Origin: Patescibacteria group bacterium | GTDB taxonomy: Bacteria; Patescibacteriota; WWE3; UBA101185; 2-01-FULL-41-18 | DNA length: 64,000 nt | Direction: 5' to 3' | Assembly: GCA_038064575.1 (NCBI GenBank) | Contig: JBBTST010000001.1 | Coordinates: forward strand, 35,650-99,649 | Shown: in pieces, positions 1 through 64,000 of the stretch | How positions within the stretch are numbered: the first letter of the stretch is position 1 | Layout of the letters: the number at the start of each line of letters is the position of its first letter | Notes under the pieces: model-generated | The model's database searches: none | The model's input: the letters and a program-made list of their open reading frames with translations, nothing else | What the model was told of the DNA's origin: nothing | Translations under genes and position numbers: made by a program

Positions 1-68
1 AAAAATAAAGACTTAGAATTGCAATCAACCAAAATCTAGCCTACGGGCTTAAAAAATGAGGGAGATTT

Positions 69-254
69 ATGTTTACTTTCATAGCAGTAGCTGGTGGAGT
101 GATTGTTGCAACTTTCGGCACGTGGTACGTCAGGAGAGACAAGATAGGCGCTTTATGGCCCTGGGGGAAAAGTCAAACTGATGCTGAAGTTTTCCCAAGT
201 AAGGCTGAAGCAAAAAAAGCCGTCCAGGACATGGATCCTAACCCCAGCGACTAG
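69..254 (+). CDS. small hypothetical membrane protein (61 aa)
   Basis: The ORF follows a GAGGGAGA Shine-Dalgarno 5 nt upstream. It has an N-terminal hydrophobic segment and a hairpin terminator immediately downstream. Confidence 0.4.
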   Translation: MFTFIAVAGGVIVATFGTWYVRRDKIGALWPWGKSQTDAEVFPSKAEAKKAVQDMDPNPSD

Positions 255-264
255 AGACATACAG

Positions 265-305
265 CCCTCTTAAGTTTAAAAACTTAGGAGGGTTGGTTTT
301 ATTTA
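265..305. terminator. bidirectional rho-independent terminator between convergent genes
   Basis: A 12-bp stem (CCCTCTTAAGTT...AACTTAGGAGGG) with a short loop is followed by TTGGTTTTATTT. It lies between the + ORF ending at 254 and the - ORF ending at 313. Confidence 0.5.
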
Positions 306-312
306 CTTAAAC

Positions 313-918
313 TCACAATCCCAACTTCTCAGCCTCATCCTGCATAGCTTTTAATGAAACCCTCACAAAATCATCAAAAGGTATCCCAAGTTTTTGCTGA
401 CACTGTTCTGTCTGTTCCCTGTTAACCGCTCTTGCAAATTCTTTAGCCCTCCATTTCTTTTTAACAGACTCCAAGGTAACTGAAGAGAGTTTCCTGTCAG
501 GCTGAACAAGAGTTACTGCAACAATAAATCCTGTAAGTTCATCACAACATTCAAGACACCATTCAAGATAAGTTTGAGGCTCCCTCAGATTTGTAACCTT
601 TGTATTATGAGAAGAAAAAGCTTCAAGTATATGTTGATGTACATCATGCTCCATAAGCCAATCCATAAGCATCACTGTGTGTTTTTCAGGACACTCCTTT
701 GTTAGCTCATAGTCTGCATCGTGCAAAACTCCAACCACACCCCAATCCTCTTCAGACAAGTTCTCAAGTGAGCTATCAAGCTTGCCGTTTTCCTTAAGAT
801 GTCTGTACAGCCCCCGCATTACCACAGAAACAGCATAACAGTGCCTTCGCAAATTGATGTTTTGCATATTTTTATGGAGTAAGTTATGGGCACCATCTAA
901 ATCAAGTTTTTGTTTCAT
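313..918 (-). CDS. HD-domain metal-dependent phosphohydrolase
   Basis: His/Asp-rich motifs (H...HD 'VLHDADYELTKECPEKH', downstream D) are typical of the HD superfamily. Its start abuts the lysS stop (918/925). Confidence 0.65.
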   Translation of the reverse strand: MKQKLDLDGAHNLLHKNMQNINLRRHCYAVSVVMRGLYRHLKENGKLDSSLENLSEEDWGVVGVLHDADYELTKECPEKHTVMLMDWLMEHDVHQHILEAFSSHNTKVTNLREPQTYLEWCLECCDELTGFIVAVTLVQPDRKLSSVTLESVKKKWRAKEFARAVNREQTEQCQQKLGIPFDDFVRVSLKAMQDEAEKLGL

Positions 919-924
919 ACTACT

Positions 925-2427
925 TTACAGTTTATAAATCTCTTTTGTAGTAGGGTCTATTTCTGCCTTTAACTGTGGAAAAGGAACACCCTCTTTTGCC
1001 GTAACATCTTCTAAAAACCAAAATGTTCTTTCTGCGTGCCCATAACCAAATGTAGGCGGCATTCCATATTCAAGCATTTCTACATAATCAATGTCCAACC
1101 ACTGTGCCTCCTTATCTCCCAAGTCTCTAAGCTTCTGTTGTTCTGAGAATCTTTCAAACTGGTCAATCGGATCATTAACCTCGCTCCACCCATTGCCTAG
1201 CTCACTTCCTGCAATAATAGGCTGAAACCTCTCAACCATATTTAAGTTTAGAATGCTGGGCTTTTGAAGCGGAGAAAGCACCTTTGGATGATTAATCAAA
1301 AATGTAGGACCGGCAACTTTCTTTCTTATGCTTTTCCACAAAACATCTATGCCTCTTGGAACATTAAGTATTCCTTCCGGTTTGAGATTATGCTTTGTCA
1401 TAGCATCCTGAAGCTGCTTAACGGAAGTATCATAAACATTCACTCCATAAGTTTTATTTATAATCTCACCAAAATCCATAATCTCCCAACTTTTGGAAAA
1501 ATCCACAGTGAACCCCCTGATATTAAAAATTTTCTTATCCCCATAGACATAATCAATAACGTAATTCATCAAATTTTCCACAAACCTCATCCCTTTTTGC
1601 CAGTCGGCATACGCCCAATAAAACTCCATTGCAACATGTTCCGGTAAATGCTCATCAGACAACCCTTCATTTCTAAATCTTGGCCCTATATCATAAACCT
1701 TGTCATAACCGCCTCCAATAAGCCTTTTAAGAGGCAGCTCGTGGGATATTCTTAAGAAGAAATCCTGATCTATAGCGTCCATGTGTGTAGTAAAAGGATT
1801 TGCATCCCCTCCACCTGGGATGAGTTCCAAAACGGGTATATTTATTTCTATAAAACCTTCTTTCTTGAAAAAATCTCTGTGAGCTTCCCAAAATCTTGCA
1901 CGCCTGATAAATCTTTGGTAGACCTCAGGATTAATATTTAAATCCAGATATCTTCTTCTGTATCTGGTCTCTTTGTCTTTAAGCCCATCCCATGTATCAG
2001 GCAAAGGTCTAAGGGTCTTTGCAAGAATTCTTAATTTTTTGACCTCAATTGAAATTTCTCCTCTGCTTGTTTTTGTAACCGTTCCCAAAGCTTCTACAAA
2101 ATCCCCATTGTCTAAAAGATGAAGTTCGGAAAAATTAAGTTGGCTTTTTGTGTGATTGGCATCTTTGAGATTTTCTTCTTTAATATAAAACTGGATTTTG
2201 CCTGTAGAATCCTTAACATCAAAAAAAGTCAGTTTTCCGTGTGCTCTGATAGCTATAATTCTTCCTGCTGTTGTAACCTCTTTGCCCTCAAAATCACTGA
2301 AGCCCGCTAAAACCGAGCCTATCTCAACATCTTTAAGGCTCTCAGCCGGAAAAGGGTCAACCTCAAGCGCTTTAAGGTTATCAAGTTTACCAATTCTGAT
2401 GTTTCTTAGATCTTTTAAGGTTGACAT
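925..2427 (-). CDS. lysS: lysine--tRNA ligase (class II)
   Basis: 500 aa. An N-terminal OB-fold anticodon-binding region is followed by class II motifs ('FRNEGLSDEHLPEHVAMEFYWAY', 'GGGDANPF', C-terminal 'GMPPTFGYGHAERTFWFL'). Confidence 0.9.
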   Translation of the reverse strand: MSTLKDLRNIRIGKLDNLKALEVDPFPAESLKDVEIGSVLAGFSDFEGKEVTTAGRIIAIRAHGKLTFFDVKDSTGKIQFYIKEENLKDANHTKSQLNFSELHLLDNGDFVEALGTVTKTSRGEISIEVKKLRILAKTLRPLPDTWDGLKDKETRYRRRYLDLNINPEVYQRFIRRARFWEAHRDFFKKEGFIEINIPVLELIPGGGDANPFTTHMDAIDQDFFLRISHELPLKRLIGGGYDKVYDIGPRFRNEGLSDEHLPEHVAMEFYWAYADWQKGMRFVENLMNYVIDYVYGDKKIFNIRGFTVDFSKSWEIMDFGEIINKTYGVNVYDTSVKQLQDAMTKHNLKPEGILNVPRGIDVLWKSIRKKVAGPTFLINHPKVLSPLQKPSILNLNMVERFQPIIAGSELGNGWSEVNDPIDQFERFSEQQKLRDLGDKEAQWLDIDYVEMLEYGMPPTFGYGHAERTFWFLEDVTAKEGVPFPQLKAEIDPTTKEIYKL

Positions 2428-2433
2428 TTACAG

Positions 2434-3798
2434 TTAAAACTTATATGAAGCAAGCTTATCAGAAAACTTTTGGTACATATACTCTGAAGTATATTTGTCA
2501 AAAAATCTTTTTGCCTCCGCTTCCGACTCCTCTGCAAACATATGCATCACAACATTTGCAAGCTGGTCCGCACACATATACATTCTGCTAGGATTTGGGA
2601 GAATTGTGTCCTTCTGCAAAACAATAGCCCCGTTTTCAACACAATAATTAAAAAATACTCTGTAGCCTGTTAAATAGTTTTCAACCTGAGGTGTTTTCAA
2701 TCGTACAAAATAATCTGAGAAAGTTCTCATCAGCATTATATAAAGAATTGCCTCTAAATCCTTCTGGGTTATAACTCCTTTTACAAGCTGAAACCCACAA
2801 GCTTTGATCCCAACTATGCTTGAATGAAGCTCCATAACATAGTTAAACATGCCTTTTAGTCTTTCCCAACCACCTCTGTACTGAAATAAGGCCTCTGTAA
2901 CTTCATGTGCCATCACTAACCTTACTGCATTGGTCATCAAAAAGTCATCTTTAAAGGTTCTCTGAACGTCATTATCTATAAAATCTCTAAAAAGGGGCAA
3001 AAGCATCTCTCCATCCCTTTTTTGTATATTGTTTGTATAAACTACAATCTTTGTCCCAACCTCCTTTATCATCTCAATGTTTTCAGGATAATTGGTGGCT
3101 CTTGCCGGAAGGCCTGCATTTCTTCCTCCTATTGCAATGACATCATCAACCCTCACTTTAATTTTTTCAGGGGGAACGTTTTGTCTTGCCTTAGAACCAA
3201 AAGGCGGAAGCATGTTTCTAATAACCTCAACGTAATTGAATGGGTTAAATGTTTCCTTTTTACTGGTAAAAGTGAAATTGAAGTTATACGCTTTTTTAAG
3301 ACTAAACAATTGGTCCGCGTAGGAACCAAAGGGACCAATCATCAAATGCAAAAAGCTCCCATTCTCAACCCTAACCCAGGCTTTCTCAAGTTCTATATAA
3401 TCCCCATGAACAAGCGCATAGGAAGTTGTTTCAAGAAAAGCCTTAAAGCTCTCATTTAGTGTGAGTGAGGCAGCCTTTTGCAATAACTCTATTACCGGTT
3501 TTAAATCATTGGCATACTCTTCATGGTAGGGAACAGCATACAAAAAACCTGAAGAGTCTCTTTTAACAACCGTATAAGGATCAAGGATTTTGGGGTTTTT
3601 CTTGTTAGCTTCTTCAAGTTCTTTTTTTGTTGCATCTACGGGATAAAATGAGGCTCCCGGAAGACTGTCATCTTCTACCTGCTTTTCAAAAAGATTTCCA
3701 ATCTTCTTACCAGCTTCTTTTAAAATTTCAACAATTTGCAAATCTTCTGCTGAAAACCTGCTTTTATCAAAATCGTACTCAAGGTAATACTTAGTCAT
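2434..3798 (-). CDS. hypothetical protein (454 aa), possibly a degenerate metallopeptidase-like fold
   Basis: Long ORF in the greA-lysS operon. It overlaps the upstream greA-like stop by 8 nt. It has an 'AHEVTEAL' segment lacking the second His of HExxH. No family is confidently recognised. Confidence 0.5.
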   Translation of the reverse strand: MTKYYLEYDFDKSRFSAEDLQIVEILKEAGKKIGNLFEKQVEDDSLPGASFYPVDATKKELEEANKKNPKILDPYTVVKRDSSGFLYAVPYHEEYANDLKPVIELLQKAASLTLNESFKAFLETTSYALVHGDYIELEKAWVRVENGSFLHLMIGPFGSYADQLFSLKKAYNFNFTFTSKKETFNPFNYVEVIRNMLPPFGSKARQNVPPEKIKVRVDDVIAIGGRNAGLPARATNYPENIEMIKEVGTKIVVYTNNIQKRDGEMLLPLFRDFIDNDVQRTFKDDFLMTNAVRLVMAHEVTEALFQYRGGWERLKGMFNYVMELHSSIVGIKACGFQLVKGVITQKDLEAILYIMLMRTFSDYFVRLKTPQVENYLTGYRVFFNYCVENGAIVLQKDTILPNPSRMYMCADQLANVVMHMFAEESEAEAKRFFDKYTSEYMYQKFSDKLASYKF

Positions 3799-4255
3799 GC
3801 TTAATTTCTAAAATTTTATATTTTAATTTTACTACGGGAGTAGAGACTTCCACCACATCTCCAGCCTTGGTCCCAAGAATAGCTTGCCCTACAGGGGACT
3901 CATTAGAAATCAGGTTTTTAACGGGGTCTGCTTCAAAACTACCTACAATTTTAAAGGAGTCTACCTCACCATCAACCTCTACAATTACAATAGAACCAAC
4001 TCTGACAAATTTAGAATCTTCGTTTTCATCAATTACTTGGCTGCTTCTTAACAAATCCTCAAGTTCAGCTATTTTTTGTTCAATTTGATCACGTTTCTCA
4101 AGTTCAATATCATATTGAGTATTATCCTCATACCCACCCGAATCTATAGCTGTCTTAATATCCTGAGCAATCTGAGGCCTTGCCTTGTTCACCAGAAAGT
4201 CATGCTCTTCCCTGAGTTTCTTAAGACCTTCTTTTGTCAAATAAGATTTTGACAT
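3791..4255 (-). CDS. GreA-family transcript cleavage factor paralog with divergent acidic tip
   Basis: 154 aa with a GreA N-terminal coiled coil and C-terminal FKBP-like domain ('VRVGSIVIVEVDGE', 'SNESPVGQAILGTKAGDVVEV'). The tip reads 'GGYEDNTQY' instead of the canonical 'GDLSENAEY'. Confidence 0.75.
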   Translation of the reverse strand: MSKSYLTKEGLKKLREEHDFLVNKARPQIAQDIKTAIDSGGYEDNTQYDIELEKRDQIEQKIAELEDLLRSSQVIDENEDSKFVRVGSIVIVEVDGEVDSFKIVGSFEADPVKNLISNESPVGQAILGTKAGDVVEVSTPVVKLKYKILEIKHD

Positions 4256-4307
4256 AACCTAGCCTTTCTAGTCTTTCTCCCCTATCTAACTTAGAAAGGG
4301 CAGTACA

Positions 4308-4772
4308 TTACTCAATACTTAATACTGTATATGTAATTACACCCATAGGTGCTTCCACTTTGACCTTATCACCAATCTTTCTGCCAAGCAGGGCCAAACC
4401 CAAAGGCGACTCGTGAGAAATCTTTCTATCAAGAGGGTTAGCCTCAGGAGCTCCAACTATTTCAAAATACTCTTCACCCCCATCTACATGTACTCTTACC
4501 TTATTACCAACATTGATTTCACTTTTAACGGTATTAGAAATAACCTCAACATTTTTCACTATTTCCTCTATTTCTCTGATCCTGCTTTCAATAAAACCCT
4601 GTTCATCTCTTGCAGCATCATATTCAGCATTTTCTGAGATATCCCCCATTTCTCTGGCCGACTTTATACGCTCCGCTATAAGAGGTCTTTTAACCTCCAC
4701 AAGCTCTTTATATTCTTTTTTCAAGGACTCAAGTCCTTCTTTTGTAACGTAAACTTTGTCTTTTTTTATCAT
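4308..4772 (-). CDS. greA: transcription elongation factor GreA
   Basis: Canonical tip 'GDISENAEYDAAR' and C-terminal 'SHESPLGLALLGRKIGDKVKV'. The start was moved to the internal Met (MIKKDKVYVTKEGL) that matches the GreA N-terminus. Confidence 0.85.
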   Translation of the reverse strand: MIKKDKVYVTKEGLESLKKEYKELVEVKRPLIAERIKSAREMGDISENAEYDAARDEQGFIESRIREIEEIVKNVEVISNTVKSEINVGNKVRVHVDGGEEYFEIVGAPEANPLDRKISHESPLGLALLGRKIGDKVKVEAPMGVITYTVLSIE

Positions 4773-4973
4773 AAGCAACAAAAAAATTCCCCGTGCCAAA
4801 CATTAAAAGAAATCTATCTTTTTTTGCTTCAAGGGGGAATTTGCAATAGCCTTTACTAAACAACATGTGGAATCCTATCACTCACCAATCTATATGTCAA
4901 GCTCTATAAAGCTTGTCATGACAGCAAATATGCAGGGTGGAATCATGTTTAGGAGTATTATTTAAAAGCATTT

Positions 4974-5405
4974 ATGACTTCAATTTACAATCAGATTATT
5001 TTTACACTTAGCTTCCTGGCAGTTTCATTTGTGCTCTACTTCAGATTTGGTTTTCAGATCTCCAAAATAATACGCAGACGTGTGTGTCCAGTATGTTTTG
5101 CCGTAGGAAGCACCTGGCTGTTTCTGCTGATTTTAAGTTTTACTGGAATTTATGAGGTTAATAGATTATTAATAGCTATGCTTCTTTCAGAAAGTGTTGT
5201 TGGTGTATCTTATCTTGTAGAGGAATTCCTACTTGTTTACAACTTAAAATTTGACGACTATTTACTCAAATTTGGCATAATTTTGTATGGAACAACCTCT
5301 ACTTTAACTTTTGCCTTCATTCATGAACTTATTGGGCTCTTACTTTTTTTACCGGTTATTGTTTTTGGTTTCCTTTCACTAACACCCATTAAAAAACCCA
5401 GTTAA
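4974..5405 (+). CDS. hypothetical polytopic membrane protein
   Basis: 143 aa that is almost entirely hydrophobic. No clear RBS. Confidence 0.35.
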   Translation: MTSIYNQIIFTLSFLAVSFVLYFRFGFQISKIIRRRVCPVCFAVGSTWLFLLILSFTGIYEVNRLLIAMLLSESVVGVSYLVEEFLLVYNLKFDDYLLKFGIILYGTTSTLTFAFIHELIGLLLFLPVIVFGFLSLTPIKKPS

Positions 5406-5730
5406 ACTTGGTAATATAACCACATAAAGGCTTTGATTTATTCCTCTAACAAACAAAACACCCATACAGGCCAGTAACTATTAACTCAAGTTATAACAGC
5501 CTATATAAGGAGAAACAATGCATGTCTTATAGAAATAACTAATAAAGAATCTATTTACTACAGGTTTTATACTTGCTACTATTAAAAATAAAAATGTTCC
5601 CTGATGACGGTTACTATATCCATCTTGAGCAAACACTATCCTTGTGATATTATAGGATACCTTAAAACGTTTATATTTTAGGTATAGCAAAAAGTGGTTG
5701 GAAAACCGCACATTAGAATAAGTTTGTTTT

Positions 5731-8700
5731 ATGGAAAAAATCGATTTATCTATAATAATTCCCTCAAGAAACGAAGAAGGAAATGTAAAACCCTTATATG
5801 AAAGGTTGAATAAAGCTTTTAGAAACTCAAAAATTGAGTATGAAGTTTTGTATATTGTCGACAAATCTGTAGACAATACTTATGAGGAGGCCTCCAAATA
5901 CGAACAGGATGAGAGGTTTATTGTTCACAAAAAGAGGGGGAAACCGGGTAAAGGCTACTCCATTGTTGAAGGCTGTGAATATGCAAAAGGCGAATATGTA
6001 GCTTTCATTGATGCCGATCTTCAATATCCTCCTGAAGCCCTTCCTGAAATGTACAAGATTGCAAAAGAGCATGGAGTTGTAGTAGCCAAGAGAATAACCT
6101 ACAAATCAACATTTTTAAGAAGGTTGGGATCAAGATTTAACGCTTTTTTCTTTGGAAAAGTCTTACTGGGACTTGATTGTGATATCCAATCCGGATTGAA
6201 AGTGTTTAAAAGAGATGTTTTGCAACACCTTGACCTTTCTACCGTTGGTCCCTGGACTTTTGACATTCCTCTCTTACACACCTCTTCTGAACTTGGCTAC
6301 AAAATAGCAACTTATGAAATAGACTTTGTTGACAGGTACACCGGAAATTCAAAGGTGAGCTTTATTAAAACCGGTTTTGGTATAGCTTCCTGCGCACTAA
6401 AAACAAGACTTAAAAAAAGAGCGGTGTATGAAATAAAACCCCTAAACGGAGGGTCAATCGGGGCTGGCATGGTATTTAAAAAACATAGATTTGTAATCCA
6501 TTCAAAGCGTCCGCATCACAATTCCGCACTTCACACTTTTGTTTTCTGGCAAAAGCTTTTCATTTACTGTGTCATCACGGGAGCTTCAGTTGGTCTATAC
6601 ATTGACGCAAGAGTCACCGCTATCATGGTTTTTGCGGTTCTTAACACCTTATATTTTTGTGATGTCATATTTAACCTAATAGTCATTCTTAAAAGTCTGC
6701 ACTTCCCTCCCGAATTAGCCTTTTCAGCAGAAGAGATTAAAAATATAGATGAAAGTAAACTTCCAAAATATACTATTTTATGCCCTTTGTATAAAGAGGT
6801 TGAAATTCTTCCTCACTTTGTAGAAAACGTTTCAAAGCTTGATTATCCAAAAAACAAACTGGAGGTACTTTTGCTTCTTGAGGAGGATGACAAGGACACT
6901 CAGGAAATTGCAAGACTAATGCATCTTCCTAACTATTTTAGAATTGTAGTTGTTCCTCACTCCCAACCAAAGACCAAACCCAAGGCATGCAACTATGGTC
7001 TTCATGTTGCCTCAGGAGAGCTAACAGTAATTTATGACGCAGAAGATCAACCTGAACCATCACAACTCAAAAAGGCTTATCTGGGCTTTAAAAACCTTCC
7101 TGAAAAGGTTGTCTGCTTGCAGGCTAAGCTTAATTACTACAACCCAAGCCACAACTTATTGACTCGCCTTTTCACAGCAGAATACTCTTTATGGTTTGAC
7201 GTGGTGTTACCCGGATATCAATCCATAAACACTGCTATTCCTCTTGGCGGAACTTCCAACCACTTCAAAACCGAAATGTTAAAAAAACTGCATGGGTGGG
7301 ATGCTTTTAATGTAACAGAGGATTGCGATCTTGGTGTAAACCTTTTTAAGCAAGGATACAAAACTGCAATCATAGACTCAACCACCTTGGAAGAAGCAAA
7401 TAGTGATATCAAAAATTGGATTAGGCAAAGATCAAGGTGGATCAAGGGGTATATGCAAACCTACCTGGTTCACATGAGAAACCCGTTAGAACTCATAAAA
7501 ACTTATGGCTGGCACTCTTTCATCTTTCACCTGGTCATTGGCGCACGAATGTATTTCATGCTTATTAACCCAATCTTGTGGCTAATGACCTTTGCTTACT
7601 TTGCTTTGTATGCTCATGTAGGACCCACCATAGAAAGCCTATACCCACCGGCAGTTTTTTACATGGGGGCTTTTTCCTTGGTTGTTGGGAATTTTGTGGC
7701 TCTTTATAACTACATGATAGGCTGTGCCAAGAGAGGGCATTGGAATCTTATCAAATTTGTCTATTTAGTTCCCCTTTATTGGCTTTTGGCAAGCATAGGA
7801 GCAGTAATGGCCTTCTATCAGCTTTTGTTTAAACCTCATTTTTGGGAGAAGACCCATCATGGATTACACCTTAAAAAAGCCAGACAACTAATAAATCTAA
7901 GAGAAGTGCTAATCAACATGCAAGGAGTTTCCATCAGGGCTGCTAAATCCGGAAGTTTTCTGGTAGCGGCCGGTTTAATTACCAATTTTTTAAATTATGT
8001 ATATAATGCTTTTCTCAGTAGAAGGGTTGAAGTTGAAGATTTTGGGTTGATTAGTCTTGTAGGAAGCCTCTTCTTTATTGCAAGCATTCCTTTAAGTGCT
8101 CTTTCCAGAACTATAACATATAAGACCGCTTTCCTGCTTGGAAAGTTCAATCTAGCCCCAAAAACCTTCTGGTCTAACATTAGAAAAATAGCGTTTGTTT
8201 TTGGTATTGCCACAACAATAAGTTGGGTATTGTTAATACCTTACCTCATGAGATATTTTAATACAACCACACCGCTTCCTTTCTTATACTTCACTCCGGT
8301 CTGGGCAATAGGAATTTTGGCTGCCGTAGATAGCGGGTTTATAAGCGGAAATCAAAAATTTAACATTTCAGCAATCCTGATTATTTCAGAAGCTATTGCA
8401 AAACTTGCTTTCACCTTTTTAAGCTTATATCTTAACAACAACGATTTAATCTATGCAGCAATACCCGTTTCACTTGTGGTTCCTTTTGCAATCGGATGGC
8501 TGTACATAGTTAGACAAAAAGTGGACCAGTCTAAAATAAAAGCACTTAATGAAGCTTTATATTTTCCAAAAGACTTTTTTCTTACCTCACTATTCATTAA
8601 ATTTTCAACAGTTTCTTCACTAAGCCTTGATATTCTGATAGTAAAACATATTTTGGTTGCAAAAGACGCCGGATATTATGCCCTGATAGCCTTGGTGGGG

Positions 8701-10395
8701 AAAATGATATTTTTCATAGGGGGGCTTTTCAGTCAATTTATAACTCCTGTAATCAGCAAAGAAGTAGGTGCTAAGGAAAAGACTTCAGGAACTTTTTTCA
8801 AAATACTAGTAAGTTCTGCATTCTTTTCAACAATCTTTTATATAGCACTTGGATTGTTTGGTTCAACAACAGCACCTATACTGCTTGGAAACAAGGTAAT
8901 TCCCGTTACAAAATACCTTCCTCTTTATGGTCTTGCTATGCTTGCTTTTTCAGTTGCCAATAATATAACCGGTTACTATCAGATTAAAAAAATTAACGTT
9001 TTCCCAACCATGAGCCTAATTATAGCCGTAATAGAGCTTGTCCTTTTGAGTAAGTTTAGTAAAGACTTGCAAAGCGTAGTTAACGTTATACTTTTAACAA
9101 GTTTTCTCCAGCTTTTTTGGGCAGTGACCTTTAGCTTGATTATTGAAAACTCTTCATCTATTAGGAAAAACATTGCCTATCTTTATGGATTGTTTGATAA
9201 GAGAACCCCCTCACACAACCCACTTTCCTTAAATATTTTAATTTTTAACTGGAGGGATACAAAACATGTATGGGCGGGTGGCGCAGAGACCTATGTGTTT
9301 GATTTGGCAAAAAACTTAGTGAATAAAGGGCACAAAGTTACAATTTTTTGTGGGAACGACCATAATAATAAAGATTTTGAAGTAATGGAAGGTGTTGAGA
9401 TTTATAGAAGAGGCGGATTTTACACAGTTTACCTATGGGCTGCTATTTACTATTTGACAAAATTTAGATCTAAATTTGACTTTGTAATAGACAGTGTGAA
9501 CGGGATTCCCTTCTTTTCCCCGCTTTATGTGGAAGCACAGAAAGCTGTACTAATACACCATGTACACCAAGAGTATTTCAGAAGGTTTGTAAGATTTCCC
9601 GTAAATCATATAGCTTCATTTGTTGAAAAGTATTTGTTCTCACTAATGTATAGAGATGTTCAAGTGATCACTGTTTCCGAGTCTTCAAAAAAGGACATAG
9701 TCAATATTTTAAATTTTAATGAAGACTCTATAGACATAGTTAACCCCGGAATTAATATAGTAGTAAATAAAAGGTTAAAAAAAACTAAACAACCAACAAT
9801 CACCTATGTTGGAAGGCTTAGACATTATAAAAACATAGATTTGCTTATAAGATCCTTTTCCCAAATTTTAAAAGAGTGGCCAAAAGCTACTCTAGAAATT
9901 GTGGGAGATGGAGAGGCATCAAAAAAATTAAAACTTCTCACAAAAGATTTGAATTTATCCAAAAAGGTGACCTTTCATGGAAAGGTTTCTGATGCTGACA
10001 GAAACAAGGTTTTGACAAAAGCGTGGGTAATGGTGCAACCTTCATCATTTGAAGGATGGGGAATAACCGTAATTGAAGCAAATGCCTGTGGAACTCCTGT
10101 TATTGCCTCTGATGTGGTTGGGCTTAGAGACTCGGTTATTGCCAATAGAACAGGTTTACTATTTAGATTAGAAGACCCAAATGGCCTTACAAATACCCTA
10201 AAAAAGATACTTAGGGATGAAGTATTAAGAAAAGTGCTTTCTGAGTCTGCCAGGCAGTGGTCAGAAAACTTTTCTTGGAGCCAAAAAGCTGACGCAGTGC
10301 AAAGCATCATTCTAAGAAAGATCAACACTAACTACCTACTTAAAACAGATAGTAATCTAGCAAAGATAAAAGTGGAGGTAACAGATGAACGTTAG
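5731..10395 (+). CDS. 1554-aa multi-module glycosyltransferase fusion: Dpm1-like GT2 + processive GT2 synthase + MOP/Wzx-like flippase region + GT4
   Basis: Module 1 (aa 1-230) has 'IIIPSRNEE' and 'AFIDADLQYPPE'. Module 2 (aa ~340-620) has 'IYDAEDQPEP', 'VTEDCDLG' and 'QRSRWIKG'. Aa ~620-1200 contain more than 12 hydrophobic spans with a Wzx-like start 'SGSFLVAAGLITNFLNYVYNAFLSRRVEVEDFGLISL'. The C-terminal module has 'EGWGITVIEANACGTPVIASDVVGLRDSV' (E-x7-E). Confidence 0.9.
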   Translation: MEKIDLSIIIPSRNEEGNVKPLYERLNKAFRNSKIEYEVLYIVDKSVDNTYEEASKYEQDERFIVHKKRGKPGKGYSIVEGCEYAKGEYVAFIDADLQYPPEALPEMYKIAKEHGVVVAKRITYKSTFLRRLGSRFNAFFFGKVLLGLDCDIQSGLKVFKRDVLQHLDLSTVGPWTFDIPLLHTSSELGYKIATYEIDFVDRYTGNSKVSFIKTGFGIASCALKTRLKKRAVYEIKPLNGGSIGAGMVFKKHRFVIHSKRPHHNSALHTFVFWQKLFIYCVITGASVGLYIDARVTAIMVFAVLNTLYFCDVIFNLIVILKSLHFPPELAFSAEEIKNIDESKLPKYTILCPLYKEVEILPHFVENVSKLDYPKNKLEVLLLLEEDDKDTQEIARLMHLPNYFRIVVVPHSQPKTKPKACNYGLHVASGELTVIYDAEDQPEPSQLKKAYLGFKNLPEKVVCLQAKLNYYNPSHNLLTRLFTAEYSLWFDVVLPGYQSINTAIPLGGTSNHFKTEMLKKLHGWDAFNVTEDCDLGVNLFKQGYKTAIIDSTTLEEANSDIKNWIRQRSRWIKGYMQTYLVHMRNPLELIKTYGWHSFIFHLVIGARMYFMLINPILWLMTFAYFALYAHVGPTIESLYPPAVFYMGAFSLVVGNFVALYNYMIGCAKRGHWNLIKFVYLVPLYWLLASIGAVMAFYQLLFKPHFWEKTHHGLHLKKARQLINLREVLINMQGVSIRAAKSGSFLVAAGLITNFLNYVYNAFLSRRVEVEDFGLISLVGSLFFIASIPLSALSRTITYKTAFLLGKFNLAPKTFWSNIRKIAFVFGIATTISWVLLIPYLMRYFNTTTPLPFLYFTPVWAIGILAAVDSGFISGNQKFNISAILIISEAIAKLAFTFLSLYLNNNDLIYAAIPVSLVVPFAIGWLYIVRQKVDQSKIKALNEALYFPKDFFLTSLFIKFSTVSSLSLDILIVKHILVAKDAGYYALIALVGKMIFFIGGLFSQFITPVISKEVGAKEKTSGTFFKILVSSAFFSTIFYIALGLFGSTTAPILLGNKVIPVTKYLPLYGLAMLAFSVANNITGYYQIKKINVFPTMSLIIAVIELVLLSKFSKDLQSVVNVILLTSFLQLFWAVTFSLIIENSSSIRKNIAYLYGLFDKRTPSHNPLSLNILIFNWRDTKHVWAGGAETYVFDLAKNLVNKGHKVTIFCGNDHNNKDFEVMEGVEIYRRGGFYTVYLWAAIYYLTKFRSKFDFVIDSVNGIPFFSPLYVEAQKAVLIHHVHQEYFRRFVRFPVNHIASFVEKYLFSLMYRDVQVITVSESSKKDIVNILNFNEDSIDIVNPGINIVVNKRLKKTKQPTITYVGRLRHYKNIDLLIRSFSQILKEWPKATLEIVGDGEASKKLKLLTKDLNLSKKVTFHGKVSDADRNKVLTKAWVMVQPSSFEGWGITVIEANACGTPVIASDVVGLRDSVIANRTGLLFRLEDPNGLTNTLKKILRDEVLRKVLSESARQWSENFSWSQKADAVQSIILRKINTNYLLKTDSNLAKIKVEVTDER

Positions 10396-11350
10396 AGCAA
10401 AAAAACTCAAAAATGAAAAGGCATTTGAAACCCTTGGTATCAAGGAGGTTTTTTTATACAAATTAAGAGATTTGATAAGTGGCCAAGCCGTCACAAAAGA
10501 ACCCCCCCATATACCTGATTTTAACCTTTTAGAGACAGTTAAACCGTTTGGGTCTGTAGGCAGCTATTTTATGGGAATATTTAGTAACACCAAAGAAGAG
10601 AAAGTTTTTGTAAAAACTTGGCGAGGAAACCACAAGGATTTAAACTACCTAACATTAATAAATGAAATAAGCTTCTATAAATTCTTTGAGAAAATGAGCA
10701 TTTCCCAAATAAAAACTCCAAAGATCAGGGCTATACATAATAAGTCATCAGAATTGTCAGTGGTATATGAATATATAGAAGGGAAAAAACTTGAAGAAAG
10801 CAGTACGGAACTAAAATTAAAAACTTATTGGGCAGTTATCAGCTTTCTTGACAACATTTCAGCAGATAAAAATTTGCTCATAAATTTTCCAAAAAGAACT
10901 TATTTTTCATATCTAGTTACTTTTTTACTAATACTTCCCTTAGCCCTAATAAATTATCCTTCAAAAGCGGCTAAGCTTATTAGTTCTGGAATTCTTTTTA
11001 CAAAGCTTATTACTATTAAAAATAATTTTCTTCCCTTAAGCTTATGCCATAGGGACTTAAATATGAGAAACATCCTAATTTCAAATAACACATCCTACCT
11101 CATAGACTTTCAATACACTCTCTTAACACTAAAAGAGTTTGAAATAGCCTCCACCATTAGAAGCCACATCAGGGAAAAGGAGTTTTTAGAAAAAATGCTA
11201 GCCAAAGTTAGAAACTCAAACAGTTTCAACACACAAATCTTAAGGCAAATGCTTATTTATTATGCAATTATGGGTCTTTGTGACAAACGCTTTAGAAAAG
11301 AAAGGGTAGAAGATTTTTTTGACTGTTTAAATTTGGCTTCTAACATATGA
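10385..11350 (+). CDS. protein-kinase-like fold phosphotransferase (Kdo/WaaP/APH-type catalytic loop)
   Basis: 'LCHRDLNMRNILISNNTSYLIDFQY' matches the HxDLxxxN catalytic loop and the (I/L)DF motif. It overlaps the upstream stop by 11 nt and the downstream start by ATGA. Confidence 0.55.
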   Translation: MNVRAKKLKNEKAFETLGIKEVFLYKLRDLISGQAVTKEPPHIPDFNLLETVKPFGSVGSYFMGIFSNTKEEKVFVKTWRGNHKDLNYLTLINEISFYKFFEKMSISQIKTPKIRAIHNKSSELSVVYEYIEGKKLEESSTELKLKTYWAVISFLDNISADKNLLINFPKRTYFSYLVTFLLILPLALINYPSKAAKLISSGILFTKLITIKNNFLPLSLCHRDLNMRNILISNNTSYLIDFQYTLLTLKEFEIASTIRSHIREKEFLEKMLAKVRNSNSFNTQILRQMLIYYAIMGLCDKRFRKERVEDFFDCLNLASNI

Positions 11351-14300
11351 TTAAAACTGTAACAATAGGCATACCAGCCTATAATGAAGAAAAAAACATT
11401 AAAACCCTTCTGGAATCCCTTTTAAACCAAAAGCAGGAGGGTTGGGACCTTGATAAGATAATAATTTATTCCGATGCAAGTACTGATAACACCAACTCTA
11501 TTGTTGGAGAATTCACAAATAAAAGCCTTGTCCTTATTAAAGGCGCAAAGAGAAAAGGGATGTGTTATGGCCAAAAAACAATAAGCAAAATCACAAATTC
11601 CGACTTTCTTGTTTTTATAAATGCTGATGTACTACCTCAAGATGAAAATCTCATTACTAATCTTATAAAAAATGCGGATGACAAAACAGGTGTAGTTGGA
11701 GGTAAAGTTGTCCCTGCCAAAGCAGAGGGCTTCATGGAAAAAGTTTATAAATTCAACCATGAACTCAAGACAGCCATTTATGAAGATCCAAAAATGAGCG
11801 GTTCAATTTATCTTTGCCATGGGAGAATCAAGTGCCTAACCAGACAAATGTATACCAAAACCAGATATGAAGATGTAACGGCAGAGGATGCCTTTTTATA
11901 TTTGGAGTGCAAAAGACTAGGCTTAAAGTTTGTGTATGCCAAGAATGCCACTGTCATTTTTAGATCCCCTACCCATCTAGGTGACTACTTTAAACAAAGT
12001 TCAAGATTCATTGCGGGAAAGAAGGATCTTTATAAGTACTTTGATAAAATTAAGGTTGATAAAAACTACTTAATTCCAAAATCTATACTTGTGAAAAATA
12101 TATTAAGAGGGTTTATCAGAAATCCAATTCTAACAAGCATTAATGCAGCAACGTTTGGATTAAGTAATTTAAAAGCTCTTTCTGGCAAAACCAGTAATAA
12201 TAAAATTTTGTGGGATATGTCTTACTCGTCAAAAAGACTTATGCTTTCCAACTTGGAGTCGCCAAAAAAACTCAAGCTTGATGTTATAACCAAGTTTTTT
12301 TATCCGGTTAACGCTGGCATTGAAATGAACACTTTAGAAACCTACTCATTGTTAAATAAGAGGGAATTTGATGTAACAATTCACACAACTAAAGATTCTC
12401 TAACTAAAAAAAATGAGTTCAGAGAGAGCGATAATATAAAAGGTTTACCTATCAAAAGATATAAAAGCGGTAAGGTAGGCTTTCTTCCTGCAATAGATCT
12501 TAATAAAACAGATATTTTATGCTTACACAATTTTAATATTCACCCAATGGTTTATTACTTATTCCTATCCTGGGTTAAAAAAGTTATAAGAAGAAGAAAC
12601 TACAAGGTAATTCTAACCCCTCATGGGGGTTTCACCCCTGAGTGGAGAGTTTTTCCTCTGCACATTAAAATCCCAAAATTGTTAATTCACCGGCTTATTG
12701 GTAACTATTTAATAAACAATGGGGCTGATGCAATCAGGGCTGTATCTGAATGGGAAAAAGAAGAGATGATAAAAGCGGGGGTGAGAAAAGATTTAATAGA
12801 GGTAATCTCAAACGGCCTAGAAAATGAGGCTTTTGAGGACATTGATCATCTTGCATCAACTAAAGTTAGAGAGGAAGTGGGAAGCCTTGGGAAATATATA
12901 ATTCAGGTAGGCAGAATATTTCCAATCAAAAACTATCAAACCACTATCAAAGCTCTTAAGCTTTTACCTGAAGATTTAAGCTTTGCGATTTTGGGTCCTA
13001 TTGGAGATGATAACTATTTCCAAAAGTTGAAAGACTTAACAAAAACTCTTGGAGTGGAACAAAGAGTAAAGTTTCTTGGAGAAGCAAGAGGAATTGATAA
13101 ATACTATCTAATCAAAAAGTCCATAGCCATGGTACACATGGCAATTTGGGAAAGCTTTTGCAATGTAGTTCATGAAGCTATGAGTCAGGGTGTTATCTGT
13201 CTTGTAGCTAAAAACACAGCATTACCCTATCTTATAAAGGATAAAATTAATGGCTTTTGCATACCAACCCGGGACAGTAAAAAATTGGCAGACAGAATTA
13301 ATTTCATCTTAGACAGCAAAAATACATTCGTTGTAGACAAAATTAAAAAAACAAACCTGGAAACTGCTAGAGATCATTCATGGTCAAACACCTCACATAA
13401 AATGGGTGAGCTCTATAATGATACTTTTCTTGGAAAAAGGACTCATCAGGGATCATTCCTATTCAGTTTTCTGTTTTTTTTGACTGTGGCTGTTATTCTA
13501 GCCTCCTCGGTTAGAGGTATTCATGGAAACCCTTCTATAAATGACCTGAATTCAAAAAAATGGACGGATAAGGGCCCTCTTGAACTGTCACCTGAAAGAG
13601 GAAGATTTGCCCTAACATATTCACTGGTGGAAGAAAAGTCCTTCACATTTTCAGTTCCGGTGGCAAGATTTGCGACTCCTGATCTAGGTTTCAAAAACGG
13701 TAAATATGTCTCTATTTTTGCCCCGGGTATATCAGCTCTTGTAATCCCAGGCTACCTTTTTGGAAGATATCTTGGTGCTTCTCAATATGGAACTTTTCTT
13801 ATTATAGCTTTTTTTTCACTGCTTAATGCTGTCTTGATTAAAAAAATAACCAGAGAGTTGGGGGGTGGAGAAAGCGCTTCTTTTATAGCTGCACTAACTT
13901 ACCTCTTTGCAACTCCGGCCTTTGCATATGCTGTAAGTTTATACCAACACCATGTATCAGTCTTTCTCATATTATCCTCAATTTATATTATCTTAACTAA
14001 AAAGAGCAACTGGTGGTTACTAGTAATTTGGTTTTTATTTACCTTATCAATACCTATAGATTATCCAAATCTATTTCTTATGCTTCCTATCATGCTTGTG
14101 GCAGCAGAAAGGATAATTTATATAAAAAAGGAAGAGAAAAAAATAAAGATTACTTTTAAGACACTTGCTTCTTTGACTTTAATTTCCGCGCTAATACCTG
14201 TGGTAATGTTTCTTTGGTACAACAAGATGACTTATGGAAACCCCTTCCAGTTGGCAGGGACCGTAAGCCACATTCAGGCTATAGATGCCTCAGGCAACCC

Positions 14301-14994
14301 AACACTTTCAAGCTCTTCAAATAGCCAACAAACTCTTGATCTTAACAGAAGAAGGTCAGCTCTTAATTTTTTTAAAACAAGACATGAATTAAATGGTTTT
14401 TATGTATTTTTCCTGAGTAAAGATAGGGGTTTACCTTATTACACACCTATCAGCCTGCTTGCTTTAATAGCTCTTCCTTTTTTTATAAAGCGCAACCAAA
14501 AGATTGGGGCTGTATTTTTTTCAATTGTGGCAATTAATATCCTTCTATACTCAATGAGAGGAGATGTATGGGGTGGCTGGGCATTTGGAGCAAGATATCT
14601 TATACCTTCTTATGCTATTCTTTCAATAGTTCTTGGTGTTTATCTTTCTGGGAACAGAAACAAATTTGTTCTACTTTTTGTAACTTGTCTTTTTGCTTAT
14701 TCTTCCTATGTAAATACAATAGGCGCCTTAACTTCAAATGCTATTCCTCCTCAGGTTGAGGTTCTGGCACTGGAAAAACTTTCCGGCAGGGAAGAAAAAT
14801 ACACATTTCATAGAAGTCTGGATTTACTAAAGGCTAATTCATCAAAATCTTATATATATAATTCTTATTTGAAAGATAAACTTTCCGCCTTAGAGTATTT
14901 TAAGATTGTGCTTTTCTCAATTTACACACTATTTACAATTGTGATGCTAAAACAACTTTTTAAAAAGAAAGATGTATATGAGAGGCTTAATTGA
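11347..14994 (+). CDS. 1215-aa fusion: GT2 + GT4 + C-terminal GT-C-like polytopic membrane glycosyltransferase domain
   Basis: N-terminus 'IGIPAYNEEKNIKTLLESLLNQ' and 'FINADVLPQDE' (GT2). The middle region 'HEAMSQGVICLVAKNTALPYLIKDKINGF' is GT4-like. The C-terminal ~500 aa have more than 10 TM spans with 'YVSIFAPGISALVIPGYLFGRYLG' (ArnT/PMT-like). Confidence 0.85.
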   Translation: MIKTVTIGIPAYNEEKNIKTLLESLLNQKQEGWDLDKIIIYSDASTDNTNSIVGEFTNKSLVLIKGAKRKGMCYGQKTISKITNSDFLVFINADVLPQDENLITNLIKNADDKTGVVGGKVVPAKAEGFMEKVYKFNHELKTAIYEDPKMSGSIYLCHGRIKCLTRQMYTKTRYEDVTAEDAFLYLECKRLGLKFVYAKNATVIFRSPTHLGDYFKQSSRFIAGKKDLYKYFDKIKVDKNYLIPKSILVKNILRGFIRNPILTSINAATFGLSNLKALSGKTSNNKILWDMSYSSKRLMLSNLESPKKLKLDVITKFFYPVNAGIEMNTLETYSLLNKREFDVTIHTTKDSLTKKNEFRESDNIKGLPIKRYKSGKVGFLPAIDLNKTDILCLHNFNIHPMVYYLFLSWVKKVIRRRNYKVILTPHGGFTPEWRVFPLHIKIPKLLIHRLIGNYLINNGADAIRAVSEWEKEEMIKAGVRKDLIEVISNGLENEAFEDIDHLASTKVREEVGSLGKYIIQVGRIFPIKNYQTTIKALKLLPEDLSFAILGPIGDDNYFQKLKDLTKTLGVEQRVKFLGEARGIDKYYLIKKSIAMVHMAIWESFCNVVHEAMSQGVICLVAKNTALPYLIKDKINGFCIPTRDSKKLADRINFILDSKNTFVVDKIKKTNLETARDHSWSNTSHKMGELYNDTFLGKRTHQGSFLFSFLFFLTVAVILASSVRGIHGNPSINDLNSKKWTDKGPLELSPERGRFALTYSLVEEKSFTFSVPVARFATPDLGFKNGKYVSIFAPGISALVIPGYLFGRYLGASQYGTFLIIAFFSLLNAVLIKKITRELGGGESASFIAALTYLFATPAFAYAVSLYQHHVSVFLILSSIYIILTKKSNWWLLVIWFLFTLSIPIDYPNLFLMLPIMLVAAERIIYIKKEEKKIKITFKTLASLTLISALIPVVMFLWYNKMTYGNPFQLAGTVSHIQAIDASGNPTLSSSSNSQQTLDLNRRRSALNFFKTRHELNGFYVFFLSKDRGLPYYTPISLLALIALPFFIKRNQKIGAVFFSIVAINILLYSMRGDVWGGWAFGARYLIPSYAILSIVLGVYLSGNRNKFVLLFVTCLFAYSSYVNTIGALTSNAIPPQVEVLALEKLSGREEKYTFHRSLDLLKANSSKSYIYNSYLKDKLSALEYFKIVLFSIYTLFTIVMLKQLFKKKDVYERLN

Positions 14995-16612
14995 CAAAAT
15001 CTTAACAATTGAACTATCACTAGATGCTTCCGTTCCAGAAAGATTTTTCAGACCTTTAGAGAAACATTTGTTTCTGCTAGTTTGTATTGTGCTGTCCCTA
15101 ATTTCTATTTCAAGTTTTTATTATTTTCATGAAAATAACTTAACTCTTGCTTATAATGACGCCAGATCACATCTCAATATTGGAAGAAGAGTTGTAGAAG
15201 GGCTTAAGCCTGGTATTGCTCAATTAGGCTCTGTTTGGCTGCCATTACCTCATGTTCTAATGATTCCAACCATTTGGAATGACTTCATGTGGCACACTGG
15301 ACTAGCAGGGGCATCCGTCAACATGATTGCCTTTGTAATAACGGGAATGTTTATTTTCTTATACCTTAAGGAACTCAAAGTTGGAACTTTGGGAAAAGTT
15401 AGTGCAGTACTAGTCTTTATTCTAAACATAAACATTTTATATCTTCAATCCACTGCAATGACTGAATTACTCCTTATTTTGACCATGACAGCCTCTTGCT
15501 ATGAGATGATGCAATATTTTAAAAAAGATGACATCCTGCATCTTATAAGAGGCGCCTTTTGGATAATGCTCACCACACTTACCAGATACGACGGGTGGTT
15601 TTTACTTGCAGTTTCTTCCTTTTTGATTGCATTAAAAACTCTCAGAAAAAGAGACTATAAAACCACTGAGGGAACATTACTTCTTTTTTGTACTCTGGCA
15701 GGTCTTGGGGTTGTCATGTGGTTTGCATGGAACCTCCTGATTTTTAAGGATCCCTTTTATTTTGCTTTTGGCCCTTTCTCCGCAAAAGCCCAGCAGGATC
15801 AAATTGAAAGTTCAGGTATGCTAATAACAAAAGGGGATTGGTTTCAATCCTTCAAATTTTATCTGTACGCGCTAATGTTTAATTCCGGTGCCTTTCAAAC
15901 CCTTTTAACATTTTTTGGCTTTTTTATTTTGTGGAAAGATAAAAAAGTTATAGCTGACATAAAAATGTCTTCAGTTCTGCTACTTTCACCCCTAATATTT
16001 AACATACTCGCTCTTTACTTAGGCCACTCAGTTCTTTTTATCCAAGGTTTATCAGGAAACACTTGGTTTAATGTAAGATATGGAGTTTTGTTAGCCCCTA
16101 CAATTGCAATAATAATAGGCTTTACTATAGACAGGCTAAAGGCTGTAAGACTGCCTTTGATAGGATTATTGACCTTGGTTACATTCTTTTCATTTACAAG
16201 CTTTGATGCAGTTACCATTGATGATGCACGTGTAGGTTCTAGCCAAAAAAATGTGGCAGAAGTTAGTGGTTGGTTAAGTGAACACGCAAAAAATGAGAAG
16301 GGTTTTATTCTTATTTCCGCAGCGTCTCATGATGCCATAATTTTTTCTTCAGGGCTTCCTATGAAACGCTTTATACATGAAGGAACAGGCCTCTACTGGG
16401 AATCAGCAACAAGCCTACCTGACAGATGGGCAAGATGGATAATAATGCGTACTCATGATGATAACGATTTAACATTTAAACTTGTCAAATTAACCCCTGG
16501 TCTTGAGAGATATAATAAAGTGGGTTCCTTCCCTTTTGCGGACATCTATGAAATCAAACCTGAGTATGTATCACAACTAAACACTGAACCCATATTAGGA
16601 AAGCAAAAATAG
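14972..16612 (+). CDS. polytopic membrane protein, GT-C-fold glycosyltransferase-like
   Basis: 546 aa with about 12 TM segments and a C-terminal soluble region. It overlaps the upstream gene by 23 nt. The fold assignment comes from topology and context only. Confidence 0.5.
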   Translation: MYMRGLIDKILTIELSLDASVPERFFRPLEKHLFLLVCIVLSLISISSFYYFHENNLTLAYNDARSHLNIGRRVVEGLKPGIAQLGSVWLPLPHVLMIPTIWNDFMWHTGLAGASVNMIAFVITGMFIFLYLKELKVGTLGKVSAVLVFILNINILYLQSTAMTELLLILTMTASCYEMMQYFKKDDILHLIRGAFWIMLTTLTRYDGWFLLAVSSFLIALKTLRKRDYKTTEGTLLLFCTLAGLGVVMWFAWNLLIFKDPFYFAFGPFSAKAQQDQIESSGMLITKGDWFQSFKFYLYALMFNSGAFQTLLTFFGFFILWKDKKVIADIKMSSVLLLSPLIFNILALYLGHSVLFIQGLSGNTWFNVRYGVLLAPTIAIIIGFTIDRLKAVRLPLIGLLTLVTFFSFTSFDAVTIDDARVGSSQKNVAEVSGWLSEHAKNEKGFILISAASHDAIIFSSGLPMKRFIHEGTGLYWESATSLPDRWARWIIMRTHDDNDLTFKLVKLTPGLERYNKVGSFPFADIYEIKPEYVSQLNTEPILGKQK

Positions 16613-16633
16613 ATTTTACGGTATAATCATTTG

Positions 16634-17872
16634 ATGAACAAAATTAAGACTATTATAAGAATATTTGTACTTTTGGCTTTCCTGTTTGGACAGGAAGCGG
16701 CCTTAGGATCACCGTGGTGGGACTTTCAATCTATAGATACTATGAAGTATTCAAGAGATCTTGCCAGAGAAAAAAAAGATAGTAAAGAGTTTGAGGAATC
16801 ACTAGCACTTCAAATTAAGGACATAACAGCAACAGGCGCAACTCACGTAGCTATAGCAACTCCTTATGATGAGGAATTTATTCCGTTCTTAAAGATGTGG
16901 GTTAAGGCTGCCAGGGAGAATGAGTTAAAGATCTGGTTCAGGGGCAATTTTTCCGGTTGGGAGGGTTGGTTTGACTACCCAAAAATATCAAGGGAGGAGC
17001 ACATTGAAAAAACCAAAAACTTCCTTAATAAAAATAAAGACTTATTTGAAGATGGAGATGTTTTTTCCGCTTGCCCCGAATGTGAAAATGGTGGCCCTGG
17101 GGACCCCAGAAGCAATGGTGATATAGAAGGACACAGAAAATTTTTGATAGAGGAATATAATATAACCTCAAAGTTCTTTCTTAATTCCAGAATAAAAGTC
17201 AAAACTACATATAACTCAATGAACGGAGATGTAGCAAGACTTATTATGAATCCTGAAACAACGCAAGCGCTAGGAGGAGTAGTTGTAGTTGATCATTATG
17301 TAAAAAACCCTGAACAGTTAGCAAAAGATGTTAAAGAGCTTGCAACTATCACTAAAGGCAAAGTAGTTTTAGGGGAATTTGGGGCTCCAATACCTGATAT
17401 CCATGATTGGAGTGATGATGTAAGACAAGCCCGATGGCTTTCAGATACTCTCTCAAAACTTTCTACAATTCCAGAATTGGAGGGTCTTAGCTACTGGACT
17501 AATTTAGATGGGTCCACCCAAATCTGGAATAAACCGGGAAACCCAAGGAAAGCCGCTTTGACTCTTGAATCTTATTACAAACCTATGGAATACAAAGTGA
17601 GGTTTATTAATGAACTTGATGAACCAATTATGGGAGTTTTAATACAAAGCCAAAGAAAACAGTCCGTATCAAATTCAAAAGGAGAAACGGGAATTGCTTT
17701 TCTGGAATCGGACACAAAAGCCCATGCCCTTTCGGGAGAATACATTAGAAAAGAGTTGGACCTTAAGAAAAACACGGAGCAAGAAACGATTGTACTTAAA
17801 AAAAAGAACGAGGATTTAATTTTTATGTTCAAAAAGTTCTTCAAAAAATTTTGGGGTAACTTAAGCGAGTAA
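16634..17872 (+). CDS. secreted clan GH-A (GH5/GH113-like) glycoside hydrolase candidate
   Basis: Signal peptide 'MNKIKTIIRIFVLLAFLFGQEAALG'. 'VLGEFGAP' is a nucleophile-type GEFG motif and 'CPECENGG' a candidate acid/base NE(x)G motif. The start was set at the ATG after the TTG. Confidence 0.45.
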   Translation: MNKIKTIIRIFVLLAFLFGQEAALGSPWWDFQSIDTMKYSRDLAREKKDSKEFEESLALQIKDITATGATHVAIATPYDEEFIPFLKMWVKAARENELKIWFRGNFSGWEGWFDYPKISREEHIEKTKNFLNKNKDLFEDGDVFSACPECENGGPGDPRSNGDIEGHRKFLIEEYNITSKFFLNSRIKVKTTYNSMNGDVARLIMNPETTQALGGVVVVDHYVKNPEQLAKDVKELATITKGKVVLGEFGAPIPDIHDWSDDVRQARWLSDTLSKLSTIPELEGLSYWTNLDGSTQIWNKPGNPRKAALTLESYYKPMEYKVRFINELDEPIMGVLIQSQRKQSVSNSKGETGIAFLESDTKAHALSGEYIRKELDLKKNTEQETIVLKKKNEDLIFMFKKFFKKFWGNLSE

Positions 17873-17961
17873 GTTTCTATCTAAATAAAGTTGGTTTGCA
17901 CATGCCTATAATTGATGGTACATTACTATAAGATAATTGTTTCCTGCTCAACTCATATATT

Positions 17962-18630
17962 ATGGAAAAAAGCAGGATTTTTTTGTCACTTGCTATAACT
18001 TTATACATAGCTTTCAACTCTCAACTAGTAGGGCTTAATGCTTATGCCTCAGAAAATAACTCGGAAAACACCTCTATAACTAAACCTAATTTCCCGTCAT
18101 GTGAAGATCCGGAAGGCCAGCTTAAGGCTTCTTATCCCAATGGAACACATGGGGTTCCCGGGGATACAACCACATACACAGGAAGAGACACAGTTTACAC
18201 CCTTTCTGACAACACTCTCATTCAATGTCTTTGTACCGACCAAGGAAAAGGAATCCAAACTAATTGGTGGAAAGTATCAAGCCTGACTGAAAATGAAATC
18301 AATCAGCTAAAAGCGGAAGGTTGGATTTTTGTCCCAAACGGTTCTGCTTGGGGCTTGGAAGAAACTACTTATATGGCTAAAAATGAAAGCTTTTCTTGCG
18401 GTGATCGGGAAGGAGATGATGAGGACAATGATGAAGACAAAAGCTCGCAAGATAAAAATGACAAATATGATAACTCTGACCAGGGTCAAATCCTTGCAAC
18501 AGCTACCAAAGGAATTGGAGGGATATTAGGGCTTGCCGCCACAGGAAATGCTTCTGTTATTTACCTATTCATAACAGTCGGAGCATTAGCGCTTGTACTT
18601 TCAATTCTTCTAAATAGAAAAGATTCTTAG
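17962..18630 (+). CDS. sortase-substrate surface protein with C-terminal LAATG sorting signal
   Basis: A signal peptide and a Cys-containing domain are followed by an acidic D/E/N-rich linker. The C-terminus is 'LAATGNAS' + a hydrophobic span + 'NRKDS'. Confidence 0.6.
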   Translation: MEKSRIFLSLAITLYIAFNSQLVGLNAYASENNSENTSITKPNFPSCEDPEGQLKASYPNGTHGVPGDTTTYTGRDTVYTLSDNTLIQCLCTDQGKGIQTNWWKVSSLTENEINQLKAEGWIFVPNGSAWGLEETTYMAKNESFSCGDREGDDEDNDEDKSSQDKNDKYDNSDQGQILATATKGIGGILGLAATGNASVIYLFITVGALALVLSILLNRKDS

Positions 18631-18642
18631 AGGTGAAAATCT

Positions 18643-19203
18643 ATGAAAAAAGTATTCTCCAATATTTTCCTAGTAATAGCAGTCATTTGTTTTTTATCAG
18701 CCACCTTTCTCATCTACAAAAAATATCAAAATAAAAACGTGTATGTAGATCAAAAAACTGTTCAAGAGCTGTATTCAGGGCAAGCAATTTATAAAAAACC
18801 GGTTTTTATTAAAATTAGAACACTTGATATAAGCCTTCCCATCATTGAATCTTCAATTAAGAAAGGGGTTTGGGAAACAAATGACAAAGGCGTTTCTTAC
18901 TTACTCAATTCGCCCCTACCCGGAGAATCAGGAAATAGCATACTATACGGACACAACTTTCCGGGCCTTTTGGGAAAGCTTAAAAATATTCAAAGAGACA
19001 ATGAAATTGAAATTTTATTTAATAACGGAGAGGTAAAAAGATTTGTGGTTAAGGCTACCAGTACCACAGGATCAAAAAGTTTACACATACTAAAACAAAC
19101 CCAGGACACAAGAATTACTATTTACACTTGTACAGGCTTTATGGATTCTAAAAGGTTTGTAGTAACAGCAGTTCCTAAAAAAGACACTCAAGTTTTGAAT
19201 TGA
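18643..19203 (+). CDS. sortase (class E-like)
   Basis: N-terminal TM anchor, catalytic His in 'LYGHNFPG', 'ITIYTCTG' (TLxTC) and a downstream Arg ('KRFVVTAV'). GAGGTGA RBS at 18628-18634. Confidence 0.8.
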   Translation: MKKVFSNIFLVIAVICFLSATFLIYKKYQNKNVYVDQKTVQELYSGQAIYKKPVFIKIRTLDISLPIIESSIKKGVWETNDKGVSYLLNSPLPGESGNSILYGHNFPGLLGKLKNIQRDNEIEILFNNGEVKRFVVKATSTTGSKSLHILKQTQDTRITIYTCTGFMDSKRFVVTAVPKKDTQVLN

Positions 19204-19247
19204 ACTTCCTTGTATTAACTTAAAATCTAACTTAGTATTTTCTTAAC

Positions 19248-19742
19248 ATGTTTAAAACTGCCAATCAATACGGATTTACTCTGGTAGAGCTTCTCACTGT
19301 CATGGGCATGTTGGTTATGCTTGCAACCATAATTCTTGTACTTATAAATCCTTCAAAAATGTTGGAACAAGCAAGAACTGCAGCAGCTTATGAGTCGCTA
19401 GCTGCAATTGCAAAGGCTGCTCACACATTCTCAAATGAAAACGGATACTTTCCCTCTGATGTGAATAGAAATCTCCCACAAGAGTTTATTGAGTATCTAT
19501 CACCAGGGGCATGGCCAAATGGGCCTTTTCCGGGCTCAGTTTACGATTGGGACAACTGGGAAACCCAGACCTGCTGGGATGGCTCTACAGGCATAATTCA
19601 GGTCACCTTGAGGCAAATTAACGGCTACCAGGGCAAAAACAACTACACAATCTACTATGTGATACAGGGTATAGGAGTGCCCCACTGCAGTACCACTACC
19701 GTAAAAGGAAAATGTATCAACTGTGATAGTAGATACCCCTAA
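19248..19742 (+). CDS. type IV pilin-like protein (prepilin N-terminal methylation domain)
   Basis: 'QYGFTLVELLTVMGMLVMLATIIL' is a class III signal (G|FTLVE) followed by a hydrophobic helix. The C-terminal Cys pair matches the pilin D-region. Confidence 0.8.
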   Translation: MFKTANQYGFTLVELLTVMGMLVMLATIILVLINPSKMLEQARTAAAYESLAAIAKAAHTFSNENGYFPSDVNRNLPQEFIEYLSPGAWPNGPFPGSVYDWDNWETQTCWDGSTGIIQVTLRQINGYQGKNNYTIYYVIQGIGVPHCSTTTVKGKCINCDSRYP

Positions 19743-19747
19743 ACCCT

Positions 19748-21475
19748 TCATCCAAAAGTAAAAGCAAAAATCAATGTGTTTTGATCCAGAAACTCCAATT
19801 CCAGAGTGTGTTCCCCGGGTTCACCAAGATTAATTAGAGTATAAAGTCTGTTTTCAGAAACAGAAACTAAACCATTTGACACATCATCTCCTGAATTCTG
19901 ATTAGTAACCAAAACGCCATCAAGATAAACTTTAACCTCTCCTACCACCCCTTCAGCCTTTGGCTTCATCACAAGATACACATTCTTTGAATTAAAGTTT
20001 AATCTAAGACCCCCTTTTGCCGAATTTGAGTATTCAGCTTTAACCACATAACTTCCCTTAAAGGCAACAGTGTTCTTCTTTTGAGTTAACGGGTAGGTAT
20101 AATTCTTTTCAATATTTTGCTCTATTTTCTCAGGAGAAGAAAAGTATTCTATTCTTTTAAAACCTAAATAAAGCTCAGGCGTATCAGCATACACTTGATA
20201 TTCTTCATTCCTAACTGGCATATCAACAACACTTGGGTTTATCTCCCTCAATAGTTTTTGTATAAGCTTCTCAGAAACGTCATACTCGCCTTCACCAAAA
20301 TGAGTTCCTCTGATTTTTCCCTCCTTATCAATAAAGTATTTGGCTGGCCAGTACCTATTGTTATATGCTCGCCATGTTGCAAAATTGTTGTCCTGAACAA
20401 CAGGATAAGTAATACCAAAGTCAGAAACTGCCTTTTTTAGATTTGCCACGTTTTTTTCAAATTCAAATTCCGGAGAATGAACTCCAATAATAACAAGCCC
20501 TTTATCCTTATACTTTGAATGCCATTCTTTTAAGTACGGCAGCGTCCTAATACAATTTATACAGGAATAAGTCCAAAAATCTATGAGCACAACTTTACCT
20601 CTCAACTCAGAGAGCTTTAGCTCTTGAGAGTTTAACCAAACACCTCCGGGAATAATTTCCGGAGCCTGAAAATACTTTTCTTTTACTACTGTATCCAAAG
20701 ACTTACCTAAATTGTTTGAATTTGGATTACCTTTAAGTTTGCCCAAAGCTTCATTGACTAACTTGTTCTCTTCAAATTTTGTTAATCCAACACCATAATT
20801 TGGAAACTTTTCCAATATGAAAGCCTGAAATTTCCTATCCTGATTGGTTAGTATTGCAATTCCGGTAACAATCATCAAAACTCCAAAAGTTTTTTGAATA
20901 TTTACAGTGTTTTTAAGAAGCCACTGATTCCTATTCAAAAGTTCTTTTCCTCCATAAGTAATTGCAAACATTGGAATAGCAGTACCAAAGGAATATGAAA
21001 GGGTAATTAAGATTGTGGATCCGTTTACCAAGCCCGTCAGAGCAAGAGATATAACTGAAGCAAGAATAGGCCCTACACAAGGTGTCCATATAAGCCCAAG
21101 ACTTACCCCCACCAAAAACCCTCCCATAAGACCGGAATTTGTATTTGACCTTGGAAGAAAAGCTGACAAGCGGGAAAAAATAAGTTCTATCAAAACCTGA
21201 GCTTTTGGGATCAAAAGACTTAATCCAAAACCTATTATCACAACTACAGACACCAGTCTAAGCGCTTCAGCAGGAATATTTGTAGCCCTAATTATTGAGG
21301 AGAGAGTCAGCGTAAAAAAAGTAAAGCTTGAAATAAACCCTAAGACTATCCCTATTGGCCTTCTTTTTCCACCGGCAACAGACCCTGATAAAACCACAGG
21401 CAGTATTGGTAAAATACAGGGAGATAATATAGTTACAAATCCGGCAATAAAAGCAAACAGTATTAAAAGAATCAT
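19748..21475 (-). CDS. CcdA/DsbD-type thiol-disulfide transporter fused to TlpA/ResA-like thioredoxin domain
   Basis: The N-terminal TM domain has 'ILSPCILPILP' and 'LIWTPCVGPILA' (the two conserved Cys of the DsbD/CcdA core). A thioredoxin fold with 'FWTYSCINC' follows, then an extra C-terminal ~150-aa domain. Confidence 0.8.
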   Translation of the reverse strand: MILLILFAFIAGFVTILSPCILPILPVVLSGSVAGGKRRPIGIVLGFISSFTFFTLTLSSIIRATNIPAEALRLVSVVVIIGFGLSLLIPKAQVLIELIFSRLSAFLPRSNTNSGLMGGFLVGVSLGLIWTPCVGPILASVISLALTGLVNGSTILITLSYSFGTAIPMFAITYGGKELLNRNQWLLKNTVNIQKTFGVLMIVTGIAILTNQDRKFQAFILEKFPNYGVGLTKFEENKLVNEALGKLKGNPNSNNLGKSLDTVVKEKYFQAPEIIPGGVWLNSQELKLSELRGKVVLIDFWTYSCINCIRTLPYLKEWHSKYKDKGLVIIGVHSPEFEFEKNVANLKKAVSDFGITYPVVQDNNFATWRAYNNRYWPAKYFIDKEGKIRGTHFGEGEYDVSEKLIQKLLREINPSVVDMPVRNEEYQVYADTPELYLGFKRIEYFSSPEKIEQNIEKNYTYPLTQKKNTVAFKGSYVVKAEYSNSAKGGLRLNFNSKNVYLVMKPKAEGVVGEVKVYLDGVLVTNQNSGDDVSNGLVSVSENRLYTLINLGEPGEHTLELEFLDQNTLIFAFTFG

Positions 21476-21491
21476 CTTACCCTAAACCATT

Positions 21492-21950
21492 CTACCTAGT
21501 ATTTTCAGTAAGCTCCTTAATTCCTCCGCCATTCCATTTTTTTATTTCTTTCCCACCCTCATCAACATAAACAAAAGTATGCTGATAAGTTATTGCATAT
21601 TTAGCTTTAAGATCTGTCTCAGAATCATAATCGATCTTCAAAAGAACCACGTCCTGCGGAATCAAAGAGGCCTTTTCCATAAATTCCGAGTTTGCAGTTT
21701 TACAGGACGGACACCATTTTGCATGAAAGAAGTAAACTCTTTTAAATCCCTTTGCCGTATCTAGATTTTCTCTGGAATAATCAATATATCTTCCATTTTT
21801 TACTGAAGTTGCTTGATTATTTTCTAGTGGAGGCTGCTGTTTTAAGCTACTGGTACCTAAATTACCTGCATTTTGGTAGCTTAAAAAAACAAAAAATCCA
21901 ACAAATACCAAACCTAACACACCAAGTGGCAAAAAAATTTTGTTATTCAT
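21492..21950 (-). CDS. membrane-anchored thioredoxin-like protein
   Basis: 'HAKWCPSCK' is a CxxC active site after an N-terminal TM. The start was placed at the internal Met (MNNKIFLPLGVLGL), since the longer ORF begins at 22013. Confidence 0.65.
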   Translation of the reverse strand: MNNKIFLPLGVLGLVFVGFFVFLSYQNAGNLGTSSLKQQPPLENNQATSVKNGRYIDYSRENLDTAKGFKRVYFFHAKWCPSCKTANSEFMEKASLIPQDVVLLKIDYDSETDLKAKYAITYQHTFVYVDEGGKEIKKWNGGGIKELTENTR

Positions 21951-22016
21951 TCTCAAAAATCTTATAGATAGGTACTTATATATAATATAAGCATGGCTAG
22001 GCCACCTTGGCAACTA

Positions 22017-24146
22017 TTAAAGTTTAATTACAGAAAGAATATTACTAAAATTATCTGTAAACAAACTGCTATCTTTTATCACTTTTCTCCCTTGCGCTTT
22101 TTTAATTTCAGCACTTGAAATAAAATCTTCATCTTTGGTAAGCAATACCCAAGATCCAGAAGTGTGAGGAATATGTGGCAAACCTTCAATACCAGTTTCT
22201 ACCTTACTTTCAAGGTAAACAAATTTAAAGTCTATAAACTCCGCTACTTTTTTGAGGGCTGGAGAAAGATCTAAATGTCTATTTGATATATGAGCAACAA
22301 TTATCCCGTTACTTCCCAAATGTTTTTTATAAATAGTGAATGCTTCAGAGGTCAAAAGATGCATTGGAATAGCATCGTCATTAAAAGCATCCAAAACTAA
22401 AATATCAAAGTTTTCCTCTCCCAATACAAGCTCCTCTTCAAGGCTTTTTCTACCATCTCCCATTTTGATCTCAACTTTGGAATTACCAGCTTCACAATCT
22501 TTAATAAATGAAAAGTATTTATTAGAAACGTATTCCATCACAGGGTTTATTTCATAAAATTTTAAGAAATCGCCATTTTGACAAAACCTTGCTATACTCC
22601 CGGCTCCTAAACCTAATACGCCAATTCTTAGAGGTTTGCCTTTCAATCTTTTAGAGTGATACTTAGAAGCTAAACCTATCCCACTTGTATCGGTGTAATA
22701 ATAAATTGCATTCTTCTTATAGTTTTGGTCCTCAATTTGTATCCCGTGTAAAGTAGCTCCGTGAACAACAGCTATAGCATGCAAATTTTTGTTAATTACT
22801 CTTTTTTCTACTCTTGTTACGCCATAAAAGTTTCTCTTAACAAATAAAAGTCCTGAAAAAACATCTCTTTTAATTCTGTAAGGAAGTATCAGAAAGACAG
22901 CCGCAATGGGATATAAAAGAAGGATTGCGAATCTTCTATGATTTGCAAAGGCCTTTCTTAACCAAGAGTTTTCATCTCTCAGTATATATAGCATATATAG
23001 ATAAATCACAACAATTGCTATTGGAAATTCCCACAAACCTCTAAAGAGCAATGGGGCCACAACACTTGCAAACAAAGAGCCTAAAAAACTGCCAAAAGAA
23101 ATATACAGATAAAAAGCACCAACTTGAGAATTATCTCTAGGTCTTTTTTCAAAAAGCTTAATATGAAGAACCATTAAAGATGACAGCAGAAGTAAACCTA
23201 TAACTACTGTTTTAACTACTATATTTATACCAATTATCAAAAAATAAAAAGCTGCGGTTACATAAAGTATTTTTGTAAAAGCAGTCAAATAAATAAGGCT
23301 TTCTTTCCTGAAAGCAAAAGCAAAAGAAATAAGGTAAAGAGCAAGCGGAAAAAGCCACAAAAGAGGGAACGGTGCAATTTCAAGAGTTAAAACACTGGTA
23401 GTTGATAGAAGCATAAGTGAGGATAAAAAGGATATAGCCACCCATTTAAACTTCTGGTGCCCCTCCTCTTTTTTCACCCCATCCTGTTCAAACTCAAAAG
23501 ATTGATGCATAAAATCTTCATTTTTATTCTTGAACTCAATACCAAGCAGAAATAACATGAGTAAAACAAAAAAAACTAACAAAACACCCCATATATTAAT
23601 CTGGGAATTAAGGGTAACGAATGGTTCGATTAAAAAAGGGTAAGCAAGGATAGCTGCAAAAGAGCCAAAATTGGAGACACCATAAATCCAATAAAAATCC
23701 CTTTTTTTAAACTTATATAAATTTTGTAAAAATACGGACGTAGTTGACAGTAGAAAGAAAGGAATACCCACCCCAATAAGCAGGTATCTAACCATCTCAA
23801 AGACTTGTAAAATAAAGCTTTCATTTGTTGAAATGTCAGAGGGTCTTAACACCCCAGTCAGAGGAAAATAGGTTGAGAAGAAAGTTAAATAAAAAACACC
23901 AAGAATTAAACCAATGTGTACTATTTTTTGCTTATTTAAATTTATTTTTCCTAACATGAAAGAATAAAAGTAACCAATAAGTAAGATGGACTGGAAAAAA
24001 AGCATTGAAGTTGTCCAAACATGGTTACTACCTCCAAAACTTGGCAGTAACAGTTTATTAACTGCAGGTTCAATAAAAAATAATAAAAACGCACTTAAGA
24101 AAGCTATTAGTCCATAAAGAATGCTTATAAAATCAAGCCTCATCAA
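22017..24146 (-). CDS. polytopic membrane protein fused to spermidine/spermine-synthase-like domain
   Basis: More than 10 N-terminal TM segments. The C-terminal domain has 'RIGVLGLGAGSIARF' and 'ILVLDAFNDDAIPMHLLTSEAF'. Confidence 0.7.
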   Translation of the reverse strand: MMRLDFISILYGLIAFLSAFLLFFIEPAVNKLLLPSFGGSNHVWTTSMLFFQSILLIGYFYSFMLGKINLNKQKIVHIGLILGVFYLTFFSTYFPLTGVLRPSDISTNESFILQVFEMVRYLLIGVGIPFFLLSTTSVFLQNLYKFKKRDFYWIYGVSNFGSFAAILAYPFLIEPFVTLNSQINIWGVLLVFFVLLMLFLLGIEFKNKNEDFMHQSFEFEQDGVKKEEGHQKFKWVAISFLSSLMLLSTTSVLTLEIAPFPLLWLFPLALYLISFAFAFRKESLIYLTAFTKILYVTAAFYFLIIGINIVVKTVVIGLLLLSSLMVLHIKLFEKRPRDNSQVGAFYLYISFGSFLGSLFASVVAPLLFRGLWEFPIAIVVIYLYMLYILRDENSWLRKAFANHRRFAILLLYPIAAVFLILPYRIKRDVFSGLLFVKRNFYGVTRVEKRVINKNLHAIAVVHGATLHGIQIEDQNYKKNAIYYYTDTSGIGLASKYHSKRLKGKPLRIGVLGLGAGSIARFCQNGDFLKFYEINPVMEYVSNKYFSFIKDCEAGNSKVEIKMGDGRKSLEEELVLGEENFDILVLDAFNDDAIPMHLLTSEAFTIYKKHLGSNGIIVAHISNRHLDLSPALKKVAEFIDFKFVYLESKVETGIEGLPHIPHTSGSWVLLTKDEDFISSAEIKKAQGRKVIKDSSLFTDNFSNILSVIKL

Positions 24147-24229
24147 GTGGAAAGTCTAGCATATTTTTTATAAAAATAAGCTTCTACATTATTGAGAACG
24201 AGTAATCTAAAAGTTGAGGAAACAGGAAA

Positions 24230-24988
24230 TTAATTTTTGTAAGCTTTAATATAACCCGTTTCTCCCCATGATATAGTAAAAAGGTTACGTTTGACATTGG
24301 TGATAAAACCTTCTGCCTGTAACTTTGCTACAAGTTTGGGAAAGCCAATCCCAATTTCTTTATTTGTATGATATTCAAGATAAATTTTCTCAACCTTTTT
24401 GAACACGCTGCTGGGGGAATTTAGAATGATATCGTATTCTGATCCCTCAACATCAATTTTTAGAAAATCAACTTTATGAAGATTGTTTTCTTTCAAAACG
24501 TTTTCAAGAGAAATCTTTGGCACTGTTATTTCTTTTTCAACAAATTTTGTTTTAAATGAAGAATTAAAGACAGGGCTCATTTCATTTACATAAAGATTCA
24601 GAAACCCATCACTGGAGGTTACAGCTTTATTAAAAGCAGAAACATTATGCAACTTGTTCAAGGACAGATTTTTTTGAAGTTGATCAAAACTTGGTTTAAA
24701 AGGTTCGTACACGAATACATGACCTAGTAGACATTGTTGAGCTGCCCACACTGCAAAAGAGCCTATGTTCCCACCTATATCAACTACTATATCTTTTGAT
24801 TTAATTTTAAGTTCCTTGTCATAATAGGCTTTTAACTTGAATGCTTCCCACACTGTAACTTTGTCTGAAGTATTTTGTCTTACTTCAAATTTAGAAAGTC
24901 CATCCGGTGAATATATTGAAGTTTTTCCCCTCTCAAAAAGATAAGGAAATTTATTTAAAAAAGTGTCTAATTTTGGATTAAGTATCAT
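24230..24988 (-). CDS. FkbM-family SAM-dependent methyltransferase
   Basis: 'VVDIGGNIGSFAVWAAQQ' is a G-rich SAM motif and the layout is FkbM-like. The start was trimmed to the internal Met to remove overlap with the divergent gene. Confidence 0.65.
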   Translation of the reverse strand: MILNPKLDTFLNKFPYLFERGKTSIYSPDGLSKFEVRQNTSDKVTVWEAFKLKAYYDKELKIKSKDIVVDIGGNIGSFAVWAAQQCLLGHVFVYEPFKPSFDQLQKNLSLNKLHNVSAFNKAVTSSDGFLNLYVNEMSPVFNSSFKTKFVEKEITVPKISLENVLKENNLHKVDFLKIDVEGSEYDIILNSPSSVFKKVEKIYLEYHTNKEIGIGFPKLVAKLQAEGFITNVKRNLFTISWGETGYIKAYKN

Positions 24989-25042
24989 TTGTTGGTGAAC
25001 GTTTTTGAATGGTTGCGAGCACGCGACGTTTCTGAAATGCAG

Positions 25043-25048
25043 TATAAT
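25043..25048 (+). promoter_or_regulatory. candidate -10 box (TATAAT) for the DKNYY gene
   Basis: Perfect TATAAT about 29 nt upstream of ATG 25077, in the divergent intergenic region. No good -35 was found. Confidence 0.25.
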
Positions 25049-25076
25049 AAAATTACAACGAATTTTCAATTCATTT

Positions 25077-26228
25077 ATGAAAACTCTTTTTCGTCTAAAC
25101 ACAAAAAAGTCTGTTGATCGAGGAATATTTATCAAAAGTAAAGTGAATCTGATATTAACGGCGGTTATTTTTGTGACTGTTGTTACAATCGTAGCGATTA
25201 TTTACTTTTGGTGGGGAGGAAAAATAAATGATGAAAACCAAGATTATAAACAAGTAGCAAATGCATGCAAAAAGCCTAAACTAAAAGCAATAAGTGTTGC
25301 TACTGTCAAAGATGAACAACCTGATTATTTAAAATCAGATTGTCATTTTTCTTCTTATGAACCGATTGTAATATCAGGACTTGATAAAACAACTTGCACA
25401 AGAATTTCCAAATATTTTATAATCGATAAAAACCAAGTATATAAACAGCAGTATGATCCTGGCAGTTCGGACTATTCGAGCTATATAATCCTAAAAGAAG
25501 CCGACTCGAATTCATTTAGAGCTTTAAAATACGGTTACTATCAAGACAGTAGAAATTTATTTTATGATACTGGTGAAAATTACAAAATAGTCAACGGAAT
25601 TGATCTAAAATCAATTCAAATATTATCTACCCATTTCATAAAGGATAAAAATAATATTTTCTTTTCCCAATTATACCGGCAATCAGAAATTAAACCACTT
25701 CAAGGATTTGACGTAGATAGTTTTTCAGTCGTCCAAAATAATACATATCATGAACAATATTTCAAAGATAAAAATGGCGTGTATTTTAGCGAAAGAGTCG
25801 GTGTTTTCTCTCCCAATAGTTCAAAGATTCATGAGGCTAATGTGGGTTCAATTAAAGTGATGCAAAGATCTCTGTTGGCAAAAGATAACAATTTCGTATA
25901 TTACAACGGTAAAATAGTTTCGCATCTTGATGCGCTTACATTTGAAGAGTTAGACGGCGGTTATTATAGAGATGCTCGCAGTATTTACACACGAAATTTC
26001 AATGTACTTCCAAATAGCGACTCCTGCACGTTTGAATTGATTGGCTACAAAACCCAATACGAGTGGTCGGGGTATGCAAAAGATAAAAATCAAGTCTACT
26101 ATCATGACTCTATAGTTGAAGGCGCTGATCCTTCAACTTTCCAAGCGAAAGAGCCTGAATCCGGTATTTACGGAGGCTTCGATAAGAACTTTCAATATGA
26201 AGGCAGATACAGAATTCAAAATAAATAA
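25077..26228 (+). CDS. DKNYY-repeat protein with N-terminal membrane anchor
   Basis: Repeated 'DKN(N/G/Q)(I/V)(F/Y)(F/Y)' units (DKNQVYKQ, DKNNIFFS, DKNGVYFS, DNNFVYYN, DKNQVYYH). Start chosen at the Met preceding the TM 'LILTAVIFVTVVTIVAIIYF'. Confidence 0.7.
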   Translation: MKTLFRLNTKKSVDRGIFIKSKVNLILTAVIFVTVVTIVAIIYFWWGGKINDENQDYKQVANACKKPKLKAISVATVKDEQPDYLKSDCHFSSYEPIVISGLDKTTCTRISKYFIIDKNQVYKQQYDPGSSDYSSYIILKEADSNSFRALKYGYYQDSRNLFYDTGENYKIVNGIDLKSIQILSTHFIKDKNNIFFSQLYRQSEIKPLQGFDVDSFSVVQNNTYHEQYFKDKNGVYFSERVGVFSPNSSKIHEANVGSIKVMQRSLLAKDNNFVYYNGKIVSHLDALTFEELDGGYYRDARSIYTRNFNVLPNSDSCTFELIGYKTQYEWSGYAKDKNQVYYHDSIVEGADPSTFQAKEPESGIYGGFDKNFQYEGRYRIQNK

Positions 26229-26237
26229 GTTCTTTAA

Positions 26238-26618
26238 AATTTTTGCGCTTTGGTCCGGGTGATCTGTATACGAATCTTATTCCTAACTTACTTGTTTCGG
26301 GAATGCAAGAAACAATTGTTGGGTAAAGCTAAAATAATTTATATTGTTAATCTCATGACTAAACGCGGACAAACGACCGGATACAAGGCCTCGAATCATA
26401 TACTTGATATTGAGTATTATCTGGGAAGAAAAGTCGATTTTATAGTGATAAGTAATTCTGAACTTCCGGATTTTGCAAAAAAACATTATGAGCAGAGTCT
26501 TGAGAAAGTTGTTGAAAATGATTTGGAAAAGCTTGAGGCTCAAGGTAGAGTTCTTATACGGGGAGACTATGTTTTGGATGAAAAATTTGAGAAAAGCCAA
26601 GCTGATAAAAAGAAATAA
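26238..26618 (+). pseudogene. yvcK: remnant of yvcK/CofD-family gene (gluconeogenesis factor family), 5'-truncated and frameshifted
   Basis: Frame 26249-26326 encodes 'FGPGDLYTNLIPNLLVSGMQETIVG*', which is the GPGSLYTSxxPNLLV family motif. The next frame (the 26250-26618 ORF) continues 'KAKIIYIVNLMTKRGQTTGY' (NLMTQPGET motif). The N-terminal ~190 aa are absent, because the DKNYY gene ends at 26228. Confidence 0.6.
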
Positions 26619-26645
26619 TCTTGCCTAGAGAAAGGAGATAAGCTA

Positions 26646-26798
26646 ATGAACGCGCTAGTTCAGTTTGGGCTTCGTGCTGCGTGGGCCGCGTTTGATTTGT
26701 TTGGTAAAGTTACCAACTTGCAACCTCCGGGATCCAAGGCTCCTAAAGGAAAGATCCCACAGGCGAAGCGGCGACGACCAAAACCCAAGTCCACCTGA
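26646..26798 (+). CDS. small ORF (50 aa, basic C-terminus) with anomalous GC content; possibly coding or structured RNA
   Basis: AGGAGA RBS 7 nt upstream of the ATG and a terminator directly downstream. The region is about 52% GC against about 35% around it. It was not in the ORF track because it is under 60 aa. Confidence 0.3.
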   Translation: MNALVQFGLRAAWAAFDLFGKVTNLQPPGSKAPKGKIPQAKRRRPKPKST

Positions 26799-26807
26799 CC
26801 CATGCTA

Positions 26808-26846
26808 AAGCCTCTTTTCTCTATACAAAGAATTGAGGCTTTTTTG
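26808..26846. terminator. rho-independent terminator (shared by small ORF and convergent tRNA-Glu)
   Basis: 'AAGCCTC' - 20-nt loop - 'GAGGCTT' followed by TTTTTT. Confidence 0.45.
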
Positions 26847-26909
26847 CTTTATGAGTTCAGTAAGATTAAAGTAATTATTTACTAACTCGATTAAGGCTTC
26901 ATTCACTTT

Positions 26910-26986
26910 TGGTGACCCCGGCGGGATTCGAACCCGCGATATCCACCCTGAGAAGGTGGCGTCCTGAACCGCTAGACGACGGGGCC
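26910..26986 (-). tRNA. tRNA-Glu (anticodon CTC)
   Basis: Reverse complement is GGCCCCGTCGTCTAGCGGTTCAGGACGCCACCTTCTCAGGGTGGATATCGCGGGTTCGAATCCCGCCGGGGTCACCA. It has a 7-bp acceptor stem, a CCACC/GGTGG anticodon stem, loop TTCTCAG, GTTCGAATC T-loop and an encoded CCA. Confidence 0.85.
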
Positions 26987-27004
26987 AAAACCGGAAATCC
27001 TCAA

Positions 27005-27025
27005 AGTATAACGTGTTGAATTATA
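27005..27025 (-). promoter_or_regulatory. candidate promoter -10 elements upstream of tRNA-Glu
   Basis: On the minus strand, TATACT sits about 18 nt and TATAAT about 33 nt upstream of the tRNA 5' end. Confidence 0.25.
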
Positions 27026-27100
27026 ACAAAATAACCCATCCCCCGGAAAAACTAAGGGAAGCGCTCTCAAATTACCGTTTGTGCTATACTATTTTCACTT

Positions 27101-27541
27101 ATGGTGGGGGCAATAAAGCTTAAAAACAACCTTTCTTCAATAGGCTTGGGAATCATGGCAGCCGGAGCTATTGCCTCTTACATAGTATTTGCCACCTTTG
27201 AACCACTAACTCTTCCAGAGCCAAATAAAAATGTAAAAGGTATCAAAACACTAAAATCTACCTTTGAAGTCCCAAGTTATCCTGATGCAAATGAAATGGG
27301 TCAAGATCAAAAGTATGACTCCAACCAGGTAACCCTCTCAACCAAAGACCCAATAGAAAAAGTTCATTCCTATTACAAAAATGTCTTTGAGTCCAAAGGT
27401 TTTAAGCAAACTAAAGAAATTAAATTTAGTCAGAACTACTTTGCAAAGTACAAGAAACTAGAGGAGGAGGTTTCAGTTTCCATCACCAAGGACAGCGCAA
27501 CCAATGGTTCTATAATAAGCATAGAAAATACAAAAGATTAA
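27101..27541 (+). CDS. hypothetical membrane-anchored/secreted protein
   Basis: 146 aa with an N-terminal hydrophobic segment. Confidence 0.45.
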   Translation: MVGAIKLKNNLSSIGLGIMAAGAIASYIVFATFEPLTLPEPNKNVKGIKTLKSTFEVPSYPDANEMGQDQKYDSNQVTLSTKDPIEKVHSYYKNVFESKGFKQTKEIKFSQNYFAKYKKLEEEVSVSITKDSATNGSIISIENTKD

Positions 27542-27564
27542 AATTTCAAACATAAAAGTTATCA

Positions 27565-29334
27565 TTATCTTGTACCCCTTTGATAGACCGCTTTCCAAGG
27601 CTGATACCTGCTCACAAATGTGTCACTAGATAAAACTTCATTGTTCCTTTTGACAGTTCTTTTAACGGTAACTGTTGCACCCCAAGCTGCATGATCAATC
27701 TGTATCAGGCTTCCTTTATTATATCTGTCTGTATCTTCATATAAAGGCTCAGGAGGGGGTGAAACATTTGTCACAACAGGCTTTGAAATTTCTATTGTTC
27801 TTCCATCCGGAGTTCCGTAAATCCTTACTTTTAACATGTGTTTTAAAAGATCATTCTCCGACTGAAGCAAGATATATCCCGGAGTATCATTTTTAAACTG
27901 CAAGTCAACTGAAGGGCTAAAAACCGTGGCATCAAGTCCCGGTTCTGAATTTTCTTCATAATAATAGACCCTATAGGCATGAGCCGTCCTTTTAACAATA
28001 GGCAGACCTGCATTAAGCGCTGCCCTAAAAACAGTTGTTGAAGACTGACACACTCCACCACCCTCCCCTAAAACAGTTCTCCCGTTTTGGATTATATAAG
28101 CAGCATCATAACCTGTTCTGAAACTTATTTCCCCAACTGTTTTGTTAAAAGAATAGGTATCTCCGGGAGCCACCAACACACCCGTTGCCCGCTCTACTGA
28201 AAGACCTAAGTTTTTTATTCTTCCCGGAATTGACCCCGAATAATAAGAAACACCCTCACCTAAAAGAGCGTATATACCATATTTTTTATCCCCCTCAGGA
28301 GCTTCAATTTTTGTCACATCTAGTTTAACCTCACTCCCTTCCTTTTCAGAAAGAAGCGCCTGTGAAAGGTCTTCCTTAAACCTCTCTTTCTCTAATTTCT
28401 CCCCATCAGATTGCGGCCTAAACTCAATTACTCTCTCCCCGTTAACCTCTAAAACTTCCCCCGTAGGATTATTGTCCACCTGCAAAGCAATAGAGTCCGT
28501 ATATCTATCAAGTGCGTCTTTATCTAACATAAGCTGATTTTTTCCATTATTATTTTCCACGGATAAAAGCGAGAGGGCATCCTCTTTAGTTACTAGCCAT
28601 TCTCTCTTATCATAAGTAATTTTTGGGAGATTTTCTAAAATAGTTTTTACCTCACCTATTTTTTCTTCATAAGCTGTTTGAGTACTCAAGGGGTTGATTT
28701 CTTTTACTGGCAGCTTAATGGTATTAAAATTAACTTTATTTAACGCCTCTTTTATTAAAAGCCTTAACTCTGACATTTTAACTTCTCTACCCTTAGCTTC
28801 TTTTGTTACTACAAGAGTACCGTCCTCCAAAAAAGAGAATTTTGGATTTATCACCTCTATATCAACCGAACTTTTAATGCCTGACAGCCTCTCTTCCAAA
28901 ATTTCATTTTCATAATCATAATCAAAAGGCACATTAAGTCCCTTTACAAGTCCGGCAATCTTATCTTTTGTGTCTACCAAAATATTCTGAGTTCTTCCAA
29001 GTTTAAATACTTTTGAAACGCTGTCTTCTACATCATACAAAAGGCCAACTTCTAAAGGGTTAATATGATAAATTTTATCTTCAAAAGAAAACTCAAGTAC
29101 ATTGTTACTGCCAGTTAATTTAGCCTTTATTAAAGTCCTCACATCCCCAACCTTTAGACCTCCAACCTTTTCACTACCCAGCATTACCCCAGGAATAACT
29201 CTTTGCGCAAAAACCAGATGAAACAAAATAAAAAAAGCAAATGAAACTAAAATCAGAGTAAAAAGACCTTTTTTGATGATTCTCTGAAGATCCAAAGACT
29301 TAGAAAGTGAGGCAAGCGAAGAAATCTGCTTCAT
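27565..29334 (-). CDS. VanW-family protein
   Basis: N-terminal TM. The C-terminus has 'GEGGGVCQSSTTVFRAALNAGLPIVKRTAHAYRVYYYE', the VanW core motif (GGGVCQ.STT...A...GL). Confidence 0.8.
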   Translation of the reverse strand: MKQISSLASLSKSLDLQRIIKKGLFTLILVSFAFFILFHLVFAQRVIPGVMLGSEKVGGLKVGDVRTLIKAKLTGSNNVLEFSFEDKIYHINPLEVGLLYDVEDSVSKVFKLGRTQNILVDTKDKIAGLVKGLNVPFDYDYENEILEERLSGIKSSVDIEVINPKFSFLEDGTLVVTKEAKGREVKMSELRLLIKEALNKVNFNTIKLPVKEINPLSTQTAYEEKIGEVKTILENLPKITYDKREWLVTKEDALSLLSVENNNGKNQLMLDKDALDRYTDSIALQVDNNPTGEVLEVNGERVIEFRPQSDGEKLEKERFKEDLSQALLSEKEGSEVKLDVTKIEAPEGDKKYGIYALLGEGVSYYSGSIPGRIKNLGLSVERATGVLVAPGDTYSFNKTVGEISFRTGYDAAYIIQNGRTVLGEGGGVCQSSTTVFRAALNAGLPIVKRTAHAYRVYYYEENSEPGLDATVFSPSVDLQFKNDTPGYILLQSENDLLKHMLKVRIYGTPDGRTIEISKPVVTNVSPPPEPLYEDTDRYNKGSLIQIDHAAWGATVTVKRTVKRNNEVLSSDTFVSRYQPWKAVYQRGTR

Positions 29335-29347
29335 AGTGTTTTTCTAT

Positions 29348-29851
29348 TTACCGAATCAAAAAAACCGATGGAACCTTGTCCATATCAGTAAAATCATCAG
29401 CCGTTTCTATAAGTTTTCCAGAAGTATTTCTACCAAAACCTATTACTTCAGCTCTCACACCTCTGCTTATTGCATAATCTAAAAGATCAACATAATCCCC
29501 ATCACCCGAAACCAGAACCATCACGTCTATCTTATCAATAAGTCTTATAACATCCATACAAAGACCAACATCCCAATCGCCTTTTTTTGCCCCCCCATAA
29601 AAAGTTTGTAACTCTTTGGTCCTAACCTCAAACCCCTGCTTTGATAGTGCTTCAAAAAAATCTTTTTCAGAGCCTACGTCAGCTTTTATGACATAGGCAA
29701 AAGCCCTAACAAGTTTTCTTGCGGAAACTCCTTCTCTTAATACTTTGCTAAAATCAACCTTTGCGCTAAATAAATTCTTGGCGCTATAGTACATGTTTGA
29801 AACATCAACAAAAACACCAACTCTCTGCTCTTTATGATTGTGTGACTTCAT
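29348..29851 (-). CDS. NYN-domain (LabA-like, PIN-related) protein
   Basis: 'VGVFVDVSNMYYS' and 'VMVLVSGDGDYVDLLDYAISRGVRAEVIGF' match NYN/LabA motifs. Confidence 0.75.
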   Translation of the reverse strand: MKSHNHKEQRVGVFVDVSNMYYSAKNLFSAKVDFSKVLREGVSARKLVRAFAYVIKADVGSEKDFFEALSKQGFEVRTKELQTFYGGAKKGDWDVGLCMDVIRLIDKIDVMVLVSGDGDYVDLLDYAISRGVRAEVIGFGRNTSGKLIETADDFTDMDKVPSVFLIR

Positions 29852-29896
29852 GGAGTTATATTATCAGCTAAAAGAGGTTTTTGACAATCAAACCAC

Positions 29897-30835
29897 CTAC
29901 TTTATACCCTCCACGTGAGTTATATTGGCATTGACTTGCGCTGAAGGGACAGTTGTTACCGGAGTCAGTGGTTTTGGGATAAGCTTTTTGGGCTTTGGGT
30001 AAAAAAGATCTTTTCTAAAAATCCTTAGGGAAACCCATACCACCACCCAACAGGCAGAGGCTGTATAAATAAGCCTCATCCACAGCTCGTCGCTGTCTGT
30101 TCCTGCTAAAAAACCATGTACCAAAAACAAAACATAGGTCAAAAAGCTCAAATAATGAATGCTTCTCCAAAACTTGATATTTATAATTTTGTTTCTCAAT
30201 TCAGATGTCACTATCAAACAAATAATCAAATAAAAGGCAGAAATGCCAAGTCCTACCGGAACAGATATATTTACTCCAAGACCCGAATAAAGACTTCTTT
30301 GAAATTTCCCCGGAAGAATAAGCTCAGGAAGAGTTAATTTTACATAATCATCCAGGAATAAAGACCCAATGTGTAGAAAAAGCATCAAAAAAGCTGCCCA
30401 TGCCAGCGTTCTATGTATTTCAACGGTATTGAGCTTTGCCACTTTAACAAATTTAAGAACAATTTTAGAAGTCATCACAAGTCCAAAAGTGACTACAAAA
30501 GTGAACAAAATAAAAGAAACTATTCCTGCAATTCTTGAAATGTACCAGTAAATTGGGGGGTTATCAGGTAGAATTTTGCGCCCCTCTTTTTTAGCTTCTT
30601 CACTGGGTGAGCTTATTTTGTTTAGGGGATCAGTTCCATTGAGGGCTTCAACCCCATCTGAAAAGCTATCTTGATCTGTATCAAATTTTAGTGGGTCTGT
30701 TCTATATAATCCCGTTTCTGACTCATCAGACAACCCATCAGAATCGCTATCTTTAATTTCTGCATGAGCAAAGCCTGCAAAAAACAGAAACAATAAACCT
30801 AAGGCAAGAGTAACTTTAACTTTCATTGAAAACAT
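29897..30835 (-). CDS. membrane protein: signal peptide + thrombospondin-type-3-like Ca-binding repeats + ferric-reductase-like bis-heme TM domain
   Basis: The N-terminus has 'DSDSDGLSDESE', 'DTDQDSFSDGVE' and 'NGTDPLN'. The C-terminal 6-TM region has His pairs spaced 14 and 13 residues apart ('EIHRTLAW...LFLHIGS' and 'RSIHYLSF...LVHGFL'). Confidence 0.55.
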   Translation of the reverse strand: MFSMKVKVTLALGLLFLFFAGFAHAEIKDSDSDGLSDESETGLYRTDPLKFDTDQDSFSDGVEALNGTDPLNKISSPSEEAKKEGRKILPDNPPIYWYISRIAGIVSFILFTFVVTFGLVMTSKIVLKFVKVAKLNTVEIHRTLAWAAFLMLFLHIGSLFLDDYVKLTLPELILPGKFQRSLYSGLGVNISVPVGLGISAFYLIICLIVTSELRNKIINIKFWRSIHYLSFLTYVLFLVHGFLAGTDSDELWMRLIYTASACWVVVWVSLRIFRKDLFYPKPKKLIPKPLTPVTTVPSAQVNANITHVEGIK

Positions 30836-31784
30836 ATTTTTCCATTTGTGCCGTATTATAAACTTTCAGGGCTTTATCCACAAACAACGCTGCTATGTTA
30901 TTCATTCTACTAAAGTTAGCCGCTATATCTAAGCCCATGATTAATAACGCTTTAGCGTAAATATCAGCCTCAACAGCAGAATTTGCTACAACAGTTACAG
31001 AAATAAGGCTATTTTCAACACTTTTGTTAACTTTAGGGTCAATAAGATGGTTTTTAAGCTCTCCTTTATACTGCCAAAATCTCTTATTTACTCCTGATGT
31101 GGCAATCCCTTTATCACTAACTGTTAAAATTTCAAGGTTTTCTTCAGCTTTTTTGGGATGTTCAACACCGATTGCCCAGAACTCATACTTCTCCTCAATA
31201 TTTGTTCCTGAAACAAACATATCACCACCCGCATCAACCACAAAATTTGCATATTTTTGCTTTAAGTTATCTGAAACTTTCTGGACAATAAAACCTTTCC
31301 CTATTCCTCCAAGATCAATCTGCAAGTCTTTTGGCTTATAAACTACTTTTTGTGAAGAGTCCAGAATTTTTAAATCTTCAAGGTTTGAAAGGTATTTATT
31401 CTTAACTTTATCACTATTAAAGTTTGGGTCTACAAATCCTTGATTTTTACTTACCTGGTAACCTTCATCTTTAAGTGTGTTCAAAAGACTGATATTAAAA
31501 ATGCCATTTGTTTTTTTGTAGTATGCTAAAGCCAGAAAAAGCACATCAAAAAGTTCGTTTGAAAGTGTAAGATCCCCTGAAGAATTATTAAAACTTTCAA
31601 GTTCGTTATGTTCAATAAACCTACTAAACCTTTTCTCAAAAGAGCGCATTTCATCAAATGCTTCTTCTATGTCTTTTGTAATTTCTTCTTTTGAAAAATG
31701 CCAGTCTGCAATTTTAATAAACACATCTGTAGCCATTATTTGGTTTAGTAGTTCCTTCTCAACAACAACTAGGTTTTGTGTCAT
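30816..31784 (-). CDS. apbE: ApbE-family FAD:protein FMN transferase
   Basis: 'LQIDLGGIGKGFIVQKV' is the DLGGIAKGY-type motif. It is ApbE-length and ends with a C-terminal 'TSGVNKRFWQY'. It overlaps the downstream gene by 20 nt. Confidence 0.8.
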   Translation of the reverse strand: MTQNLVVVEKELLNQIMATDVFIKIADWHFSKEEITKDIEEAFDEMRSFEKRFSRFIEHNELESFNNSSGDLTLSNELFDVLFLALAYYKKTNGIFNISLLNTLKDEGYQVSKNQGFVDPNFNSDKVKNKYLSNLEDLKILDSSQKVVYKPKDLQIDLGGIGKGFIVQKVSDNLKQKYANFVVDAGGDMFVSGTNIEEKYEFWAIGVEHPKKAEENLEILTVSDKGIATSGVNKRFWQYKGELKNHLIDPKVNKSVENSLISVTVVANSAVEADIYAKALLIMGLDIAANFSRMNNIAALFVDKALKVYNTAQMEKYVFNES

Positions 31785-31787
31785 AGA

Positions 31788-32444
31788 TTATTCGTAGCTA
31801 TCAAGAATGCCATTGTAGTTTGAATCCGAATCCTCCAAAAAATAGAAGTCATCATCCCCTGGGTGTTTATCAAAAGCATCAGCCATACTGTCATTGTCAG
31901 AATCAGTAAAAAAATGCTTCTCATGAACTGAAGGGTTTGGGTCAATGGCATCAACAAGCCCATCACCATCAGTATCAACATCAAAACCCAAATCAATCAC
32001 CGTTTTGTAAACCACTCTTTTTTCTGGGTCTAACAGCTCCTCAACCTGAGAGCTTTCAATAGGAACATACACTGTTTCAGTAACAGTAATTACCTTTTCT
32101 TCATACTGAGCCGGGTCTTCTTGTACAATCTCCTCATACTGCTCTTCATCTTTTCTATCTTCCTTCTCGTGCTCTCTTTCTTCCTTTTCTTCTTCACGCT
32201 TTTGCTCATCTTCTTTCTTTTGTGCTTCTCTTTCACGCTCTGCTTGTTTTTTAGCATCCTCTCTTTGTTTTTCCTCAAGCTTTTTTTGCTCCTCTTCTTC
32301 TTTCTCTTGCTCTTCATCCTCTTCTGCGTATGCAACAAGGGGTTTTAGCGCAAAGCTATTATAGTTGGCATCCAAAACCAGTGACTTTGACAAGCCATAA
32401 AAAGCAAGAGTTAAAATAAATATTAAGTTAATATATTTCTTCAT
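31788..32444 (-). CDS. secreted protein with E/K-rich low-complexity segment and thrombospondin-type-3-like Ca-binding repeats
   Basis: Signal peptide, a ~70-aa E/K/R/Q run, then 'DVDTDGDGLVDAIDPNP' and 'DSDNDSMADAFDKHPGDDD'. Confidence 0.5.
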   Translation of the reverse strand: MKKYINLIFILTLAFYGLSKSLVLDANYNSFALKPLVAYAEEDEEQEKEEEEQKKLEEKQREDAKKQAEREREAQKKEDEQKREEEKEEREHEKEDRKDEEQYEEIVQEDPAQYEEKVITVTETVYVPIESSQVEELLDPEKRVVYKTVIDLGFDVDTDGDGLVDAIDPNPSVHEKHFFTDSDNDSMADAFDKHPGDDDFYFLEDSDSNYNGILDSYE

Positions 32445-32458
32445 AACATTTTCACGCC

Positions 32459-32962
32459 TTAAGAAGCCTTAGTCTGTTTGGTAACTTTAGGTTTGGCTGC
32501 AACTTTTACTACCGTTGAGCCTGAGCTTGGCTTTGAAACTGTGCTTGTAGAACTGGATCTGCTGGTTGAACTAGCAGTTTTTGACCCTGAAGAAGAGGCG
32601 GAAGATTTTGATGAAGATTTATTTGACCCAGAAGCATCAACATAAATAATCTCTTCAATTTTCTTGGTGTGGTTTGCAATCAGCGTTTTTTGAGAGGCAA
32701 GTAATTTATTATATTCAGATTTGGACGCTTCCATTTGTTTAACACTTTTCTTTTTTGCATCTTTAATATACTTTTCACGCTCGATTCTATACCGCTCATA
32801 TGTAGCAGCAATTGATTTATAATAGGAAGAATTTGCTTCTGCTTTGACTTCTCTTTTAGTTTTTTCATTTAATAAAACAGCATAAGAGGAAGGCACAGTT
32901 ATACCCCCAATTATAAGCAGTGACACCAGTCTTATTTTAGCTCTAGATAACATGGCAGACAT
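32459..32962 (-). CDS. membrane-anchored/secreted protein with Ser/Thr-rich C-terminal tail
   Basis: N-terminal anchor, a coiled-coil-like middle, and a C-terminal ~55 aa that are over 60% S/T. Confidence 0.45.
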   Translation of the reverse strand: MSAMLSRAKIRLVSLLIIGGITVPSSYAVLLNEKTKREVKAEANSSYYKSIAATYERYRIEREKYIKDAKKKSVKQMEASKSEYNKLLASQKTLIANHTKKIEEIIYVDASGSNKSSSKSSASSSGSKTASSTSRSSSTSTVSKPSSGSTVVKVAAKPKVTKQTKAS

Positions 32963-33140
32963 TATAACATAATTACCTAAATTTCTAAACTATAGGTCAA
33001 TAAACTGGCTGCTTGGCAAAGACACTATATAGAAGGATTTATACCTGTTTAAAACAGTTAAAATTCGTCAATTTACAATTGAAGAGCTAAAAATGATAAA
33101 ATCCCAATGTTTAGTTGTAGACTTTGATTATTGGTGTTAT

Positions 33141-33214
33141 TGGGGGATCGTATAACGGTAGTACAACGCCCTCTGGAGGCGTTTATCTTGGTTCGAATCC
33201 AAGTCCCCCAGCCA
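33141..33214 (+). tRNA. tRNA-Gln (anticodon CTG)
   Basis: TGGGGGATCGTATAACGGTAGTACAACGCCCTCTGGAGGCGTTTATCTTGGTTCGAATCCAAGTCCCCCAGCCA. The acceptor pair TGGGGGA/TCCCCCA, discriminator G and CCA resemble bacterial tRNA-Gln. Anticodon stem ACGCC/GGCGT with loop CTCTGGA. Confidence 0.75.
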
Positions 33215-33219
33215 GAGGT

Positions 33220-33657
33220 ATGCAATGTAATCATACACATATTGATAAGGTAATACTTTATAAAGAAATACTTTCTAATTTTTTGATGACTGGGAAAAAC
33301 TTATTCCCATCATCTTCGTTACCTGATACTAAAGATAATCTAAAAATATCTATTAAACTTTTGTTAACGGAGGAATTAAAAAAGGCAGAAAAAGATGTAG
33401 AGTGGAAAATTATAGATATGTACCAAACCATGTATATCAATATTCCAAGTTTCATTCCAGATATAGAGCTTGTTAAAGTGGATAGAACGGATTGTGAGAA
33501 CCTTACACCAGAAAACTACGATCAGTTTAAAAGTTACTTAACAAAGTTTAATGTAGTAAACAAACAGATACTAGAACTAACCAAGGAACTTTGGAAATTC
33601 ATGGAAACATTTGAGAATGGTAGAGAATTCGTACAGGACATTAGAAGAAGGCTTTAG
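33220..33657 (+). CDS. hypothetical protein
   Basis: The ORF-track version starts at a TTG inside the tRNA. It was trimmed to the first Met after the tRNA (MQCNHTHIDK). Confidence 0.3.
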   Translation: MQCNHTHIDKVILYKEILSNFLMTGKNLFPSSSLPDTKDNLKISIKLLLTEELKKAEKDVEWKIIDMYQTMYINIPSFIPDIELVKVDRTDCENLTPENYDQFKSYLTKFNVVNKQILELTKELWKFMETFENGREFVQDIRRRL

Positions 33658-33818
33658 GTTCTAGATCCTAGTGCTCAGCCAGAATGTATGAGATCCGAAC
33701 TTTTTACCAAACGAATCCCAACGATTGAAGCCGCCCCGCCGCCTGCCTCTGAAACCTCAGGCATCTTTTCATGGTTTGTAAGTATCCCTTTAAAAATCTT
33801 AGACTCTAATCTTGTTCC

Positions 33819-34214
33819 ATGAAGATAGTTCCTGTACAACTAATTAGTATGAAGAAAAACTCGAGATTCGCAGTTACTTATTTAATAGTCACTCTTTTAC
33901 TTCTAATTTCAGCTTTATTATTCTTCATATACCAGTCCCAAAGAAATAAAGGAAATCTTTTATCTCCCACAAATAGTGTTACTAGTAACTGGTATGAAAC
34001 TGATGTACAACCTACTATTAAGGAGACTACCGAATCGTTAAATACATACAATAGTGAAGCTTACAGTCTTATATCAATGTATTTGGATCAATATGTTTAC
34101 CCAAAATCAAAAGATGGGAAAAGCATTTACGAATACAGAATAAATAAAATCAGTAATGTAAATAAATCCGAAGAACAGCTGACATTTAGTTTAGTTTTCT
34201 CAAAGGGGACATAA
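33819..34214 (+). CDS. hypothetical membrane-anchored protein
   Basis: 131 aa with an N-terminal TM ('FAVTYLIVTLLLLISALLFFIY'). Confidence 0.4.
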   Translation: MKIVPVQLISMKKNSRFAVTYLIVTLLLLISALLFFIYQSQRNKGNLLSPTNSVTSNWYETDVQPTIKETTESLNTYNSEAYSLISMYLDQYVYPKSKDGKSIYEYRINKISNVNKSEEQLTFSLVFSKGT

Positions 34215-34241
34215 GCTACGTTCTATTCTTCCATAAGCCCT

Positions 34242-34276
34242 AAACATCCCAGAAAAAAACTGGGATGTTTTTTTAC
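34242..34276. terminator. rho-independent terminator
   Basis: ACATCCCAG - AAAAAAA - CTGGGATGT followed by TTTTTTT. Confidence 0.5.
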
Positions 34277-34299
34277 ATGACACTAACTGATTTACACAT

Positions 34300-34589
34300 T
34301 TTCGACCCCATGGTATGCTATAAGTCATGAATCAGTCAAAATACTTAGTTCATTTGAAAATTGTCCAGGCTAACACCTGTAAATCAGGTGAGGTCTTCAT
34401 ACCTCAATTAACACCATTTGAGGCAAGGTAGCGATTAAGTTTTGCTAAGCTTTAAGGCCTCTAAACGAGGTCTTTTTTATACCCCAATATTAATCACCAA
34501 CTTTAGAGTCTTTCATAGCTTCACAAACTGAGGCTAAATTGAGGTTCTGCTAGAACTTTGACAACGAAAAATCTAAAAGGAGAAATAAA
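34300..34589 (+). promoter_or_regulatory. long structured 5' leader of the MFS transporter gene (candidate attenuator/riboswitch-like element)
   Basis: Mutually exclusive hairpins (CACCTG...CAGGTG, GAGGT...ACCTC, CCTCAA...TTGAGG) and a terminator-like GGCCTC-TAAAC-GAGGTC+TTTTTT at 34456-34478. An AAGGAGA RBS precedes the ATG at 34590. Confidence 0.3.
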
Positions 34590-35756
34590 ATGAATGCAAA
34601 ATTTGTTTTCTACGTAATACAGTTGCTTGAGGGGTTTGGAATGGGATCGTTTTTTCCGATATATACTCCATGGTTGGAATTGCACGGATTAAACTTTCTC
34701 AAAATGGGTTCTGTAAATTTCTTTTACCACATATCCTCCACCATCTTAGATCCTTTTACAGGATTTATTGCGGACAAGTTTGGTAAAAGAAAAACTTTTG
34801 TTATTGGTCAGATTATGTGGACAGCTACACAGTATATCTACGGCGCGAGTACGCAAGTCTTTGGATTTCTTTTAGCTGAAGGCGTAGCAGCTGTTGGGAA
34901 TTCTCTTAAAAGTGATGCACTTGAAAGCTGGCTGCAAAACAGGTTAGGAGAAAGAGAATCAAGTCAGGTAATGGGAAGATCAAAAATATTGTTCACCATA
35001 GGTCAGGTTTTCTCGTCAATCCTTGCAGGGTACATTTCTGTAACTTATAGCATGCAAAGCGCTTGGTTTGTTTCTGGCACATTCTTCCTGATAGCCACTA
35101 TTTTAGGAAGTATAGCTTTGTTTAGGACCGGTGATGATGTACAGGAGCATGCAGACTCGGCAGATGTAAATTTGAAACAAATAGTTTCACTTACATTTGC
35201 AAATAAAAAGATTACGTCAGCTATGCTGTTGCTTTTTGTTTACAGTTTTGCAAGTAAGCCTGTGTTTATGTTTTGGCCACAAATTGTTGCTAGCTTAAAT
35301 ATGCCTGAAATATTACGGGGATTGTCCGTAATGGCAATGTCTATTCCAGCGTTAGTAGGAAGTTTGCTCGCGGGACACAGTATTGTTTTTACACCAAACA
35401 AAGACGGGCTCTACAAAGTTCTGATTGTACTTTGTATTGGCTTAACTATTGCAGGTTTTGCCAAAACTTTGGGCATGTTTTTTGTTGGACTGACAATACT
35501 AGAAGTAGCTTACGGTGCTGTGAGAATTGTTATGTATGGACATGTGTATAACGAAGTTCAGCAAGCACATAGATCTACCGTAAACTCATTGATTAGCGCG
35601 GTTCACACTCTGGGCGGTGCGGTCTCGTTGTTGATAATGGGAGAACTTGCAGATGTGTTTGCACCACAGGTCTCGTTGGCTATTGGAGGCATGCTTGTAT
35701 TAGTTTCTCTGGCAGTTGTGCATCTGATCAAAAAAAACAGCTCTCGCAGCGAGTAA
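34590..35756 (+). CDS. MFS transporter
   Basis: 388 aa with 12 predicted TM segments and MFS-like loop motifs ('DKFGKRKTF'). Confidence 0.75.
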   Translation: MNAKFVFYVIQLLEGFGMGSFFPIYTPWLELHGLNFLKMGSVNFFYHISSTILDPFTGFIADKFGKRKTFVIGQIMWTATQYIYGASTQVFGFLLAEGVAAVGNSLKSDALESWLQNRLGERESSQVMGRSKILFTIGQVFSSILAGYISVTYSMQSAWFVSGTFFLIATILGSIALFRTGDDVQEHADSADVNLKQIVSLTFANKKITSAMLLLFVYSFASKPVFMFWPQIVASLNMPEILRGLSVMAMSIPALVGSLLAGHSIVFTPNKDGLYKVLIVLCIGLTIAGFAKTLGMFFVGLTILEVAYGAVRIVMYGHVYNEVQQAHRSTVNSLISAVHTLGGAVSLLIMGELADVFAPQVSLAIGGMLVLVSLAVVHLIKKNSSRSE

Positions 35757-35776
35757 TAGTACAGTTGGGAGCCGAC

Positions 35777-35816
35777 TAAAAACCCCTCGCCACTTAGGTG
35801 GTTTGGGGTTTTTTTA
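35777..35816. terminator. rho-independent terminator after the MFS gene
   Basis: AAAAACCCC TCGCCAC TTAG GTGG TTT GGGG followed by TTTTTTT. Confidence 0.55.
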
Positions 35817-35917
35817 TCTGAGAAAGATCACTATGCCCAACCAAGAAAGACGTGCACTCGTGTTATCATTAGGTAAACAAGTTAACTTTATGATTACACT
35901 TGAAAGTAAACAACCAT

Positions 35918-37495
35918 ATGAAAAAAATTATTTATATTCTAATACCAATAATCTTAATATTAACAATTTTAAGCATTTCGCTATTTAGACAGGAAAAGCT
36001 TAGCCAAAGCGAAATTAGTAGTCTTACACCTGCAAAACAAACATCAGTTATTGAACTTGAAAATGGCGCCACCCTAAGTCTTACAGCATCAATCGTTAAG
36101 AAAAATATAAATGGCGTAGACGTCAAAATGCTTGCCTACAATGGAGAAATACCGGGTCCTTTAATTAAGACTAAAAAAGAATCTGAGATAACTATAAACT
36201 TTACAAATAATATTGATATGAAGTCTACAATTCACTCTCATGGGGTAAGACTTGATAATAAGTTTGATGGAGTTGCAGATCTAACCCAAGAGCCTGTTAA
36301 AATTGGGGACACTTTTGTATACAAAATCAAGTTTCCTGATGAAGGTATGTATTGGTACCATCCACACATAAGAGAAGATTATCAGCAAGAATTAGGGTTG
36401 TATGGCAATTATCTTGTTTCATCTGATGATGCCAGTTATTGGAACCCGGTAAACCAAGAGATACCGTTATTTTTAGATGACATTCAAATGGAAAATGGTC
36501 AAATCGCTTCATTTAGTAGTGAGAAGGTTGATCACGCTTTTATGGGTAGATTTGGAAACGTTATGTTAGTTAATGGAGAAACTAATTATTCTCTTAAAGC
36601 CAAGAGGGGTGAAGTTGTTAGATTTTATTTAACTAATTCAGCCAATACCCGAACTTTCCATTTTATGATCCTCGGCGTTAAATTAAAGCTTGTTGGCGGA
36701 GATAACGGAAGATTTGAAAAAGAAGAGTTAGTTGATGCAGTGATTGTTAGTCCATCAGAACGATATATTGTGGAAGCGTTGTTTGATAAATCAGGAAGCT
36801 TTGAGATACAAAATAAGACTCCGGAAAAAGCCTACAAACTAGGTTCTGTTACAGTTTTAGACCAAGTTACTGAATTGTCGTATGCGGATAAATTTAATAG
36901 CTTAAGGATTAATAGTGATTTACAAGCAGAAATTGCCGGAATAACAAGTAACTTGAGCGCTATTCCACAAAAAAACCTGACTATATCTATCAATCCCATG
37001 GGAATGGGCAGCGGGACGATGAATAATGGCAGTAATAATATGATGGGCGGAGATCACATGATGCATGGCGGTGCTATGATGCAAAATAACGATAATCAAA
37101 AAATAGAGTGGGATGATGACATGGGTATGATGAACAAAAATGCAACAGCAGATGCAATCAAATGGAAACTAATTGACCAAGCAACAGGCAAAGAAAATAT
37201 GGATATAAACTGGACATTTAAGAAAGGTGATTTAGTTCGCATTAAGTTGTTTAATGATCCAAATTCCCTGCATCCAATGCAACATCCTGTGCATATTCAC
37301 GGACAAAGATTCTTAGTTCTAAGTACAAATAACGTTGAAAATACAAATAAGGTATGGAAAGATACAGCCTTGATACAAACAGGGGATACGGTTGAGTTTT
37401 TGGTGCAAATGGATAACATAGGGGATTGGCTTATTCACTGCCACATACCAGAACACATGGAATCTGGTATGATGTCAAAATTTGAAGTTATTTAA
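35918..37495 (+). CDS. multicopper oxidase with Met-rich insert
   Basis: Cu-site motifs 'HSHGVRL', 'WYHPHIRED', 'HPVHIHGQRF' and 'HCHIPEHMESGMM'. A Met/Gly/Asn-rich segment lies between the His clusters. The start was set at the ATG (MKKIIYIL) rather than the upstream TTG. Confidence 0.85.
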   Translation: MKKIIYILIPIILILTILSISLFRQEKLSQSEISSLTPAKQTSVIELENGATLSLTASIVKKNINGVDVKMLAYNGEIPGPLIKTKKESEITINFTNNIDMKSTIHSHGVRLDNKFDGVADLTQEPVKIGDTFVYKIKFPDEGMYWYHPHIREDYQQELGLYGNYLVSSDDASYWNPVNQEIPLFLDDIQMENGQIASFSSEKVDHAFMGRFGNVMLVNGETNYSLKAKRGEVVRFYLTNSANTRTFHFMILGVKLKLVGGDNGRFEKEELVDAVIVSPSERYIVEALFDKSGSFEIQNKTPEKAYKLGSVTVLDQVTELSYADKFNSLRINSDLQAEIAGITSNLSAIPQKNLTISINPMGMGSGTMNNGSNNMMGGDHMMHGGAMMQNNDNQKIEWDDDMGMMNKNATADAIKWKLIDQATGKENMDINWTFKKGDLVRIKLFNDPNSLHPMQHPVHIHGQRFLVLSTNNVENTNKVWKDTALIQTGDTVEFLVQMDNIGDWLIHCHIPEHMESGMMSKFEVI

Positions 37496-38294
37496 TCCCA
37501 ACCAACTCAATTCTTTCTCCGCCTGTAAAGTTTGTTTCCAATACCATTGCACCAAGTTCCGCGCAATAATATTTGTACTCTCTTGCATCTTTATCAAGAG
37601 GAGTCCAATCGTACATTTTCACGCAATTTGTGTAAGAACCCATTTTTATCTTTAAGGGTTCAGACGTACTAATAACATCTCTCATATCCTCAGCCTTCCC
37701 TTTATAATATTCCTGTTTGTAAGAATCCCCTTTCACATGCTCAGCTTTAATCCAAAGACCGGGTTCAGCTCCATCAACACCCGCTAACCAAGCACCCTCA
37801 TGATCCAAAAGTTTTCCGTCTTCATAATTATCAACGTCCTCACCAAAATACCAAACATTGCCCATGTCATCCTGAGCAAGATAATCTCTTGTATCTTCAA
37901 CTAATTCCCCATCCAACCACACCTTATCCCTATATATTAGTGTCTTTACACCGGCAACAAGTTTAGTATCCCCATTTATAGATATAACTATTTTCTCCAA
38001 GCCATCTTCTGTTTTACCCTCATAGGTTAACTCCCTTCCAACAGGCAGGCTGAAATATTTATTATTAATAGTTGTTGTAAATCTTAACGGGTCAATTTTG
38101 GCAGGATCCATTAATACCGGCTTTTTCTCCTCTAAAGTAGCATCCTCAACAACATCTTTCTCCCTAACTTTTGCTGTTTCAGAGACATCTGTTGGAAGGG
38201 GTGTTTTTTGTGCAGTTTTACTTAAAAGACTTAAAGCAACATACCCCCCGAGACCAAGAATAATTACAAGTAAAACAATTGGTAGTTTTTTCAT
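37488..38294 (-). CDS. hypothetical secreted/membrane-anchored protein
   Basis: 268 aa with an N-terminal TM. Confidence 0.45.
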   Translation of the reverse strand: MKKLPIVLLVIILGLGGYVALSLLSKTAQKTPLPTDVSETAKVREKDVVEDATLEEKKPVLMDPAKIDPLRFTTTINNKYFSLPVGRELTYEGKTEDGLEKIVISINGDTKLVAGVKTLIYRDKVWLDGELVEDTRDYLAQDDMGNVWYFGEDVDNYEDGKLLDHEGAWLAGVDGAEPGLWIKAEHVKGDSYKQEYYKGKAEDMRDVISTSEPLKIKMGSYTNCVKMYDWTPLDKDAREYKYYCAELGAMVLETNFTGGERIELVGIK

Positions 38295-38367
38295 AAGCCT
38301 ATACTAAGATTACAACACACCTTCCATATAAGTTCAAGTAGCCTCTGTAATACTGTAAAATGCACTG

Positions 38368-39531
38368 ATGAACTTATCTTTAGACCAAAAAAAAGCCGTT
38401 AAAGCTCTTCTCGACTGGTTTCATAGCAAAAATAAAACTCCTGTAATCACACTTGGAGGATATGCAGGAACGGGTAAAACCACACTTATCTCATATTTTA
38501 GAAAAAAACTTTATGACAACAGTAAAAAAACAAAAGTGGCATTTTGTAGCTATACTGGAAGGGCAACCCAAAATTTAAAAAATAAGCTAGGTCAAAATGC
38601 TACAACCTACTGGCAGGATAAACTAAGTACTATTCATGGGCTAATGTACAATCCTATTGAAAATGCTCATCAGGAAATTGTAGGCTGGGAGAAAAAAGAG
38701 CAAATTGAAGCCGATTTAATAATAATTGATGAGGCATCTATGGTTGATGAGTTGATTTTCAAGGACTTGTTATCTTTCACTATCCCAATTATTGCTGTTG
38801 GAGACCATGGGCAACTTCCGCCAATCAACGGAAATTTCAACCTGATGCAAACGCCCAATATTACTCTAACCCAAATCCACAGACAGGCAAAAGACAACCC
38901 TATAATAAAGATCTCTATCCTGGCAAGAGAAAAGGGTAGCATCCCAGTTAAAAGCTTTGGGAAAAATATCTCCAAATATGCGCTATCCAATCCTGAAGCA
39001 TCTGAAATAAGTTCACAACTCCTTAAAAACTATTCACCAGACACTCTCATCCTTTGCGGCTATAACTCAACAAGAACTAAAATTAATAGCTTCATCAGAT
39101 CTGATTTAGGCTTTGACACTCCTACTCCCCAAGCTAATGATAGAGTAATTTGCTTAAGAAACAATCATGAGAAAAGCATTTACAATGGGATGTTAGGAAC
39201 GGTGCTTAAGATCTCAAAGAAGGATGAGAACTGGTTTAACGCTGAAATAGAAATGGACGGCTCTGAAAAACTATATTCAGGGCTTATATTCGCTCCTCAA
39301 TTTGGAGCTTTGCAACCTGTTAATTTTACACAAAACAGAAGGCTTGCCCTGGCTGGAGATTTGTTTGATTTTGGCTACGCACTGACAGTTCACAAAGCTC
39401 AGGGCAGTCAGGCAAAAAGAGTGATTTTGTTTGAAGAGAAATTTCAAAAAATGGATAAAACTATGTGGAAAAGATGGCTATACACAGGCATAACAAGGGC
39501 TGAAGAAGAGCTTTTCTTATTTGGAAACTAA
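38368..39531 (+). CDS. RecD/TraA/Pif1-like SF1 DNA helicase (AAA_30 + UvrD_C_2-type)
   Basis: Walker A 'GGYAGTGKTT', Walker B 'LIIIDEASMVD' and C-terminal 'ALTVHKAQGSQAKRVILF'. Confidence 0.75.
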   Translation: MNLSLDQKKAVKALLDWFHSKNKTPVITLGGYAGTGKTTLISYFRKKLYDNSKKTKVAFCSYTGRATQNLKNKLGQNATTYWQDKLSTIHGLMYNPIENAHQEIVGWEKKEQIEADLIIIDEASMVDELIFKDLLSFTIPIIAVGDHGQLPPINGNFNLMQTPNITLTQIHRQAKDNPIIKISILAREKGSIPVKSFGKNISKYALSNPEASEISSQLLKNYSPDTLILCGYNSTRTKINSFIRSDLGFDTPTPQANDRVICLRNNHEKSIYNGMLGTVLKISKKDENWFNAEIEMDGSEKLYSGLIFAPQFGALQPVNFTQNRRLALAGDLFDFGYALTVHKAQGSQAKRVILFEEKFQKMDKTMWKRWLYTGITRAEEELFLFGN

Positions 39532-39537
39532 TATAAT

Positions 39538-40086
39538 TTAGTTTTTATCCTTCCACAAAAGGTCAAACAACCACACAGCACTCTCAACCAGCGGAAGCTT
39601 ATCAATCTCATGTTGTCTAAACCATTTGGCATCTTGAACCTTGCCTTCAATATCTTTGCCGAGTGTACTTTGCTTGGTTTTAGCAAGGTAAAAGAAAATA
39701 ACAGTATGATAATTATAGTTTGGAAACAAAGCTTCTTTAAAACAAACAAACTCTAAATCTTTTACAACAAGCCCTGTTTCTTCCTGCAATTCCCTTTTAG
39801 CTGCTTCTTCTAAACTCTCGCCAAATTCCACCTTTCCCCCGGGAACTATCCATTTGCTCTTACCACCTTCTAAGACCTCATTAACTAACAAGTATTTATC
39901 TTTATTTTTAGCCAGAACCCCAACAATAACCTTTGGTTTTCTCTCCGCCATCTTTATTTTTATCTTGGGAGGAATCTCTCTACAACCGCATTCTCTTGCA
40001 TGATTTACATGCCACTGAATTCTTTGAGCCTCTTTTGGTCTTTTAGGCAATGGGTTTTCTTTGTGCCACTCTTTATTTGTTTTCAT
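39538..40086 (-). CDS. NUDIX hydrolase with N-terminal Cys/His-containing extension
   Basis: Nudix box 'GGKVEFGESLEEAAKRELQEETGL'. The N-terminus has 'WHVNHARECGCREIPP'. Confidence 0.75.
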   Translation of the reverse strand: MKTNKEWHKENPLPKRPKEAQRIQWHVNHARECGCREIPPKIKIKMAERKPKVIVGVLAKNKDKYLLVNEVLEGGKSKWIVPGGKVEFGESLEEAAKRELQEETGLVVKDLEFVCFKEALFPNYNYHTVIFFYLAKTKQSTLGKDIEGKVQDAKWFRQHEIDKLPLVESAVWLFDLLWKDKN

Positions 40087-40208
40087 TTTCCTATTATTTA
40101 ATTTTTGTTAAAAATTCTCAACTAACAAAACTAAGACCATCTTTAGCTTCTAAAGTTCCAGCTTTTTTACTAGTCTCAGAAGGTGAGCAAAAACAGTATC
40201 AAAAAAAA

Positions 40209-40628
40209 CTAGTCAATTAGCCCCTGTTTTTTAAGTCTTGGGATAACCTCATGCTCAAAAATGGATCCTACTTTAATGTCTTCCGGAATCTTTGAAGTTA
40301 GCCATAATATTTCTTCTATTACTTCCTCGCCGTTTGTTGGAACTGGATCCCCTTCCCATTTCTTAACTAAAAAACAGGTCATTTGAACATACTTTTCTTC
40401 ATCCCCCGCTGCACGGGCCAGAAAAGTACCAAACTCCTCCAAATCACCCCCGTCTACAAAAACATTAACCTCTTCTTTTAGCTCTCTAATAATTGTTTCC
40501 TTAGGAGTTTCACCTTTCTCAATAGAACCACCGGGAGCAATGAAAGGTATTTTACCCTTCTCTCTTGTAACAAGAAGCTTCCTGCTTTTTATTAAAATTC
40601 CAGCAGCCTTGTTATAGTAAATTTCCAT
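40209..40628 (-). CDS. NUDIX hydrolase
   Basis: Nudix box 'PGGSIEKGETPKETIIRELKEEVNV'. Confidence 0.75.
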   Translation of the reverse strand: MEIYYNKAAGILIKSRKLLVTREKGKIPFIAPGGSIEKGETPKETIIRELKEEVNVFVDGGDLEEFGTFLARAAGDEEKYVQMTCFLVKKWEGDPVPTNGEEVIEEILWLTSKIPEDIKVGSIFEHEVIPRLKKQGLID

Positions 40629-40677
40629 TGTGTTTATTTTAAACTCATCACTCTAAATGAGCAAAGCCAAACAGAAT

Positions 40678-42123
40678 TTATAAATAAGTGAGCACTCCCT
40701 CCTTGAGGTTTAACATTTTTTTAACACCTATGCTTTCTACAAAGTACCTGTCGTGAGAAACTAGCAAAAGCGTACCACCAAACTCTCTTAAAGATTTTTC
40801 TAGCACCTCTTTTGTGTCTATATCCAAGTGATTGTCCGGCTCATCCAAAATCAAAAAATCATATTTCTTATTTGCAAAAATTGCCAGCTTAAATCTGGCT
40901 CTTTCTCCGGGACTTAACTGCCAGATTCTTTTTTTTACTGCCTCCTTATCAAACAGAAACTTAGCAAGTTGCCCATAAGCATCTCCAAAATAAACACCTG
41001 TTTCTTTGACAAAATAGTCAAAGAGGTTATCTTCAAAATCCAAATTGGTCTGGACTTGAGAAAAGTAACCGGTTGTTATATTTTCTCCAATCCTTACTTT
41101 ACCGGCGGACTGCGCTTCCTCCCCTACAATTATTTTTACAAGTGTAGATTTACCACCTCCGTTTGGGCCAAAAAGCCAAACTTTTTCCCCGCTTCTTAGT
41201 TCAAAATTCAATTTTTCAAAAACACCTCTTCCTCCATAATTCTTACTAACATCTTCAAACCTGGTCATAAGCTTTCCTTCTCCAACCTCAGTTTTAAAAC
41301 TAAGCCCTTTAAGCCTTTTAACAACGTACTTTTCTTTTTTATTCTCCCCTTCAACCTCCCTCTCTATTCTTTTTTTTGCAGCACTAACTGCATTACCTCT
41401 TTTTTTTCCTTTAATTTTTCTGGCGTTTTCTAACAGCTTTTCCAATTGGGCTTTTTTCTTTAGAAATCTAACATACTCCTCATCCCACTTGTTAATCTTT
41501 TTTAACTTTTCCTCTTTATAAGTGTCATAATCTCCAACAAATCTGAAAAGCTTGTGCTTTTCAATTTCCCAAATCTCGTCAACAACATGATTTAGAAACG
41601 ACCTGTCATGAGAAATAAGTACAACTGTTATGGGAAGATGCTTTATATATTCCTCAAACCACATTATTCCCTCAATATCAAGGTGATTAGTAGGTTCATC
41701 AATTAATAGAATTGTTGGATCAGTAAGCATAACTTCAATTAATTTCACTTTCATTTTTTGGCCTTCTGAAAGTGTTGCAAGTTCCTGATAAGGATCAAAG
41801 TTGTGAAATTTAACTTTATCTACAAGCTGCTCAATTTTATAAAACTCCCAAGACTCATTAAGCTTTAATTCAAGGTACTCGCCTACCAAAGTGTTGTTAG
41901 AGAAAGAGAATTCCTGAGGAATATAGGCTAGCACTTCATTTTCCTTCTCAATATACCCCTCAGTTATTTCTTCCTCCCCCATAATCATTTTGAAAAAAGT
42001 AGTTTTTCCACACCCATTTCTGCCAACAACGGCAATTTTTGTACCGTTTCCAATCTTAAAATCAACTTTATCAAGGATGACTCTGTCAAGATATTTCTTT
42101 GTAAGGGCTTTGGTGGTAATCAC
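40678..42123 (-). CDS. ABC-F family ATPase (tandem ABC domains, no TMD)
   Basis: Two Walker A sites ('GRNGCGKTT', 'GPNGGGKST') and two signature motifs ('LSEGQKMKV', 'LSPGERARF'). A K/R/E-rich linker joins the domains. Confidence 0.85.
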   Translation of the reverse strand: MITTKALTKKYLDRVILDKVDFKIGNGTKIAVVGRNGCGKTTFFKMIMGEEEITEGYIEKENEVLAYIPQEFSFSNNTLVGEYLELKLNESWEFYKIEQLVDKVKFHNFDPYQELATLSEGQKMKVKLIEVMLTDPTILLIDEPTNHLDIEGIMWFEEYIKHLPITVVLISHDRSFLNHVVDEIWEIEKHKLFRFVGDYDTYKEEKLKKINKWDEEYVRFLKKKAQLEKLLENARKIKGKKRGNAVSAAKKRIEREVEGENKKEKYVVKRLKGLSFKTEVGEGKLMTRFEDVSKNYGGRGVFEKLNFELRSGEKVWLFGPNGGGKSTLVKIIVGEEAQSAGKVRIGENITTGYFSQVQTNLDFEDNLFDYFVKETGVYFGDAYGQLAKFLFDKEAVKKRIWQLSPGERARFKLAIFANKKYDFLILDEPDNHLDIDTKEVLEKSLREFGGTLLLVSHDRYFVESIGVKKMLNLKEGVLTYL

Positions 42124-42161
42124 AGGAAGATTTTATCACTTAATGGCTTTACTTTACGGCC

Positions 42162-43004
42162 TTATTTTAGCAATAGCGCTCCAATAGTCACTAGCAATGC
42201 AGCTATAACTTTTCTCACAACATTTGATCTTTCCTTCAAAAAGACTATCCCAATGACAACAGTAAGTATGGTTGAGGTTGAGGTTATTAATACAACTCTT
42301 GAAGCCTCCCCATAAGAGAAAGCTTTAATCAAAAAATAGTAGGCAGACACATTCACAAAAGCCAAAAGGATAATCTTCCAATTTGATATTTTCACCTCCT
42401 TTAACAAACCTTTAACAGCAAGTCTGGGAAATAAATACAAAAAAACATTTGGGATGGCATAAGTTAGAAAAGCGTAAAAAGCTAAAGGATAAAAAGAAGA
42501 AAGCCTTTTATCAAAAGACCAGGCAACACCTAAAGATAAAATTACTATTAAAGCATACTTAATACCCTTTTGAACTGCCAATTTTCTTCCTTTGAAAACA
42601 GCCAAAATATTTCCGCCAACAATAAGAAAGGCTGCAATAATTTTAGGAAAAGTGAGAGATTCACCTAAAAATAAAATTGCAATTGTAAAGGTAACAATAG
42701 GAATAAATTTAGTTAAAATTGTGTAGGTAGAAGCCTCCACATACTTTCTGGCAAAAAATTCGTACCTATTAAAAATTCCATAAGTAACCATGTTTAGAGC
42801 AGACAAAATAATCACCCACATAGGAAGAGGTGTAAACTTAGTTTGTTCAAAGACTAGAAAAACCAGAGCAAAGCCGGCAGCTATGGCATTGTACACAAAG
42901 GCAAAAGCTCTGGGATCTTCCGACTTAACTGCCAAAGATCTTCCAAGGATACTGTTAAGAGAAAAAAGAATTGATGATATGAGTGCGTTAATTTCCCAAG
43001 CCAT
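42162..43004 (-). CDS. EamA/DMT-superfamily transporter
   Basis: 280 aa with 10 TM segments in two repeats. Confidence 0.65.
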   Translation of the reverse strand: MAWEINALISSILFSLNSILGRSLAVKSEDPRAFAFVYNAIAAGFALVFLVFEQTKFTPLPMWVIILSALNMVTYGIFNRYEFFARKYVEASTYTILTKFIPIVTFTIAILFLGESLTFPKIIAAFLIVGGNILAVFKGRKLAVQKGIKYALIVILSLGVAWSFDKRLSSFYPLAFYAFLTYAIPNVFLYLFPRLAVKGLLKEVKISNWKIILLAFVNVSAYYFLIKAFSYGEASRVVLITSTSTILTVVIGIVFLKERSNVVRKVIAALLVTIGALLLK

Positions 43005-43205
43005 AGAAAAACTAGCCTATTCCTTAATAATATAAAGATAAGTTGACTGGGTATACAGCCAAATAATCCCTGTTTTAAACGTTATCAAACATGAAAAGCT
43101 ATTTTTTAAACTCTGGCAACAGTTATAATAGCTGGACTAATTAGCTTTCACTCTGGTAAATTCTATGAAGGGAAAATTCCACTTTTCAAAGGAGGTGAAC
43201 AAACA

Positions 43206-43733
43206 ATGGATGAAAACAATAAAAATGCTGACCAGAGTCAAACCAAATTTAACCCCTGGATACTTCTTGCAATAGGAGGAGTTGTACTACTGGGACTTGT
43301 TTTGGCTATGTCAAAGAAAAATTCCAGTACTAAAGAAGTACTAAAACCCACTGAAAAAGCAGAGTCTATAACCAACCAAATAGAAGAAAAGAATGAAAGC
43401 ACTAAAGAAGCCTCTCCGGAAGAAGACTCAGAAAAGTCGGGTGTTATGGAAAAGGCAACTATAAAAGAGTTTACAATTGAAGGTAAAAACTTCTCATTCA
43501 ATCCTGTACAAATAAAAGTTAAAAAAGGTGATAGATTAAAAATCACTTTTAATAACGTTGAGGGGTTTCATGACTTTGTGATTGATGAATTCAATACAAG
43601 AACCAAACAAATAAAAGTCAATGAAAGCGATGTAGTTGAATTCACAGCGGATAAAGCTGGCTCCTTTGAGTACTACTGTAGTGTAGGAAAACATAGAGAA
43701 ATGGGTATGAAAGGAACTCTTATAGTTGAATAA
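43206..43733 (+). CDS. membrane-anchored cupredoxin (type 1 blue copper protein)
   Basis: N-terminal TM. The C-terminus has 'FHDF...YYCSVGKHREMGM' (His, Cys-x4-His-x3-Met ligand set). AGGAGGTGA RBS upstream. Confidence 0.75.
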   Translation: MDENNKNADQSQTKFNPWILLAIGGVVLLGLVLAMSKKNSSTKEVLKPTEKAESITNQIEEKNESTKEASPEEDSEKSGVMEKATIKEFTIEGKNFSFNPVQIKVKKGDRLKITFNNVEGFHDFVIDEFNTRTKQIKVNESDVVEFTADKAGSFEYYCSVGKHREMGMKGTLIVE

Positions 43734-43769
43734 ATTAAGTTTGAGGCTGGGGGTGTAATCTTCCAGCCC

Positions 43770-44849
43770 ATGCTTAAATTTGATATGAAAGTATTGTTAA
43801 AGACACTACCCATTTTTCTAATATTCACCGGTATATCTCTAACATTATGGTTTTTAGTAAAGCCAAAAGAATGGTATGAAACTGTAAACAACCCTATTGG
43901 TGAAAAAGCGGAAGTGCTTCCAAAAAATACAAATCCTCTTCAAATTGAACAACTGAGAAAACAAAGTTTTTTAGAAAGTGAGATTTTTATTGAAAAGGCT
44001 TTACCACAAGGATCAAACTACCTAAAATACTTAGTTTACTATAAATCGGAGGGATTAAAAATATACGCTCTATTAACAATCCCCATTGGTACTTCTCCAA
44101 AAGATGGCTGGCCAATTATTGTTTTTAATCATGGCTATATACCCCCCTCTCAGTATAAAACTACTGAAAGATACCTAACCTACACTGACGCTTTTTCCAG
44201 AAACGGTTATGTTCTTATTAAACCGGATTATAGAGGGCACGGGGAGTCTGAAGGTGCTGCTTCAGGTGGCTATGGGTCAAATGTATATACAATAGATGTG
44301 TTAAATGCAGTGTCTGCAACTAAAAAGCTTAAAGATTTACAGACCAACACTCATCTTATTGTAAACCCGGAAAGAATTGGCATGTGGGGACACTCAATGG
44401 GCGGTTTTATCACTCTTAGAAATATGGTAGTCAGAAAAGATATTAAAGCGGGCGTAATCTGGGCAGGAGTGGTAGCCTCTTATGAGGATTTGTTCTCAAA
44501 ATGGAGAAGACCCAATAACCCTTCAAACCCAACCCCTTCTACAAGGGGAGGAACTTGGAGACAAACTTTAGTGCAGGAATATGGTACTCCAAATGAAAAT
44601 CCCAACTTTTGGATGAGTATATCTGCCAATTCTTATTTAAAAGATATTTCTGGGCCTCTTCAGCTTCATCACGGTACAAAAGATAGCTCAGTACCTGTTG
44701 AATTTTCACAAACGTTAAAGGAACAAATGGAAAAAGTAGGTAAAGAAGTAGAACTATACATTTATGATGGAAATGATCACAATCTAAGCGCCAGTTTAGG
44801 AGTGGCTCTTGATAGGTCAGTCAAATTTTTTGACAAATATCTTAAATAA
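43770..44849 (+). CDS. alpha/beta hydrolase (S9 peptidase/dienelactone hydrolase-like)
   Basis: N-terminal TM. Triad Ser 'GMWGHSMGG', Asp 'HGTKDSSVP', His 'GNDHNL'. Confidence 0.7.
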   Translation: MLKFDMKVLLKTLPIFLIFTGISLTLWFLVKPKEWYETVNNPIGEKAEVLPKNTNPLQIEQLRKQSFLESEIFIEKALPQGSNYLKYLVYYKSEGLKIYALLTIPIGTSPKDGWPIIVFNHGYIPPSQYKTTERYLTYTDAFSRNGYVLIKPDYRGHGESEGAASGGYGSNVYTIDVLNAVSATKKLKDLQTNTHLIVNPERIGMWGHSMGGFITLRNMVVRKDIKAGVIWAGVVASYEDLFSKWRRPNNPSNPTPSTRGGTWRQTLVQEYGTPNENPNFWMSISANSYLKDISGPLQLHHGTKDSSVPVEFSQTLKEQMEKVGKEVELYIYDGNDHNLSASLGVALDRSVKFFDKYLK

Positions 44850-44874
44850 AATGAAGAATACTGGAACTAATTGC

Positions 44875-45162
44875 TTACAGTTGAGCATTTAAAAAGGGGA
44901 AATGCTCGTACACTTCTGCTCTAAATTTGTCTGCTAGACTGTTGGTAAAGCCACCAAATCCGGCCTTATAAGTCTTTCCGCAAAGCATGTTTTCATATTT
45001 CTGGACTAGCCTTAGAACCTGTCTTCTCAGTTCTTCAAATTTGACTTTGCATCCTTCATTGTTTGTATCCGCACTTAACTTTTCAAAAGAGTTTTTAAGT
45101 AGGTCAAATATTTCTTTATTATCATTAACCAATAGGTCATAGTATTGCTTGTGTTTAGTCAT
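44875..45162 (-). CDS. hypothetical protein (95 aa)
   Basis: ORF only. An 8-bp inverted repeat and a TATAAT lie at its start. Confidence 0.35.
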   Translation of the reverse strand: MTKHKQYYDLLVNDNKEIFDLLKNSFEKLSADTNNEGCKVKFEELRRQVLRLVQKYENMLCGKTYKAGFGGFTNSLADKFRAEVYEHFPFLNAQL

Positions 45163-45261
45163 GATTCAAAGATTATAACATTCGAATCTTTGCTATAATC
45201 CTTCAAGTTATATAAAACTTGATAAGCATGTTAAAAATCGATGGGACAAGATTAAAAAAAA

Positions 45262-46506
45262 TTAATCAATAAAACTTAAAGCAGTACCCTTTTTATTGGC
45301 TCTTCCTGTTCTTCCTATTCTATGTACATAATCCTCATACGTTTCAGGAAGATCATAGTTTATAACATGTGTGATATCAGATATATCAAGACCTCTTGAA
45401 GCCACATCCGTTGCTAGCATAATTTTAACTCTGTTTTGCTTAAATTCTTCCAGGGCTCTTTTTCTTTGATTTTGGTTTTTGTCTCCGTGTAGAGAAGCTA
45501 CTTTAAACCCTCTTTGAAGCAGCTCCTTGGCAAGTTTTTCAACACCCCATTTTGTTCTTCCAAACACCAATACCTTCTCAAAACCCTCTTTTATCAGTAA
45601 GTCATGCAAAACTTCAATTTTCTGTTGGCCATTGGTTTTTACTACATCCTGATCAACATTGTGAGCAGTCTCCTGTTTTTTAACGGAAATAATCATAGGG
45701 TCTCTTAAAAAAGAATGCATAACAACTTTAATGTCTTGTGATAACGTAGCAGAAAAAAATAACGATTGTCTTTCCACTGGCAACTGAGAGATTATAAACT
45801 TAATATCGTTTATAAAGCCCATATCAAGCATCCTATCAACCTCATCTAACACAATTGATCTGTAATTTGCAAAGTTAATTTCTCCTCTGTTTCTCAAGTC
45901 TTTAAGTCTTCCTGGAGTGCCAATTACAATTGAAGGGTTTCTTTTAAGTGAGGAGATCTGATTCCATATACTCATACCCCCAACACAAAGAGTTGAAAAT
46001 ATATACATCCCCCTGGTAAAAGCTATACATTCCTCCTGTATTTGGATGGCAAGCTCATGTGTTGGAGCAATAATTAGAATTTTTTCAGTTTTTGTTGTAA
46101 AAATTTTATTTATTAACGGAATTAAAAAAGCAGCAGTCTTGCCTGTGCCTGTATTTGCTACGCCAACAACATCTCTTCCACTAAGAAGTAGAGGTATAGC
46201 CTGGTCCTGAATAGGTGTTGGAATTTTGTAACCTTTTGCCAAAATACTGGACTTTAGTTTGTCACAAATTTCAAAGTCATTAAAAGTGTGTTTTGATATG
46301 TATTCTTCTTCCGGGGCTTGAAGTATGGCTCTTTTTACAAGCACAGATGGATCAAATTTAAAACCGGACTTCCTACCCCCAAATCTATTAGGTCTGCCAG
46401 AACGCCCAAAACTACCCAACCTTGTAGAGGTAAAACGCGCAGTTCTATTATAATTTTTCCGTTCACTGCTTCTTGAGGCAGCAAAACCTTGTGAGTGTCC
46501 AAACAT
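45262..46506 (-). CDS. DEAD-box (DEVD variant) ATP-dependent RNA helicase with N-terminal R/G-rich tail
   Basis: Q-motif 'TPIQDQAIP', motif I 'ANTGTGKTAAF', motif II 'VLDEVDRM', 'SAT' and motif VI 'HRIGRTGRANKKG'. Confidence 0.85.
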   Translation of the reverse strand: MFGHSQGFAASRSSERKNYNRTARFTSTRLGSFGRSGRPNRFGGRKSGFKFDPSVLVKRAILQAPEEEYISKHTFNDFEICDKLKSSILAKGYKIPTPIQDQAIPLLLSGRDVVGVANTGTGKTAAFLIPLINKIFTTKTEKILIIAPTHELAIQIQEECIAFTRGMYIFSTLCVGGMSIWNQISSLKRNPSIVIGTPGRLKDLRNRGEINFANYRSIVLDEVDRMLDMGFINDIKFIISQLPVERQSLFFSATLSQDIKVVMHSFLRDPMIISVKKQETAHNVDQDVVKTNGQQKIEVLHDLLIKEGFEKVLVFGRTKWGVEKLAKELLQRGFKVASLHGDKNQNQRKRALEEFKQNRVKIMLATDVASRGLDISDITHVINYDLPETYEDYVHRIGRTGRANKKGTALSFID

Positions 46507-46658
46507 ATTTGTATTTCTAAATTAAAGGAATAAGACTTTCTAAGATAAGAAGAACTATTACTTTAATCGAATCTATAAACTTTATGGAGTATACACTAAA
46601 GCAAAAATAAAGTCAACTAACTATAGGCCAATCTTTGCTTCTTAGCTTGCTGGATTAG

Positions 46659-47573
46659 CTATTTCTTTCTGAAAAATCTCCTCCTAACAGCTATAAATAG
46701 TATAAAAGCTGGGAGCCAAATTACAGAATAAACTCCCACCCATATGGCCTTTGAGATCAAATCAAAAAGAGTGCTAACAAGGCTTCTTACAGCAAGTTTA
46801 AACACAAGTTCCGGTCTGAATGCCCCGGGAGTTGTATAAGAAAGGGACAACTCATCTTCAGATAAACTCACATCAATTCTTGAAAACTTTGAAGAGTCGT
46901 CTAAATACTGCTGTTCCCCCTTTATGGCATCTATTTGGGTTTGAAGATTAAAAATTTCCTGTTGAACTCTAAGAATATCCTCAATCTTCTCAGCTTTTGC
47001 CATCACAGCTTCAAACCGGACCTTATTGGAAAGCAAAATAGTAAGTCTTGCTTCATTATCTTTAAACTGGTCTGTGATATCCTGCCCTGTAAGATTTTCT
47101 GAAACTATCTTAACTGACAAAGACTTAAAGTAGGTCAAAGCCTCAGCAAGCTTTTCCTTAGGAACTCTTACTGAAATGTTTCCACTGCCCCCCTCATCCG
47201 GTCTTCTTATGAAACTAGCTACCATATATCCATTAAGATCCTCCGCCTTAGACTTAATCTTTTGAACCGTGTCCCTTACACTTTTAACCACAAGTGACAT
47301 GGAAGCATCCTCAATGGTCATCCTGTTTGCTGTCTGAGCTATTGGTGGGGAGGACACAGTTGACCTTGAAAGCTGTGGTGTCCTAAGCGCATTCATACCG
47401 GTTACGCCAGCTGACTCAGAATAGTAATTACTATCCCCACCATAATCACCAACGAACCTATTGGCACCAAAAGTGCCACCCAAAATGCTTCTTACCACAA
47501 AGAACCCAATAACGGCCAGAAGAAAGGCGGAAAGTTTATTAGTTTTAACCCAATTGAGAAGACTCATTAACAC
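46659..47573 (-). CDS. hypothetical membrane protein (N- and C-terminal TM, central coiled coil; DUF4349-like architecture)
   Basis: Call from topology only. Confidence 0.4.
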   Translation of the reverse strand: MLMSLLNWVKTNKLSAFLLAVIGFFVVRSILGGTFGANRFVGDYGGDSNYYSESAGVTGMNALRTPQLSRSTVSSPPIAQTANRMTIEDASMSLVVKSVRDTVQKIKSKAEDLNGYMVASFIRRPDEGGSGNISVRVPKEKLAEALTYFKSLSVKIVSENLTGQDITDQFKDNEARLTILLSNKVRFEAVMAKAEKIEDILRVQQEIFNLQTQIDAIKGEQQYLDDSSKFSRIDVSLSEDELSLSYTTPGAFRPELVFKLAVRSLVSTLFDLISKAIWVGVYSVIWLPAFILFIAVRRRFFRKK

Positions 47574-47617
47574 TTACCAAATTCTAAATCTAGACTAATA
47601 CTTAAGTCAATAAGAGC

Positions 47618-48544
47618 TCACTTTTTAGTGCAAGCCTCTCTTCCAATGTCTGTTATATAAACCAGGTAATCATAAATCTCCTTGCCGTCAAAAAAAAGTA
47701 AATCACCTATAGGATAGGAACTTATAAACCTAAAACCATAATTCTTGTTTTTCTCAGTTAAGCTCTTACCACATAACCCATCACGTAGGCACAAAGCTGA
47801 ACTTGGTATTGCGGTAAATAAAAGAGAGAACTTCCGGGAGTCTTTTGTGGTCAGGATATAAGTTCCTCCAAAGATTCTAAGATCACCTTTTTCCAAGGTG
47901 TTGATCTTATAAGAGCCTTCAATAGTGTCTTTAAATTTTTTGTTAAAGCCTTCCAGTAAAGAAGCACTAATTGGACAGCTTGTCTCCTTGCTATTCTCTA
48001 AAGAAGACCCACTTGTATTTCTAGCAACATACGTCTTACTATCCCAACTCAAATAGTTTATTTCTCTAACACCAGTTTCAATAGAGCTAAATCTTTCAAT
48101 TTTAACTATGGGAGCAAAACTTTCATTGGCTTTTTCATGCCATGGGAAATCGTCAATTTTAATTTTTGTAACGCGCACTGAAGGATTATATTTGTCTCCT
48201 TTTACAAAGTAGCCTTCAACCCTCACATATTTTCTATTAAATAAAGGCAAATTAAGATTTGCATCTTCTAAAATATAAGCTGATCCAATACCTTCATCAT
48301 AAGCCTCAATTCCATAAAGTTTGTAGTATCTAAGATAATACAGTTTTGAAGTTTGGTCGTACTCTATAAAATACAAAGAAGTCTCCTCATCCAAAGGAAA
48401 TATTTCATCCTGAGAGGAAAGTTCCTTTCTGTCTATCCCCTCCTTTGCATCTGAGTTGCCTTCCTTTTTAGTTAGAGCACTTAGGTTTTTAAAGCCAAAC
48501 ACTAACAATAATAAAACAAAAAAAGTAAGTAAAAACTGCTTCAT
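47618..48544 (-). CDS. hypothetical secreted protein
   Basis: Signal peptide 'MKQFLLTFFVLLLLVFGFKNLSA' and several Cys. Confidence 0.45.
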   Translation of the reverse strand: MKQFLLTFFVLLLLVFGFKNLSALTKKEGNSDAKEGIDRKELSSQDEIFPLDEETSLYFIEYDQTSKLYYLRYYKLYGIEAYDEGIGSAYILEDANLNLPLFNRKYVRVEGYFVKGDKYNPSVRVTKIKIDDFPWHEKANESFAPIVKIERFSSIETGVREINYLSWDSKTYVARNTSGSSLENSKETSCPISASLLEGFNKKFKDTIEGSYKINTLEKGDLRIFGGTYILTTKDSRKFSLLFTAIPSSALCLRDGLCGKSLTEKNKNYGFRFISSYPIGDLLFFDGKEIYDYLVYITDIGREACTKK

Positions 48545-48621
48545 AGTAAACCTTCATTCATTATAAACAGATAAAAATTTTGTAAAAGGGCAATTACTCC
48601 AGATACTTAGCATAAGGTATA

Positions 48622-49434
48622 ATGACCAAAGTTATGGAAGCAGACAAAATAAAACAAATCAAAATAAATGTTCCAGCCCAACACAACCCACTTTTAAAGA
48701 AAGTGCTGGAAAAAATAAATGAGAGTGAAGAGGTTAAAACTTTGTGGACAGTAATCAACACAAATGCGCTAAGCCGGGATAAAATAACAGATCATGGCCA
48801 TATTCATTTTCAAATTGTTGCAAACATAGCACTTAAAATTTCACGAATTTTAAAGAAAAGGGGTTTACAACTTTCCATAGAGAATGATTATGGGCTCTCT
48901 TATGACCACGGGGAGATAGTAATTTTTCTTGCAAGTGTTTTGCATGATCTTGGAATGTCAGTAAGCAGAGAAGGACATGAAGAGTTCAGCCTCTTTATAG
49001 CAAATACTCTTTTAAGAGATCTGCTTTGTGATCTGCCTATGATAGAAAAAACAATAATAGTGTCAGATACTCTGCATGCCATAATCAGTCATAGAAAAGG
49101 CGGTACCCCAAAAACAATTGAAGCGGGGATTGTTAGGGTAGCCGATGCTTTAGATATGAGTGAGGGAAGATCAAGAATTCCATATGAAAAGGGTGACATA
49201 AACATTCATTCCATTTCAGCTGCAGCTATAGATAAGGTTGAAATAACTGAAGGAAATGAAAAACCAATTGAAATATTAATTTACATGAATAATTCTGCCG
49301 GGGTTTTTCAGGTGGACGATCTTCTGAATGGCAAGTTCAAGGGCTCAGGACTTGAAAATTATATGACTTTTAAAGCATCTATTTCAGGAGATCAGGAAAA
49401 AAACCTACTAGGAGAAGTAATTCACCAATTTTAA
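48622..49434 (+). CDS. HD-domain phosphohydrolase
   Basis: 'HGHIHFQIVANIALKI' and 'LASVLHDLGMS' form the H...HD...D pattern. Confidence 0.6.
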   Translation: MTKVMEADKIKQIKINVPAQHNPLLKKVLEKINESEEVKTLWTVINTNALSRDKITDHGHIHFQIVANIALKISRILKKRGLQLSIENDYGLSYDHGEIVIFLASVLHDLGMSVSREGHEEFSLFIANTLLRDLLCDLPMIEKTIIVSDTLHAIISHRKGGTPKTIEAGIVRVADALDMSEGRSRIPYEKGDINIHSISAAAIDKVEITEGNEKPIEILIYMNNSAGVFQVDDLLNGKFKGSGLENYMTFKASISGDQEKNLLGEVIHQF

Positions 49435-49478
49435 TGCAAAAGAGCTCATTATCAATCTGATATACTTAACCTTAATCT

Positions 49479-50219
49479 ATGATTCTCCTTTTAATTATCG
49501 CTGCAACCTCTCTAATAAGCCTAGCTTCTTTTATTGGTCTCATTTCATTAAGCCTTAAAGAAGAAAACCTTTCAAAGATTCTAGTTTTTATGGTTTCTTT
49601 ATCCGCTGGAACTTTGATGGGTGGGGCGTTTTTACATTTGCTTCCTGAAGCCTCTCGTGAGTTTTCCGTTGAACCTGTACTTTTAACAACCCTTATGTCT
49701 TTTGTTCTATTTTTGTCAATTGAAAAGGTGTTGCACTGGCACCATTGTCACAACGGACACTGTGATCAACATACCGGGGGTTATATGAATCTATTAGGAG
49801 ATGTACTCCATAATTTTTTGGATGGACTTGTTATTGCAGCCGCCTTTAATACGGACCTTAAGCTTGGCATTGTTACTACTTTGGCTGTTGCTCTTCATGA
49901 AATACCACAGGAAATTGGTGATTTTGGCGTACTGATTTTTTATGGATTTTCAAAAACCAAAGCTTTGCTCTTAAATTTTTTGGTGGCTTCTTCTTCAGTA
50001 CTCGGTGGCATGGTTGGCTATTTCTGGCTTACAGGAAGTTCTTATCTGAATGCTTTTTTTATTCCCCTTGCAGCAGGAGGATTTATTTATATAGCAGCTT
50101 CCGACTTGGTTCCTGAAATAAAAAAGGAAGATAACACACTTAGATCACTTTTATCCTTTTTAACCTTTCTATCAGGAATTGCAATCATGTATCTTATGAA
50201 GTTTTTTGTGGATGTTTAG
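49479..50219 (+). CDS. zupT: ZIP-family metal (Zn) transporter, ZupT-like
   Basis: 'ALHEIPQEIGDFGVL' with a His-rich loop 'HWHHCHNGHCDQH'. About 8 TM segments. Confidence 0.75.
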   Translation: MILLLIIAATSLISLASFIGLISLSLKEENLSKILVFMVSLSAGTLMGGAFLHLLPEASREFSVEPVLLTTLMSFVLFLSIEKVLHWHHCHNGHCDQHTGGYMNLLGDVLHNFLDGLVIAAAFNTDLKLGIVTTLAVALHEIPQEIGDFGVLIFYGFSKTKALLLNFLVASSSVLGGMVGYFWLTGSSYLNAFFIPLAAGGFIYIAASDLVPEIKKEDNTLRSLLSFLTFLSGIAIMYLMKFFVDV

Positions 50220-50275
50220 TTTTCCTCTTGACTAAAATATTTGAACGCATTAGTATATCCCCATACTAGGGATAT

Positions 50276-50545
50276 ATGTTTAGACCAAAAGATACACAAG
50301 AAAGACTAATTCACAGATTAAAAATCACTAAAGGACACCTGGAAAAAGTGATAAAAATGGTTGAAGCTCAGGAGTATTGCATTGATATAATACATCAATC
50401 TCAAGCCGTACAAAAAGCACTTAAAGAGTTTGATAACTTAATGCTTGAGAATCATCTTAAAACATGTGCCCTAAATCACATTAATGAAGGCAGACAGAAA
50501 GAGGCGATTGAAGAGGTTATGAAAGTTTTGAAGAAAGCCAAATGA
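50276..50545 (+). CDS. csoR: CsoR/RcnR-family metal-sensing transcriptional repressor
   Basis: 89 aa. Ligand pattern Cys in 'EYCIDIIHQ' and His-x3-Cys in 'NHLKTCA'. Located immediately upstream of a copper ATPase. Confidence 0.7.
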   Translation: MFRPKDTQERLIHRLKITKGHLEKVIKMVEAQEYCIDIIHQSQAVQKALKEFDNLMLENHLKTCALNHINEGRQKEAIEEVMKVLKKAK

Positions 50546-50904
50546 GTCTTGATAAACTACTGGTAACATTATTTAGCCTTGCAGGAATAATCTTTACTTA
50601 CATTTTCTTCATAAAGAAAAAGGGGAAAGCTGTGGAGGCTTTTGATTCTATAGACATTATTGTAGATGGGGGGTACTCCCCAAACATAATATCGGTTCAA
50701 AAAGGCAAACCAATTAAAATAAGTTTCTTTAGAAAAGACCCTTCAAATTGTTTAGAAGAAATAACACTTCCGGATTTCAAAATTAGAAAGTTTTTGCCCC
50801 TGAATGAGAAAACAATTATAGAAATTAACCCTGAACAAGTCGGTCAATTTGACTACTCCTGCGGAATGAATATGTTCCACGGAAAAATTATAGTTAAGGA
50901 ATAA
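50542..50904 (+). CDS. small membrane-anchored cupredoxin-like (Cupredoxin_1-type) putative copper-binding protein
   Basis: N-terminal TM, beta-rich, C-terminal 'DYSCGMNMFHGKIIV' (Cys/His/Met cluster). It overlaps the csoR stop by 4 nt. Confidence 0.5.
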   Translation: MSLDKLLVTLFSLAGIIFTYIFFIKKKGKAVEAFDSIDIIVDGGYSPNIISVQKGKPIKISFFRKDPSNCLEEITLPDFKIRKFLPLNEKTIIEINPEQVGQFDYSCGMNMFHGKIIVKE

Positions 50905-50907
50905 ATT

Positions 50908-53181
50908 ATGACTGAAACCAAAAAAACTATTTTAATTAAGGGGATGCACTGTGCTTCCTGCGTCAAAATCCTGGAAGACTCTTTGAGTGAGGTCAATGGG
51001 GTTAAAAAGGCCAATGTGAATCTTGCTACTAATAAGGCTACAGTAACCTATGACCCAGAAACAGTAACTGATGAAAAGCTTTGCCAAGCAGTTTCAGATG
51101 CCGGATATATGGCAAAACTTGATGAGGAAGATGACACTCAGGAAAAAAAAGAAAAGCTTAAAGAATTAAAAGCGTTAAAAACAAAAGTTATTGTCGGTTT
51201 GGTCCTTGGAGGGCTTATTTTATGGGGAAGTTTCCCAGGAATCATGAACTACTCTCCCATATTTCTTCAAAACTTTTTTGTTCAGCTTCTCCTGGCACTA
51301 CCAGTTCAATTTTGGGTCGGTCTTTCTTTTTATAAAGCTACACTCCCCGCGCTAAAACATAGAAGCGCAAATATGGACACCCTAGTTGCGTTGGGAACAT
51401 CCGTAGCATTTGGCTATTCGGCAGTAGTCACACTCTTTCCGCAAATTGTTGAGAGCGTTGGAATTGAACCTATGCCCTATTTTGATGTATCAACTATAAT
51501 AATTGCGCTCATTTTATTAGGTAGGTTTCTTGAGGCAAGGGCAAAACTTAAAACTTCTGATGCAATTAAAAATTTATTAAACTTGCAGGCAAAAACGGCA
51601 AGGGTTAAAAGAGATGGAAAAGAGATGGATATCCCTATAGAAGAAGTATTAGTTGGAGATTTAATAGTAGTAAGACCCGGAGAAAAGATTGCTGCAGATG
51701 GGGTTATTATTGAAGGCGAGTCCTCTATAGACGAATCCATGGTCACCGGAGAAAGTATTCCTGTAGATAAAATCCCAGGGGACAGCGTAATAGGAGCAAC
51801 CATTAATAAAACCGGAAGTTTTGTGTTTAGAGCCACTAAAATTGGCAAAGAAACAATGCTTTCACAAATTATTAAACTTGTTGAAGAGGCTCAGGGAAGT
51901 AAAGCCCCTATTCAAAGAATTGCCGATCTAATCTCATCATATTTTGTTCCAATTGTAATAATGCTGGCCTTTACAACTTTTGCCCTCTGGTACAATTTTG
52001 GCCCGGAACCTGCATTTTTATATGCTTTATTAAACACCGTTGCTGTTCTTATTATTGCGTGTCCTTGCGCCATGGGACTTGCAACACCAACTGCTATTAT
52101 GGTTGGGACAGGCAAGGGAGCAGAACACGGCATTTTGATCAAAGATGCCCAAAGCCTTGAAGTTGCTCACAAAATAAACACGATTATTTTTGATAAAACC
52201 GGAACTTTAACGGAGGGTAAACCAAAAGTAACCGATTTTCTTTTTATGGAAAACTTAGAAGAACTAAGAGAAGAATTTAATTGGCAGGTATCAAAAAACA
52301 TAAAATTGGAAGGATACATTTTAAACATTGTTTATTCAATTGAAAAAAAATCTGAACACTCATTGTCTGAAGCAATTGTTAAATACTCAGAGAGCAAGGG
52401 TGCAAATACTCTTGAAGTAAAAGGTTTTAGAGCCATACCGGGAAAGGGTTTGGGAGGCGTTGTAGATGGTAAAGATGTGCTTGTTGGCACAAAAGCATTT
52501 ATGGAACAGGAGCAAGTTATGAAATGCGCAGGCTTACTTGAGACATCTGACCACCTAGCACTTGAGGCAAAAACTTTAGCTTTTGTGAGCATTGATAAGA
52601 AAAATGTAGCTCTGATTGCAATTTCTGACACACTTAAAGAAACAGCTCCTCACACAGTTGATACTCTACAGCATATGGGTATAGAAGTAGCCATGATAAC
52701 TGGCGATAACAGAAAAACTGCGGAAGCTATGGCTAAAAAACTTGGCATTACAAGAGTTTTAGCAGAAGTATTACCGGCACAAAAAGAGGAAGAAGTAAGA
52801 AAGATTCAAAAAGAAGGAAAAATAGTTGCCATGGTTGGCGATGGGATAAATGATGCCCCCGCTCTTGCCGCGGCAGATGTAGGCATAGCTATGGGAACAG
52901 GAACAGATGTAGCAATTGAAGCCTCAGATATAACCTTAATAAGTAAAGATCTAAAATCAGTAGCAACGGCTATAGAACTTTCCAAAAAAACAATGAGAAC
53001 AATTAAATTGAATCTTTTTTGGGCATTTGGTTACAATATAATCCTTATACCTGTTGCTATGGGAATTTTATATCCATTTTTTAAAATTTTATTAAATCCT
53101 ATTTTTGCCTCAGCTGCCATGGCCCTAAGTTCCGTATCAGTTGTTTCAAATTCCCTTCTGTTAAAAAGATTTAAGATTTAA
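50908..53181 (+). CDS. copA: copper-translocating P1B-type ATPase
   Basis: HMA '[10 protein letters not shown]', 'TGE', TM6 '[10 protein letters not shown]', 'DKTGTLT' and '[11 protein letters not shown]'. Confidence 0.9.
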
Positions 53182-53858
53182 ATCTTTCCTCTTTTAGCCC
53201 ATGTAAACTTAACTATTGTAAGCATTTCTAAGATTCCTAAAAACAGTAAAGCTGGATAAAAAATCAAAGAAGAAAGAGACAACTCCCTAAAACGCGACCC
53301 CAGCAAAAAAGCGTGCATGAGAATAAAAACTCCGGCTACATAGATTAGTCTGTGAAGTTTCTTCCAAATTCTAAAAGTCAGCTTCCCAACAGCATAATCA
53401 AAAGAAGTAAGTGCTAGTAAAAATAGAATAAATAAGGAAATGCCCCCAAAAGTAACAGTAACTACATAAGAAAGCGGACTCAAAGCCAAGCCTTTAAAAC
53501 CACCAACACTAAAATTAAAAGCATAAAAGGCGTGTACAAACCCAAAAATAAAAGCGGATACACCCAAAGCTCTTCTTGCCTGTAAAAGTTTAGCTCTATA
53601 GGAAATTTTAGGAAAAACTATAATCAGAGGTGATACAAGCAGTGACAAATATAGAAAACCTATTGAAATCAAAGCATTTATACTAATCATAAATTTAATA
53701 ATGTTACCCGGTTCTTTTATATTAAATTCCGAATAAAAAAGTAATGAGAAAATCAAGGAAAAAGAGAAAAACATTATGTAAAATCTGATGTTTTTGATCT
53801 GGTATTGGATTTGTAACTTAATAAGCTGTATCACTGACCTATTATACGTTGATGTCAA
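53178..53858 (-). CDS. ferric-reductase-like transmembrane domain protein (MsrQ/YedZ-like heme b membrane protein)
   Basis: 6 TM segments. '[20 protein letters not shown]' has an H-x13-H pair. '[10 protein letters not shown]' holds a further His. Confidence 0.5.
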
Positions 53859-53886
53859 GTACCCAATTTTTTGATTAAATTAGACT

Positions 53887-54873
53887 ATGACAAGAATTCA
53901 GAAAATGTTATTTTTTCTTCTAACTGCCTTTCTACTTCTATTATTCTTATACAAACTAAATAGAAGCACTCAACAACCTTCTGTTTTAGAACAAAACAAA
54001 GATAGAAAAGTTTTGGTTGTCATATTTAATCCCAACATCTCAAATCAAAAACTTATAGCTGAAAAAAAGTGGAATGCTCCTTCCGACTTAATCAAAAAGT
54101 TTGTAGAGGATATAACTCTTGTAAGTAAAGGCAGACTCAACTATCAGGTAATAGAATTACTTGAAATAAACCAATTTCCAATCAAGGAGGATGGCTTTAA
54201 GTATTCTCAAAAGGTTTATTTGACTTGTTTATCAGATCCTAAAAAGTGTCATGAAAAAGACACTTTGGATTATAAAGTACTATTTGATCAATTTGAGGTT
54301 TGCAAAAAGGTGAACAGAAATGAACTGGACGAGGTTTGGCTTTTTGGTGGACCCTATTTTGGATTTTATGAATCAAGGCTTGCCGGTCCCAAAGCATTCT
54401 TTTATAACTCTCCTCCCCTATTAGCTACTAACTGCCAGAAACTGGTTCCAGTTATGGGCTTTAATTATGAAAGAAGCGTTTCAGAAATGTTGGAAAGTTT
54501 TGGGCATAGAGTGGAGTTCACACTAACAAAAGTCTTTGAAAATGCCAAGGTCAATGACTGGGAAAGATTTACAAGATATGATCAAAAGTTTCCGGGCAAA
54601 GCAGAATGCGGAACAGTCCATTTTGCACCTAATTCTACTAGGGATTATGATTGGTCAAATTCAAACTATGCTTTAAGTAATTGTGACTCCTGGTACAGTT
54701 TCCCAGAGGTCACACATAAACCTGAGCTGATTAACTGTCAAAAGTGGGGGTGCCAGGGATATGATTATAAAAAATACTGGCTGGCACTCATCCCCATAGC
54801 AGCAGGAGAAACAAAAGGAATTAAAAATGACTGGTGGTCTTATATCTCAAATCCTAATCTAATAGGAAAATAA
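53887..54873 (+). CDS. hypothetical secreted Cys-rich protein
   Basis: Signal peptide/TM and 10 Cys. Confidence 0.45.
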   Translation: MTRIQKMLFFLLTAFLLLLFLYKLNRSTQQPSVLEQNKDRKVLVVIFNPNISNQKLIAEKKWNAPSDLIKKFVEDITLVSKGRLNYQVIELLEINQFPIKEDGFKYSQKVYLTCLSDPKKCHEKDTLDYKVLFDQFEVCKKVNRNELDEVWLFGGPYFGFYESRLAGPKAFFYNSPPLLATNCQKLVPVMGFNYERSVSEMLESFGHRVEFTLTKVFENAKVNDWERFTRYDQKFPGKAECGTVHFAPNSTRDYDWSNSNYALSNCDSWYSFPEVTHKPELINCQKWGCQGYDYKKYWLALIPIAAGETKGIKNDWWSYISNPNLIGK

Positions 54874-54931
54874 CTTTAGCATCCAAGCATAAGAACTTTA
54901 CTCAGGAGTTTTTTACCTCTCAAACCCGCTC

Positions 54932-55786
54932 TTAGGCGTGAAGTAAAATTCCACCTAGTCTTAATTTAAAGTTATAATTTTTAAGAATGGATGAAACCAA
55001 AGACTCAAGCTCATTTCTGTAACTTGGAGAGCCCGCCATATAAAACTTATCCAAGGCTTTTTCAGGAGCGTCATGCAACTCTTCAAATAATCTTTTTTTA
55101 ATGTAGGGTGAAAGATTTATGTGCTCAATATAAAGCTCTTTTACCCCAACACCACACAGGGAATCAAAAATTTCTCTTAAACTCTCAGGATTTGCTGTAA
55201 AATGAGGCAGAAGAGGCCCAACAAAAGCGTAAGTTTTTATTCCCTCTTCATTTAATTTTTTAAGAGCCTCCAGTCTTTGAGACACACTGGGCGCAAACTT
55301 TTCAAAATAACGGGAAATGGAATCCTTGGTGGAAGTAATTGTCAGCCCTACTTCAACGCTCTTAAGTTTTTTAAAAATATCCATATCCCTCAAAACAAGG
55401 TCTGACTTGGTAAGAATTCCAATACTACCCTCAAACCCTGCATCAAGAAGCACTTCAAGACAGCCTCTGGTTAGTTTGTATTTTGCTTCTAAACCCTGAT
55501 ATGGATCTGTGACCGAGCTTAAAAAGACATTTGTTCCAAAACCTTTATTTTTTAATTTTTTGACTTCAGTTTTCAAAAGTTTGGGCGCGTTAATCTTGGC
55601 ATATACATAATTTCCCCAATCTTTTATATCTTTTCCAACATATCTACCCATAAAACTTGCGTAGCAATACGTACAACCAAACCTACAGCCTGTATAAGGA
55701 TTAATAACAAAATCACAGTCCGGAAGTTTACTTGGGACAAGTATAGATTTAGCCTGAACTTCTTTCACTTCAAAATCAGAAACCAT
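54932..55786 (-). CDS. radical SAM protein (SplB/'DNA repair photolyase'-like, COG1533-type)
   Basis: 'INPYTGCRFGCTYCYA' is a Cx3Cx2C cluster in the N-terminal position typical of this subfamily. Confidence 0.7.
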   Translation of the reverse strand: MVSDFEVKEVQAKSILVPSKLPDCDFVINPYTGCRFGCTYCYASFMGRYVGKDIKDWGNYVYAKINAPKLLKTEVKKLKNKGFGTNVFLSSVTDPYQGLEAKYKLTRGCLEVLLDAGFEGSIGILTKSDLVLRDMDIFKKLKSVEVGLTITSTKDSISRYFEKFAPSVSQRLEALKKLNEEGIKTYAFVGPLLPHFTANPESLREIFDSLCGVGVKELYIEHINLSPYIKKRLFEELHDAPEKALDKFYMAGSPSYRNELESLVSSILKNYNFKLRLGGILLHA

Positions 55787-55867
55787 ATAGCAAATATACC
55801 ATAAACCAAAGTTAACCCGAAGTATAGCTATAACTTTAAAAAAACTTTCCTGCTAGAATTAGGTTGG

Positions 55868-56968
55868 ATGATAAAGATTAAAGTATTGACCCTATTCATT
55901 TTTTTAGTATTTGTATTTTTGGGCTTAAAAGCATTTACCCCAAAGCCTACCACAAAAGCTCCTGAAAAAACCGCTCAACAAATACCAAAAAGTCAAGAAG
56001 TTAAAAATGAACTTCCACTTTTAGAAGACCCTGTTAAACTATTTTATCCACCTAATGGCAGCTTACTCAAAAGTAAGCGTGTAACTTTCTTTGGGAAAAT
56101 TGCACAGAGTAAAGATAAATTCTTACTTAACTACACATTTAAAAAAGAAAAGTTGGCTTATAATGAGGATGATTTTATAGACACCTTTAATTTTATTCCG
56201 GATACTGAGAAAAATTTTATTATCTGGGTTGATGGACAAATAGCAAAAGATGTCCAAACCCTACCTCAATTCCCAAAAGTATACTGCTTTGGGCAGACTG
56301 AAACTTCAAACAAAGAGACATGTCTTAAGGATAAGCAGGAGCATCTGCCTCCGGTACTTTTTTTTGTTACTAGAGAACTACCACCTGGCAAGCATGAGTT
56401 AAAGGTACAGTTTGATAACAAAGAATATAGCAGTAGCTTTAACATTGAGAAAACTATAGATAACAAAAAAGAAGATTCTTTAAAAAAATTGTTGGAAACA
56501 CATAAAAGTGAGGAGTTTGAAACTCCCATTTTTAATGAAGATACTTGTTATAGCGGTTGGTATTTTCCCAAGGATTTTTTACATATACCAATACCAAACA
56601 TAGCCAGTAACGAAGTTTTTTTTAAAGTTTTAATGCCTTCAAGTAAGCAACCAACAACCCAAAAAAACCAGGTATTCCTAAACCTTGGCGGGCAGTTGCA
56701 TGAGCTTAATCTTCCCGTTGAAAATGTGTTCTACTTTAAGACTGAGAGAATAAACCAATATATAGGAGGTTTTAATTACTTTTACCCCCCTCTAAATTCC
56801 CTCTACTACCAAGACGGCACAAATGCCAAACCTATTTATACTGATGTAGACAATGGCTACTACTTCTTTGAAACTTTCTACCTGCTGCCATTTGATTTAT
56901 CTCAAAATTATTACTTTAATTCCTTACTCGAATGGAAAACAATATCCTGGTCTGGCTGTGATGGCTAA
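55868..56968 (+). CDS. hypothetical secreted protein
   Basis: N-terminal TM/signal. Confidence 0.45.
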   Translation: MIKIKVLTLFIFLVFVFLGLKAFTPKPTTKAPEKTAQQIPKSQEVKNELPLLEDPVKLFYPPNGSLLKSKRVTFFGKIAQSKDKFLLNYTFKKEKLAYNEDDFIDTFNFIPDTEKNFIIWVDGQIAKDVQTLPQFPKVYCFGQTETSNKETCLKDKQEHLPPVLFFVTRELPPGKHELKVQFDNKEYSSSFNIEKTIDNKKEDSLKKLLETHKSEEFETPIFNEDTCYSGWYFPKDFLHIPIPNIASNEVFFKVLMPSSKQPTTQKNQVFLNLGGQLHELNLPVENVFYFKTERINQYIGGFNYFYPPLNSLYYQDGTNAKPIYTDVDNGYYFFETFYLLPFDLSQNYYFNSLLEWKTISWSGCDG

Positions 56969-56990
56969 AAGCATCTGCTATAATCAAAAA

Positions 56991-57854
56991 ATGGATCAGC
57001 CAGTAAATCAATCGGAAACTCAGAGTCCGGGCTATGTTGAGGTCCCAAAGCCTTTAGAGTCGCCTCATAAAGATTTTAAACCCTTAATTTACTCACTTAT
57101 ACTCATAACCTCAATTTTCATAATTTATAAGGTGCTTATCTTCAATATAAACCCTGTTCAAAGGGTTGAGATCAAAGAAACACCTATTAAACAGCCAATA
57201 ACTCCAAAAAGACAAGAACCACCTTTGCTTATCCAAAAGGAAATCAACGTTACCGGAGTGTTAAGATATAGTGGTTTAAGCAGCGAGGATGAACAAAGAC
57301 TTGGGTTAGAAGGGGTGGAGTATCAACTCTCAGAGACCTGGGATGAAGATACAAACGGATACTTTCTAATTCCTGCTAGTGGATTTAGTTTCTTGACAGA
57401 GCTATCGGGGAGCGTTGGCAAATGCTTGGCTGTGACTGGAGAAATACCACTGGACTGGGCTACCAAAGATAAAATCGATTATTACTATAGATTGGGCCTT
57501 AATGTGTCAAGCATACAATTAAGAGATTTTTCCCAATGTAACCCTTACCAACATTATGGAAAATCTGAGAATTCTAAAATTGACAAAACATTCACCGGGA
57601 CAATTACTAAAATCAATAGACCTGCTCCTGACATCAATTATGATTATGAAATTAAGCTTGATAATGCGTATCTGGACAATATGAACGCAAGTGGCAGGAG
57701 TCAGGTAGTTACAAGCTTTGTTATTATGCCGTCAACAAACAAAATATGGCAGGAGATTGAAGAAAGCATTGGAAAAGCCGTTAAGATTTCTGGCGCATTC
57801 GAATGGGGCTATGCTGAATCAACTTATTTTAACGTAGCAGAAATCTCATTCTAA
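56991..57854 (+). CDS. hypothetical membrane-anchored protein
   Basis: Start moved to MDQPVNQ to remove a 115-nt out-of-frame overlap. It has a TM ('LIYSLILITSIFIIYKVLIF'). Confidence 0.4.
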   Translation: MDQPVNQSETQSPGYVEVPKPLESPHKDFKPLIYSLILITSIFIIYKVLIFNINPVQRVEIKETPIKQPITPKRQEPPLLIQKEINVTGVLRYSGLSSEDEQRLGLEGVEYQLSETWDEDTNGYFLIPASGFSFLTELSGSVGKCLAVTGEIPLDWATKDKIDYYYRLGLNVSSIQLRDFSQCNPYQHYGKSENSKIDKTFTGTITKINRPAPDINYDYEIKLDNAYLDNMNASGRSQVVTSFVIMPSTNKIWQEIEESIGKAVKISGAFEWGYAESTYFNVAEISF

Positions 57855-57923
57855 ATAAGATTCAAATATAAAGTTGGCTTTTATTAACCCCTTCTTTATT
57901 TTTTAGACTTGTAGTATAACTAT

Positions 57924-58628
57924 ATGACTATGACAAAAAATAAAACCTTAGCAATTATCGTGTTCGCATTATTGATTCTCCTTTCTCTTGGCTTTTACAT
58001 AGTAACCAAAAGCTCTACTAGTAAGGAGTCAATCAAAAAACCCGGCGAGAATGAACTTACAACTCAGCAAGAAGAAACTAAAACAGAAAAACAAGAGATA
58101 AAAGGTTCCCTCTTTGACTTAATTGGCCTTAATAAAACTCTTAAATGCTCCTATTCAAGTGACACCTATAAAATGCGTGGAGAGAGCTATATTTCAGGGA
58201 AAAATGTAAGAACCAATGCCTCAATTGATGTTAACGGGCAAGCTATGGACACCTATATGATAACAGATGGTACATGGTTGTATTCGTGGACATCCGCTTC
58301 AAAGATGGGTACCAAAATGAATTTGGAGGAACTTAAAAAAAGCATGGAAACACCAACCACTACACCAGCTGAAGATGCCATACCAAACGCACAAACGGAA
58401 AAAAACTATGAAGCTTACAAAAATGAATTTAATTACGATTGCAACACTTGGCTAGCAGATAATTCTGTGTTTGCAATCCCTTCTGATATAACTTTCACAG
58501 ATCTTGGCCAGACCCTTAATAATCTGATGCCAAAGAACAGCAATGCAAAAGAGAGCGCATGTAAAGCGTGCGATATGATCAATGATGAGGCATCAAAAAC
58601 TCAGTGCAAAAAGCAATTAGGCTGCTAA
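57924..58628 (+). CDS. hypothetical secreted protein
   Basis: Signal/TM and a Cys-containing C-terminus. Confidence 0.45.
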   Translation: MTMTKNKTLAIIVFALLILLSLGFYIVTKSSTSKESIKKPGENELTTQQEETKTEKQEIKGSLFDLIGLNKTLKCSYSSDTYKMRGESYISGKNVRTNASIDVNGQAMDTYMITDGTWLYSWTSASKMGTKMNLEELKKSMETPTTTPAEDAIPNAQTEKNYEAYKNEFNYDCNTWLADNSVFAIPSDITFTDLGQTLNNLMPKNSNAKESACKACDMINDEASKTQCKKQLGC

Positions 58629-60323
58629 CTGTCTGGAAAGCTCTAACTTACGTTTTTGAAGGTATTCTCTATGCTTGCTCTTTTCTTTCTCAAATAACCC
58701 TTCCTCAAATTTATAATTCTTAATTAAATTTGAAGCAAACTCAGCACCAACAAAATGCGGCATAACAACATAGCTTGTACCAAGTTCATAAAGTTTAAGT
58801 GCCTCATCAACATCATCGCTCAATATAATAATGATTGCCTCTTTGTTTTCTCTTCTAACCCTGTCTACAAGCAAGCAATTAGCTTCAAAATCCGGTATGG
58901 TTGACACAACTAGTTTTGTTTGGGATATATCAAGTTCATCCAAAAATTCTGTGTCTTCAATATCCCCATAAATATTTGGCACACCTTCCTGAGTAGCTCT
59001 TTTGATTGACTCTGGGTCAAAATCTATAACTAAAAACTTTAAATTAAGACTTTTGAATAGCTGTACAAAGTCTCCCCCCACTCTATGATAACCGGCCAGG
59101 ATAGCTTCAAAGTTGTGGGGTGTTTCAAATTTAGCCCTGTTAACCTTTCTAACCTCAAATACTGTTAAATACCTAGACAGTTTTTGATAAATTTTTTCTG
59201 CGTAAAGAATCAGATAAGTAGACCCGGCAATTGTTATTATCCCTATAAAAGTGACTACTGAAAGGGCATCTTTAGAAACGTGTCCTACTTTAAAGCCTAA
59301 TGCCATAAGTATTAATGAAAACTCGCTAATCTGAGCCACGGTAAGACCGCACAAAAATCCAACCCTTTTCTTAAAGCCCAAAATATTCATGAGAAGCAAC
59401 ACAATCAAGGGATTGCCAACCAAAATGAACACAGAAAGGATTATTATGGGTCCCAAATATATTTGCAGGTTTTGAAACACCATCTCTCTACCAAGAAGTA
59501 TAAAAAACAATATTATGAAAAAATCCCTCAGAGGCTTAAGCCGCGAACCAATTTCATAAGAATAAGGAGTCATAGATAGAGAAACACCGGCTACCAGTGC
59601 ACCAATTTCAACTGATAAGCCAAGTTTGTGATACAAAACTCCAATAGTAAGTCCCCAAGCTAAAGAAAAAATAAATAGAAGTTCTTGAGATTTTGCTAAA
59701 AAGGTTCCAAACTTAGGCAGAACTAAGTTTGAAATTGCAAAAATGGTTAATAGGAGTAAAAGTCCCTTAACAAGAGTAAGAGAAACGCTAACAAACAAGC
59801 TTTGTCCGGAAGGTGAAACAGTCAATGTAGAAATGGCAACCAGTAGTAGAGTAGCAATAAGATCCTGAACCAATAGAAAACCAATAGAAATTTTGCCATA
59901 CAGTTTATTAACATCACCTTTATCAGAGAGTAGTTTTAAAATTATTATTGTACTGCTAAAGGTTATAGCTACTGCAATATATACTGATTCTAAAAGTGTA
60001 AAACCCAAATAAGCTACTATAAAAAATCCTATTACTGAGGTAAATACAACCTGACCTATGCCGGTTACTAATGATACAGGACCAACATCTTTAACAACTT
60101 TTGGACTTAAACCCAAGCCAACAATAAATAAAAGCGCCGTAATACCTATCTTTGAAAACAACTCAATCACCTCTGTTGATTTGAGTAAATTCAAAAGATA
60201 AGGTCCAACCAAAACCCCCGTAATAATATAACCTATAATAAAAGGTTGTCTTAACAGCCTCATCACTACAGAAACAACCGCGGCTATTAAAACAATGAGA
60301 CTGATTTCTGTAAAAAGATCCAT
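58617..60323 (-). CDS. CPA2-family cation:proton antiporter with C-terminal RCK/TrkA-N domain
   Basis: 12-13 TM segments, then a Rossmann-like RCK domain. Confidence 0.8.
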   Translation of the reverse strand: MDLFTEISLIVLIAAVVSVVMRLLRQPFIIGYIITGVLVGPYLLNLLKSTEVIELFSKIGITALLFIVGLGLSPKVVKDVGPVSLVTGIGQVVFTSVIGFFIVAYLGFTLLESVYIAVAITFSSTIIILKLLSDKGDVNKLYGKISIGFLLVQDLIATLLLVAISTLTVSPSGQSLFVSVSLTLVKGLLLLLTIFAISNLVLPKFGTFLAKSQELLFIFSLAWGLTIGVLYHKLGLSVEIGALVAGVSLSMTPYSYEIGSRLKPLRDFFIILFFILLGREMVFQNLQIYLGPIIILSVFILVGNPLIVLLLMNILGFKKRVGFLCGLTVAQISEFSLILMALGFKVGHVSKDALSVVTFIGIITIAGSTYLILYAEKIYQKLSRYLTVFEVRKVNRAKFETPHNFEAILAGYHRVGGDFVQLFKSLNLKFLVIDFDPESIKRATQEGVPNIYGDIEDTEFLDELDISQTKLVVSTIPDFEANCLLVDRVRRENKEAIIIILSDDVDEALKLYELGTSYVVMPHFVGAEFASNLIKNYKFEEGLFEKEKSKHREYLQKRKLELSRQLAA

Positions 60324-60339
60324 GTAAAACCTTTAAAAA

Positions 60340-61329
60340 TTACTTTACAAGCACAATTGCGTTTGGCAGAAGTCTCCCAGGGCCCACTTTATATCCTCCA
60401 TCTATATACATAGCTGCCGAGCCTCCCCCATCAAGATTAAGCGCATGTTTAACTCCAAGGGCTCTCATTGCATAAGCTGCATCCAAAACTGTTGCTCTGG
60501 TAATTTGGGCAAGATACACATTACTACCATCAGAACCTATTGCCCCCCTTAACCCCTTCACATTTTTTTGCACTGAGGTCAAATCATTAAGATTAACAAC
60601 AATATTTCCGTCTTTAAGAAGCATTGGGTAATTGGACAACCCTGCGGTAACAGAGGAGTTTTTGTAGGTGCTTGAGTCTTTATAAAACTTTGCGGATGTA
60701 CCACTGAAGGTTGCAAGACCCGTTTTATTCCAGGTCAAAGCTTTTTTGTTCATCCACTTTGTTTTATTGGAATTGTAAAAGGCATAATCATACGAATTGA
60801 TTTTGCTTTTACAGGTGGCATAATCCGGTGGACAGAAGTAACTTCCATTCATAGCAGCATATGCGTTATTTTCTTTAACATACTGCAAAAGAGGCTTTAC
60901 AGGACAGTTACCCTTACAATCATCCTTATTTGCTGCAACAGTTTTAACTCTGACTTTTGACAGAGGCATTTTTATAAGAAAAACACCAAACTTACCCTTT
61001 TCTGTGTTCACATACTGATAACTATAACCTTCCTTAACAGCGACACCAGCAACTGAGGGCACATTGGAAGTCTTTTCAAGCTCCGTTTGCTCCTGAGAAG
61101 TTGAATCTATAACAGGGGCATCACCAGGAATCTGAATGACTTGAGATTTAAGCATATCACTCTCTTCCTCTTTCAATCTTTCCTGGGAAGCATCCAAAAC
61201 AAAAGACTTTCCACTAACACCATTAACTAGATACAAAAATATGGGAAGCAGGAGTATTACAAAAAACAAAATTTTAAATCTCATAACTATTCTACTCAAA
61301 TTATAGAGGCTAACACAAAAAATATGCAA
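60340..61329 (-). CDS. secreted phosphodiester glycosidase-family (NAGPA/DUF2233-like) protein
   Basis: Signal peptide, 'YAAMNGSYF' and 'ALNLDGGGSAAMYIDGG'. Confidence 0.5.
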   Translation of the reverse strand: MHIFCVSLYNLSRIVMRFKILFFVILLLPIFLYLVNGVSGKSFVLDASQERLKEEESDMLKSQVIQIPGDAPVIDSTSQEQTELEKTSNVPSVAGVAVKEGYSYQYVNTEKGKFGVFLIKMPLSKVRVKTVAANKDDCKGNCPVKPLLQYVKENNAYAAMNGSYFCPPDYATCKSKINSYDYAFYNSNKTKWMNKKALTWNKTGLATFSGTSAKFYKDSSTYKNSSVTAGLSNYPMLLKDGNIVVNLNDLTSVQKNVKGLRGAIGSDGSNVYLAQITRATVLDAAYAMRALGVKHALNLDGGGSAAMYIDGGYKVGPGRLLPNAIVLVK

Positions 61330-61359
61330 ACAGTTGGCGCTATATGATAAAATTTCACA

Positions 61360-62127
61360 ATGGCAGCCTCAATAGACCAAAAAGAAGAACTTAAAAATAA
61401 AGCAGTAGAAGAAAGAGAAGCAGGAAATCTCAAAAAAGCGTTAGGGCTGTTTGAAGAGGTATTGAAGGCACATAAAGAAGAGAAAAATTTAAAAGGCCTT
61501 ATTGATGTTTTAGGCCAAATTCGCATAACCTATACAAAACTAGCTGAGGAAGAAAGCGACCCCCTAGAGAAGGCTCATTTACAAAAAGAAGCCCACCGCT
61601 GCGCCCTGGAGGCTGTGGAAATGGCTGAAACCGGAGGAAGGCAGCTTCTGGGACAGCTTCAAATCTCTAAGGTGCACTTAGCAAGCACCATTCTAACTCA
61701 TTCTAAAACCATGGAAATAGAAGAAAAAACAAAAGAGTTGGAAAATGCACTGCTTACATTAAATGAGGCTATTGCAAATCTTCCAGGAAGCAAAGCCCAC
61801 AAAGCTTGGCCACTAAATATTAAGGCTAAAGTTTTGTATGACTTAGATAGGGAAGAAGAAGCATTTTCTATTCTGCTTGAAGCAGAAAAAGCCCTATATG
61901 ACGGTTATGATGATGAAATTAAAAATGCTGATCAGGCTGAGCTTAAGCTAAATATTTGGCTTGCAGGGATTCATTTAACAAGAGCAAACATTTGTGCTTT
62001 GGAAGGAAAACATGTGTTGGCCAAACATTATGCTAGTGCCATACTCGCAATTGATGATCCCAAAAATACACTTGGAGAACGCAAGAAAGAAGCAAAAGCA
62101 ATCTTAGCGCAGCTTTCCTCTCAATAG
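61360..62127 (+). CDS. hypothetical cytoplasmic alpha-helical protein
   Basis: 255 aa with helical repeat character. No recognised motif. Confidence 0.45.
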   Translation: MAASIDQKEELKNKAVEEREAGNLKKALGLFEEVLKAHKEEKNLKGLIDVLGQIRITYTKLAEEESDPLEKAHLQKEAHRCALEAVEMAETGGRQLLGQLQISKVHLASTILTHSKTMEIEEKTKELENALLTLNEAIANLPGSKAHKAWPLNIKAKVLYDLDREEEAFSILLEAEKALYDGYDDEIKNADQAELKLNIWLAGIHLTRANICALEGKHVLAKHYASAILAIDDPKNTLGERKKEAKAILAQLSSQ

Positions 62128-62128
62128 C

Positions 62129-62899
62129 TCATCTTTCTTTTTTGCAAAGCAGCGCCATAAACAAGGGAAACTCAAGCCTTGCCCTATCCTCAATGAAAGC
62201 TTTTGAACCTTGACTCTTCTTATCTGAAAGCCATTCGTCTATTAGCTCTACCACAAAACCATTATCTTTTAAAAGCCTTAAATAAGAACTTAAGGGTAAG
62301 TGATAAGACCAGGTTATTTCCGACTTTTCTTTTTTACCCGGATGAATTGCCACTGGAATTTTTAAGGGTGTCATGTATCTGTTTATTCTTCTATATTGCA
62401 CTTTATTTTTTTCATCAAAGCCCCAAAGGCTTTGCCTTGGTATTCTAAAGCAGGGGTGGTTTAATACTATTAATAACTTTCCGTCTTTTTTCAAGTGTCT
62501 TGCAGCATTTGCCAAAACAACCGATGGGTTTTGCATGTTTTGGAGGCAAAGCAGCAAAACAGCATGTGTAAAATCCTTTGAGTTTAAACTCACTTGTTTA
62601 GTAAGATCAGAAACTGCAAAGGAGACATTGCTACTGAACGACCTAGCTTTTTCAACCAGTTTATGTGAAACATCAACTCCTAAATATCTTGCCCCTGGCG
62701 GAATATGATTTGAAAAAAAACCCTGGCCACACCCAAGATCTAGAATTGAAGAGGTTGAATCCATGTTCAATAGCTTCAAAGCCTTTGGAACAATCACATT
62801 CTGATGGTAATAATGACCCTCTTTACTAACTATTTTTGAATACCAGTTACTAACATTATCCCAAGATGTCTCCTTTTTTTCAGCTGCTTTAGCTTTCAT
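62129..62899 (-). CDS. class I SAM-dependent methyltransferase
   Basis: 'ILDLGCGQGFFSNH' (motif I), acidic residue at 'YLGVDVS' and 'LLIVLNHP'. Confidence 0.7.
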   Translation of the reverse strand: MKAKAAEKKETSWDNVSNWYSKIVSKEGHYYHQNVIVPKALKLLNMDSTSSILDLGCGQGFFSNHIPPGARYLGVDVSHKLVEKARSFSSNVSFAVSDLTKQVSLNSKDFTHAVLLLCLQNMQNPSVVLANAARHLKKDGKLLIVLNHPCFRIPRQSLWGFDEKNKVQYRRINRYMTPLKIPVAIHPGKKEKSEITWSYHLPLSSYLRLLKDNGFVVELIDEWLSDKKSQGSKAFIEDRARLEFPLFMALLCKKER

Positions 62900-62934
62900 T
62901 TCTTAATTATCCCAAAATAAGCTAGACTTGGGAA

Positions 62935-64000
62935 ATGAAGCTTGGCTTCGGCGCAAATACTAAAAAACTACTTATCATTTATGCATTTTATGTTATTGGA
63001 ATAACCTTAATACCCTTTTTACTTGGCTCTGTTGGGTTGATGAGCACACCAATTAGAACTTTTAAGGAACTCTTCTTTGCAGTTTGGGGATATGGCTGGG
63101 ATGGGATGCACTATATAGAAATTGCCCAGCGCGGCTACAAATTTCCAAATCAGGCTTTTTTTCCTCTTTACCCTCTGCTTTTAAAAACTTTAAACTTTAT
63201 CCTACCCCTAACTTTAAGTTATAGAGTTAATTTGCTGCTGCTACCGGCATTCTTGTTCTGCTCAATAAAGCTTATGGACCAATATTCCTTTGATTACAAA
63301 CAAAAATTAAAGGCCGTAATTGTGTTTTTACTGTTTCCTTCGTCATTTATACTTCAGTCAAACTACACTGAAACTCTTTTTATACTCCTTTCTATACTCA
63401 CGTTTCTATTTCTCTTTAAAGAAAAATTTCTTTATGCGTCCTTATTTTCAGCTTTGGCAACAGCAACCAGGTTTAATGGTATTATTCTTTCTTTGATTAT
63501 TGTCTATTCCTTTACCAAACATCATAGAGCTCAACTCAAAAGAGTGACAACATTCTTTAAAACATTACTTCTTTTTAGTATCTCAAACCTTGGGTTAATC
63601 ATTTACCTTTTATATTTAAATACTTTTCAAAAAACGTATACAGTTTTATTTAGGGCTCAGGGAGAATGGGGAAGATCCCAAAACATTCTTCAAAACATGG
63701 TTAGTGTACCTCTAAAGTTAATTCCGGACACAATTAACTCAGCAAGGCACCTTGACCCTTGGTTCACGCGGGAGTTAATTCAAAACTCCATTTTTATTTT
63801 AGCCCTAATTCTCTTGGTGGTCTCTTTTAAAAAACTTAAAACTGAACTTTATTTATTTTCACTAGCCCAGGTACTTTTACCTTTAGCAACGGGGACGCTT
63901 ATCAGTTTCCCAAGGTTATTTTTACTTGCCTTTCCTTTGATTTTTTATGGAAGCAAATTTTTGATAAAGGAGGAGTTTTTTTATGCTTATGCCTTCTTAT
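62935..64000 (+). CDS. GT-C mannosyltransferase, PIG-V/GPI-mannosyltransferase-2-like (3'-partial, runs off window)
   Basis: The frame is open from ATG 62935 to the window end, with a TAG just upstream. 'GWDGMHYIEIAQRGY...QAFFPLYPLL' matches the PIG-V family signature. It is polytopic. Confidence 0.55.
   Translation, partial: MKLGFGANTKKLLIIYAFYVIGITLIPFLLGSVGLMSTPIRTFKELFFAVWGYGWDGMHYIEIAQRGYKFPNQAFFPLYPLLLKTLNFILPLTLSYRVNLLLLPAFLFCSIKLMDQYSFDYKQKLKAVIVFLLFPSSFILQSNYTETLFILLSILTFLFLFKEKFLYASLFSALATATRFNGIILSLIIVYSFTKHHRAQLKRVTTFFKTLLLFSISNLGLIIYLLYLNTFQKTYTVLFRAQGEWGRSQNILQNMVSVPLKLIPDTINSARHLDPWFTRELIQNSIFILALILLVVSFKKLKTELYLFSLAQVLLPLATGTLISFPRLFLLAFPLIFYGSKFLIKEEFFYAYAFL

Follow-up and report, generated by a model that had tools for sequence, protein, structure and literature searches.

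A conserved gene cluster of uncultivated Microgenomates bacteria with a putative role in cell-surface glycan assembly

We analyzed a 64,000-nt stretch of DNA (hereafter, the window) from contig JBBTST010000001.1 of a Patescibacteria group bacterium. Within it, five closely packed genes on one strand encode glycosyltransferases, a kinase-like protein and an exported hydrolase-like protein, followed by genes for a secreted protein and a sortase:

5731-10395, + strand: ORF1, 1554 aa
5731..6480, +: ORF1 module 1, polyprenyl-phosphate-type GT2 (GT2a; GtrB/DPMS/ArnC-like), aa 1-250
6523..7905, +: ORF1 module 2, cellulose-synthase-like GT2 embedded in the membrane and flanked by TM helices of its own, aa ~265-725
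7936..9144, +: ORF1 module 3, tentative 12-TM Wzx/MOP-flippase-like block, aa ~736-1138
9238..10395, +: ORF1 module 4, GT4 (GT-B) glycosyltransferase, aa ~1170-1554
10385-11350, +: ORF2, 321 aa, APH family, protein-kinase-like
11347-14994, +: ORF3, 1215 aa
11347..12216, +: ORF3 module 1, soluble GT2, aa 1-290; Pfam Glycos_transf_2 (1.8e-19)
12244..13431, +: ORF3 module 2, GT4, aa ~300-695; Pfam Glycos_transf_1 (5.8e-27) and Glyco_transf_4
13444..14994, +: ORF3 module 3, polytopic membrane domain, probable GT-C, termed GT-C(A), aa ~700-1215
14972-16612, +: ORF4, 546 aa, GT-C-fold membrane glycosyltransferase
16631-17872 (TTG start, 413 aa) or 16634-17872 (ATG start), +: ORF5, exported clan GH-A protein
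17962..18630, +: D1, secreted protein; acidic or S/G-rich linker, then a sorting signal of LAATG, TM segment and basic tail at the C-terminus
18643..19203, +: sortase, Pfam Sortase (9e-18), 13 nt downstream of D1

An earlier sequence-only reading had described five same-strand genes with junction overlaps of 11, 4 and 23 nt, and the ORFs lie exactly where it placed them. Its distance of 21 nt from the last base of the ORF4 stop to ORF5 is correct for the ATG at 16634 used in public gene calls, while the TTG at 16631 leaves an 18-nt gap. Its term “island” is misleading, because the GC content is like that of the remaining window and the locus is a conserved feature of the lineage rather than an insertion. 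The possibility, raised in the same reading, that the long ORFs are assembly chimeras can be rejected: identical long ORFs are present in independent assemblies (ENA Hainich H41, Logan ERR3858137/8 and one NCBI MAG), and the architecture of ORF1 is recurrent.

The first module of ORF1 had been read as a polyprenyl-phosphate-sugar-synthase-like GT2, and its structural matches agree. Residues 7-165 match Pfam Glycos_transf_2, the best PDB matches are DPMS 5mlz (1.6e-15), GtrB 5ekp (1.5e-14) and ArnC 9hwj (1.3e-11), and the motif DADLQxPPE (DADLQ at residue 94) is common to GT2a, DPMS and GtrB; PgfS is also among the family matches. The second module was proposed to be a processive-type synthase with D, DxD, TED and QxxRW motifs, which we find as DAED at residue 436, TED at 529 and QRSRW at 566. 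It matches Pfam Glyco_tranf_2_3 and Glyco_trans_2_3 and, in the PDB, PcManGT (6yv7, 5e-8, the best match) and BcsA (4hg6, 4e-6); its alignment to the NCBIfam model PgaC_IcaA is nearly full-length (24-393 of the 407 profile positions), with a score of 91 bits, under the cut-off of 422. Hydrophobic segments surround the synthase at residues 273-323 and 596-700, and a crude hydropathy count places three between the synthase domain and the block that follows.

For that third module, the proposed Wzx/MOP likeness is weakly supported: there are twelve hydrophobic segments in alignment-averaged hydropathy, but the window copy scores 25.7 bits against Pfam Polysacc_synt, below the cut-off of 28.2. Polysacc_synt was found in 4 of 12 homologues of the block at E ≤ 0.01 (best 4e-7), Polysacc_synt_3 was matched by one, and a PDB search returned no match. 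Some relatives encode the block as a gene of its own (~470-500 aa), and others do without it. The GT4 module that ends ORF1 matches Glycos_transf_1 (2.3e-43) and Glyco_transf_4 (2.8e-17) and carries its EX7E motif at residue 1441. DADLQ, DAED, TED, QRSRW and EX7E are invariant in 13 homologues of ORF1.

ORF2 had been called a Kdo/WaaP-like kinase; the kinase fold stands (HRDLNMRN at residue 222, IDF at 240), but the family matched is Pfam APH, at 29.3 bits against a cut-off of 23.2. ORF3 joins a soluble GT2, a GT4 and the GT-C(A) domain in a triple fusion peculiar to the lineage of the window. Both GT4 modules of the sequence-only reading pass Pfam cut-offs, and its count of two GT2 modules rises to three, since ORF3 also begins with one. 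The ORF3 GT2 corresponds to stand-alone genes of ~305 aa elsewhere (84 copies of the family in 47 of 59 loci), and its GT4, which matches NCBIfam Agl16 at 1.1e-57 but under the cut-off of that model, corresponds to stand-alone genes of ~393 aa in relatives. This GT4 family, which pools lookalikes of either GT4 module of the window, is represented 48 times, in 44 of 59 loci.

Two GT-C modules had been proposed; ORF4 has the GT-C fold, while for the C-terminal domain of ORF3 the assignment is only probable and comes from weak profile evidence. GT-C(A), which in nearly all relatives is a stand-alone gene of ~500-550 aa, matches the NCBIfam model for LA_3751/3752 putative glycosyltransferases at 2.6e-17, below its cut-off; two of 32 orthologues match Pfam PMT_2 (2.6e-8) and one matches a TMEM260-like family. 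Its profile aligns to that of ORF4 with hhalign over 277 columns (E 1.4e-3), the motif GDxW..F..RY is common to both, and a 61-aa loop after its TM1 contains an invariant PD. ORF4 is the most conserved gene in the locus; no Pfam or NCBIfam model exists for its family, its relatives match the PMT_2 and PMT families, and its first loop holds an invariant Asp (D63).

ORF5 is an exported clan GH-A (beta/alpha)8-barrel with a C-terminal beta-sandwich, as the earlier claim of a secreted clan GH-A-like hydrolase had it, and could be either a glycoside hydrolase or a transglycosylase. Nine of ten long ORF4-like proteins are fusions of a GT-C with a GH5 domain, and two loci of the main type with such a fusion have no separate ORF5. 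The GH5 domains of these fusions show no detectable sequence homology to the ORF5 family, so the Rosetta-stone argument covers analogous members of the same clan and not orthologues.

The cluster is genuine and widely conserved among uncultivated Microgenomates (Patescibacteria) bacteria. The species-representative genome set encodes ORF1 relatives at no fewer than 585 places, and the architecture is kept in nearly all of the 120 clusters listed, with 47-52% identity across 97-100% of the ORF1 length. Gene order is also kept: ORF1 comes first, then a variable block, then GT-C(A), ORF4 and ORF5, in many cases with an LAxTG protein and a sortase after them. Among 52 loci that extend 9 kb or more downstream, GT-C(A) is found in 48 and ORF4 in 46; the two adjoin in 41, and ORF5 directly follows ORF4 in 32. 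The variable block contains genes for GT2 and GT4 enzymes, CE4 and PIG-L deacetylases, a methyltransferase, an epimerase, an aminotransferase and the kinase, which is accessory (16 of 52 loci, about a third). Surface-glycan loci typically consist of conserved machinery around a variable centre.

Splits and fusions recur among these loci: GT2a-synthase with a separate MOP-GT4 protein, a lone MOP gene, GT-C(A) with ORF4 (L073), kinase with CE4 deacetylase and GT-C(A) (L078), GT4 with GT-C, and GT2 with GT4. All the domain families concerned are common, so that the genes could in principle be chance neighbours from unrelated pathways or an artefact of assembly. We consider this scarcely credible: the same ORFs occur in independent assemblies, synteny extends across hundreds of species in an arrangement far beyond chance, and chance neighbourhood is refuted by the synteny and fusion data.

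The sequence-only reading had seen the locus as combining a lipid-linked donor used by GT-C enzymes with a synthase and its hydrolase, and relatives bear this out in a minimal cassette, GT2a-synthase followed by GT-C-GH5 and sometimes by a GtrA gene, which links the parts functionally. GT2a-synthase directly precedes an ORF4-like GT-C in ~16 of 80 metagenome loci, and also in L079 (twice) and L082.

The cassette bears on an arrangement in which GT2a makes an undecaprenyl-phosphate-sugar primer, the fused synthase elongates and translocates the lipid-linked chain, an ORF4-type GT-C transfers the whole chain en bloc, the GH domain sizes it, and the branch of MOP block, GT4 and GT-C(A) adds a second chain or a linkage unit. 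The synthase could elongate a lipid-linked primer in this way rather than make a separate backbone. GT2a and synthase are fused in nearly all examined loci (the few exceptions, L014 and L040, look like truncated or frameshifted calls), the loci yielded no priming phosphoglycosyl transferase, and the minimal cassette usually has no adjoining flippase gene in the contigs examined, which fits translocation by the synthase itself. However, a flippase gene may lie at some other place in the genome, and the GtrA-family gene after two cassettes (L089 and L090 only) argues for a flipped undecaprenyl-phosphate-monosaccharide as the GT-C donor. To our knowledge, there is no precedent for a GT2 synthase elongating such a primer, and we regard this reading as improbable.

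The genes downstream of ORF5 suggest another alternative, in which PMT_2-like GT-C enzymes move a lipid-linked glycan onto secreted or sortase-anchored proteins such as D1. Streptococcal GtrB/PgtC2 and Pgf O-glycosylation and archaeal Agl N-glycosylation are precedents (PMC12041528, PMC3871713). D1, an LAxTG substrate, occurs in 17 of 52 genome loci, and in many loci it follows ORF5 together with the sortase. Of its homologues, the 19 whose C-terminus is complete all show L[AP]xTG, then a TM segment, then a basic tail; a twentieth (L062) stops within the linker, and the linkers are rich in S, G or DGR[ST]. The PMT_2/PMT matches of ORF4 relatives, the PgfS match of GT2a, the Agl16 match of the ORF3 GT4 and PcManGT, an archaeal N-glycan enzyme, as best structural match of the synthase point the same way. 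On the other hand, neither GT-C of the window contains a WWDYG-type motif, as checked in the window proteins, or MIR domains; the presence of a QxxRW synthase, and of GT-C fusions with a GH5/GH-A domain, suggests a polysaccharide substrate; and D1 and sortase, found in no more than about one third of genome loci, were not seen beside minimal cassettes in the contigs examined. Protein glycosylation is therefore an unlikely explanation.

We favor, at somewhat better than even confidence, a multicomponent transmembrane glycosylation system that has a membrane polysaccharide synthase at its core and serves Microgenomates cell-surface glycan assembly. Observed are the folds and families of the modules, their conserved motifs, the conserved order of the genes and the domain fusions by which one part is tied to another. 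From these we infer what each enzyme acts on, which way the pathway runs, what either GT-C does, and what the product is and where it ends up. At the inner membrane face, GT2a would transfer sugar from a nucleotide sugar to undecaprenyl phosphate, while the synthase would polymerise and extrude a backbone glycan. Soluble glycosyltransferases (the ORF1 GT4 and the ORF3 GT2 and GT4, stand-alone elsewhere) would extend the lipid-linked sugar to an oligosaccharide that would vary by lineage; this oligosaccharide, or a precursor of it, may be a substrate of the ORF2 kinase. Flipping of the lipid-linked glycan would fall to the 12-TM Wzx-like block of ORF1; in minimal versions, the GtrA protein would flip a single lipid-linked sugar. 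Outside, the ORF3 C-terminus and ORF4 would take the polyprenyl-phosphate-linked glycan as donor and decorate, polymerise or attach it to the backbone or wall, and ORF5, working physically beside ORF4, would trim, release or transglycosylate the polymer. Against this scheme, the loci yielded neither a Wzy polymerase nor an LCP ligase, nor a phosphoglycosyl transferase for priming.

Several known systems share part of this logic. In synthase-dependent exopolysaccharide systems such as Bcs cellulose and Pga/Ica PNAG, with dedicated hydrolases such as BcsZ, PgaB and PslG, a membrane GT2 that bears D, DxD, TED and QxxRW motifs and has channel helices of its own likewise accompanies a dedicated extracytoplasmic glycoside hydrolase, and CE4 deacetylase genes occur in 21 of 59 related loci here. 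In contrast to those systems, the locus has no PilZ or c-di-GMP module, PgaD/BcsB-type partner or outer-membrane components, its synthase stays far below the PgaC/IcaA threshold (91 against 422 bits), and it has a branch of lipid-linked sugar and GT-C that they lack. The mycobacterial EmbA/B/C and AftA/B/D proteins are arabinogalactan/LAM GT-C enzymes that use decaprenyl-phosphate sugars; they show no sequence relationship to the present proteins, are supplied by another route of donor synthesis and have no synthase or GH partner.

Agl N-glycosylation in Haloferax volcanii employs AglJ/G/I/E on Dol-P, AglD with AglR and AglS, and AglB (PMC3871713). Features that the proposed pathway shares with it are a polyprenyl-monophosphate glycan, a DPM1-type GT2 start, a Wzx-like flippase and two GT-C enzymes with different roles, and two window modules best match archaeal N-glycosylation enzymes (Agl16, PcManGT); the locus differs in lacking the WWDYG oligosaccharyltransferase signature, in having a synthase and a GH, and in its bacterial host with a sortase. 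The three-component GtrA/GtrB/GtrC and CsbB/GtcA/YfhO systems (PMC8035078, PMC5836110, PMC7389260, PMC11127046) resemble the minimal cassette of GtrB-type GT2, GT-C and GtrA (L089, L090), whereas here the GtrB-type module is fused to a QxxRW synthase in nearly every locus, the GT-C is often fused to GH5, and in the window a Wzx-like block takes the place of GtrA.

Among multicomponent transmembrane glycosylation systems for Gram-positive cell-wall polysaccharides, the four-component GacIJKL system and the lactococcal “complex” WpsA/B-WpsC-F-WpsG(Wzx)-WpsI/WpsJ(GT-C) system assemble oligosaccharides on C55-P and employ two GT-C enzymes (PMC9574508). As proposed here, C55-P receives its sugar from a GT-A enzyme, cytoplasmic glycosyltransferases extend it, a 12-TM flippase of the Wzx family carries it through the membrane, two GT-C enzymes work outside (one polymerase, one transferase), and conserved machinery is combined with a strain-variable set of glycosyltransferases. 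Here, however, a fused cellulose-synthase-like GT2 would make the backbone in place of an ABC-transporter-dependent rhamnan pathway, a GH-A hydrolase is integral and in relatives fused to GT-C, modules are merged into proteins of 1554 and 1215 aa, the GT-C families have no sequence model, and the host belongs to the Patescibacteria. No GacJ/WpsB-like activator or Wzz-like gene was identified, which for main-type loci applies to the ORFs other than the small ones.

We found no description of the locus in the literature. It is not wholly new in kind, since its logic is near that of the streptococcal and lactococcal multicomponent glycosylation systems (PMC9574508). The locus probably builds the main cell-surface glycan of its host bacteria.

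Five genes on the forward strand make up the locus, and the placement given to them in the sequence-only reading is exact, including the overlaps of 11, 4 and 23 nt.

Genes of the locus in the window
5731-10395, + strand: ORF1, 1554 aa, lipid-sugar GT2 (GT2a), synthase-like GT2, Wzx/MOP-like block and GT4
10385-11350, + strand: ORF2, 321 aa, APH-type kinase
11347-14994, + strand: ORF3, 1215 aa, GT2, GT4 and a probable GT-C
14972-16612, + strand: ORF4, 546 aa, membrane protein with a predicted GT-C fold
16631/16634-17872, + strand: ORF5, 413/412 aa (two candidate starts), predicted exported clan GH-A barrel enzyme

The source of the window is a Patescibacteria population in groundwater, and identical copies of ORF1 are found in Hainich H41 contigs in ENA, in the Logan assemblies ERR3858137/8 and in a 168-kb NCBI MAG contig. 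The same genes follow downstream in those assemblies, where the gene calls for ORF4 and ORF5 begin at later codons. Because the assemblies are independent, the long ORFs are not artefacts of one assembly. The locus had also been described as an "island"; its GC content (0.35-0.39) is similar to that of the remainder of the window and it is conserved with its lineage, so we reject horizontal acquisition. A promoter and terminator scan of positions 4800-20200 returned counts at or below shuffle expectation and is therefore uninformative on operon limits.

Pfam and profile searches place the ORF1 modules in the GT2, GT2 synthase and GT4 families that had been read from the sequence, with invariant motifs. 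GT2a (Pfam GT2, residues 7-165) carries DADLQYPPE at residues 94-102, with the DxD inside the motif; its aligned counterparts are DADLQHPPE in DPMS and DADLQDPPE in GtrB, and the DADLQ family motif is invariant in homologues. The top seven PDB sequences are all DPMS, GtrB or ArnC (1.6e-15 to 7.7e-10), and the NCBIfam models ArnC and PgfS match at ~5e-16, under their equivalog cut-offs. By GT-A domain, motif and closest solved relatives, GT2a is a GtrB/DPMS/ArnC-type GT2, for which transfer of a sugar to undecaprenyl or dolichyl phosphate is predicted.

The synthase-like GT2 domain (Pfam, residues 345-626) shows both marks of processive membrane GT2 synthases, namely the D/DxD/TED/QxxRW motifs (DAED436, TED529 and QRSRW566, invariant in 13 sequences) and flanking TM helices, with hydrophobic segments at 273-323 on the N-terminal side of the domain and at 596-624, 637-659 and 673-700 on its C-terminal side. 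The module matches BcsA and archaeal PcManGT, and it aligns to positions 24-393 of 407 in the PgaC_IcaA profile. Scored as a PgaC/IcaA PNAG synthase (NCBIfam equivalog TIGR03937), it reaches 91 bits against a cut-off of 422 and is a non-member; judged by its motifs and profile matches, it is a module that would act like the PgaC/IcaA family without belonging to it. The Wzx/MOP-like block stood in part: alignment-averaged hydropathy, a crude measure, gives twelve hydrophobic segments at residues 736-1138, which fits the 12-TM count of Wzx (14 would be MurJ), but the window copy scores 25.7 bits against Pfam Polysacc_synt, under the gathering score of 28.2. Of 12 homologues, 4 match Polysacc_synt at E ≤ 0.01 (lowest E 4e-7) and one matches Polysacc_synt_3, and the profile of the block found no match in the PDB. 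The C-terminal GT4 is clear (Glycos_transf_1, 148 bits; Glyco_transf_4, 64 bits; EX7E at residue 1441).

ORF2 had been taken for a Kdo/WaaP-like kinase. The kinase fold stands: Pfam APH matches at 29.3 bits (cut-off 23.2), the catalytic loop HRDLNMRN (HRDxxxxN) begins at residue 222 and a metal-binding IDF lies at 240, so that ORF2 is, by profile and motif, a protein-kinase-like fold of the APH family. The Kdo kinase part does not, since PRK01723 gives 20.3 bits against 142 and the match is limited to the catalytic loop. Sequence and profile searches of the PDB with ORF2 returned nothing below E 0.4.

ORF3 has a GT2 followed by a GT4, ahead of a C-terminal domain that is polytopic; the earlier list of modules mostly holds, but had overlooked this third GT2 at the start of ORF3. 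The GT4 is matched by Glycos_transf_1 (95 bits) and Glyco_transf_4 (43 bits), with EX7E at residue 602. The C-terminal domain, GT-C(A), is probably a GT-C, judging from a Pfam PMT_2 match in 2 of 32 orthologues (2.6e-8), a match to NCBIfam LA_3751/3752 of 62.8 bits (cut-off 200), and a weak hhalign match to ORF4 (probability 17%, E 1.4e-3) with a GDxW..F..RY motif common to both; neither sequence nor profile matched the PDB. We searched 1.8 billion representatives for a second full-length GT2|GT4|GT-C fusion; the best 150 matches include none, and pairwise fusions recur (GT4|GT-C, GT2|GT4, X|GT-C, GT-C|GT-C). As its three parts are normally separate genes, we regard ORF3 of the window as a lineage-specific fusion.

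As neither Pfam nor NCBIfam matches ORF4 or ORF5, both were modelled structurally; the models support the GT-C and clan GH-A assignments of the sequence-only reading. ORF4, which found no PDB match by sequence or profile, is modelled as a polytopic fold superimposable on solved GT-C enzymes. Directly past TM1, in a long first extracytoplasmic loop, it has an invariant Y61-N-D63-A-R-S-H67, in which D63 would be the conserved acidic loop residue of GT-C type, with a putative catalytic role. We dropped ORF4 as an oligosaccharyltransferase, as the WWDYG motif of STT3/PglB/AglB is missing (no WWD in ORF3 or ORF4). It is the most conserved gene of the locus, with 57-67% identity in the best 120 of 2481 clusters. 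ORF5 is modelled as a (beta/alpha)8 barrel of the clan GH-A kind, in which the candidate catalytic glutamates, E149/E151 after strand 4 and E248 at the end of strand 7 (model positions), are invariant. It matches no Pfam family, Cellulase (GH5) included, even at E ≤ 10, and we do not assign it to GH5.

Nearly all of the 120 clusters listed share the four-module architecture of ORF1 (47-52% identity, 97-100% coverage), with Gottesman-, Woese-, Curtiss- and Amesbacteria and Microgenomates as named hosts, and a scan of one genome per species confirmed at least 585 ORF1-type loci. Many MAG records with a Microgenomates-type locus (L011, L013, L014, L016, L018, L020, L021 and others in our numbering of related loci) are titled "uncultured Gammaproteobacteria", "Pseudomonadales" or "Bdellovibrionales", which are probably taxonomic mislabels. 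We mapped the window genes by tblastn onto 80 of the at least 585 loci and counted in the 52 that extend downstream of the ORF1-like gene for 9 kb or more. The ORF3-C-type membrane protein is a stand-alone gene (~500-550 aa) in 48 of the 52; ORF4 is present in 46 and adjoins it in 41, and ORF5 directly follows ORF4 in 32. Gene order is thus conserved in related genomes, and a chance neighbourhood or an assembly chimera is excluded.

The stretch of 2-9.5 kb that separates ORF1 from the GT-C pair is variable. Over 59 loci this block holds 84 copies of GT2 genes (~305 aa; 47 loci) and 48 copies of GT4 genes (~393 aa; 44 loci), together with CE4 deacetylases (21 loci), the kinase (17), PIG-L deacetylases (12), methyltransferases, epimerases and aminotransferases; no further polytopic proteins were found in it. 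Conserved machinery around a variable glycosyltransferase centre is the pattern of a surface-glycan locus. Neither a priming phosphoglycosyl transferase (WbaP/WecA type) nor Wzy is among the recurrent genes of the 59 loci, so by locus content we rejected membership of the Wzx/Wzy-dependent pathway; both could be encoded elsewhere in the genome.

The modules are joined differently across lineages. Several split ORF1 into [GT2a|synthase] and [MOP|GT4], and others encode the MOP block on its own or lack it; GT-C(A) forms one protein with ORF4 in one locus (L073) and with the kinase and CE4 in two (L023, L078). A metagenome scan seeded with divergent ORF4-like proteins brought up minimal cassettes: about 16 of 80 metagenome loci hold only a [GT2a|synthase] gene (724-763 aa) followed directly by an ORF4-like GT-C. 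The same pair occurs in the genome set in L082 and, as two tandem copies, in L079, with DADLQ, TED and QxxRW intact in the copies of both. Nine of 10 long ORF4-like proteins are a GT-C with a C-terminal Pfam Cellulase (GH5) domain, and PMT_2 is above cut-off in 7 of the 11 long proteins scanned. Two loci of the full layout with such a fused GT-C|GH5 protein (L033, L071) have no separate ORF5. ORF5 is not an orthologue of the fused GH5 domains: the hhalign probability of 1.7% makes them only analogous members of one clan in the same position. A GtrA-family gene (PF04138) follows the cassette in L089 (3e-19) and L090 (9e-20). From these layouts and fusions we take the minimal system to be [lipid-sugar GT2|synthase] plus [GT-C|GH5], with or without GtrA. 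The sequence-only reading had combined a lipid-linked donor used by GT-C with a synthase and its hydrolase, and the minimal cassette joins these four activities. A predicted C55-P-sugar synthase, a flippase and GT-C, the set that marks three- and four-component transmembrane glycosylation systems, are co-encoded in the window (GT2a, the weak Wzx-like block and two GT-C, one of them probable) and, with GtrA, in L089 and L090.

The tandem cassettes of L079 (161-9455, - strand) comprise [GT2a|synthase] genes of 744 and 736 aa and ORF4-like genes of 519 and 590 aa, with a third partial synthase beside them, next to a locus of the full layout; this is a local cassette amplification. The GT-C complement itself is also variable: in some loci (L096, L097, L102, L104-L106, L111, L112) two or three tandem ORF4-like GT-C paralogues replace the GT-C(A)/ORF4 pair, with one or two ORF5-like genes after them.

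The best-supported reading, drawn from fold, family, motifs, synteny and fusions, is a multicomponent transmembrane glycosylation system around a synthase, with putative substrates and product. GT2a would load undecaprenyl phosphate with a sugar, which the soluble GT2 and GT4 modules would extend to an oligosaccharide that differs between lineages and may be phosphorylated by the kinase. Flipping of this lipid-linked oligosaccharide would fall to the Wzx-like block, or to GtrA in minimal versions, and the GT-C pair would use it outside, while the synthase would produce and extrude the backbone and the GH-A enzyme would trim or transglycosylate. In the lactococcal Wps system, C55-monophosphate carries the oligosaccharides during their synthesis, and the backbone to which they are joined is made separately (PMC9574508). 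The model mirrors four-component GacIJKL and especially lactococcal WpsA/B, WpsC-F, WpsG (Wzx) and the two GT-C WpsI and WpsJ (PMC9574508), and it resembles the Haloferax AglD/AglR/AglS branch (PMC3871713). In the source contig (L001), a gene for the undecaprenyl-diphosphatase BacA at 433-1203 precedes ORF1 by ~9 kb, which shows that the organism recycles the lipid carrier needed by the model.

The genes 3' of ORF5 raise the alternative that the system glycosylates protein. D1, a secreted protein, carries a signal peptide, a linker that is acidic or rich in S/G, and LAATG followed by a TM and a basic tail, a sorting signal common to all 19 homologues with a complete C-terminus; a sortase gene is its neighbour, relatives of the GT-Cs match PMT_2, and protein glycosylation has streptococcal precedents (PMC12041528). 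However, D1 and the sortase occur in only about a third of genome loci (17 and 16 of 52), the WWDYG motif is missing, and a QxxRW synthase together with a GH fused to GT-C suggests a polysaccharide substrate. We consider glycosylation of proteins such as D1 unlikely.

A second alternative turns on the protein in which an Und-P-sugar synthase and a QxxRW synthase are near-invariably fused, and on its partner, a GT-C that is often a GT-C|GH5. This pairing could define a new mode of bacterial polysaccharide assembly, in which the synthase elongates and translocates a chain primed on lipid monophosphate, and the GT-C/GH-A pair then transfers it en bloc or cross-links it. We hold so new a mode to be quite improbable. 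A lipid-primed synthase with en bloc GT-C transfer is likewise quite doubtful as an account of the locus, as the GtrA genes point to a flipped monosaccharide donor. If real, such a mode would stand apart from the Wzx/Wzy, ABC-transporter, classical synthase and sucrase pathways, and an entire class of Patescibacteria would owe its main envelope polymer to it.

Several neighbouring genes deserve mention. Just upstream, on the opposite strand to the locus, are two tandem GreA/GreB-family paralogues of 154 and 163 aa (3791-4255 and 4308-4799, - strand), the first overlapped by 8 nt by a 454-aa ORF with no Pfam match (2434-3798). A gene 325 nt upstream of ORF1 (4974-5405, + strand) encodes a small 4-TM protein that carries a CPVC motif; we rejected this protein as a GtrA-type flippase (no Pfam match at E ≤ 10, no homologue in 160 related loci). 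A different 4-TM CPVC protein of 167 aa, with no detected sequence similarity to it, is encoded near a minimal cassette in L091 (9270-9773, - strand). Downstream, 45 nt after the sortase gene and perhaps in its transcription unit, is a gene for a pilin-like protein with an N-terminal methylation motif (19248-19742, + strand; Pfam N_methyl 21.1 bits, cut-off 21.2). Next to these surface-protein genes, 19748-24146 (- strand) encodes a DsbD-TM/AhpC-TSA/thioredoxin fusion of 575 aa, a 173-aa thioredoxin and a protein of 709 aa that Pfam does not match; together these look like an extracytoplasmic thiol-redox cluster. Genes for an ApbE flavin transferase, a ferric-reductase-like membrane protein and a 218-aa unknown protein stand in a row at 29897-32444 (- strand), near a multicopper oxidase gene (35900-37495, + strand), redox equipment unexpected for a Patescibacteria genome. 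An FkbM-type methyltransferase ORF (24230-25135, - strand) and a DKNYY-repeat ORF (25005-26228, + strand) overlap by 131 nt on opposite strands in the mechanical ORF listing; one of the two start codons was probably called too early.

Our literature search found no description of the locus, and a recent review of the group does not mention an envelope glycan pathway. All the domain families are known ones and a system of analogous logic has been published, so the locus is not categorically new. What appears undescribed in the literature searched is the near-invariant fusion of lipid-sugar synthase and processive synthase, the GT-C/GH-A partner that is obligatory to it, two large GT-C families that lack a sequence model (the ORF3C type only probably GT-C), and class-wide conservation of the locus in uncultivated bacteria. 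To our knowledge, almost nothing is known of the envelope of Microgenomates, or of most Patescibacteria, none of them cultivated. Conserved across hundreds of species and bearing the signature of a surface-antigen locus, these genes are the best available handle on what the cells display to hosts and phages. Natural domain fusions link lipid-sugar synthase, processive synthase, GT-C and GH-A enzyme, and the minimal cassette, with two or three genes, is small enough for heterologous reconstitution, which could directly test whether GT-C enzymes decorate or ligate synthase-made polymers.

Follow-up and report, generated by a model that had tools for sequence, protein, structure and literature searches.

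Gene content and organization of the locus

The window analyzed here, that is, the whole 64-kb stretch of DNA, carries a tightly overlapping operon, the first gene of which encodes four modules, A to D, in a single chain (Table 1). Start and stop codons overlap at the A-B-C-D/E, E/F-G-H and F-G-H/I junctions, and the overlap of the start of E with the stop of the fusion gene makes translational coupling likely. A promoter and terminator scan revealed no enrichment over shuffles, so that the operon structure is read from the overlapping start and stop codons. The general layout of the locus, with A-B-C-D followed by variable genes for GT2, GT4, kinase-like and sugar-nucleotide proteins, then by H and I and then by J, is recognizable across relatives, the A-B-C-D ... 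H-I-J synteny being kept in approximately 15 species-level genomes.

Table 1. Coordinates (in the window) and basis of assignment of the features discussed in the text.
Feature	Position	Strand	Description	Basis
A-B-C-D	5731..10395	+	Fusion protein, 1554 aa, ATG to stop	Intact ORF, four modules
Module A	5731..6495	+	aa 1-255; GT2 of the polyprenyl-phosphate glycosyltransferase type (DPMS/ArnC/GtrB clade)	PF00535; profile comparison with PDB
Module B	6496..7866	+	aa 256-712; BcsA-type membrane-embedded processive GT2 synthase	Pfam, BcsA alignment, hydropathy
B/C linker	7867..7944	+	aa 713-738; K/R-rich	Least conserved stretch; gene-split point in relatives
Module C	7945..9195	+	aa 739-1155; 12-TM MOP-superfamily transporter, PST/Wzx-like	AF2 model, fold comparison
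Module D	9256..10392	+	aa 1176-1554; GT4 (GT-B fold, retaining family)	PF13439 + PF00534, E-x7-E
E	10385..11350	+	Kinase-like (APH-fold) protein	PF01636, 9e-7
F-G-H	11347..14994	+	Fusion, 1215 aa: GT2 (F), GT4 (G), 12-TM GT-C-like H (aa ~691-1215)	Pfam, TM helices
I	14972..16612	+	GT-C-fold membrane glycosyltransferase, 546 aa; conserved partner of the synthase across phyla	AF2 + Foldseek
J	16631..17872	+	Conserved protein with a membrane anchor; weak candidate for a clan GH-A-like glycoside hydrolase	
K + L	17962..19203	+	Sortase substrate (K) and sortase (L)	Translation; PF04203, 9e-18

Integrity and conservation of the fusion

An earlier note on this DNA had described a single polypeptide combining four functions and had argued from its 4,665 stop-free nucleotides that the ORF is real. 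The ORF is indeed intact, and all four functional assignments held up: Pfam matches fall onto each of the modules, namely PF00535 onto A, PF13641/PF13632 onto B, PF01943 (weakly) onto C and PF13439 with PF00534 onto D, and every motif quoted in the note was located in the translation, from aa 91 through aa 1449. The chance of 1,554 consecutive codons without a stop, calculated from the base composition of the window, is approximately 10^-47.6. We considered whether separate genes might have been joined by a frameshift-masked or chimeric assembly, given that some relatives have separate AB and CD genes which overlap in different frames at the linker, so that a single indel could fuse or split them. 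The probability of such an artefact is negligible, and we reject it: the identical protein (P0001) occurs on 11 contigs that differ in sample and assembler of origin (ENA Hainich H41, Logan and NCBI), all 120 best homologs (BLASTP, 47-52% identity) have the A-B-C-D architecture, one of them being encoded in the closed 1.27-Mb genome CP065002.1, and all junctions are conserved save one 20-residue linker. The homologs are thus not always split, although split forms exist, and the gene for the 1554-aa fusion is confirmed as real and conserved, its carrier being an ultra-small groundwater bacterium of the Microgenomates (Patescibacteria). Among the 120 best homologs, median identity is 44% for A, 64% for B, 39% for C and 49% for D, module B being the most conserved. 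The stretches at nt 6400-6750 and 9200-9360, previously taken for the inter-module linkers, turned out to be partly conserved; the sole unconserved linker lies at aa 721-740 (nt ~7891-7950), where column conservation is 0.25, compared with 0.4-0.9 elsewhere except in the last ~35 residues at the C-terminus.

A-B-C-D joins units which also occur separately, A-B (a TM-less glycosyltransferase and a synthase) and C-D (a flippase and a GT4), and the protein is best read as a chain of approximately 18 TM helices composed of these two units. Locus L042 has AB and CD as neighbouring genes that overlap, the division falling precisely at the poorly conserved linker; a gene for a CE4 deacetylase lies after C-D in this locus. 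Other relatives encode B-C-D or have fully separate genes. Of the 150 best cluster representatives, 34 are C-D fusions; elsewhere module C has a GT2 or a kinase-like domain as its fusion partner, the combination of MOP module and E alone occurring in 6 cluster representatives; E is itself fused to A-B-C-D in P0097. On the synthase side, A-B fusions adjoin I-like GT-C genes in locus L018, B is fused to I in L021, and in Chloroflexota B is followed by I in gene order, the 10 kb examined at these B+I loci containing no A-like gene. The earlier description of the fusion as unusual therefore holds against characterized systems only: in Microgenomates it is the standard arrangement and hence a lineage trait rather than a peculiarity of this contig. 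A literature search gave no relevant result on such a fusion in Patescibacteria, Microgenomates or CPR.

Modules of the fusion protein

The identities of the four modules are solid. Module A is a clear member of the DPMS/ArnC/GtrB clade by sequence, as the earlier note had proposed in calling it Dpm1-like. PF00535 covers aa 7-165 (5.9e-39), the AFIDADLQYPPE motif lies at aa 91-102 with the DxD at D94-A-D96, and D94, D96, D151 and Q153 are invariant. When compared with PDB sequences, the profile of the module (A8) matches PfDPMS (5mlz; 3.4e-43, profile positions 1-208), ArnC (1e-35, positions 2-212) and GtrB (2e-34), whereas the next-best GT2 scores only 8e-19; by this measure it belongs with DPMS, ArnC, GtrB, GacI and Ppm1. 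Hydropathy analysis detected no TM helix in aa 1-255, and the stand-alone relative L020_256 is likewise TM-less. Mycobacterial Ppm1 has no TM helix of its own and requires a membrane partner. GacI, too, is a TM-less glycosyltransferase working with a membrane partner, GacJ (PMC8035078). Like these two enzymes, module A would need a membrane partner, but here the partner would be supplied by covalent fusion to the synthase, from which membrane anchoring of A would come.

Module B consists of 2 TM helices (~aa 268-322), the GT domain (aa 345-580) and ~4 TM helices (aa 593-700), as counted from hydropathy and the BcsA alignment, and ends in an invariant motif, KPHFWEKTxHG. The 2 to 3 TM helices noted earlier before the second GT2 are two, and they belong to the synthase module according to the alignment with stand-alone homologs, in which the module has the same boundaries. 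The assignment as a BcsA/PgaC-like synthase stands, the match to BcsA being one of motif for motif. PF13641/PF13632 cover aa 345-626, TIGR03937 (PgaC_IcaA) matches at 7e-26, under its cutoff, and the profile of the module (A6) retrieves BcsA from the PDB (7lby, 5e-23; 4hg6, 1e-17). The motifs IYDAEDQPEP (aa 434-443), VTEDCDLG (aa 528-535) and QRSRWIKG (aa 566-573) were located, and KPKACN/DAED/GGTS/TED/QRSRW align with HAKAGN/DCD/FFCGS/TED/QRxRW of BcsA (7lby, 4hg6); beyond these motifs, the sequences can still be aligned into the first hydrophobic stretches that follow the GT domain. The catalytic motifs are invariant in 14 sequences from two phyla.

Module B shares with BcsA, PgaC/IcaA, NodC and HAS the KAxN-type lysine motif, the DxD, the FFCGS position, TED and QxxRW, and TM helices are predicted on either side of its GT domain; its best solved relative is BcsA (5e-23). 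It differs from BcsA in having 2 predicted N-terminal TM helices rather than 4, in lacking the PilZ domain and in its own invariant C-terminal KPHFWEKTxHG. Neither BcsB (PF03170) nor PilZ was matched in the fusion or in the neighbouring genes, and a BcsB gene is absent from the window; the module is therefore BcsA-like, yet not part of a Bcs system. Its conserved partner is instead a GT-C protein, and we know of no characterized synthase-dependent system with such a partner. The homologs of module B in Chloroflexota (44-46% identity) carry four N-terminal MshEN domains and adjoin BcsB-like and GGDEF-like genes, the BcsB-like gene being found only in the Flexilinea relative. In NfrB, by contrast, the MshEN domain is at the C-terminus. 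NfrB is a described MshEN-regulated synthase (PMC8669469); unlike such c-di-GMP-controlled enzymes, the Patescibacteria protein has no c-di-GMP-binding domain of any kind.

Module C, which begins with SGSFLVAAGL... (motif at aa 740-776), has the MOP fold of two 6-helix bundles according to the AF2 model and fold comparison. The earlier call of a Wzx-like flippase agrees with this fold and with the PST/Wzx signal in orthologs, but the number of TM helices is 12 and not 12 to 14. In the protein of the window, PF01943 matches aa 739-1010 below threshold (21.6 bits, and 25.7 bits for the module; cutoff 28.2); among 20 orthologs, PF01943 was detected in 9 (best 3.6e-12), PF13440 in 3 and MatE in 1, and stand-alone relatives exceed the PF13440 cutoff. 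No sequence match to solved WzxE or MurJ was obtained, and structure alone does not tell Wzx from MATE. A MATE-type drug exporter is disfavoured by the PST signal in Pfam (9/20 against 1/20), the fusion partners and the genomic context. This context and the basic residues R764, K891, K972 and K991, which together with D967 are the conserved charged TM residues of the module, hint indirectly that C may flip a polyprenyl-(pyro)phosphate-linked glycan. Compared with Wzx/PST flippases such as WzxE (9g95), module C falls into a subfamily of its own and of small size (127 cluster representatives at E <= 1e-30), whose members are nearly always joined to a cytoplasmic partner enzyme (GT4, GT2 or kinase-like) or part of B-C-D or A-B-C-D, and its locus lacks Wzy, Wzz and a phosphoglycosyl transferase. 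Module D is the C-terminal GT4 reported earlier: PF13439 covers aa 1183-1343 (2.8e-17) and PF00534 aa 1347-1510 (2.3e-43), and the E-x7-E motif, EGWGITVIE (E1441 to E1449), lies in the most conserved block of the module. Its PDB matches are 6kih (1e-21) as well as TarM, PimA and PimB'.

Downstream genes

H, which stands alone in most relatives, and I are paralogues (hhalign 97.7%, E 2.5e-12), and NF047440 is matched in 16 of 16 orthologs. When the profiles of I, H, J and module C were searched against PDB sequences, nothing useful was retrieved, so I, like C, was identified by fold comparison only. The AF2 model of I (pLDDT 74.6) matches, in Foldseek, ALG12 (1e-5) and ArnT (6e-5) as well as STT3/PglB, ALG9, Pmt4 and Emb, and PMT_2 is present in 3 of 20 I orthologs and in the B-I fusion. 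As in GT-C enzymes, a conserved acidic residue, D63, starts the first outer loop; Y61-N62-D63, directly after TM1, is invariant in 34 orthologs, the model confidence in this loop being low. In J, the residues E150/E152, D221-H222-Y223 and E249 (in GEFG) are invariant. J has no PDB or NCBIfam match and no reliable Pfam family, PF11790 being found in only 1 of 12 orthologs, and the resemblance of its motifs together with this one weak match hints that it is possibly glycosidase-like. K displays a signal peptide, LAATG, a TM helix and a basic tail, and K and L accompany the locus in several genomes. Phosphoglycosyl transferases (WecA/WbaP), Wzy and chain-length regulators had no Pfam match among the called genes of the window, and none of these Wzx/Wzy-pathway families is present in loci L039 or L042. 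A 4-TM protein encoded upstream (4974-5405) was considered as a GtrA-type flippase and dismissed, having no Pfam match and not being conserved in related loci.

Pathway models

These observations establish that the gene is intact, what its four modules are, the folds of C and I, and that both the fusion and the locus are conserved; from them we infer the substrates, which way the flux runs, what D does and how the modules are physically coupled. Our preferred reading, to which we give a probability of about 0.45, is that A-B-C-D may be the fused core of a surface-glycan pathway in which B extrudes a backbone, whereas A, C and the GT-C enzymes decorate it outside the cell. Module B would polymerize a beta-linked backbone from a nucleotide sugar and thread the polymer through its own TM channel. 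Module A, held at the membrane by B, would charge polyprenyl phosphate with a sugar. The substrate flipped outward by C would be either this lipid-linked sugar or a short lipid-bound glycan to which D and the variable transferases had added further sugars; on the outer face, I and H would then pass it to the growing polymer or to the acceptor of that polymer. The model draws on the coupling of the modules, that is, A-B beside an I-like GT-C, the B-I fusion, and B followed by I in Chloroflexota. The GacI/J/K/L system comprises a GT-A making a C55-P-sugar, which may be TM-less, a Wzx-type flippase and a GT-C (PMC8035078). The same three functions of this system, of GtrA/B/V and of CsbB/GtcA/YfhO are encoded together here, as A, C and I with its paralogue H in one overlapping operon kept in ~15 genomes, and the putative flippase would be Wzx-type like GacK. 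Unlike in those multi-component systems, two of the three functions reside in one chain, together with a GT4 and what is probably the synthase of the acceptor polymer, and the GT-C function is represented by two paralogues, of which H is fused to additional cytoplasmic transferases. Conceptually, the arrangement resembles MprF, a lipid-modifying synthase fused to the flippase of its own product (bioRxiv 10.1101/2022.03.11.483950) and thus a precedent for joining a cytoplasmic-face synthase with such a flippase, but folds and substrates are unrelated. The decoration model assigns no necessary role to D, on its own gives no reason for A being joined to B instead of C, and includes a B-I link without precedent among the characterized synthase systems known to us. 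The sub-threshold PF01943 score of module C and the Chloroflexota B+I loci, with no A-like gene in the stretch covered, also speak against it.

The position of A is accounted for if B is primed by a lipid: A would make a polyprenyl-P-sugar, B would extend and translocate it, and I would move the finished chain to an acceptor (wall, lipid or the sortase-anchored K), while C-D, the variable transferases and H would form a second, Wzx-type branch supplying a separate oligosaccharide. The existence and order of A-B fusions as well as the B-I fusion would then reflect consecutive steps, and two GT-C paralogues, of which H is itself fused to a cytoplasmic GT2 and GT4, suit two branches. Lipid-primed synthases exist, that of pneumococcal type 3 being an example, and archaeal AglB transfers glycans from monophosphate carriers. 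Lipid-primed synthases are also mentioned in PMC8892547. We nevertheless regard this reading as unlikely, since inspection of the sequence of I showed no WWDxG motif of oligosaccharyltransferases and its top fold matches are mixed, with single-sugar transferases (ALG12, ArnT) alongside oligosaccharyltransferases. Furthermore, to our knowledge, no BcsA-type enzyme extends a polyprenyl-monophosphate sugar. Another possibility is a purely lipid-carrier pathway of the mycobacterial LM/LAM or haloarchaeal N-glycosylation type, with which a DPM1-like GT2, a flippase and two GT-Cs would fit. Here D and the variable transferases would build a glycolipid or polyprenyl-P-oligosaccharide, C would flip it, A would feed the donors of H and I, and these would elongate the glycan or transfer it to protein, the polymer of B being unrelated and B being fused for co-localization only. 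D aligns along its entire length with PimA and PimB', the locus is accompanied by a sortase and a sortase substrate, and the absence of WecA/WbaP from the window fits monophosphate-carrier chemistry; GT4 matches to PimA are, however, generic for the family. The high conservation of B and its linkage to the GT-C I across phyla make it unlikely to be a bystander, and we consider this pathway improbable.

The Pel proteins PelF and PelG are a GT4 and a PST/MOP-type protein, respectively, and C-D might correspondingly be a Pel-like polymerase/exporter, in which case the fusion protein would comprise two independent synthase systems exporting two polymers. Both Pel and C-D combine a GT4 with a membrane protein of the MOP type in an exopolysaccharide setting, stand-alone MOP-GT4 fusions are abundant (the 34 representatives mentioned above), and the CE4 gene after C-D in L042 would suit such a system. 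In Pel, glycosyl transfer and membrane transport are split between the separate subunits PelF and PelG (PMC8892547), whereas here the pair is covalently fused and placed behind a BcsA-type synthase. No PelG family match was found at E <= 0.1 in 20 orthologs, PelF is absent from the 25 best NCBIfam matches of the whole protein, a list dominated by matches to module D, and equivalents of PelD, PelE and PelA are absent. The fusion of the MOP module to GT2 and kinase-like partners also suits a flippase of finished substrates better than a dedicated polymerase partner, and a Pel-like C-D is thus very unlikely. Returning to decoration of an extruded backbone, the earlier note had left the additional transferases as "priming or decorating"; on balance, the evidence points to decoration, carried out jointly with the GT-C enzymes encoded downstream.

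Implications

A-B-C-D with the GT-Cs I and H might even represent a so far undescribed hybrid way of assembling polysaccharides, in which a BcsA-type synthase is obligatorily coupled to lipid-carrier chemistry, although we hold this to be doubtful. If true, B would be either primed by the fused A, with a GT-C "ligase" to finish, or decorated by a GT-C fed in cis via the flippase, and the synthase/GT-C pair would be an ancient core shared with the c-di-GMP-regulated systems of Chloroflexota. In the bacterial polysaccharide routes known to us, the synthase, the enzyme charging the lipid carrier and the flippase are always separate proteins. A natural single-chain version would make an attractive target for cryo-EM and biochemistry on the spatial arrangement of these steps.

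The synthase/GT-C pair is an outright fusion in one Ktedonobacterales genome and is linked to MshEN/c-di-GMP in Anaerolineae, and this pairing points to a class of synthase-dependent systems reaching beyond Patescibacteria. A cultured organism, Flexilinea flocculi, is among those with such a system. In the closed 1.27-Mb genome, the 4.8-kb fusion gene takes up ~0.4% of the DNA and the locus, of ~15 kb or more, >1%, a share which implies that the surface glycan is important; it plausibly serves attachment or envelope integrity.

Conservation of the four-module fusion

The fusion gene starts with ATG and continues for 1554 codons; at the base composition of the window (35% to 39% G+C), the probability of 1554 sense codons in succession is approximately 10^-47.6. 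Pfam matches to the chain are listed in the table below, and hydropathy analysis located 2 transmembrane (TM) helices on the N-terminal side of the second GT2 domain and approximately 4 on its C-terminal side, followed by a K/R-rich loop and approximately 12 more helices. All motifs quoted in an earlier note made from the sequence alone were found, in the order given, and its four-domain interpretation was correct: family matches map onto modules A (GT2), B (BcsA-type synthase), C (MOP transporter) and D (GT4), identities that we consider almost certain.

Identical copies of the 1554-aa protein are encoded by 11 contigs, which come from several Hainich groundwater samples and from different assemblers. 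Searching 5.8 billion proteins gave 1357 matches, the best 120 of which are 1513 to 1859 aa long and share 47% to 52% identity with the query (BLASTP) at 97% to 100% coverage, except for 2 (46% for the best local alignment). Local BLAST against the 4 modules revealed the A-B-C-D architecture in 119 of these 120 homologs and A-B-C-D plus the downstream kinase-like protein in the remaining one; hence, relatives are not always split. Median identity per module in this set is 44% (A), 64% (B), 39% (C) and 49% (D), and the sole unconserved stretch besides the C-terminal approximately 35 residues is aa 721–740, between B and C. Judging by source names (Gottesman-, Woese-, Curtiss-, Ames-, Roizman-, Levy- and Daviesbacteria), the family belongs to Microgenomates, and the closed Woesebacteria genome CP065002.1 (1.27 Mb) holds one homolog. 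Microgenomates-type loci also occur in MAG records titled “uncultured Gammaproteobacteria”, “Weeksellaceae” or “Bathyarchaeia” (L003–L005, L011–L013, L015, L017, L027, L032; P0198), labels that are probably wrong. The fusion is real, a single uninterrupted polypeptide under selection as the earlier note had proposed. The same note's view that such a chain is unusual stands for the covalent combination, which is new, but not for this contig: the fusion is the usual form taken by an uncharacterised gene that occurs throughout Microgenomates and is annotated generically as “glycosyltransferase”.

Coordinates of the fusion, its domains and other genes
Feature	Position	Strand	Remark
Fusion A-B-C-D	5731–10395	+	
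GT2 domain	aa 7–165 of fusion		Pfam
Second GT2, synthase-type	aa 345–626 of fusion		Pfam
Polysacc_synt, weak	aa 739–1010 of fusion		Pfam, 21.6 bits vs cutoff 28.2
GT4, complete	aa 1183–1510 of fusion		Pfam
E, kinase-like (APH-fold)	10385–11350	+	start overlaps fusion stop
F-G-H, GT2-GT4-12TM GT-C-like fusion, 1215 aa	11347–14994	+	overlaps E
I, 546-aa membrane protein	14972–16612	+	overlaps F-G-H
LAATG protein, sortase, pilin-like protein	17962–19742	+	
Tandem GreA-family genes	3791–4799	-	
143-aa protein	4974–5405	+	
709-aa ORF	22017–24146	-	no Pfam family
454-aa ORF	2434–3798	-	no Pfam family
Copper-handling cluster	~35900–53200		
NAGPA-family gene	60340–61329	-	
Methyltransferase gene	62129–62899		
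Mannosyl_trans2 (GT-C) gene	beyond 62900		longer public contig
MshEN-synthase locus, Flexilinea flocculi TC1	L025 2624–13124		
B-I single protein, 1159 aa, Ktedonobacterales MAG	L021 9746–13222		

Predicted functions of the modules

A profile of module A (aa 1–255) built from 19 orthologs ranked dolichol-phosphate mannose synthase of P. furiosus (3.4e-43), ArnC (1e-35) and GtrB (2e-34) first among solved structures, with the next GT2 at only 8e-19; D94, D96, D151 and Q153 are invariant. Because no TM helix was found in module A, nor in a stand-alone 256-aa relative (L020), it is predicted to be a peripheral polyprenyl-phosphate glycosyltransferase of the GacI/Ppm1 type, anchored to the membrane through the fusion.

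Stand-alone homologs of module B (aa 256–712) from Patescibacteria (L020, 471 aa, 55% identity) and Chloroflexota (44% to 46%) start ahead of the 2 N-terminal TM helices and stop shortly past the invariant KPHFWEKTxHG, indicating that the module boundaries are natural protein boundaries. Its closest solved relatives are BcsA of E. coli (5e-23) and R. sphaeroides (1e-17); PcManGT and a hyaluronan synthase rank next. KPKACN, YDAED, PLGGTS, VTED and QRSRW of module B align with HAKAGN, FDCDH/FDADH, FFCGS, VTED/ITED and QRIRW/QRGRW of BcsA, respectively, and the alignment does not stop at the end of the catalytic domain but continues into the hydrophobic stretch after it. By every sequence criterion, module B is a BcsA-type processive synthase, although, unlike in Bcs systems, a PilZ domain and a BcsB partner are absent here.

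An AlphaFold2 model of aa 692–1175 (31-sequence alignment) gave 12 TM helices for module C (aa 739–1155; pLDDT 85, pTM 0.82), and the top 50 Foldseek matches in the PDB all belong to the MOP superfamily (MATE, MurJ, WzxE). Structure leaves the subfamily open; sequence appears to tell it apart, with PF01943 matched by 9 of 20 orthologs (best 3.6e-12), PF13440 by 3 and MatE by only 1, and with stand-alone relatives exceeding the PF13440 cutoff. Within the predicted TM helices, R764, D967 and K972 never vary and K891 and K991 almost never do, which would be compatible with binding of an anionic lipid-linked substrate. Module D (aa 1176–1554) is a full GT4 (PF13439 and PF00534, 2e-43) with E-x7-E at aa 1441–1449; its solved relatives, a sucrose-phosphate-synthase-like protein, TarM, BshA, MshA, PimA and PimB', are generic for the family. 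Given 2 + 4 + 12 TM helices, helix parity and K/R-rich loops would place all 3 transferase domains at the cytoplasmic face.

Modular architecture and the downstream genes

An exhaustive HMMER search of 1.84 billion cluster representatives showed that the module C family is small (127 representatives at E <= 1e-30). Among the best 150 representatives, C occurs alone in 69 (fragments included), as C-D in 34, C-GT2 in 12, B-C-D in 11, A-B-C-D in 8 and C-kinase-like in 6. In L042, adjacent ORFs in different frames encode A-B (747 aa) and C-D (831 aa) with a 23-nt overlap, the break falling within the unconserved linker; L018 carries 2 A-B fusions, each adjoining a GT-C gene, and L020 is fully split in the order B, H, I, A, J. 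Since A-B and C-D recur as separate units, the 1554-aa protein is their concatenation in the usual gene order.

Downstream of I lie J, the sortase substrate K (LAATG) and the sortase L, and approximately 15 species-level genomes share the layout A-B-C-D, variable block, H, I, J, often followed by K and L. The variable block contains GT2s, GT4s and kinase-like proteins; in CP065002.1 it also has dTDP-rhamnose genes, and in L042 it includes a CE4 deacetylase. The window copy of I had no Pfam match, and some orthologs show PMT_2; its model (AF2, pLDDT 74.6) resembles ALG12, ArnT, STT3/PglB, ALG9, Pmt4 and Emb, the predicted fold being GT-C. The membrane domain H is paralogous to I (hhalign 97.7%, E 2.5e-12), and 16/16 orthologs match NCBIfam NF047440; in most relatives it is a separate protein of approximately 510 aa, and in L002 a GT2 alone is fused to it. 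J, in which invariant E150/E152, DHY and GEFG form a pattern like that of clan GH-A glycosidases but which gave a single weak family match, is a weak candidate for such an enzyme. The kinase-like protein is fused to A-B-C-D in P0097 (1859 aa), and such a domain sits directly on the MOP module in 6 representatives (P0256, P0258, P0260, P0271, P0313, P0359), suggesting that phosphorylation and export are functionally linked; that it makes a chain-terminating cap is only speculation.

The small secreted LAATG protein ends in this motif, a TM helix and a tail of basic residues; the sortase comes next, together with a pilin-like protein that has an N-terminal methylation motif. In several genomes, the LAATG protein and sortase accompany the glycan locus. 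The fusion is immediately preceded by the gene of a 143-aa protein with approximately 4 TM helices, which has the size and topology of GtrA-type flippases but neither a Pfam match nor an equivalent in the related loci. Immediately ahead of the locus, on the other strand, is a tandem pair of genes for GreA-family transcript-cleavage factors. The copper-handling cluster comprises a multicopper oxidase, 2 cupredoxin-like proteins, a CsoR-type repressor, an HMA-domain P-type ATPase and a ZIP transporter. The NAGPA-family (phosphodiester glycosidase) and Mannosyl_trans2 genes indicate further envelope-glycan genes in the genome.

Proposed mechanism and alternatives

Our tentative model, to which in its specifics we assign a probability of roughly 0.45, is that B synthesises and extrudes a beta-linked backbone, while A, tethered to B, would load a sugar onto polyprenyl phosphate. 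C would flip either this lipid-linked sugar or a short glycan, likewise lipid-linked, that D and the variable transferases have finished, and the GT-C enzymes I and H would transfer it outside the membrane. GacI/GacJ/GacK/GacL-type systems may have a cytoplasmic GT-A enzyme that depends on a partner in the membrane, and may use a Wzx-type flippase (PMC8035078).

A lipid-primed synthase whose product is finished by a GT-C ligase would better explain the A-B and B-I fusions, and is nonetheless unlikely overall. We give somewhat less credence to a lipid-carrier pathway of LM/LAM-like or haloarchaeal type, with B as an extra that is co-localised with it, and find it improbable that C-D forms a Pel-like polymerase and exporter (PMC8892547). 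We saw no gene for a phosphoglycosyl transferase, Wzy, Wzz, an ABC exporter or an LCP protein in the 64-kb window.

Synthase/GT-C pairing outside Patescibacteria

In Anaerolineae, including the cultured Flexilinea flocculi TC1, a B homolog carries 4 N-terminal MshEN (c-di-GMP receptor) domains, with an I homolog downstream and BcsB-like, VWA and weak GGDEF-like genes upstream; the Flexilinea locus resembles an exopolysaccharide system, so far uncharacterised, of an organism that is in culture. B and I are fused into a single protein in a Ktedonobacterales MAG. Among characterised synthase-dependent systems, we are aware of none that has a GT-C partner, and none appeared in the literature searched for this family. 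The parts are all of known kinds; what is new here is that they are joined covalently, that the chain follows a modular A-B/C-D logic and that the partnership between synthase and GT-C enzyme is conserved.

Follow-up and report, generated by a model that had tools for sequence, protein, structure and literature searches.

A predicted GT2-GT4-GT-C glycosyltransferase fusion and its partner genes in a conserved Patescibacteria locus

The window analyzed here, a stretch of 64,000 nucleotides, carries a block of forward-strand genes that includes a fusion of GT2, GT4, and GT-C glycosyltransferase modules (Table 1). The source organism is an uncultured groundwater Patescibacterium. The ATG of the fusion gene overlaps the stop codon of the upstream gene (ATGA), and its own 3' end overlaps the next gene by 23 nt, or by 17 nt from the start used in the public annotation of that gene (M3, position 14978; 544 aa). 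Below, the membrane domain of the fusion is referred to as GT-C family A, and the protein encoded by the next gene as family B.

Table 1. Genes, modules, and candidate residues of the locus (positions in the window)
Feature	Position	Strand	Basis or remark
Multi-module GT protein, 1554 aa	5731..10395	+	Pfam, NCBIfam, PDB searches
APH/choline-kinase-like phosphotransferase, 321 aa	10385..11350	+	Pfam PF01636, E 9e-7
GT2-GT4-GT-C fusion, 1215 aa	11347..14994	+	Single complete ORF, ATG to stop
GT2 module (GT-A fold), aa 1-300, soluble	11347..12246	+	Pfam PF00535, E 1.8e-19
GT4 module (GT-B fold, retaining), aa 310-692	12274..13422	+	Pfam PF13439 and PF00534
GT-C fold membrane domain, family A, aa 697-1215	13435..14991	+	AF2 and Foldseek
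First extracytoplasmic loop of GT-C domain, aa 722-811	13510..13779	+	AF2 helices
E746	13582-13584	+	First outward loop; E57 in domain numbering, 97% conserved
D779	13681-13683	+	First outward loop; D90 in domain numbering, 99% conserved
GT-C fold protein, family B, 546 aa	14972..16612	+	AF2 and Foldseek
Secreted 413-aa protein (p413), signal peptide or N-terminal anchor	16631..17872	+	Conserved locus partner
Secreted 222-aa protein (p222), acidic stalk	17962..18630	+	C-terminal sorting signal of LAATG, TM, and basic tail
Sortase	18643..19203	+	Pfam PF04203, E 9e-18; last conserved gene of block

The initial annotation had described a triple fusion of GT2-, GT4-, and GT-C-like modules, and this description is borne out by Pfam for the first two modules and by an AF2 model compared by Foldseek for the third. 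All four peptides that it quoted were located in the translation (aa 7 to 18, 92 to 100, 609 to 623, and 787 to 810). The fusion is genuine, as 12 or more contigs, drawn from several independent samples and from different assemblers (ENA and Logan), encode the identical 1215-aa protein (P0001). That the real genome has two genes, joined only through an assembly error or a frameshift, is scarcely credible, and this artefact reading was rejected. In one relative (L004), a 694-aa GT2-GT4 protein and a stand-alone 518-aa family A protein are indeed encoded by two genes with a 17-nt overlap, which a single indel would fuse. However, the recurrence of the same product and the independent GT4-GT-C fusions P0002 and P0252 both contradict an artefact, as does Met686, which is not preceded by a Shine-Dalgarno sequence. 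The missing Shine-Dalgarno sequence was also counted against an internal translation start at Met686, which we had considered.

The triple fusion is nearly unique and confined to one population. In relatives retrieved by a representative-sequence search (query, aa 1 to 1200) and in the other genomes surveyed, the same modules are encoded by separate neighboring genes or are joined in other combinations, such as a GT4-GT-C A fusion (L003) and a natural fusion of family A with family B (P0291); 74 of the 80 species-level family A homologues are stand-alone proteins. Elsewhere, family A is fused to GT2, GT4, APH, PIG-L, CE4 deacetylase, or GNAT modules, all of which are cytoplasmic enzymes. Comparison with these relatives shows that the fusion arose through the joining of genes that lie side by side there with translational overlap. 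Restricted as it is to one population, the triple fusion may be of no particular mechanistic significance, and taken alone, it is a lineage-specific curiosity that introduces no new principle.

The N-terminal module had been read as GT2-like, and its Glycos_transf_2 (PF00535) match over aa 6 to 135 indeed lies far above the gathering cutoff (70.7 versus 23.3 bits). A DXD-like site, NAD(V), is present at aa 92 to 95, together with a YSDASTD motif at aa 41 to 47. Among solved structures, GT2 6yv7 and chondroitin synthase lie closest. The module is not of the DPMS type, so that it may serve either donor or acceptor synthesis. Likewise, the GT4-like assignment of the central module agrees with the Pfam matches of both Rossmann halves, Glyco_transf_4 (PF13439; aa 324 to 491, 42.7 bits, above the gathering cutoff) and Glycos_transf_1 (PF00534; aa 516 to 659, 94.8 bits versus a gathering cutoff of 26.4), and with an intact EX7E motif (ESFCNVVHE, aa 602 to 610). 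Its closest PDB structures are 4xso, MshA, and BshA. The GT4 module also aligns over the full length of the NCBIfam model for Agl16, a glycosyltransferase of archaeal lipid-linked N-glycans (E 1e-57; 195 bits, cutoff 575). As nucleotide-sugar enzymes, both modules must be cytoplasmic.

The C-terminal domain had been called an ArnT/PMT-like GT-C domain, and the GT-C part of this call stands at the level of the predicted fold. The AF2 model (pLDDT 89.5, pTM 0.91) has 12 TM helices with both termini predicted to be cytoplasmic, and its top 13 Foldseek matches in the PDB are all GT-C folds (TM 0.36 to 0.47, probability ~1.0). ArnT (5ezm) is the best of them (E 1.9e-4), a moderate likeness at a TM of 0.47, and AglB, AftB, Pmt4, STT3, ALG9, DPY19, EmbC, PIG-U, and PimE were also matched. 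Membership of the ArnT (GT83) or PMT (GT39) sequence families did not hold up. The C-terminal ~520 aa had zero Pfam matches even at an E value of ≤10, a PDB sequence-profile search with a 36-sequence family A alignment returned zero matches at the same threshold, and only one of the 36 members matches any GT-C Pfam model (Glyco_transf_22). Because neither Pfam nor PDB profiles match, the ArnT/PMT call cannot be confirmed by sequence models, and at the sequence level the domain lies outside both families, in a family not yet modelled. NCBIfam model NF047440 matches aa 782 to 967 in part (model positions 72 to 248 of 460; E 1e-17), its 63.9 bits lying far below the curated cutoff of 200 bits.

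A domain that transports or flips the lipid-linked product, and is devoid of transferase activity, would also be polytopic and fused to cytoplasmic glycosyltransferases, and no dedicated small flippase of the GtrA/GtcA/ArnEF type was found in the locus. However, the structural search that the initial annotation had suggested for this domain returned GT-C enzymes, with transporter folds reaching a TM of only 0.10 to 0.20 and a probability of at most 0.15. The transporter reading, very improbable in our view, was rejected on this basis.

In an alignment of 201 family A members (29 to 53% identity), about 35 positions are at least 97% conserved, among them acidic and basic residues as well as His, and all such polar residues of the membrane domain sit in loops predicted to face outward. 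Such a pattern is typical of active sites. The short K/R-rich loops and both termini lie on the predicted cytoplasmic side, and the fusion of family A with family B independently requires a cytoplasmic C terminus of family A. In the predicted topology, the acidic residues E746 and D779 fall in the first outward loop, which separates TM1 from the next membrane crossing, and are candidate catalytic residues, judged by conservation and topology; the other outward loops hold H868, D905, R1027, D1073, and R1083 (each at least 97% conserved). The Foldseek matches include PIG-U, which has a GT-C fold but no catalytic role; together with the absence of a matching curated GT-C sequence model, this would suit a non-catalytic anchor or scaffold merely tethering the GT2 and GT4 modules. 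We rejected this reading as quite improbable, because most homologues stand alone with nothing to tether and the outward-facing charged and His residues are conserved as in an active site. With a linker of only ~9 residues between the GT4 module and TM1, the predicted topology fits a coupling of cytoplasmic and extracytoplasmic glycosyl transfer; the coupling itself, like its donors and acceptors, is something that we infer.

The setting of the fusion matters more than the fusion itself. Across 80 species-level genomes of Patescibacteria, the majority from Microgenomates, the block is conserved: a multi-GT protein comes first, then a cytoplasmic cassette of variable content, the two GT-C proteins (A before B), p413, the LAxTG protein, and the sortase. 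Family B lies downstream of family A in all 72 of 72 loci, p413 follows family B in 66 of 69, and a multi-GT protein of the 1554-aa type is upstream of family A in 51 of 55. Detection of p222 ranged from 35/63 to 44/80 loci; its homologues have S/T/G-rich stalks and end in LGLA[STA]TG[ND], a TM helix, and a K/R tail (44/80). The sortase is present in 41/80 loci, and genes flanking the block further out recur in 0 to 2 of 80. A PDB sequence search with p413 gave no informative match. The two GT-C families are present in at least 277 species-level genomes, and our literature search found neither the locus nor its families described. The locus, though widely conserved, is uncharacterized.

A Dpm1-like module had been attributed to the upstream gene. 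The module exists, but it lies two genes upstream, at the N terminus of the 1554-aa protein; the adjacent gene encodes the APH/kinase-like protein, a module that is fused to family A in other genomes. The nearest PDB matches of aa 1 to 250 are DPMS (5mlz, 2e-15), GtrB (5ekp, 2.5e-14), and ArnC (9hwj, 1.4e-11), and the NCBIfam ArnC model is matched at an E value of 5e-16, below its cutoff. A GT2 of the DPMS/GtrB/ArnC type, as in Gtr- and Arn-type systems, is thus present in the locus and is a candidate donor synthase. Its presence in the same operon supports, only indirectly, the use of lipid-phosphate-linked sugar donors by the GT-C domain. The 1554-aa protein further contains a BcsA-like processive GT2 (DAED 436, TED 529, QRSRW 566), a GT4 module (aa 1183 to 1526), and a polytopic region with a subthreshold match over aa 739 to 1010 to Polysacc_synt (MOP flippase; 21.6 bits, cutoff 28.2). 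This match is the sole hint of a flippase for the lipid-linked sugar, and a PDB sequence search with the region gave no informative match that would back it.

The gene downstream of the fusion, noted initially as encoding a second, translationally overlapped GT-C-like protein, proved to fit that description. The family B model (pLDDT 75) is matched best by STT3, PglB, and AglB (TM 0.46 to 0.51), with ArnT and AftB nearly as good; an invariant YNDARSH motif directly follows TM1, and an alpha/beta domain forms the C terminus. A Pfam search of the 546-aa protein at an E value of ≤10 gave nothing useful, and no PDB chain was matched in a sequence-profile search with a 36-sequence family B alignment. 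Families A and B are not detectably homologous by hhalign, given a probability of 1.5%. Nevertheless, 15 of 36 family B members weakly match NF047440, and this match, common to both families, suggests distant paralogy.

The fold matches of family B raise the possibility that the tandem GT-C pair is an oligosaccharyl- or polymer-transferase (OST- or ligase-like). The GT2 and GT4 modules would then build a polyprenyl-PP-oligosaccharide that is flipped and moved en bloc to protein, plausibly the LAxTG stalk protein. The end-to-end alignment of the GT4 module with Agl16 and the co-conservation of the S/T/G-rich p222 stalks and the sortase with the GT-C pair are consistent with such a route. However, the WWDxG motif, which defines OST catalytic subunits, is absent from both the family B sequence and the invariant columns of its alignment, leaving a likeness to the GT66 enzymes at the fold level only and one that ArnT and AftB almost equal. 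Furthermore, the Agl16 score falls far under its cutoff, p222 accompanies only part of the loci, and the presence of a DPMS-like GT2 argues for monosaccharide-phosphate donors instead. En bloc transfer is therefore unlikely.

We consider it probable that the 1215-aa protein combines three glycosyltransferase functions and serves a conserved surface-glycan pathway of Patescibacteria, because its GT2 and GT4 motifs are intact and its 12-TM GT-C fold is predicted to place conserved polar residues outward. On the cytoplasmic side, the GT2 and GT4 modules would draw on nucleotide sugars to assemble or lengthen a lipid-linked intermediate, which could be a polyprenyl-P(P) glycan or a glycolipid. Following a flipping step, the GT-C domain of the fusion and its obligate neighbor GT-C B would add sugars outside the membrane from polyprenyl-phosphate donors made by the DPMS/ArnC-like module. 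The ArnC/ArnD/ArnT, GtrB/GtrA/Gtr, and PimA-PimE pathways work by this logic. The probable acceptor is either the product polymer of the BcsA-like synthase module or an envelope glycan anchored to lipid or protein, and the fusion would hold the cytoplasmic steps at the membrane beside the enzyme that finishes the product.

A broader reading, possible but doubtful, is that the fusion marks an undescribed Patescibacteria-wide surface-glycoconjugate system consisting of a multi-GT synthase, a swappable cassette, and an obligate pair of new GT-C families. The cassette (GT2, GT4, kinase, PIG-L or CE4 deacetylase, GNAT) would tailor lipid-linked sugars ahead of the flipping step, much as happens in the Arn pathway, and the GT-C pair would complete the glycan on the outside, possibly on the sortase-anchored LAxTG stalk protein or beside it. 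As neither a PIG-L nor a CE4 deacetylase is encoded within the window, a GPI/Arn-like de-N-acetylation step cannot be claimed for this genome.

The Patescibacteria (CPR) envelope has hardly been characterized, yet it mediates host attachment. The fusion and its differently fused relatives provide a natural Rosetta stone for two unannotated GT-C families, tying them to particular cytoplasmic enzymes, a polyprenyl-P-sugar synthase, and a sortase substrate. The outcome is a concrete, testable pathway model with a set of candidate catalytic residues. If true, the surface-glycoconjugate system would represent a new envelope-building route in reduced, host-dependent bacteria.

Of the curated models, NF047440 (LA_3751/LA_3752 putative glycosyltransferase, Leptospira) alone matches any part of the GT-C domain, and its name denotes two adjacent genes, as at this locus. 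However, the family A match is partial (64 versus 200 bits); the NF047440 family is itself uncharacterized, and our literature search yielded no paper on LA_3751/LA_3752. Family B resembles STT3, PglB, and AglB not only in fold but also in having an Asp right behind TM1 and a soluble domain at the C terminus, and differs from them in lacking WWDxG and any sequence-profile match to a PDB chain.

In mycobacterial PIM/LM/LAM synthesis, the GT4 enzymes PimA and PimB' are followed by the GT-C enzymes PimE, Mpt, Emb, and Aft, with Ppm1 as the GT2; Ppm1 of M. tuberculosis is a GT2 fused to a membrane domain. The order of cytoplasmic-face GT4 steps and outside GT-C steps with polyprenyl-P-sugar donors is like that proposed here, and AftB, EmbC, and PimE are among the fold matches of the fused domain. 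In contrast, the fused domain does not belong by sequence to GT87, GT53, or GT89, and we know of no member of that pathway that joins GT2, GT4, and GT-C in one chain. In the three-component systems GtrB/GtrA/Gtr* and CsbB/GtcA/YfhO, a cytoplasmic GT2 loads a sugar onto polyprenyl phosphate and, once this lipid-linked sugar has been flipped, a GT-C enzyme decorates a surface polymer, a scheme that the proposed pathway would share. The locus differs in that no GtrA/GtcA-type flippase was found, components are merged into giant polypeptides, and a BcsA-like synthase, a kinase-like protein, a secreted protein, and a sortase with its substrate are added.

The ArnC/ArnD/ArnT system modifies lipid A with aminoarabinose, and to our knowledge lipid A is not expected in Patescibacteria. 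Unlike that system, the locus has two tandem GT-C enzymes with GT2 and GT4 modules fused on, the fused domain falls outside the ArnT sequence family, and the window is without a deacetylase. Nevertheless, as in that system, the locus has a DPMS-like GT2 that would supply the polyprenyl-P-sugar, ArnC being close to the N-terminal module of the 1554-aa protein, and a GT-C enzyme that would act outside the membrane, for which ArnT is the best fold match. Furthermore, related genomes fuse a deacetylase of the CE4 family, that of ArnD, directly to the GT-C domain.

Five tightly packed plus-strand genes occupy positions 5731-17872 of the window, which has a G+C content of ~35%. Within this cluster, the ORF of the 1215-aa fusion protein starts with an ATG that overlaps the stop codon of the upstream gene (ATGA), and its final 23 nt are common to the next ORF, confirming the translational overlap proposed in the initial annotation. 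The four peptides quoted there were all located in the protein (aa 7-18, 92-100, 609-623 and 787-810), and the proposed N-terminal GT2 and central GT4 modules were borne out by Pfam matches far above the gathering scores (Glycos_transf_2, aa 6-135; Glyco_transf_4, aa 324-491; Glycos_transf_1, aa 516-659). The GT4 module contains an EX7E motif (aa 602-610), and its closest solved structures are Alr3699, MshA and BshA. The NCBIfam Agl16 model aligned to it over its full length (E = 1e-57), with a score below the model cut-off.

The C-terminal membrane domain (GT-C family A) had likewise been described as GT-C. No Pfam model matched aa 690-1215 at E ≤ 10, and the sole curated match was a partial, sub-threshold one to NCBIfam NF047440 ("LA_3751/LA_3752 family putative glycosyltransferase"). 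A PDB sequence search with a profile of 36 family A homologues also found no match. The question was settled by structure: in an AlphaFold2 model based on the same homologues (pLDDT 89.5, pTM 0.91), the domain is predicted to adopt a GT-C fold. The best 13 Foldseek matches in the PDB were GT-C fold proteins without exception, including ArnT (5ezm; E = 1.9e-4, TM 0.47), AglB, AftB, Pmt4, STT3, ALG9, DPY19, EmbC and PIG-U. Transporter folds scored TM 0.1-0.2 at low probability. The domain therefore resembles GT-C enzymes rather than a transporter family, and a transporter function is unlikely.

Combining the AlphaFold2 helices with the positive-inside rule predicted 12 membrane crossings, with both termini and the short basic loops (KKITRE, TKKSN, the IKKEEKKIK hairpin, KRNQK and GNRNK, as well as the KKKD tail) in the cytoplasm. 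An N-in orientation follows from the dependence of the fused modules on nucleotide sugars, while C-in is independently required by P0291, a natural family A-family B fusion. Across 201 aligned sequences sharing 29-53% identity with the query, conservation reaches ≥97% at, among other residues, the acidic E746 and D779 in the first predicted outward loop and at Y861, Q867, H868, D905, N908, R1027, D1073, R1083 and Y1084 in the others. This arrangement fits an outward-facing GT-C active site in which these residues may be catalytic; that the domain is merely a passive anchor is unlikely.

The neighboring 546-aa protein (GT-C family B; 544 aa in the public annotation) had no Pfam or NCBIfam match. 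Its model (pLDDT 75) matched STT3, PglB, ArnT and AftB, in agreement with its earlier description as GT-C-like; the WWDxG motif of oligosaccharyltransferases is absent. Family B is very conserved (mean column identity, 53%), with an invariant YNDARSH directly C-terminal to TM1. No relationship between families A and B was detectable by hhalign, but weak NF047440 matches in 15 of 36 family B members suggest distant paralogy. P0291 (1065 aa, outside the window), which joins both families in a single chain, suggests that they act as a complex.

The fusion is very unlikely to be an artefact: at least 12 contigs, drawn from two assembly sources and from several samples of Hainich groundwater, encode the identical protein, which NCBI annotates as a glycosyltransferase of a Patescibacteria MAG. 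The three-module chain has almost no counterpart: a search of 5.8 billion clustered proteins yielded no second sequence spanning GT2, GT4 and GT-C, and the best match in 1.84 billion 50%-identity representatives, P0252 (927 aa), has the GT4 and GT-C modules only. Most species-level GT-C A homologues (74/80) are stand-alone proteins of 486-590 aa. In locus L004, a GT2-GT4 gene is followed, with a 17-nt overlap, by a stand-alone GT-C A gene, which represents the unfused state. Partial combinations comprise GT2-GT4 (P0008), GT4-GT-C (P0002, P0252), GT4-PIG-L-GT2 (P0003, P0009), GT4-GT2 (P0006), GT2-GT-C (P0254, P0258) and APH-GT-C (P0283). The same GT-C domain also ends APH-CE4- (P0261, L037, L045), GT2-CE4- (L061), PIG-L-APH- (P0267) and PIG-L-GNAT- (P0394) fusions.

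The Dpm1-like module that the initial annotation assigned to the upstream gene does exist, but in aa 1-250 of the 1554-aa protein (closest solved structures: dolichol-phosphate mannose synthase [2e-15], GtrB and ArnC); immediately before the fusion lies a gene for an APH/choline-kinase-like protein. A second GT2 in the 1554-aa protein resembles a processive synthase, given its DAED (436), TED (529) and QRSRW (566) motifs and its match to BcsA. This synthase module retains 60-73% identity across distant Patescibacteria. About 10 further TM helices, with a MOP-flippase-like stretch among them (a sub-threshold Pfam match only), and a C-terminal GT4 complete the protein.

The best-supported reading, which we consider reasonably probable, is that glycosyl transfer begins inside and is completed outside. 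The GT2 and GT4 modules would use nucleotide sugars to build or extend an intermediate carried on a lipid at the inner side of the membrane; once this has been flipped, GT-C A and GT-C B, its obligate partner, would draw on polyprenyl-phosphate donors to transfer sugars on the outer side. Candidate acceptors are the polymer made by the synthase and other glycoconjugates of the envelope. The recurrent fusions of GT-C A with deacetylases parallel the ArnC, ArnD, ArnT sequence.

With each species represented by a single genome, 277 genomes proved to carry a family A relative. Those properly labelled were Levy-, Gottesman-, Woese-, Roizman-, Curtiss-, Shapiro- and Daviesbacteria, Dojkabacteria, WWE3 and a few Parcubacteria. 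Many TPA_asm MAG records with the locus (L010-L089) are titled "uncultured Gammaproteobacteria" or "Pseudomonadales"; as the locus is typically Patescibacterial, these are probably mislabelled. Same-strand partners were counted in 80 fetched loci (see table). The block ends at the sortase, since the window's other flanking genes recur in just 0-2 of 80 loci. A CE4 or PIG-L deacetylase lies within 10 kb in 45/80 loci; none is encoded in the window. The 413-aa protein, which matched nothing in Pfam, NCBIfam or the PDB sequences, is suspected to be a glycan hydrolase by analogy with synthase operons. The secreted 222-aa protein and the sortase encoded after it are co-conserved with the GT-C pair. 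The former ends in LAATG and a TM helix with a basic tail, and its homologues in LGLA[STA]TG[ND] followed by the same elements, which is an LAxTG sorting signal. The S/T/G-rich or acidic stalks preceding this signal make the homologues possible glycosylation or attachment targets. The main rival to sugar transfer by GT-C A and GT-C B, an OST-like system moving a glycan en bloc onto the LAxTG protein, seems improbable.

Coordinates of features in the window and of related fusions, with recurrence in homologous loci
Feature	Position (nt)	Strand	Recurrence
454-aa ORF	2434-3798	-	
Tandem GreA/GreB-family transcription elongation factors	3791-4255, 4308-4799	-	
1554-aa multi-GT protein	5731-10395	+	Upstream; GT4 module 51/55, BcsA-like module 45/55
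APH/choline-kinase-like protein	10385-11350	+	
GT2-GT4-GT-C fusion	11347-14994	+	
GT-C B	14972-16612	+	Downstream of GT-C A, 72/72; start within 300 nt, 64/72
413-aa secreted protein	16631-17872	+	After GT-C B, 66/69
222-aa LAxTG protein	17962-18630	+	35/63 strict; 44/80 relaxed
Sortase	18643-19203	+	41/80
709-aa ORF	22017-24146	-	
ApbE flavin transferase adjoining ferric-reductase-like membrane protein	29897-31784	-	
Multicopper oxidase, three domains	35900-37495	+	
APH-CE4-GT-C (L037)	6999-10379		
APH-CE4-GT-C (L045)	8255-11521		
GT2-CE4-GT-C (L061)	8201-11518		

Elsewhere in the window, the multicopper oxidase and the ApbE/ferric-reductase-like redox enzymes are unusual for a Patescibacterium. 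The 709-aa and 454-aa ORFs had no Pfam match; the former adjoins a thioredoxin/DsbD pair and an FkbM methyltransferase.

A literature search found no description of GT-C families A and B or of the locus. That the locus represents a new system for envelope glycoconjugates in Patescibacteria, linked to a sortase substrate, is a tentative and still doubtful proposal. The three folds (GT2, GT4 and GT-C) and the inside-then-outside logic are already known; the novel elements are the chain that joins GT2, GT4 and GT-C, a pair of unmodelled GT-C families and the conserved locus that surrounds them.
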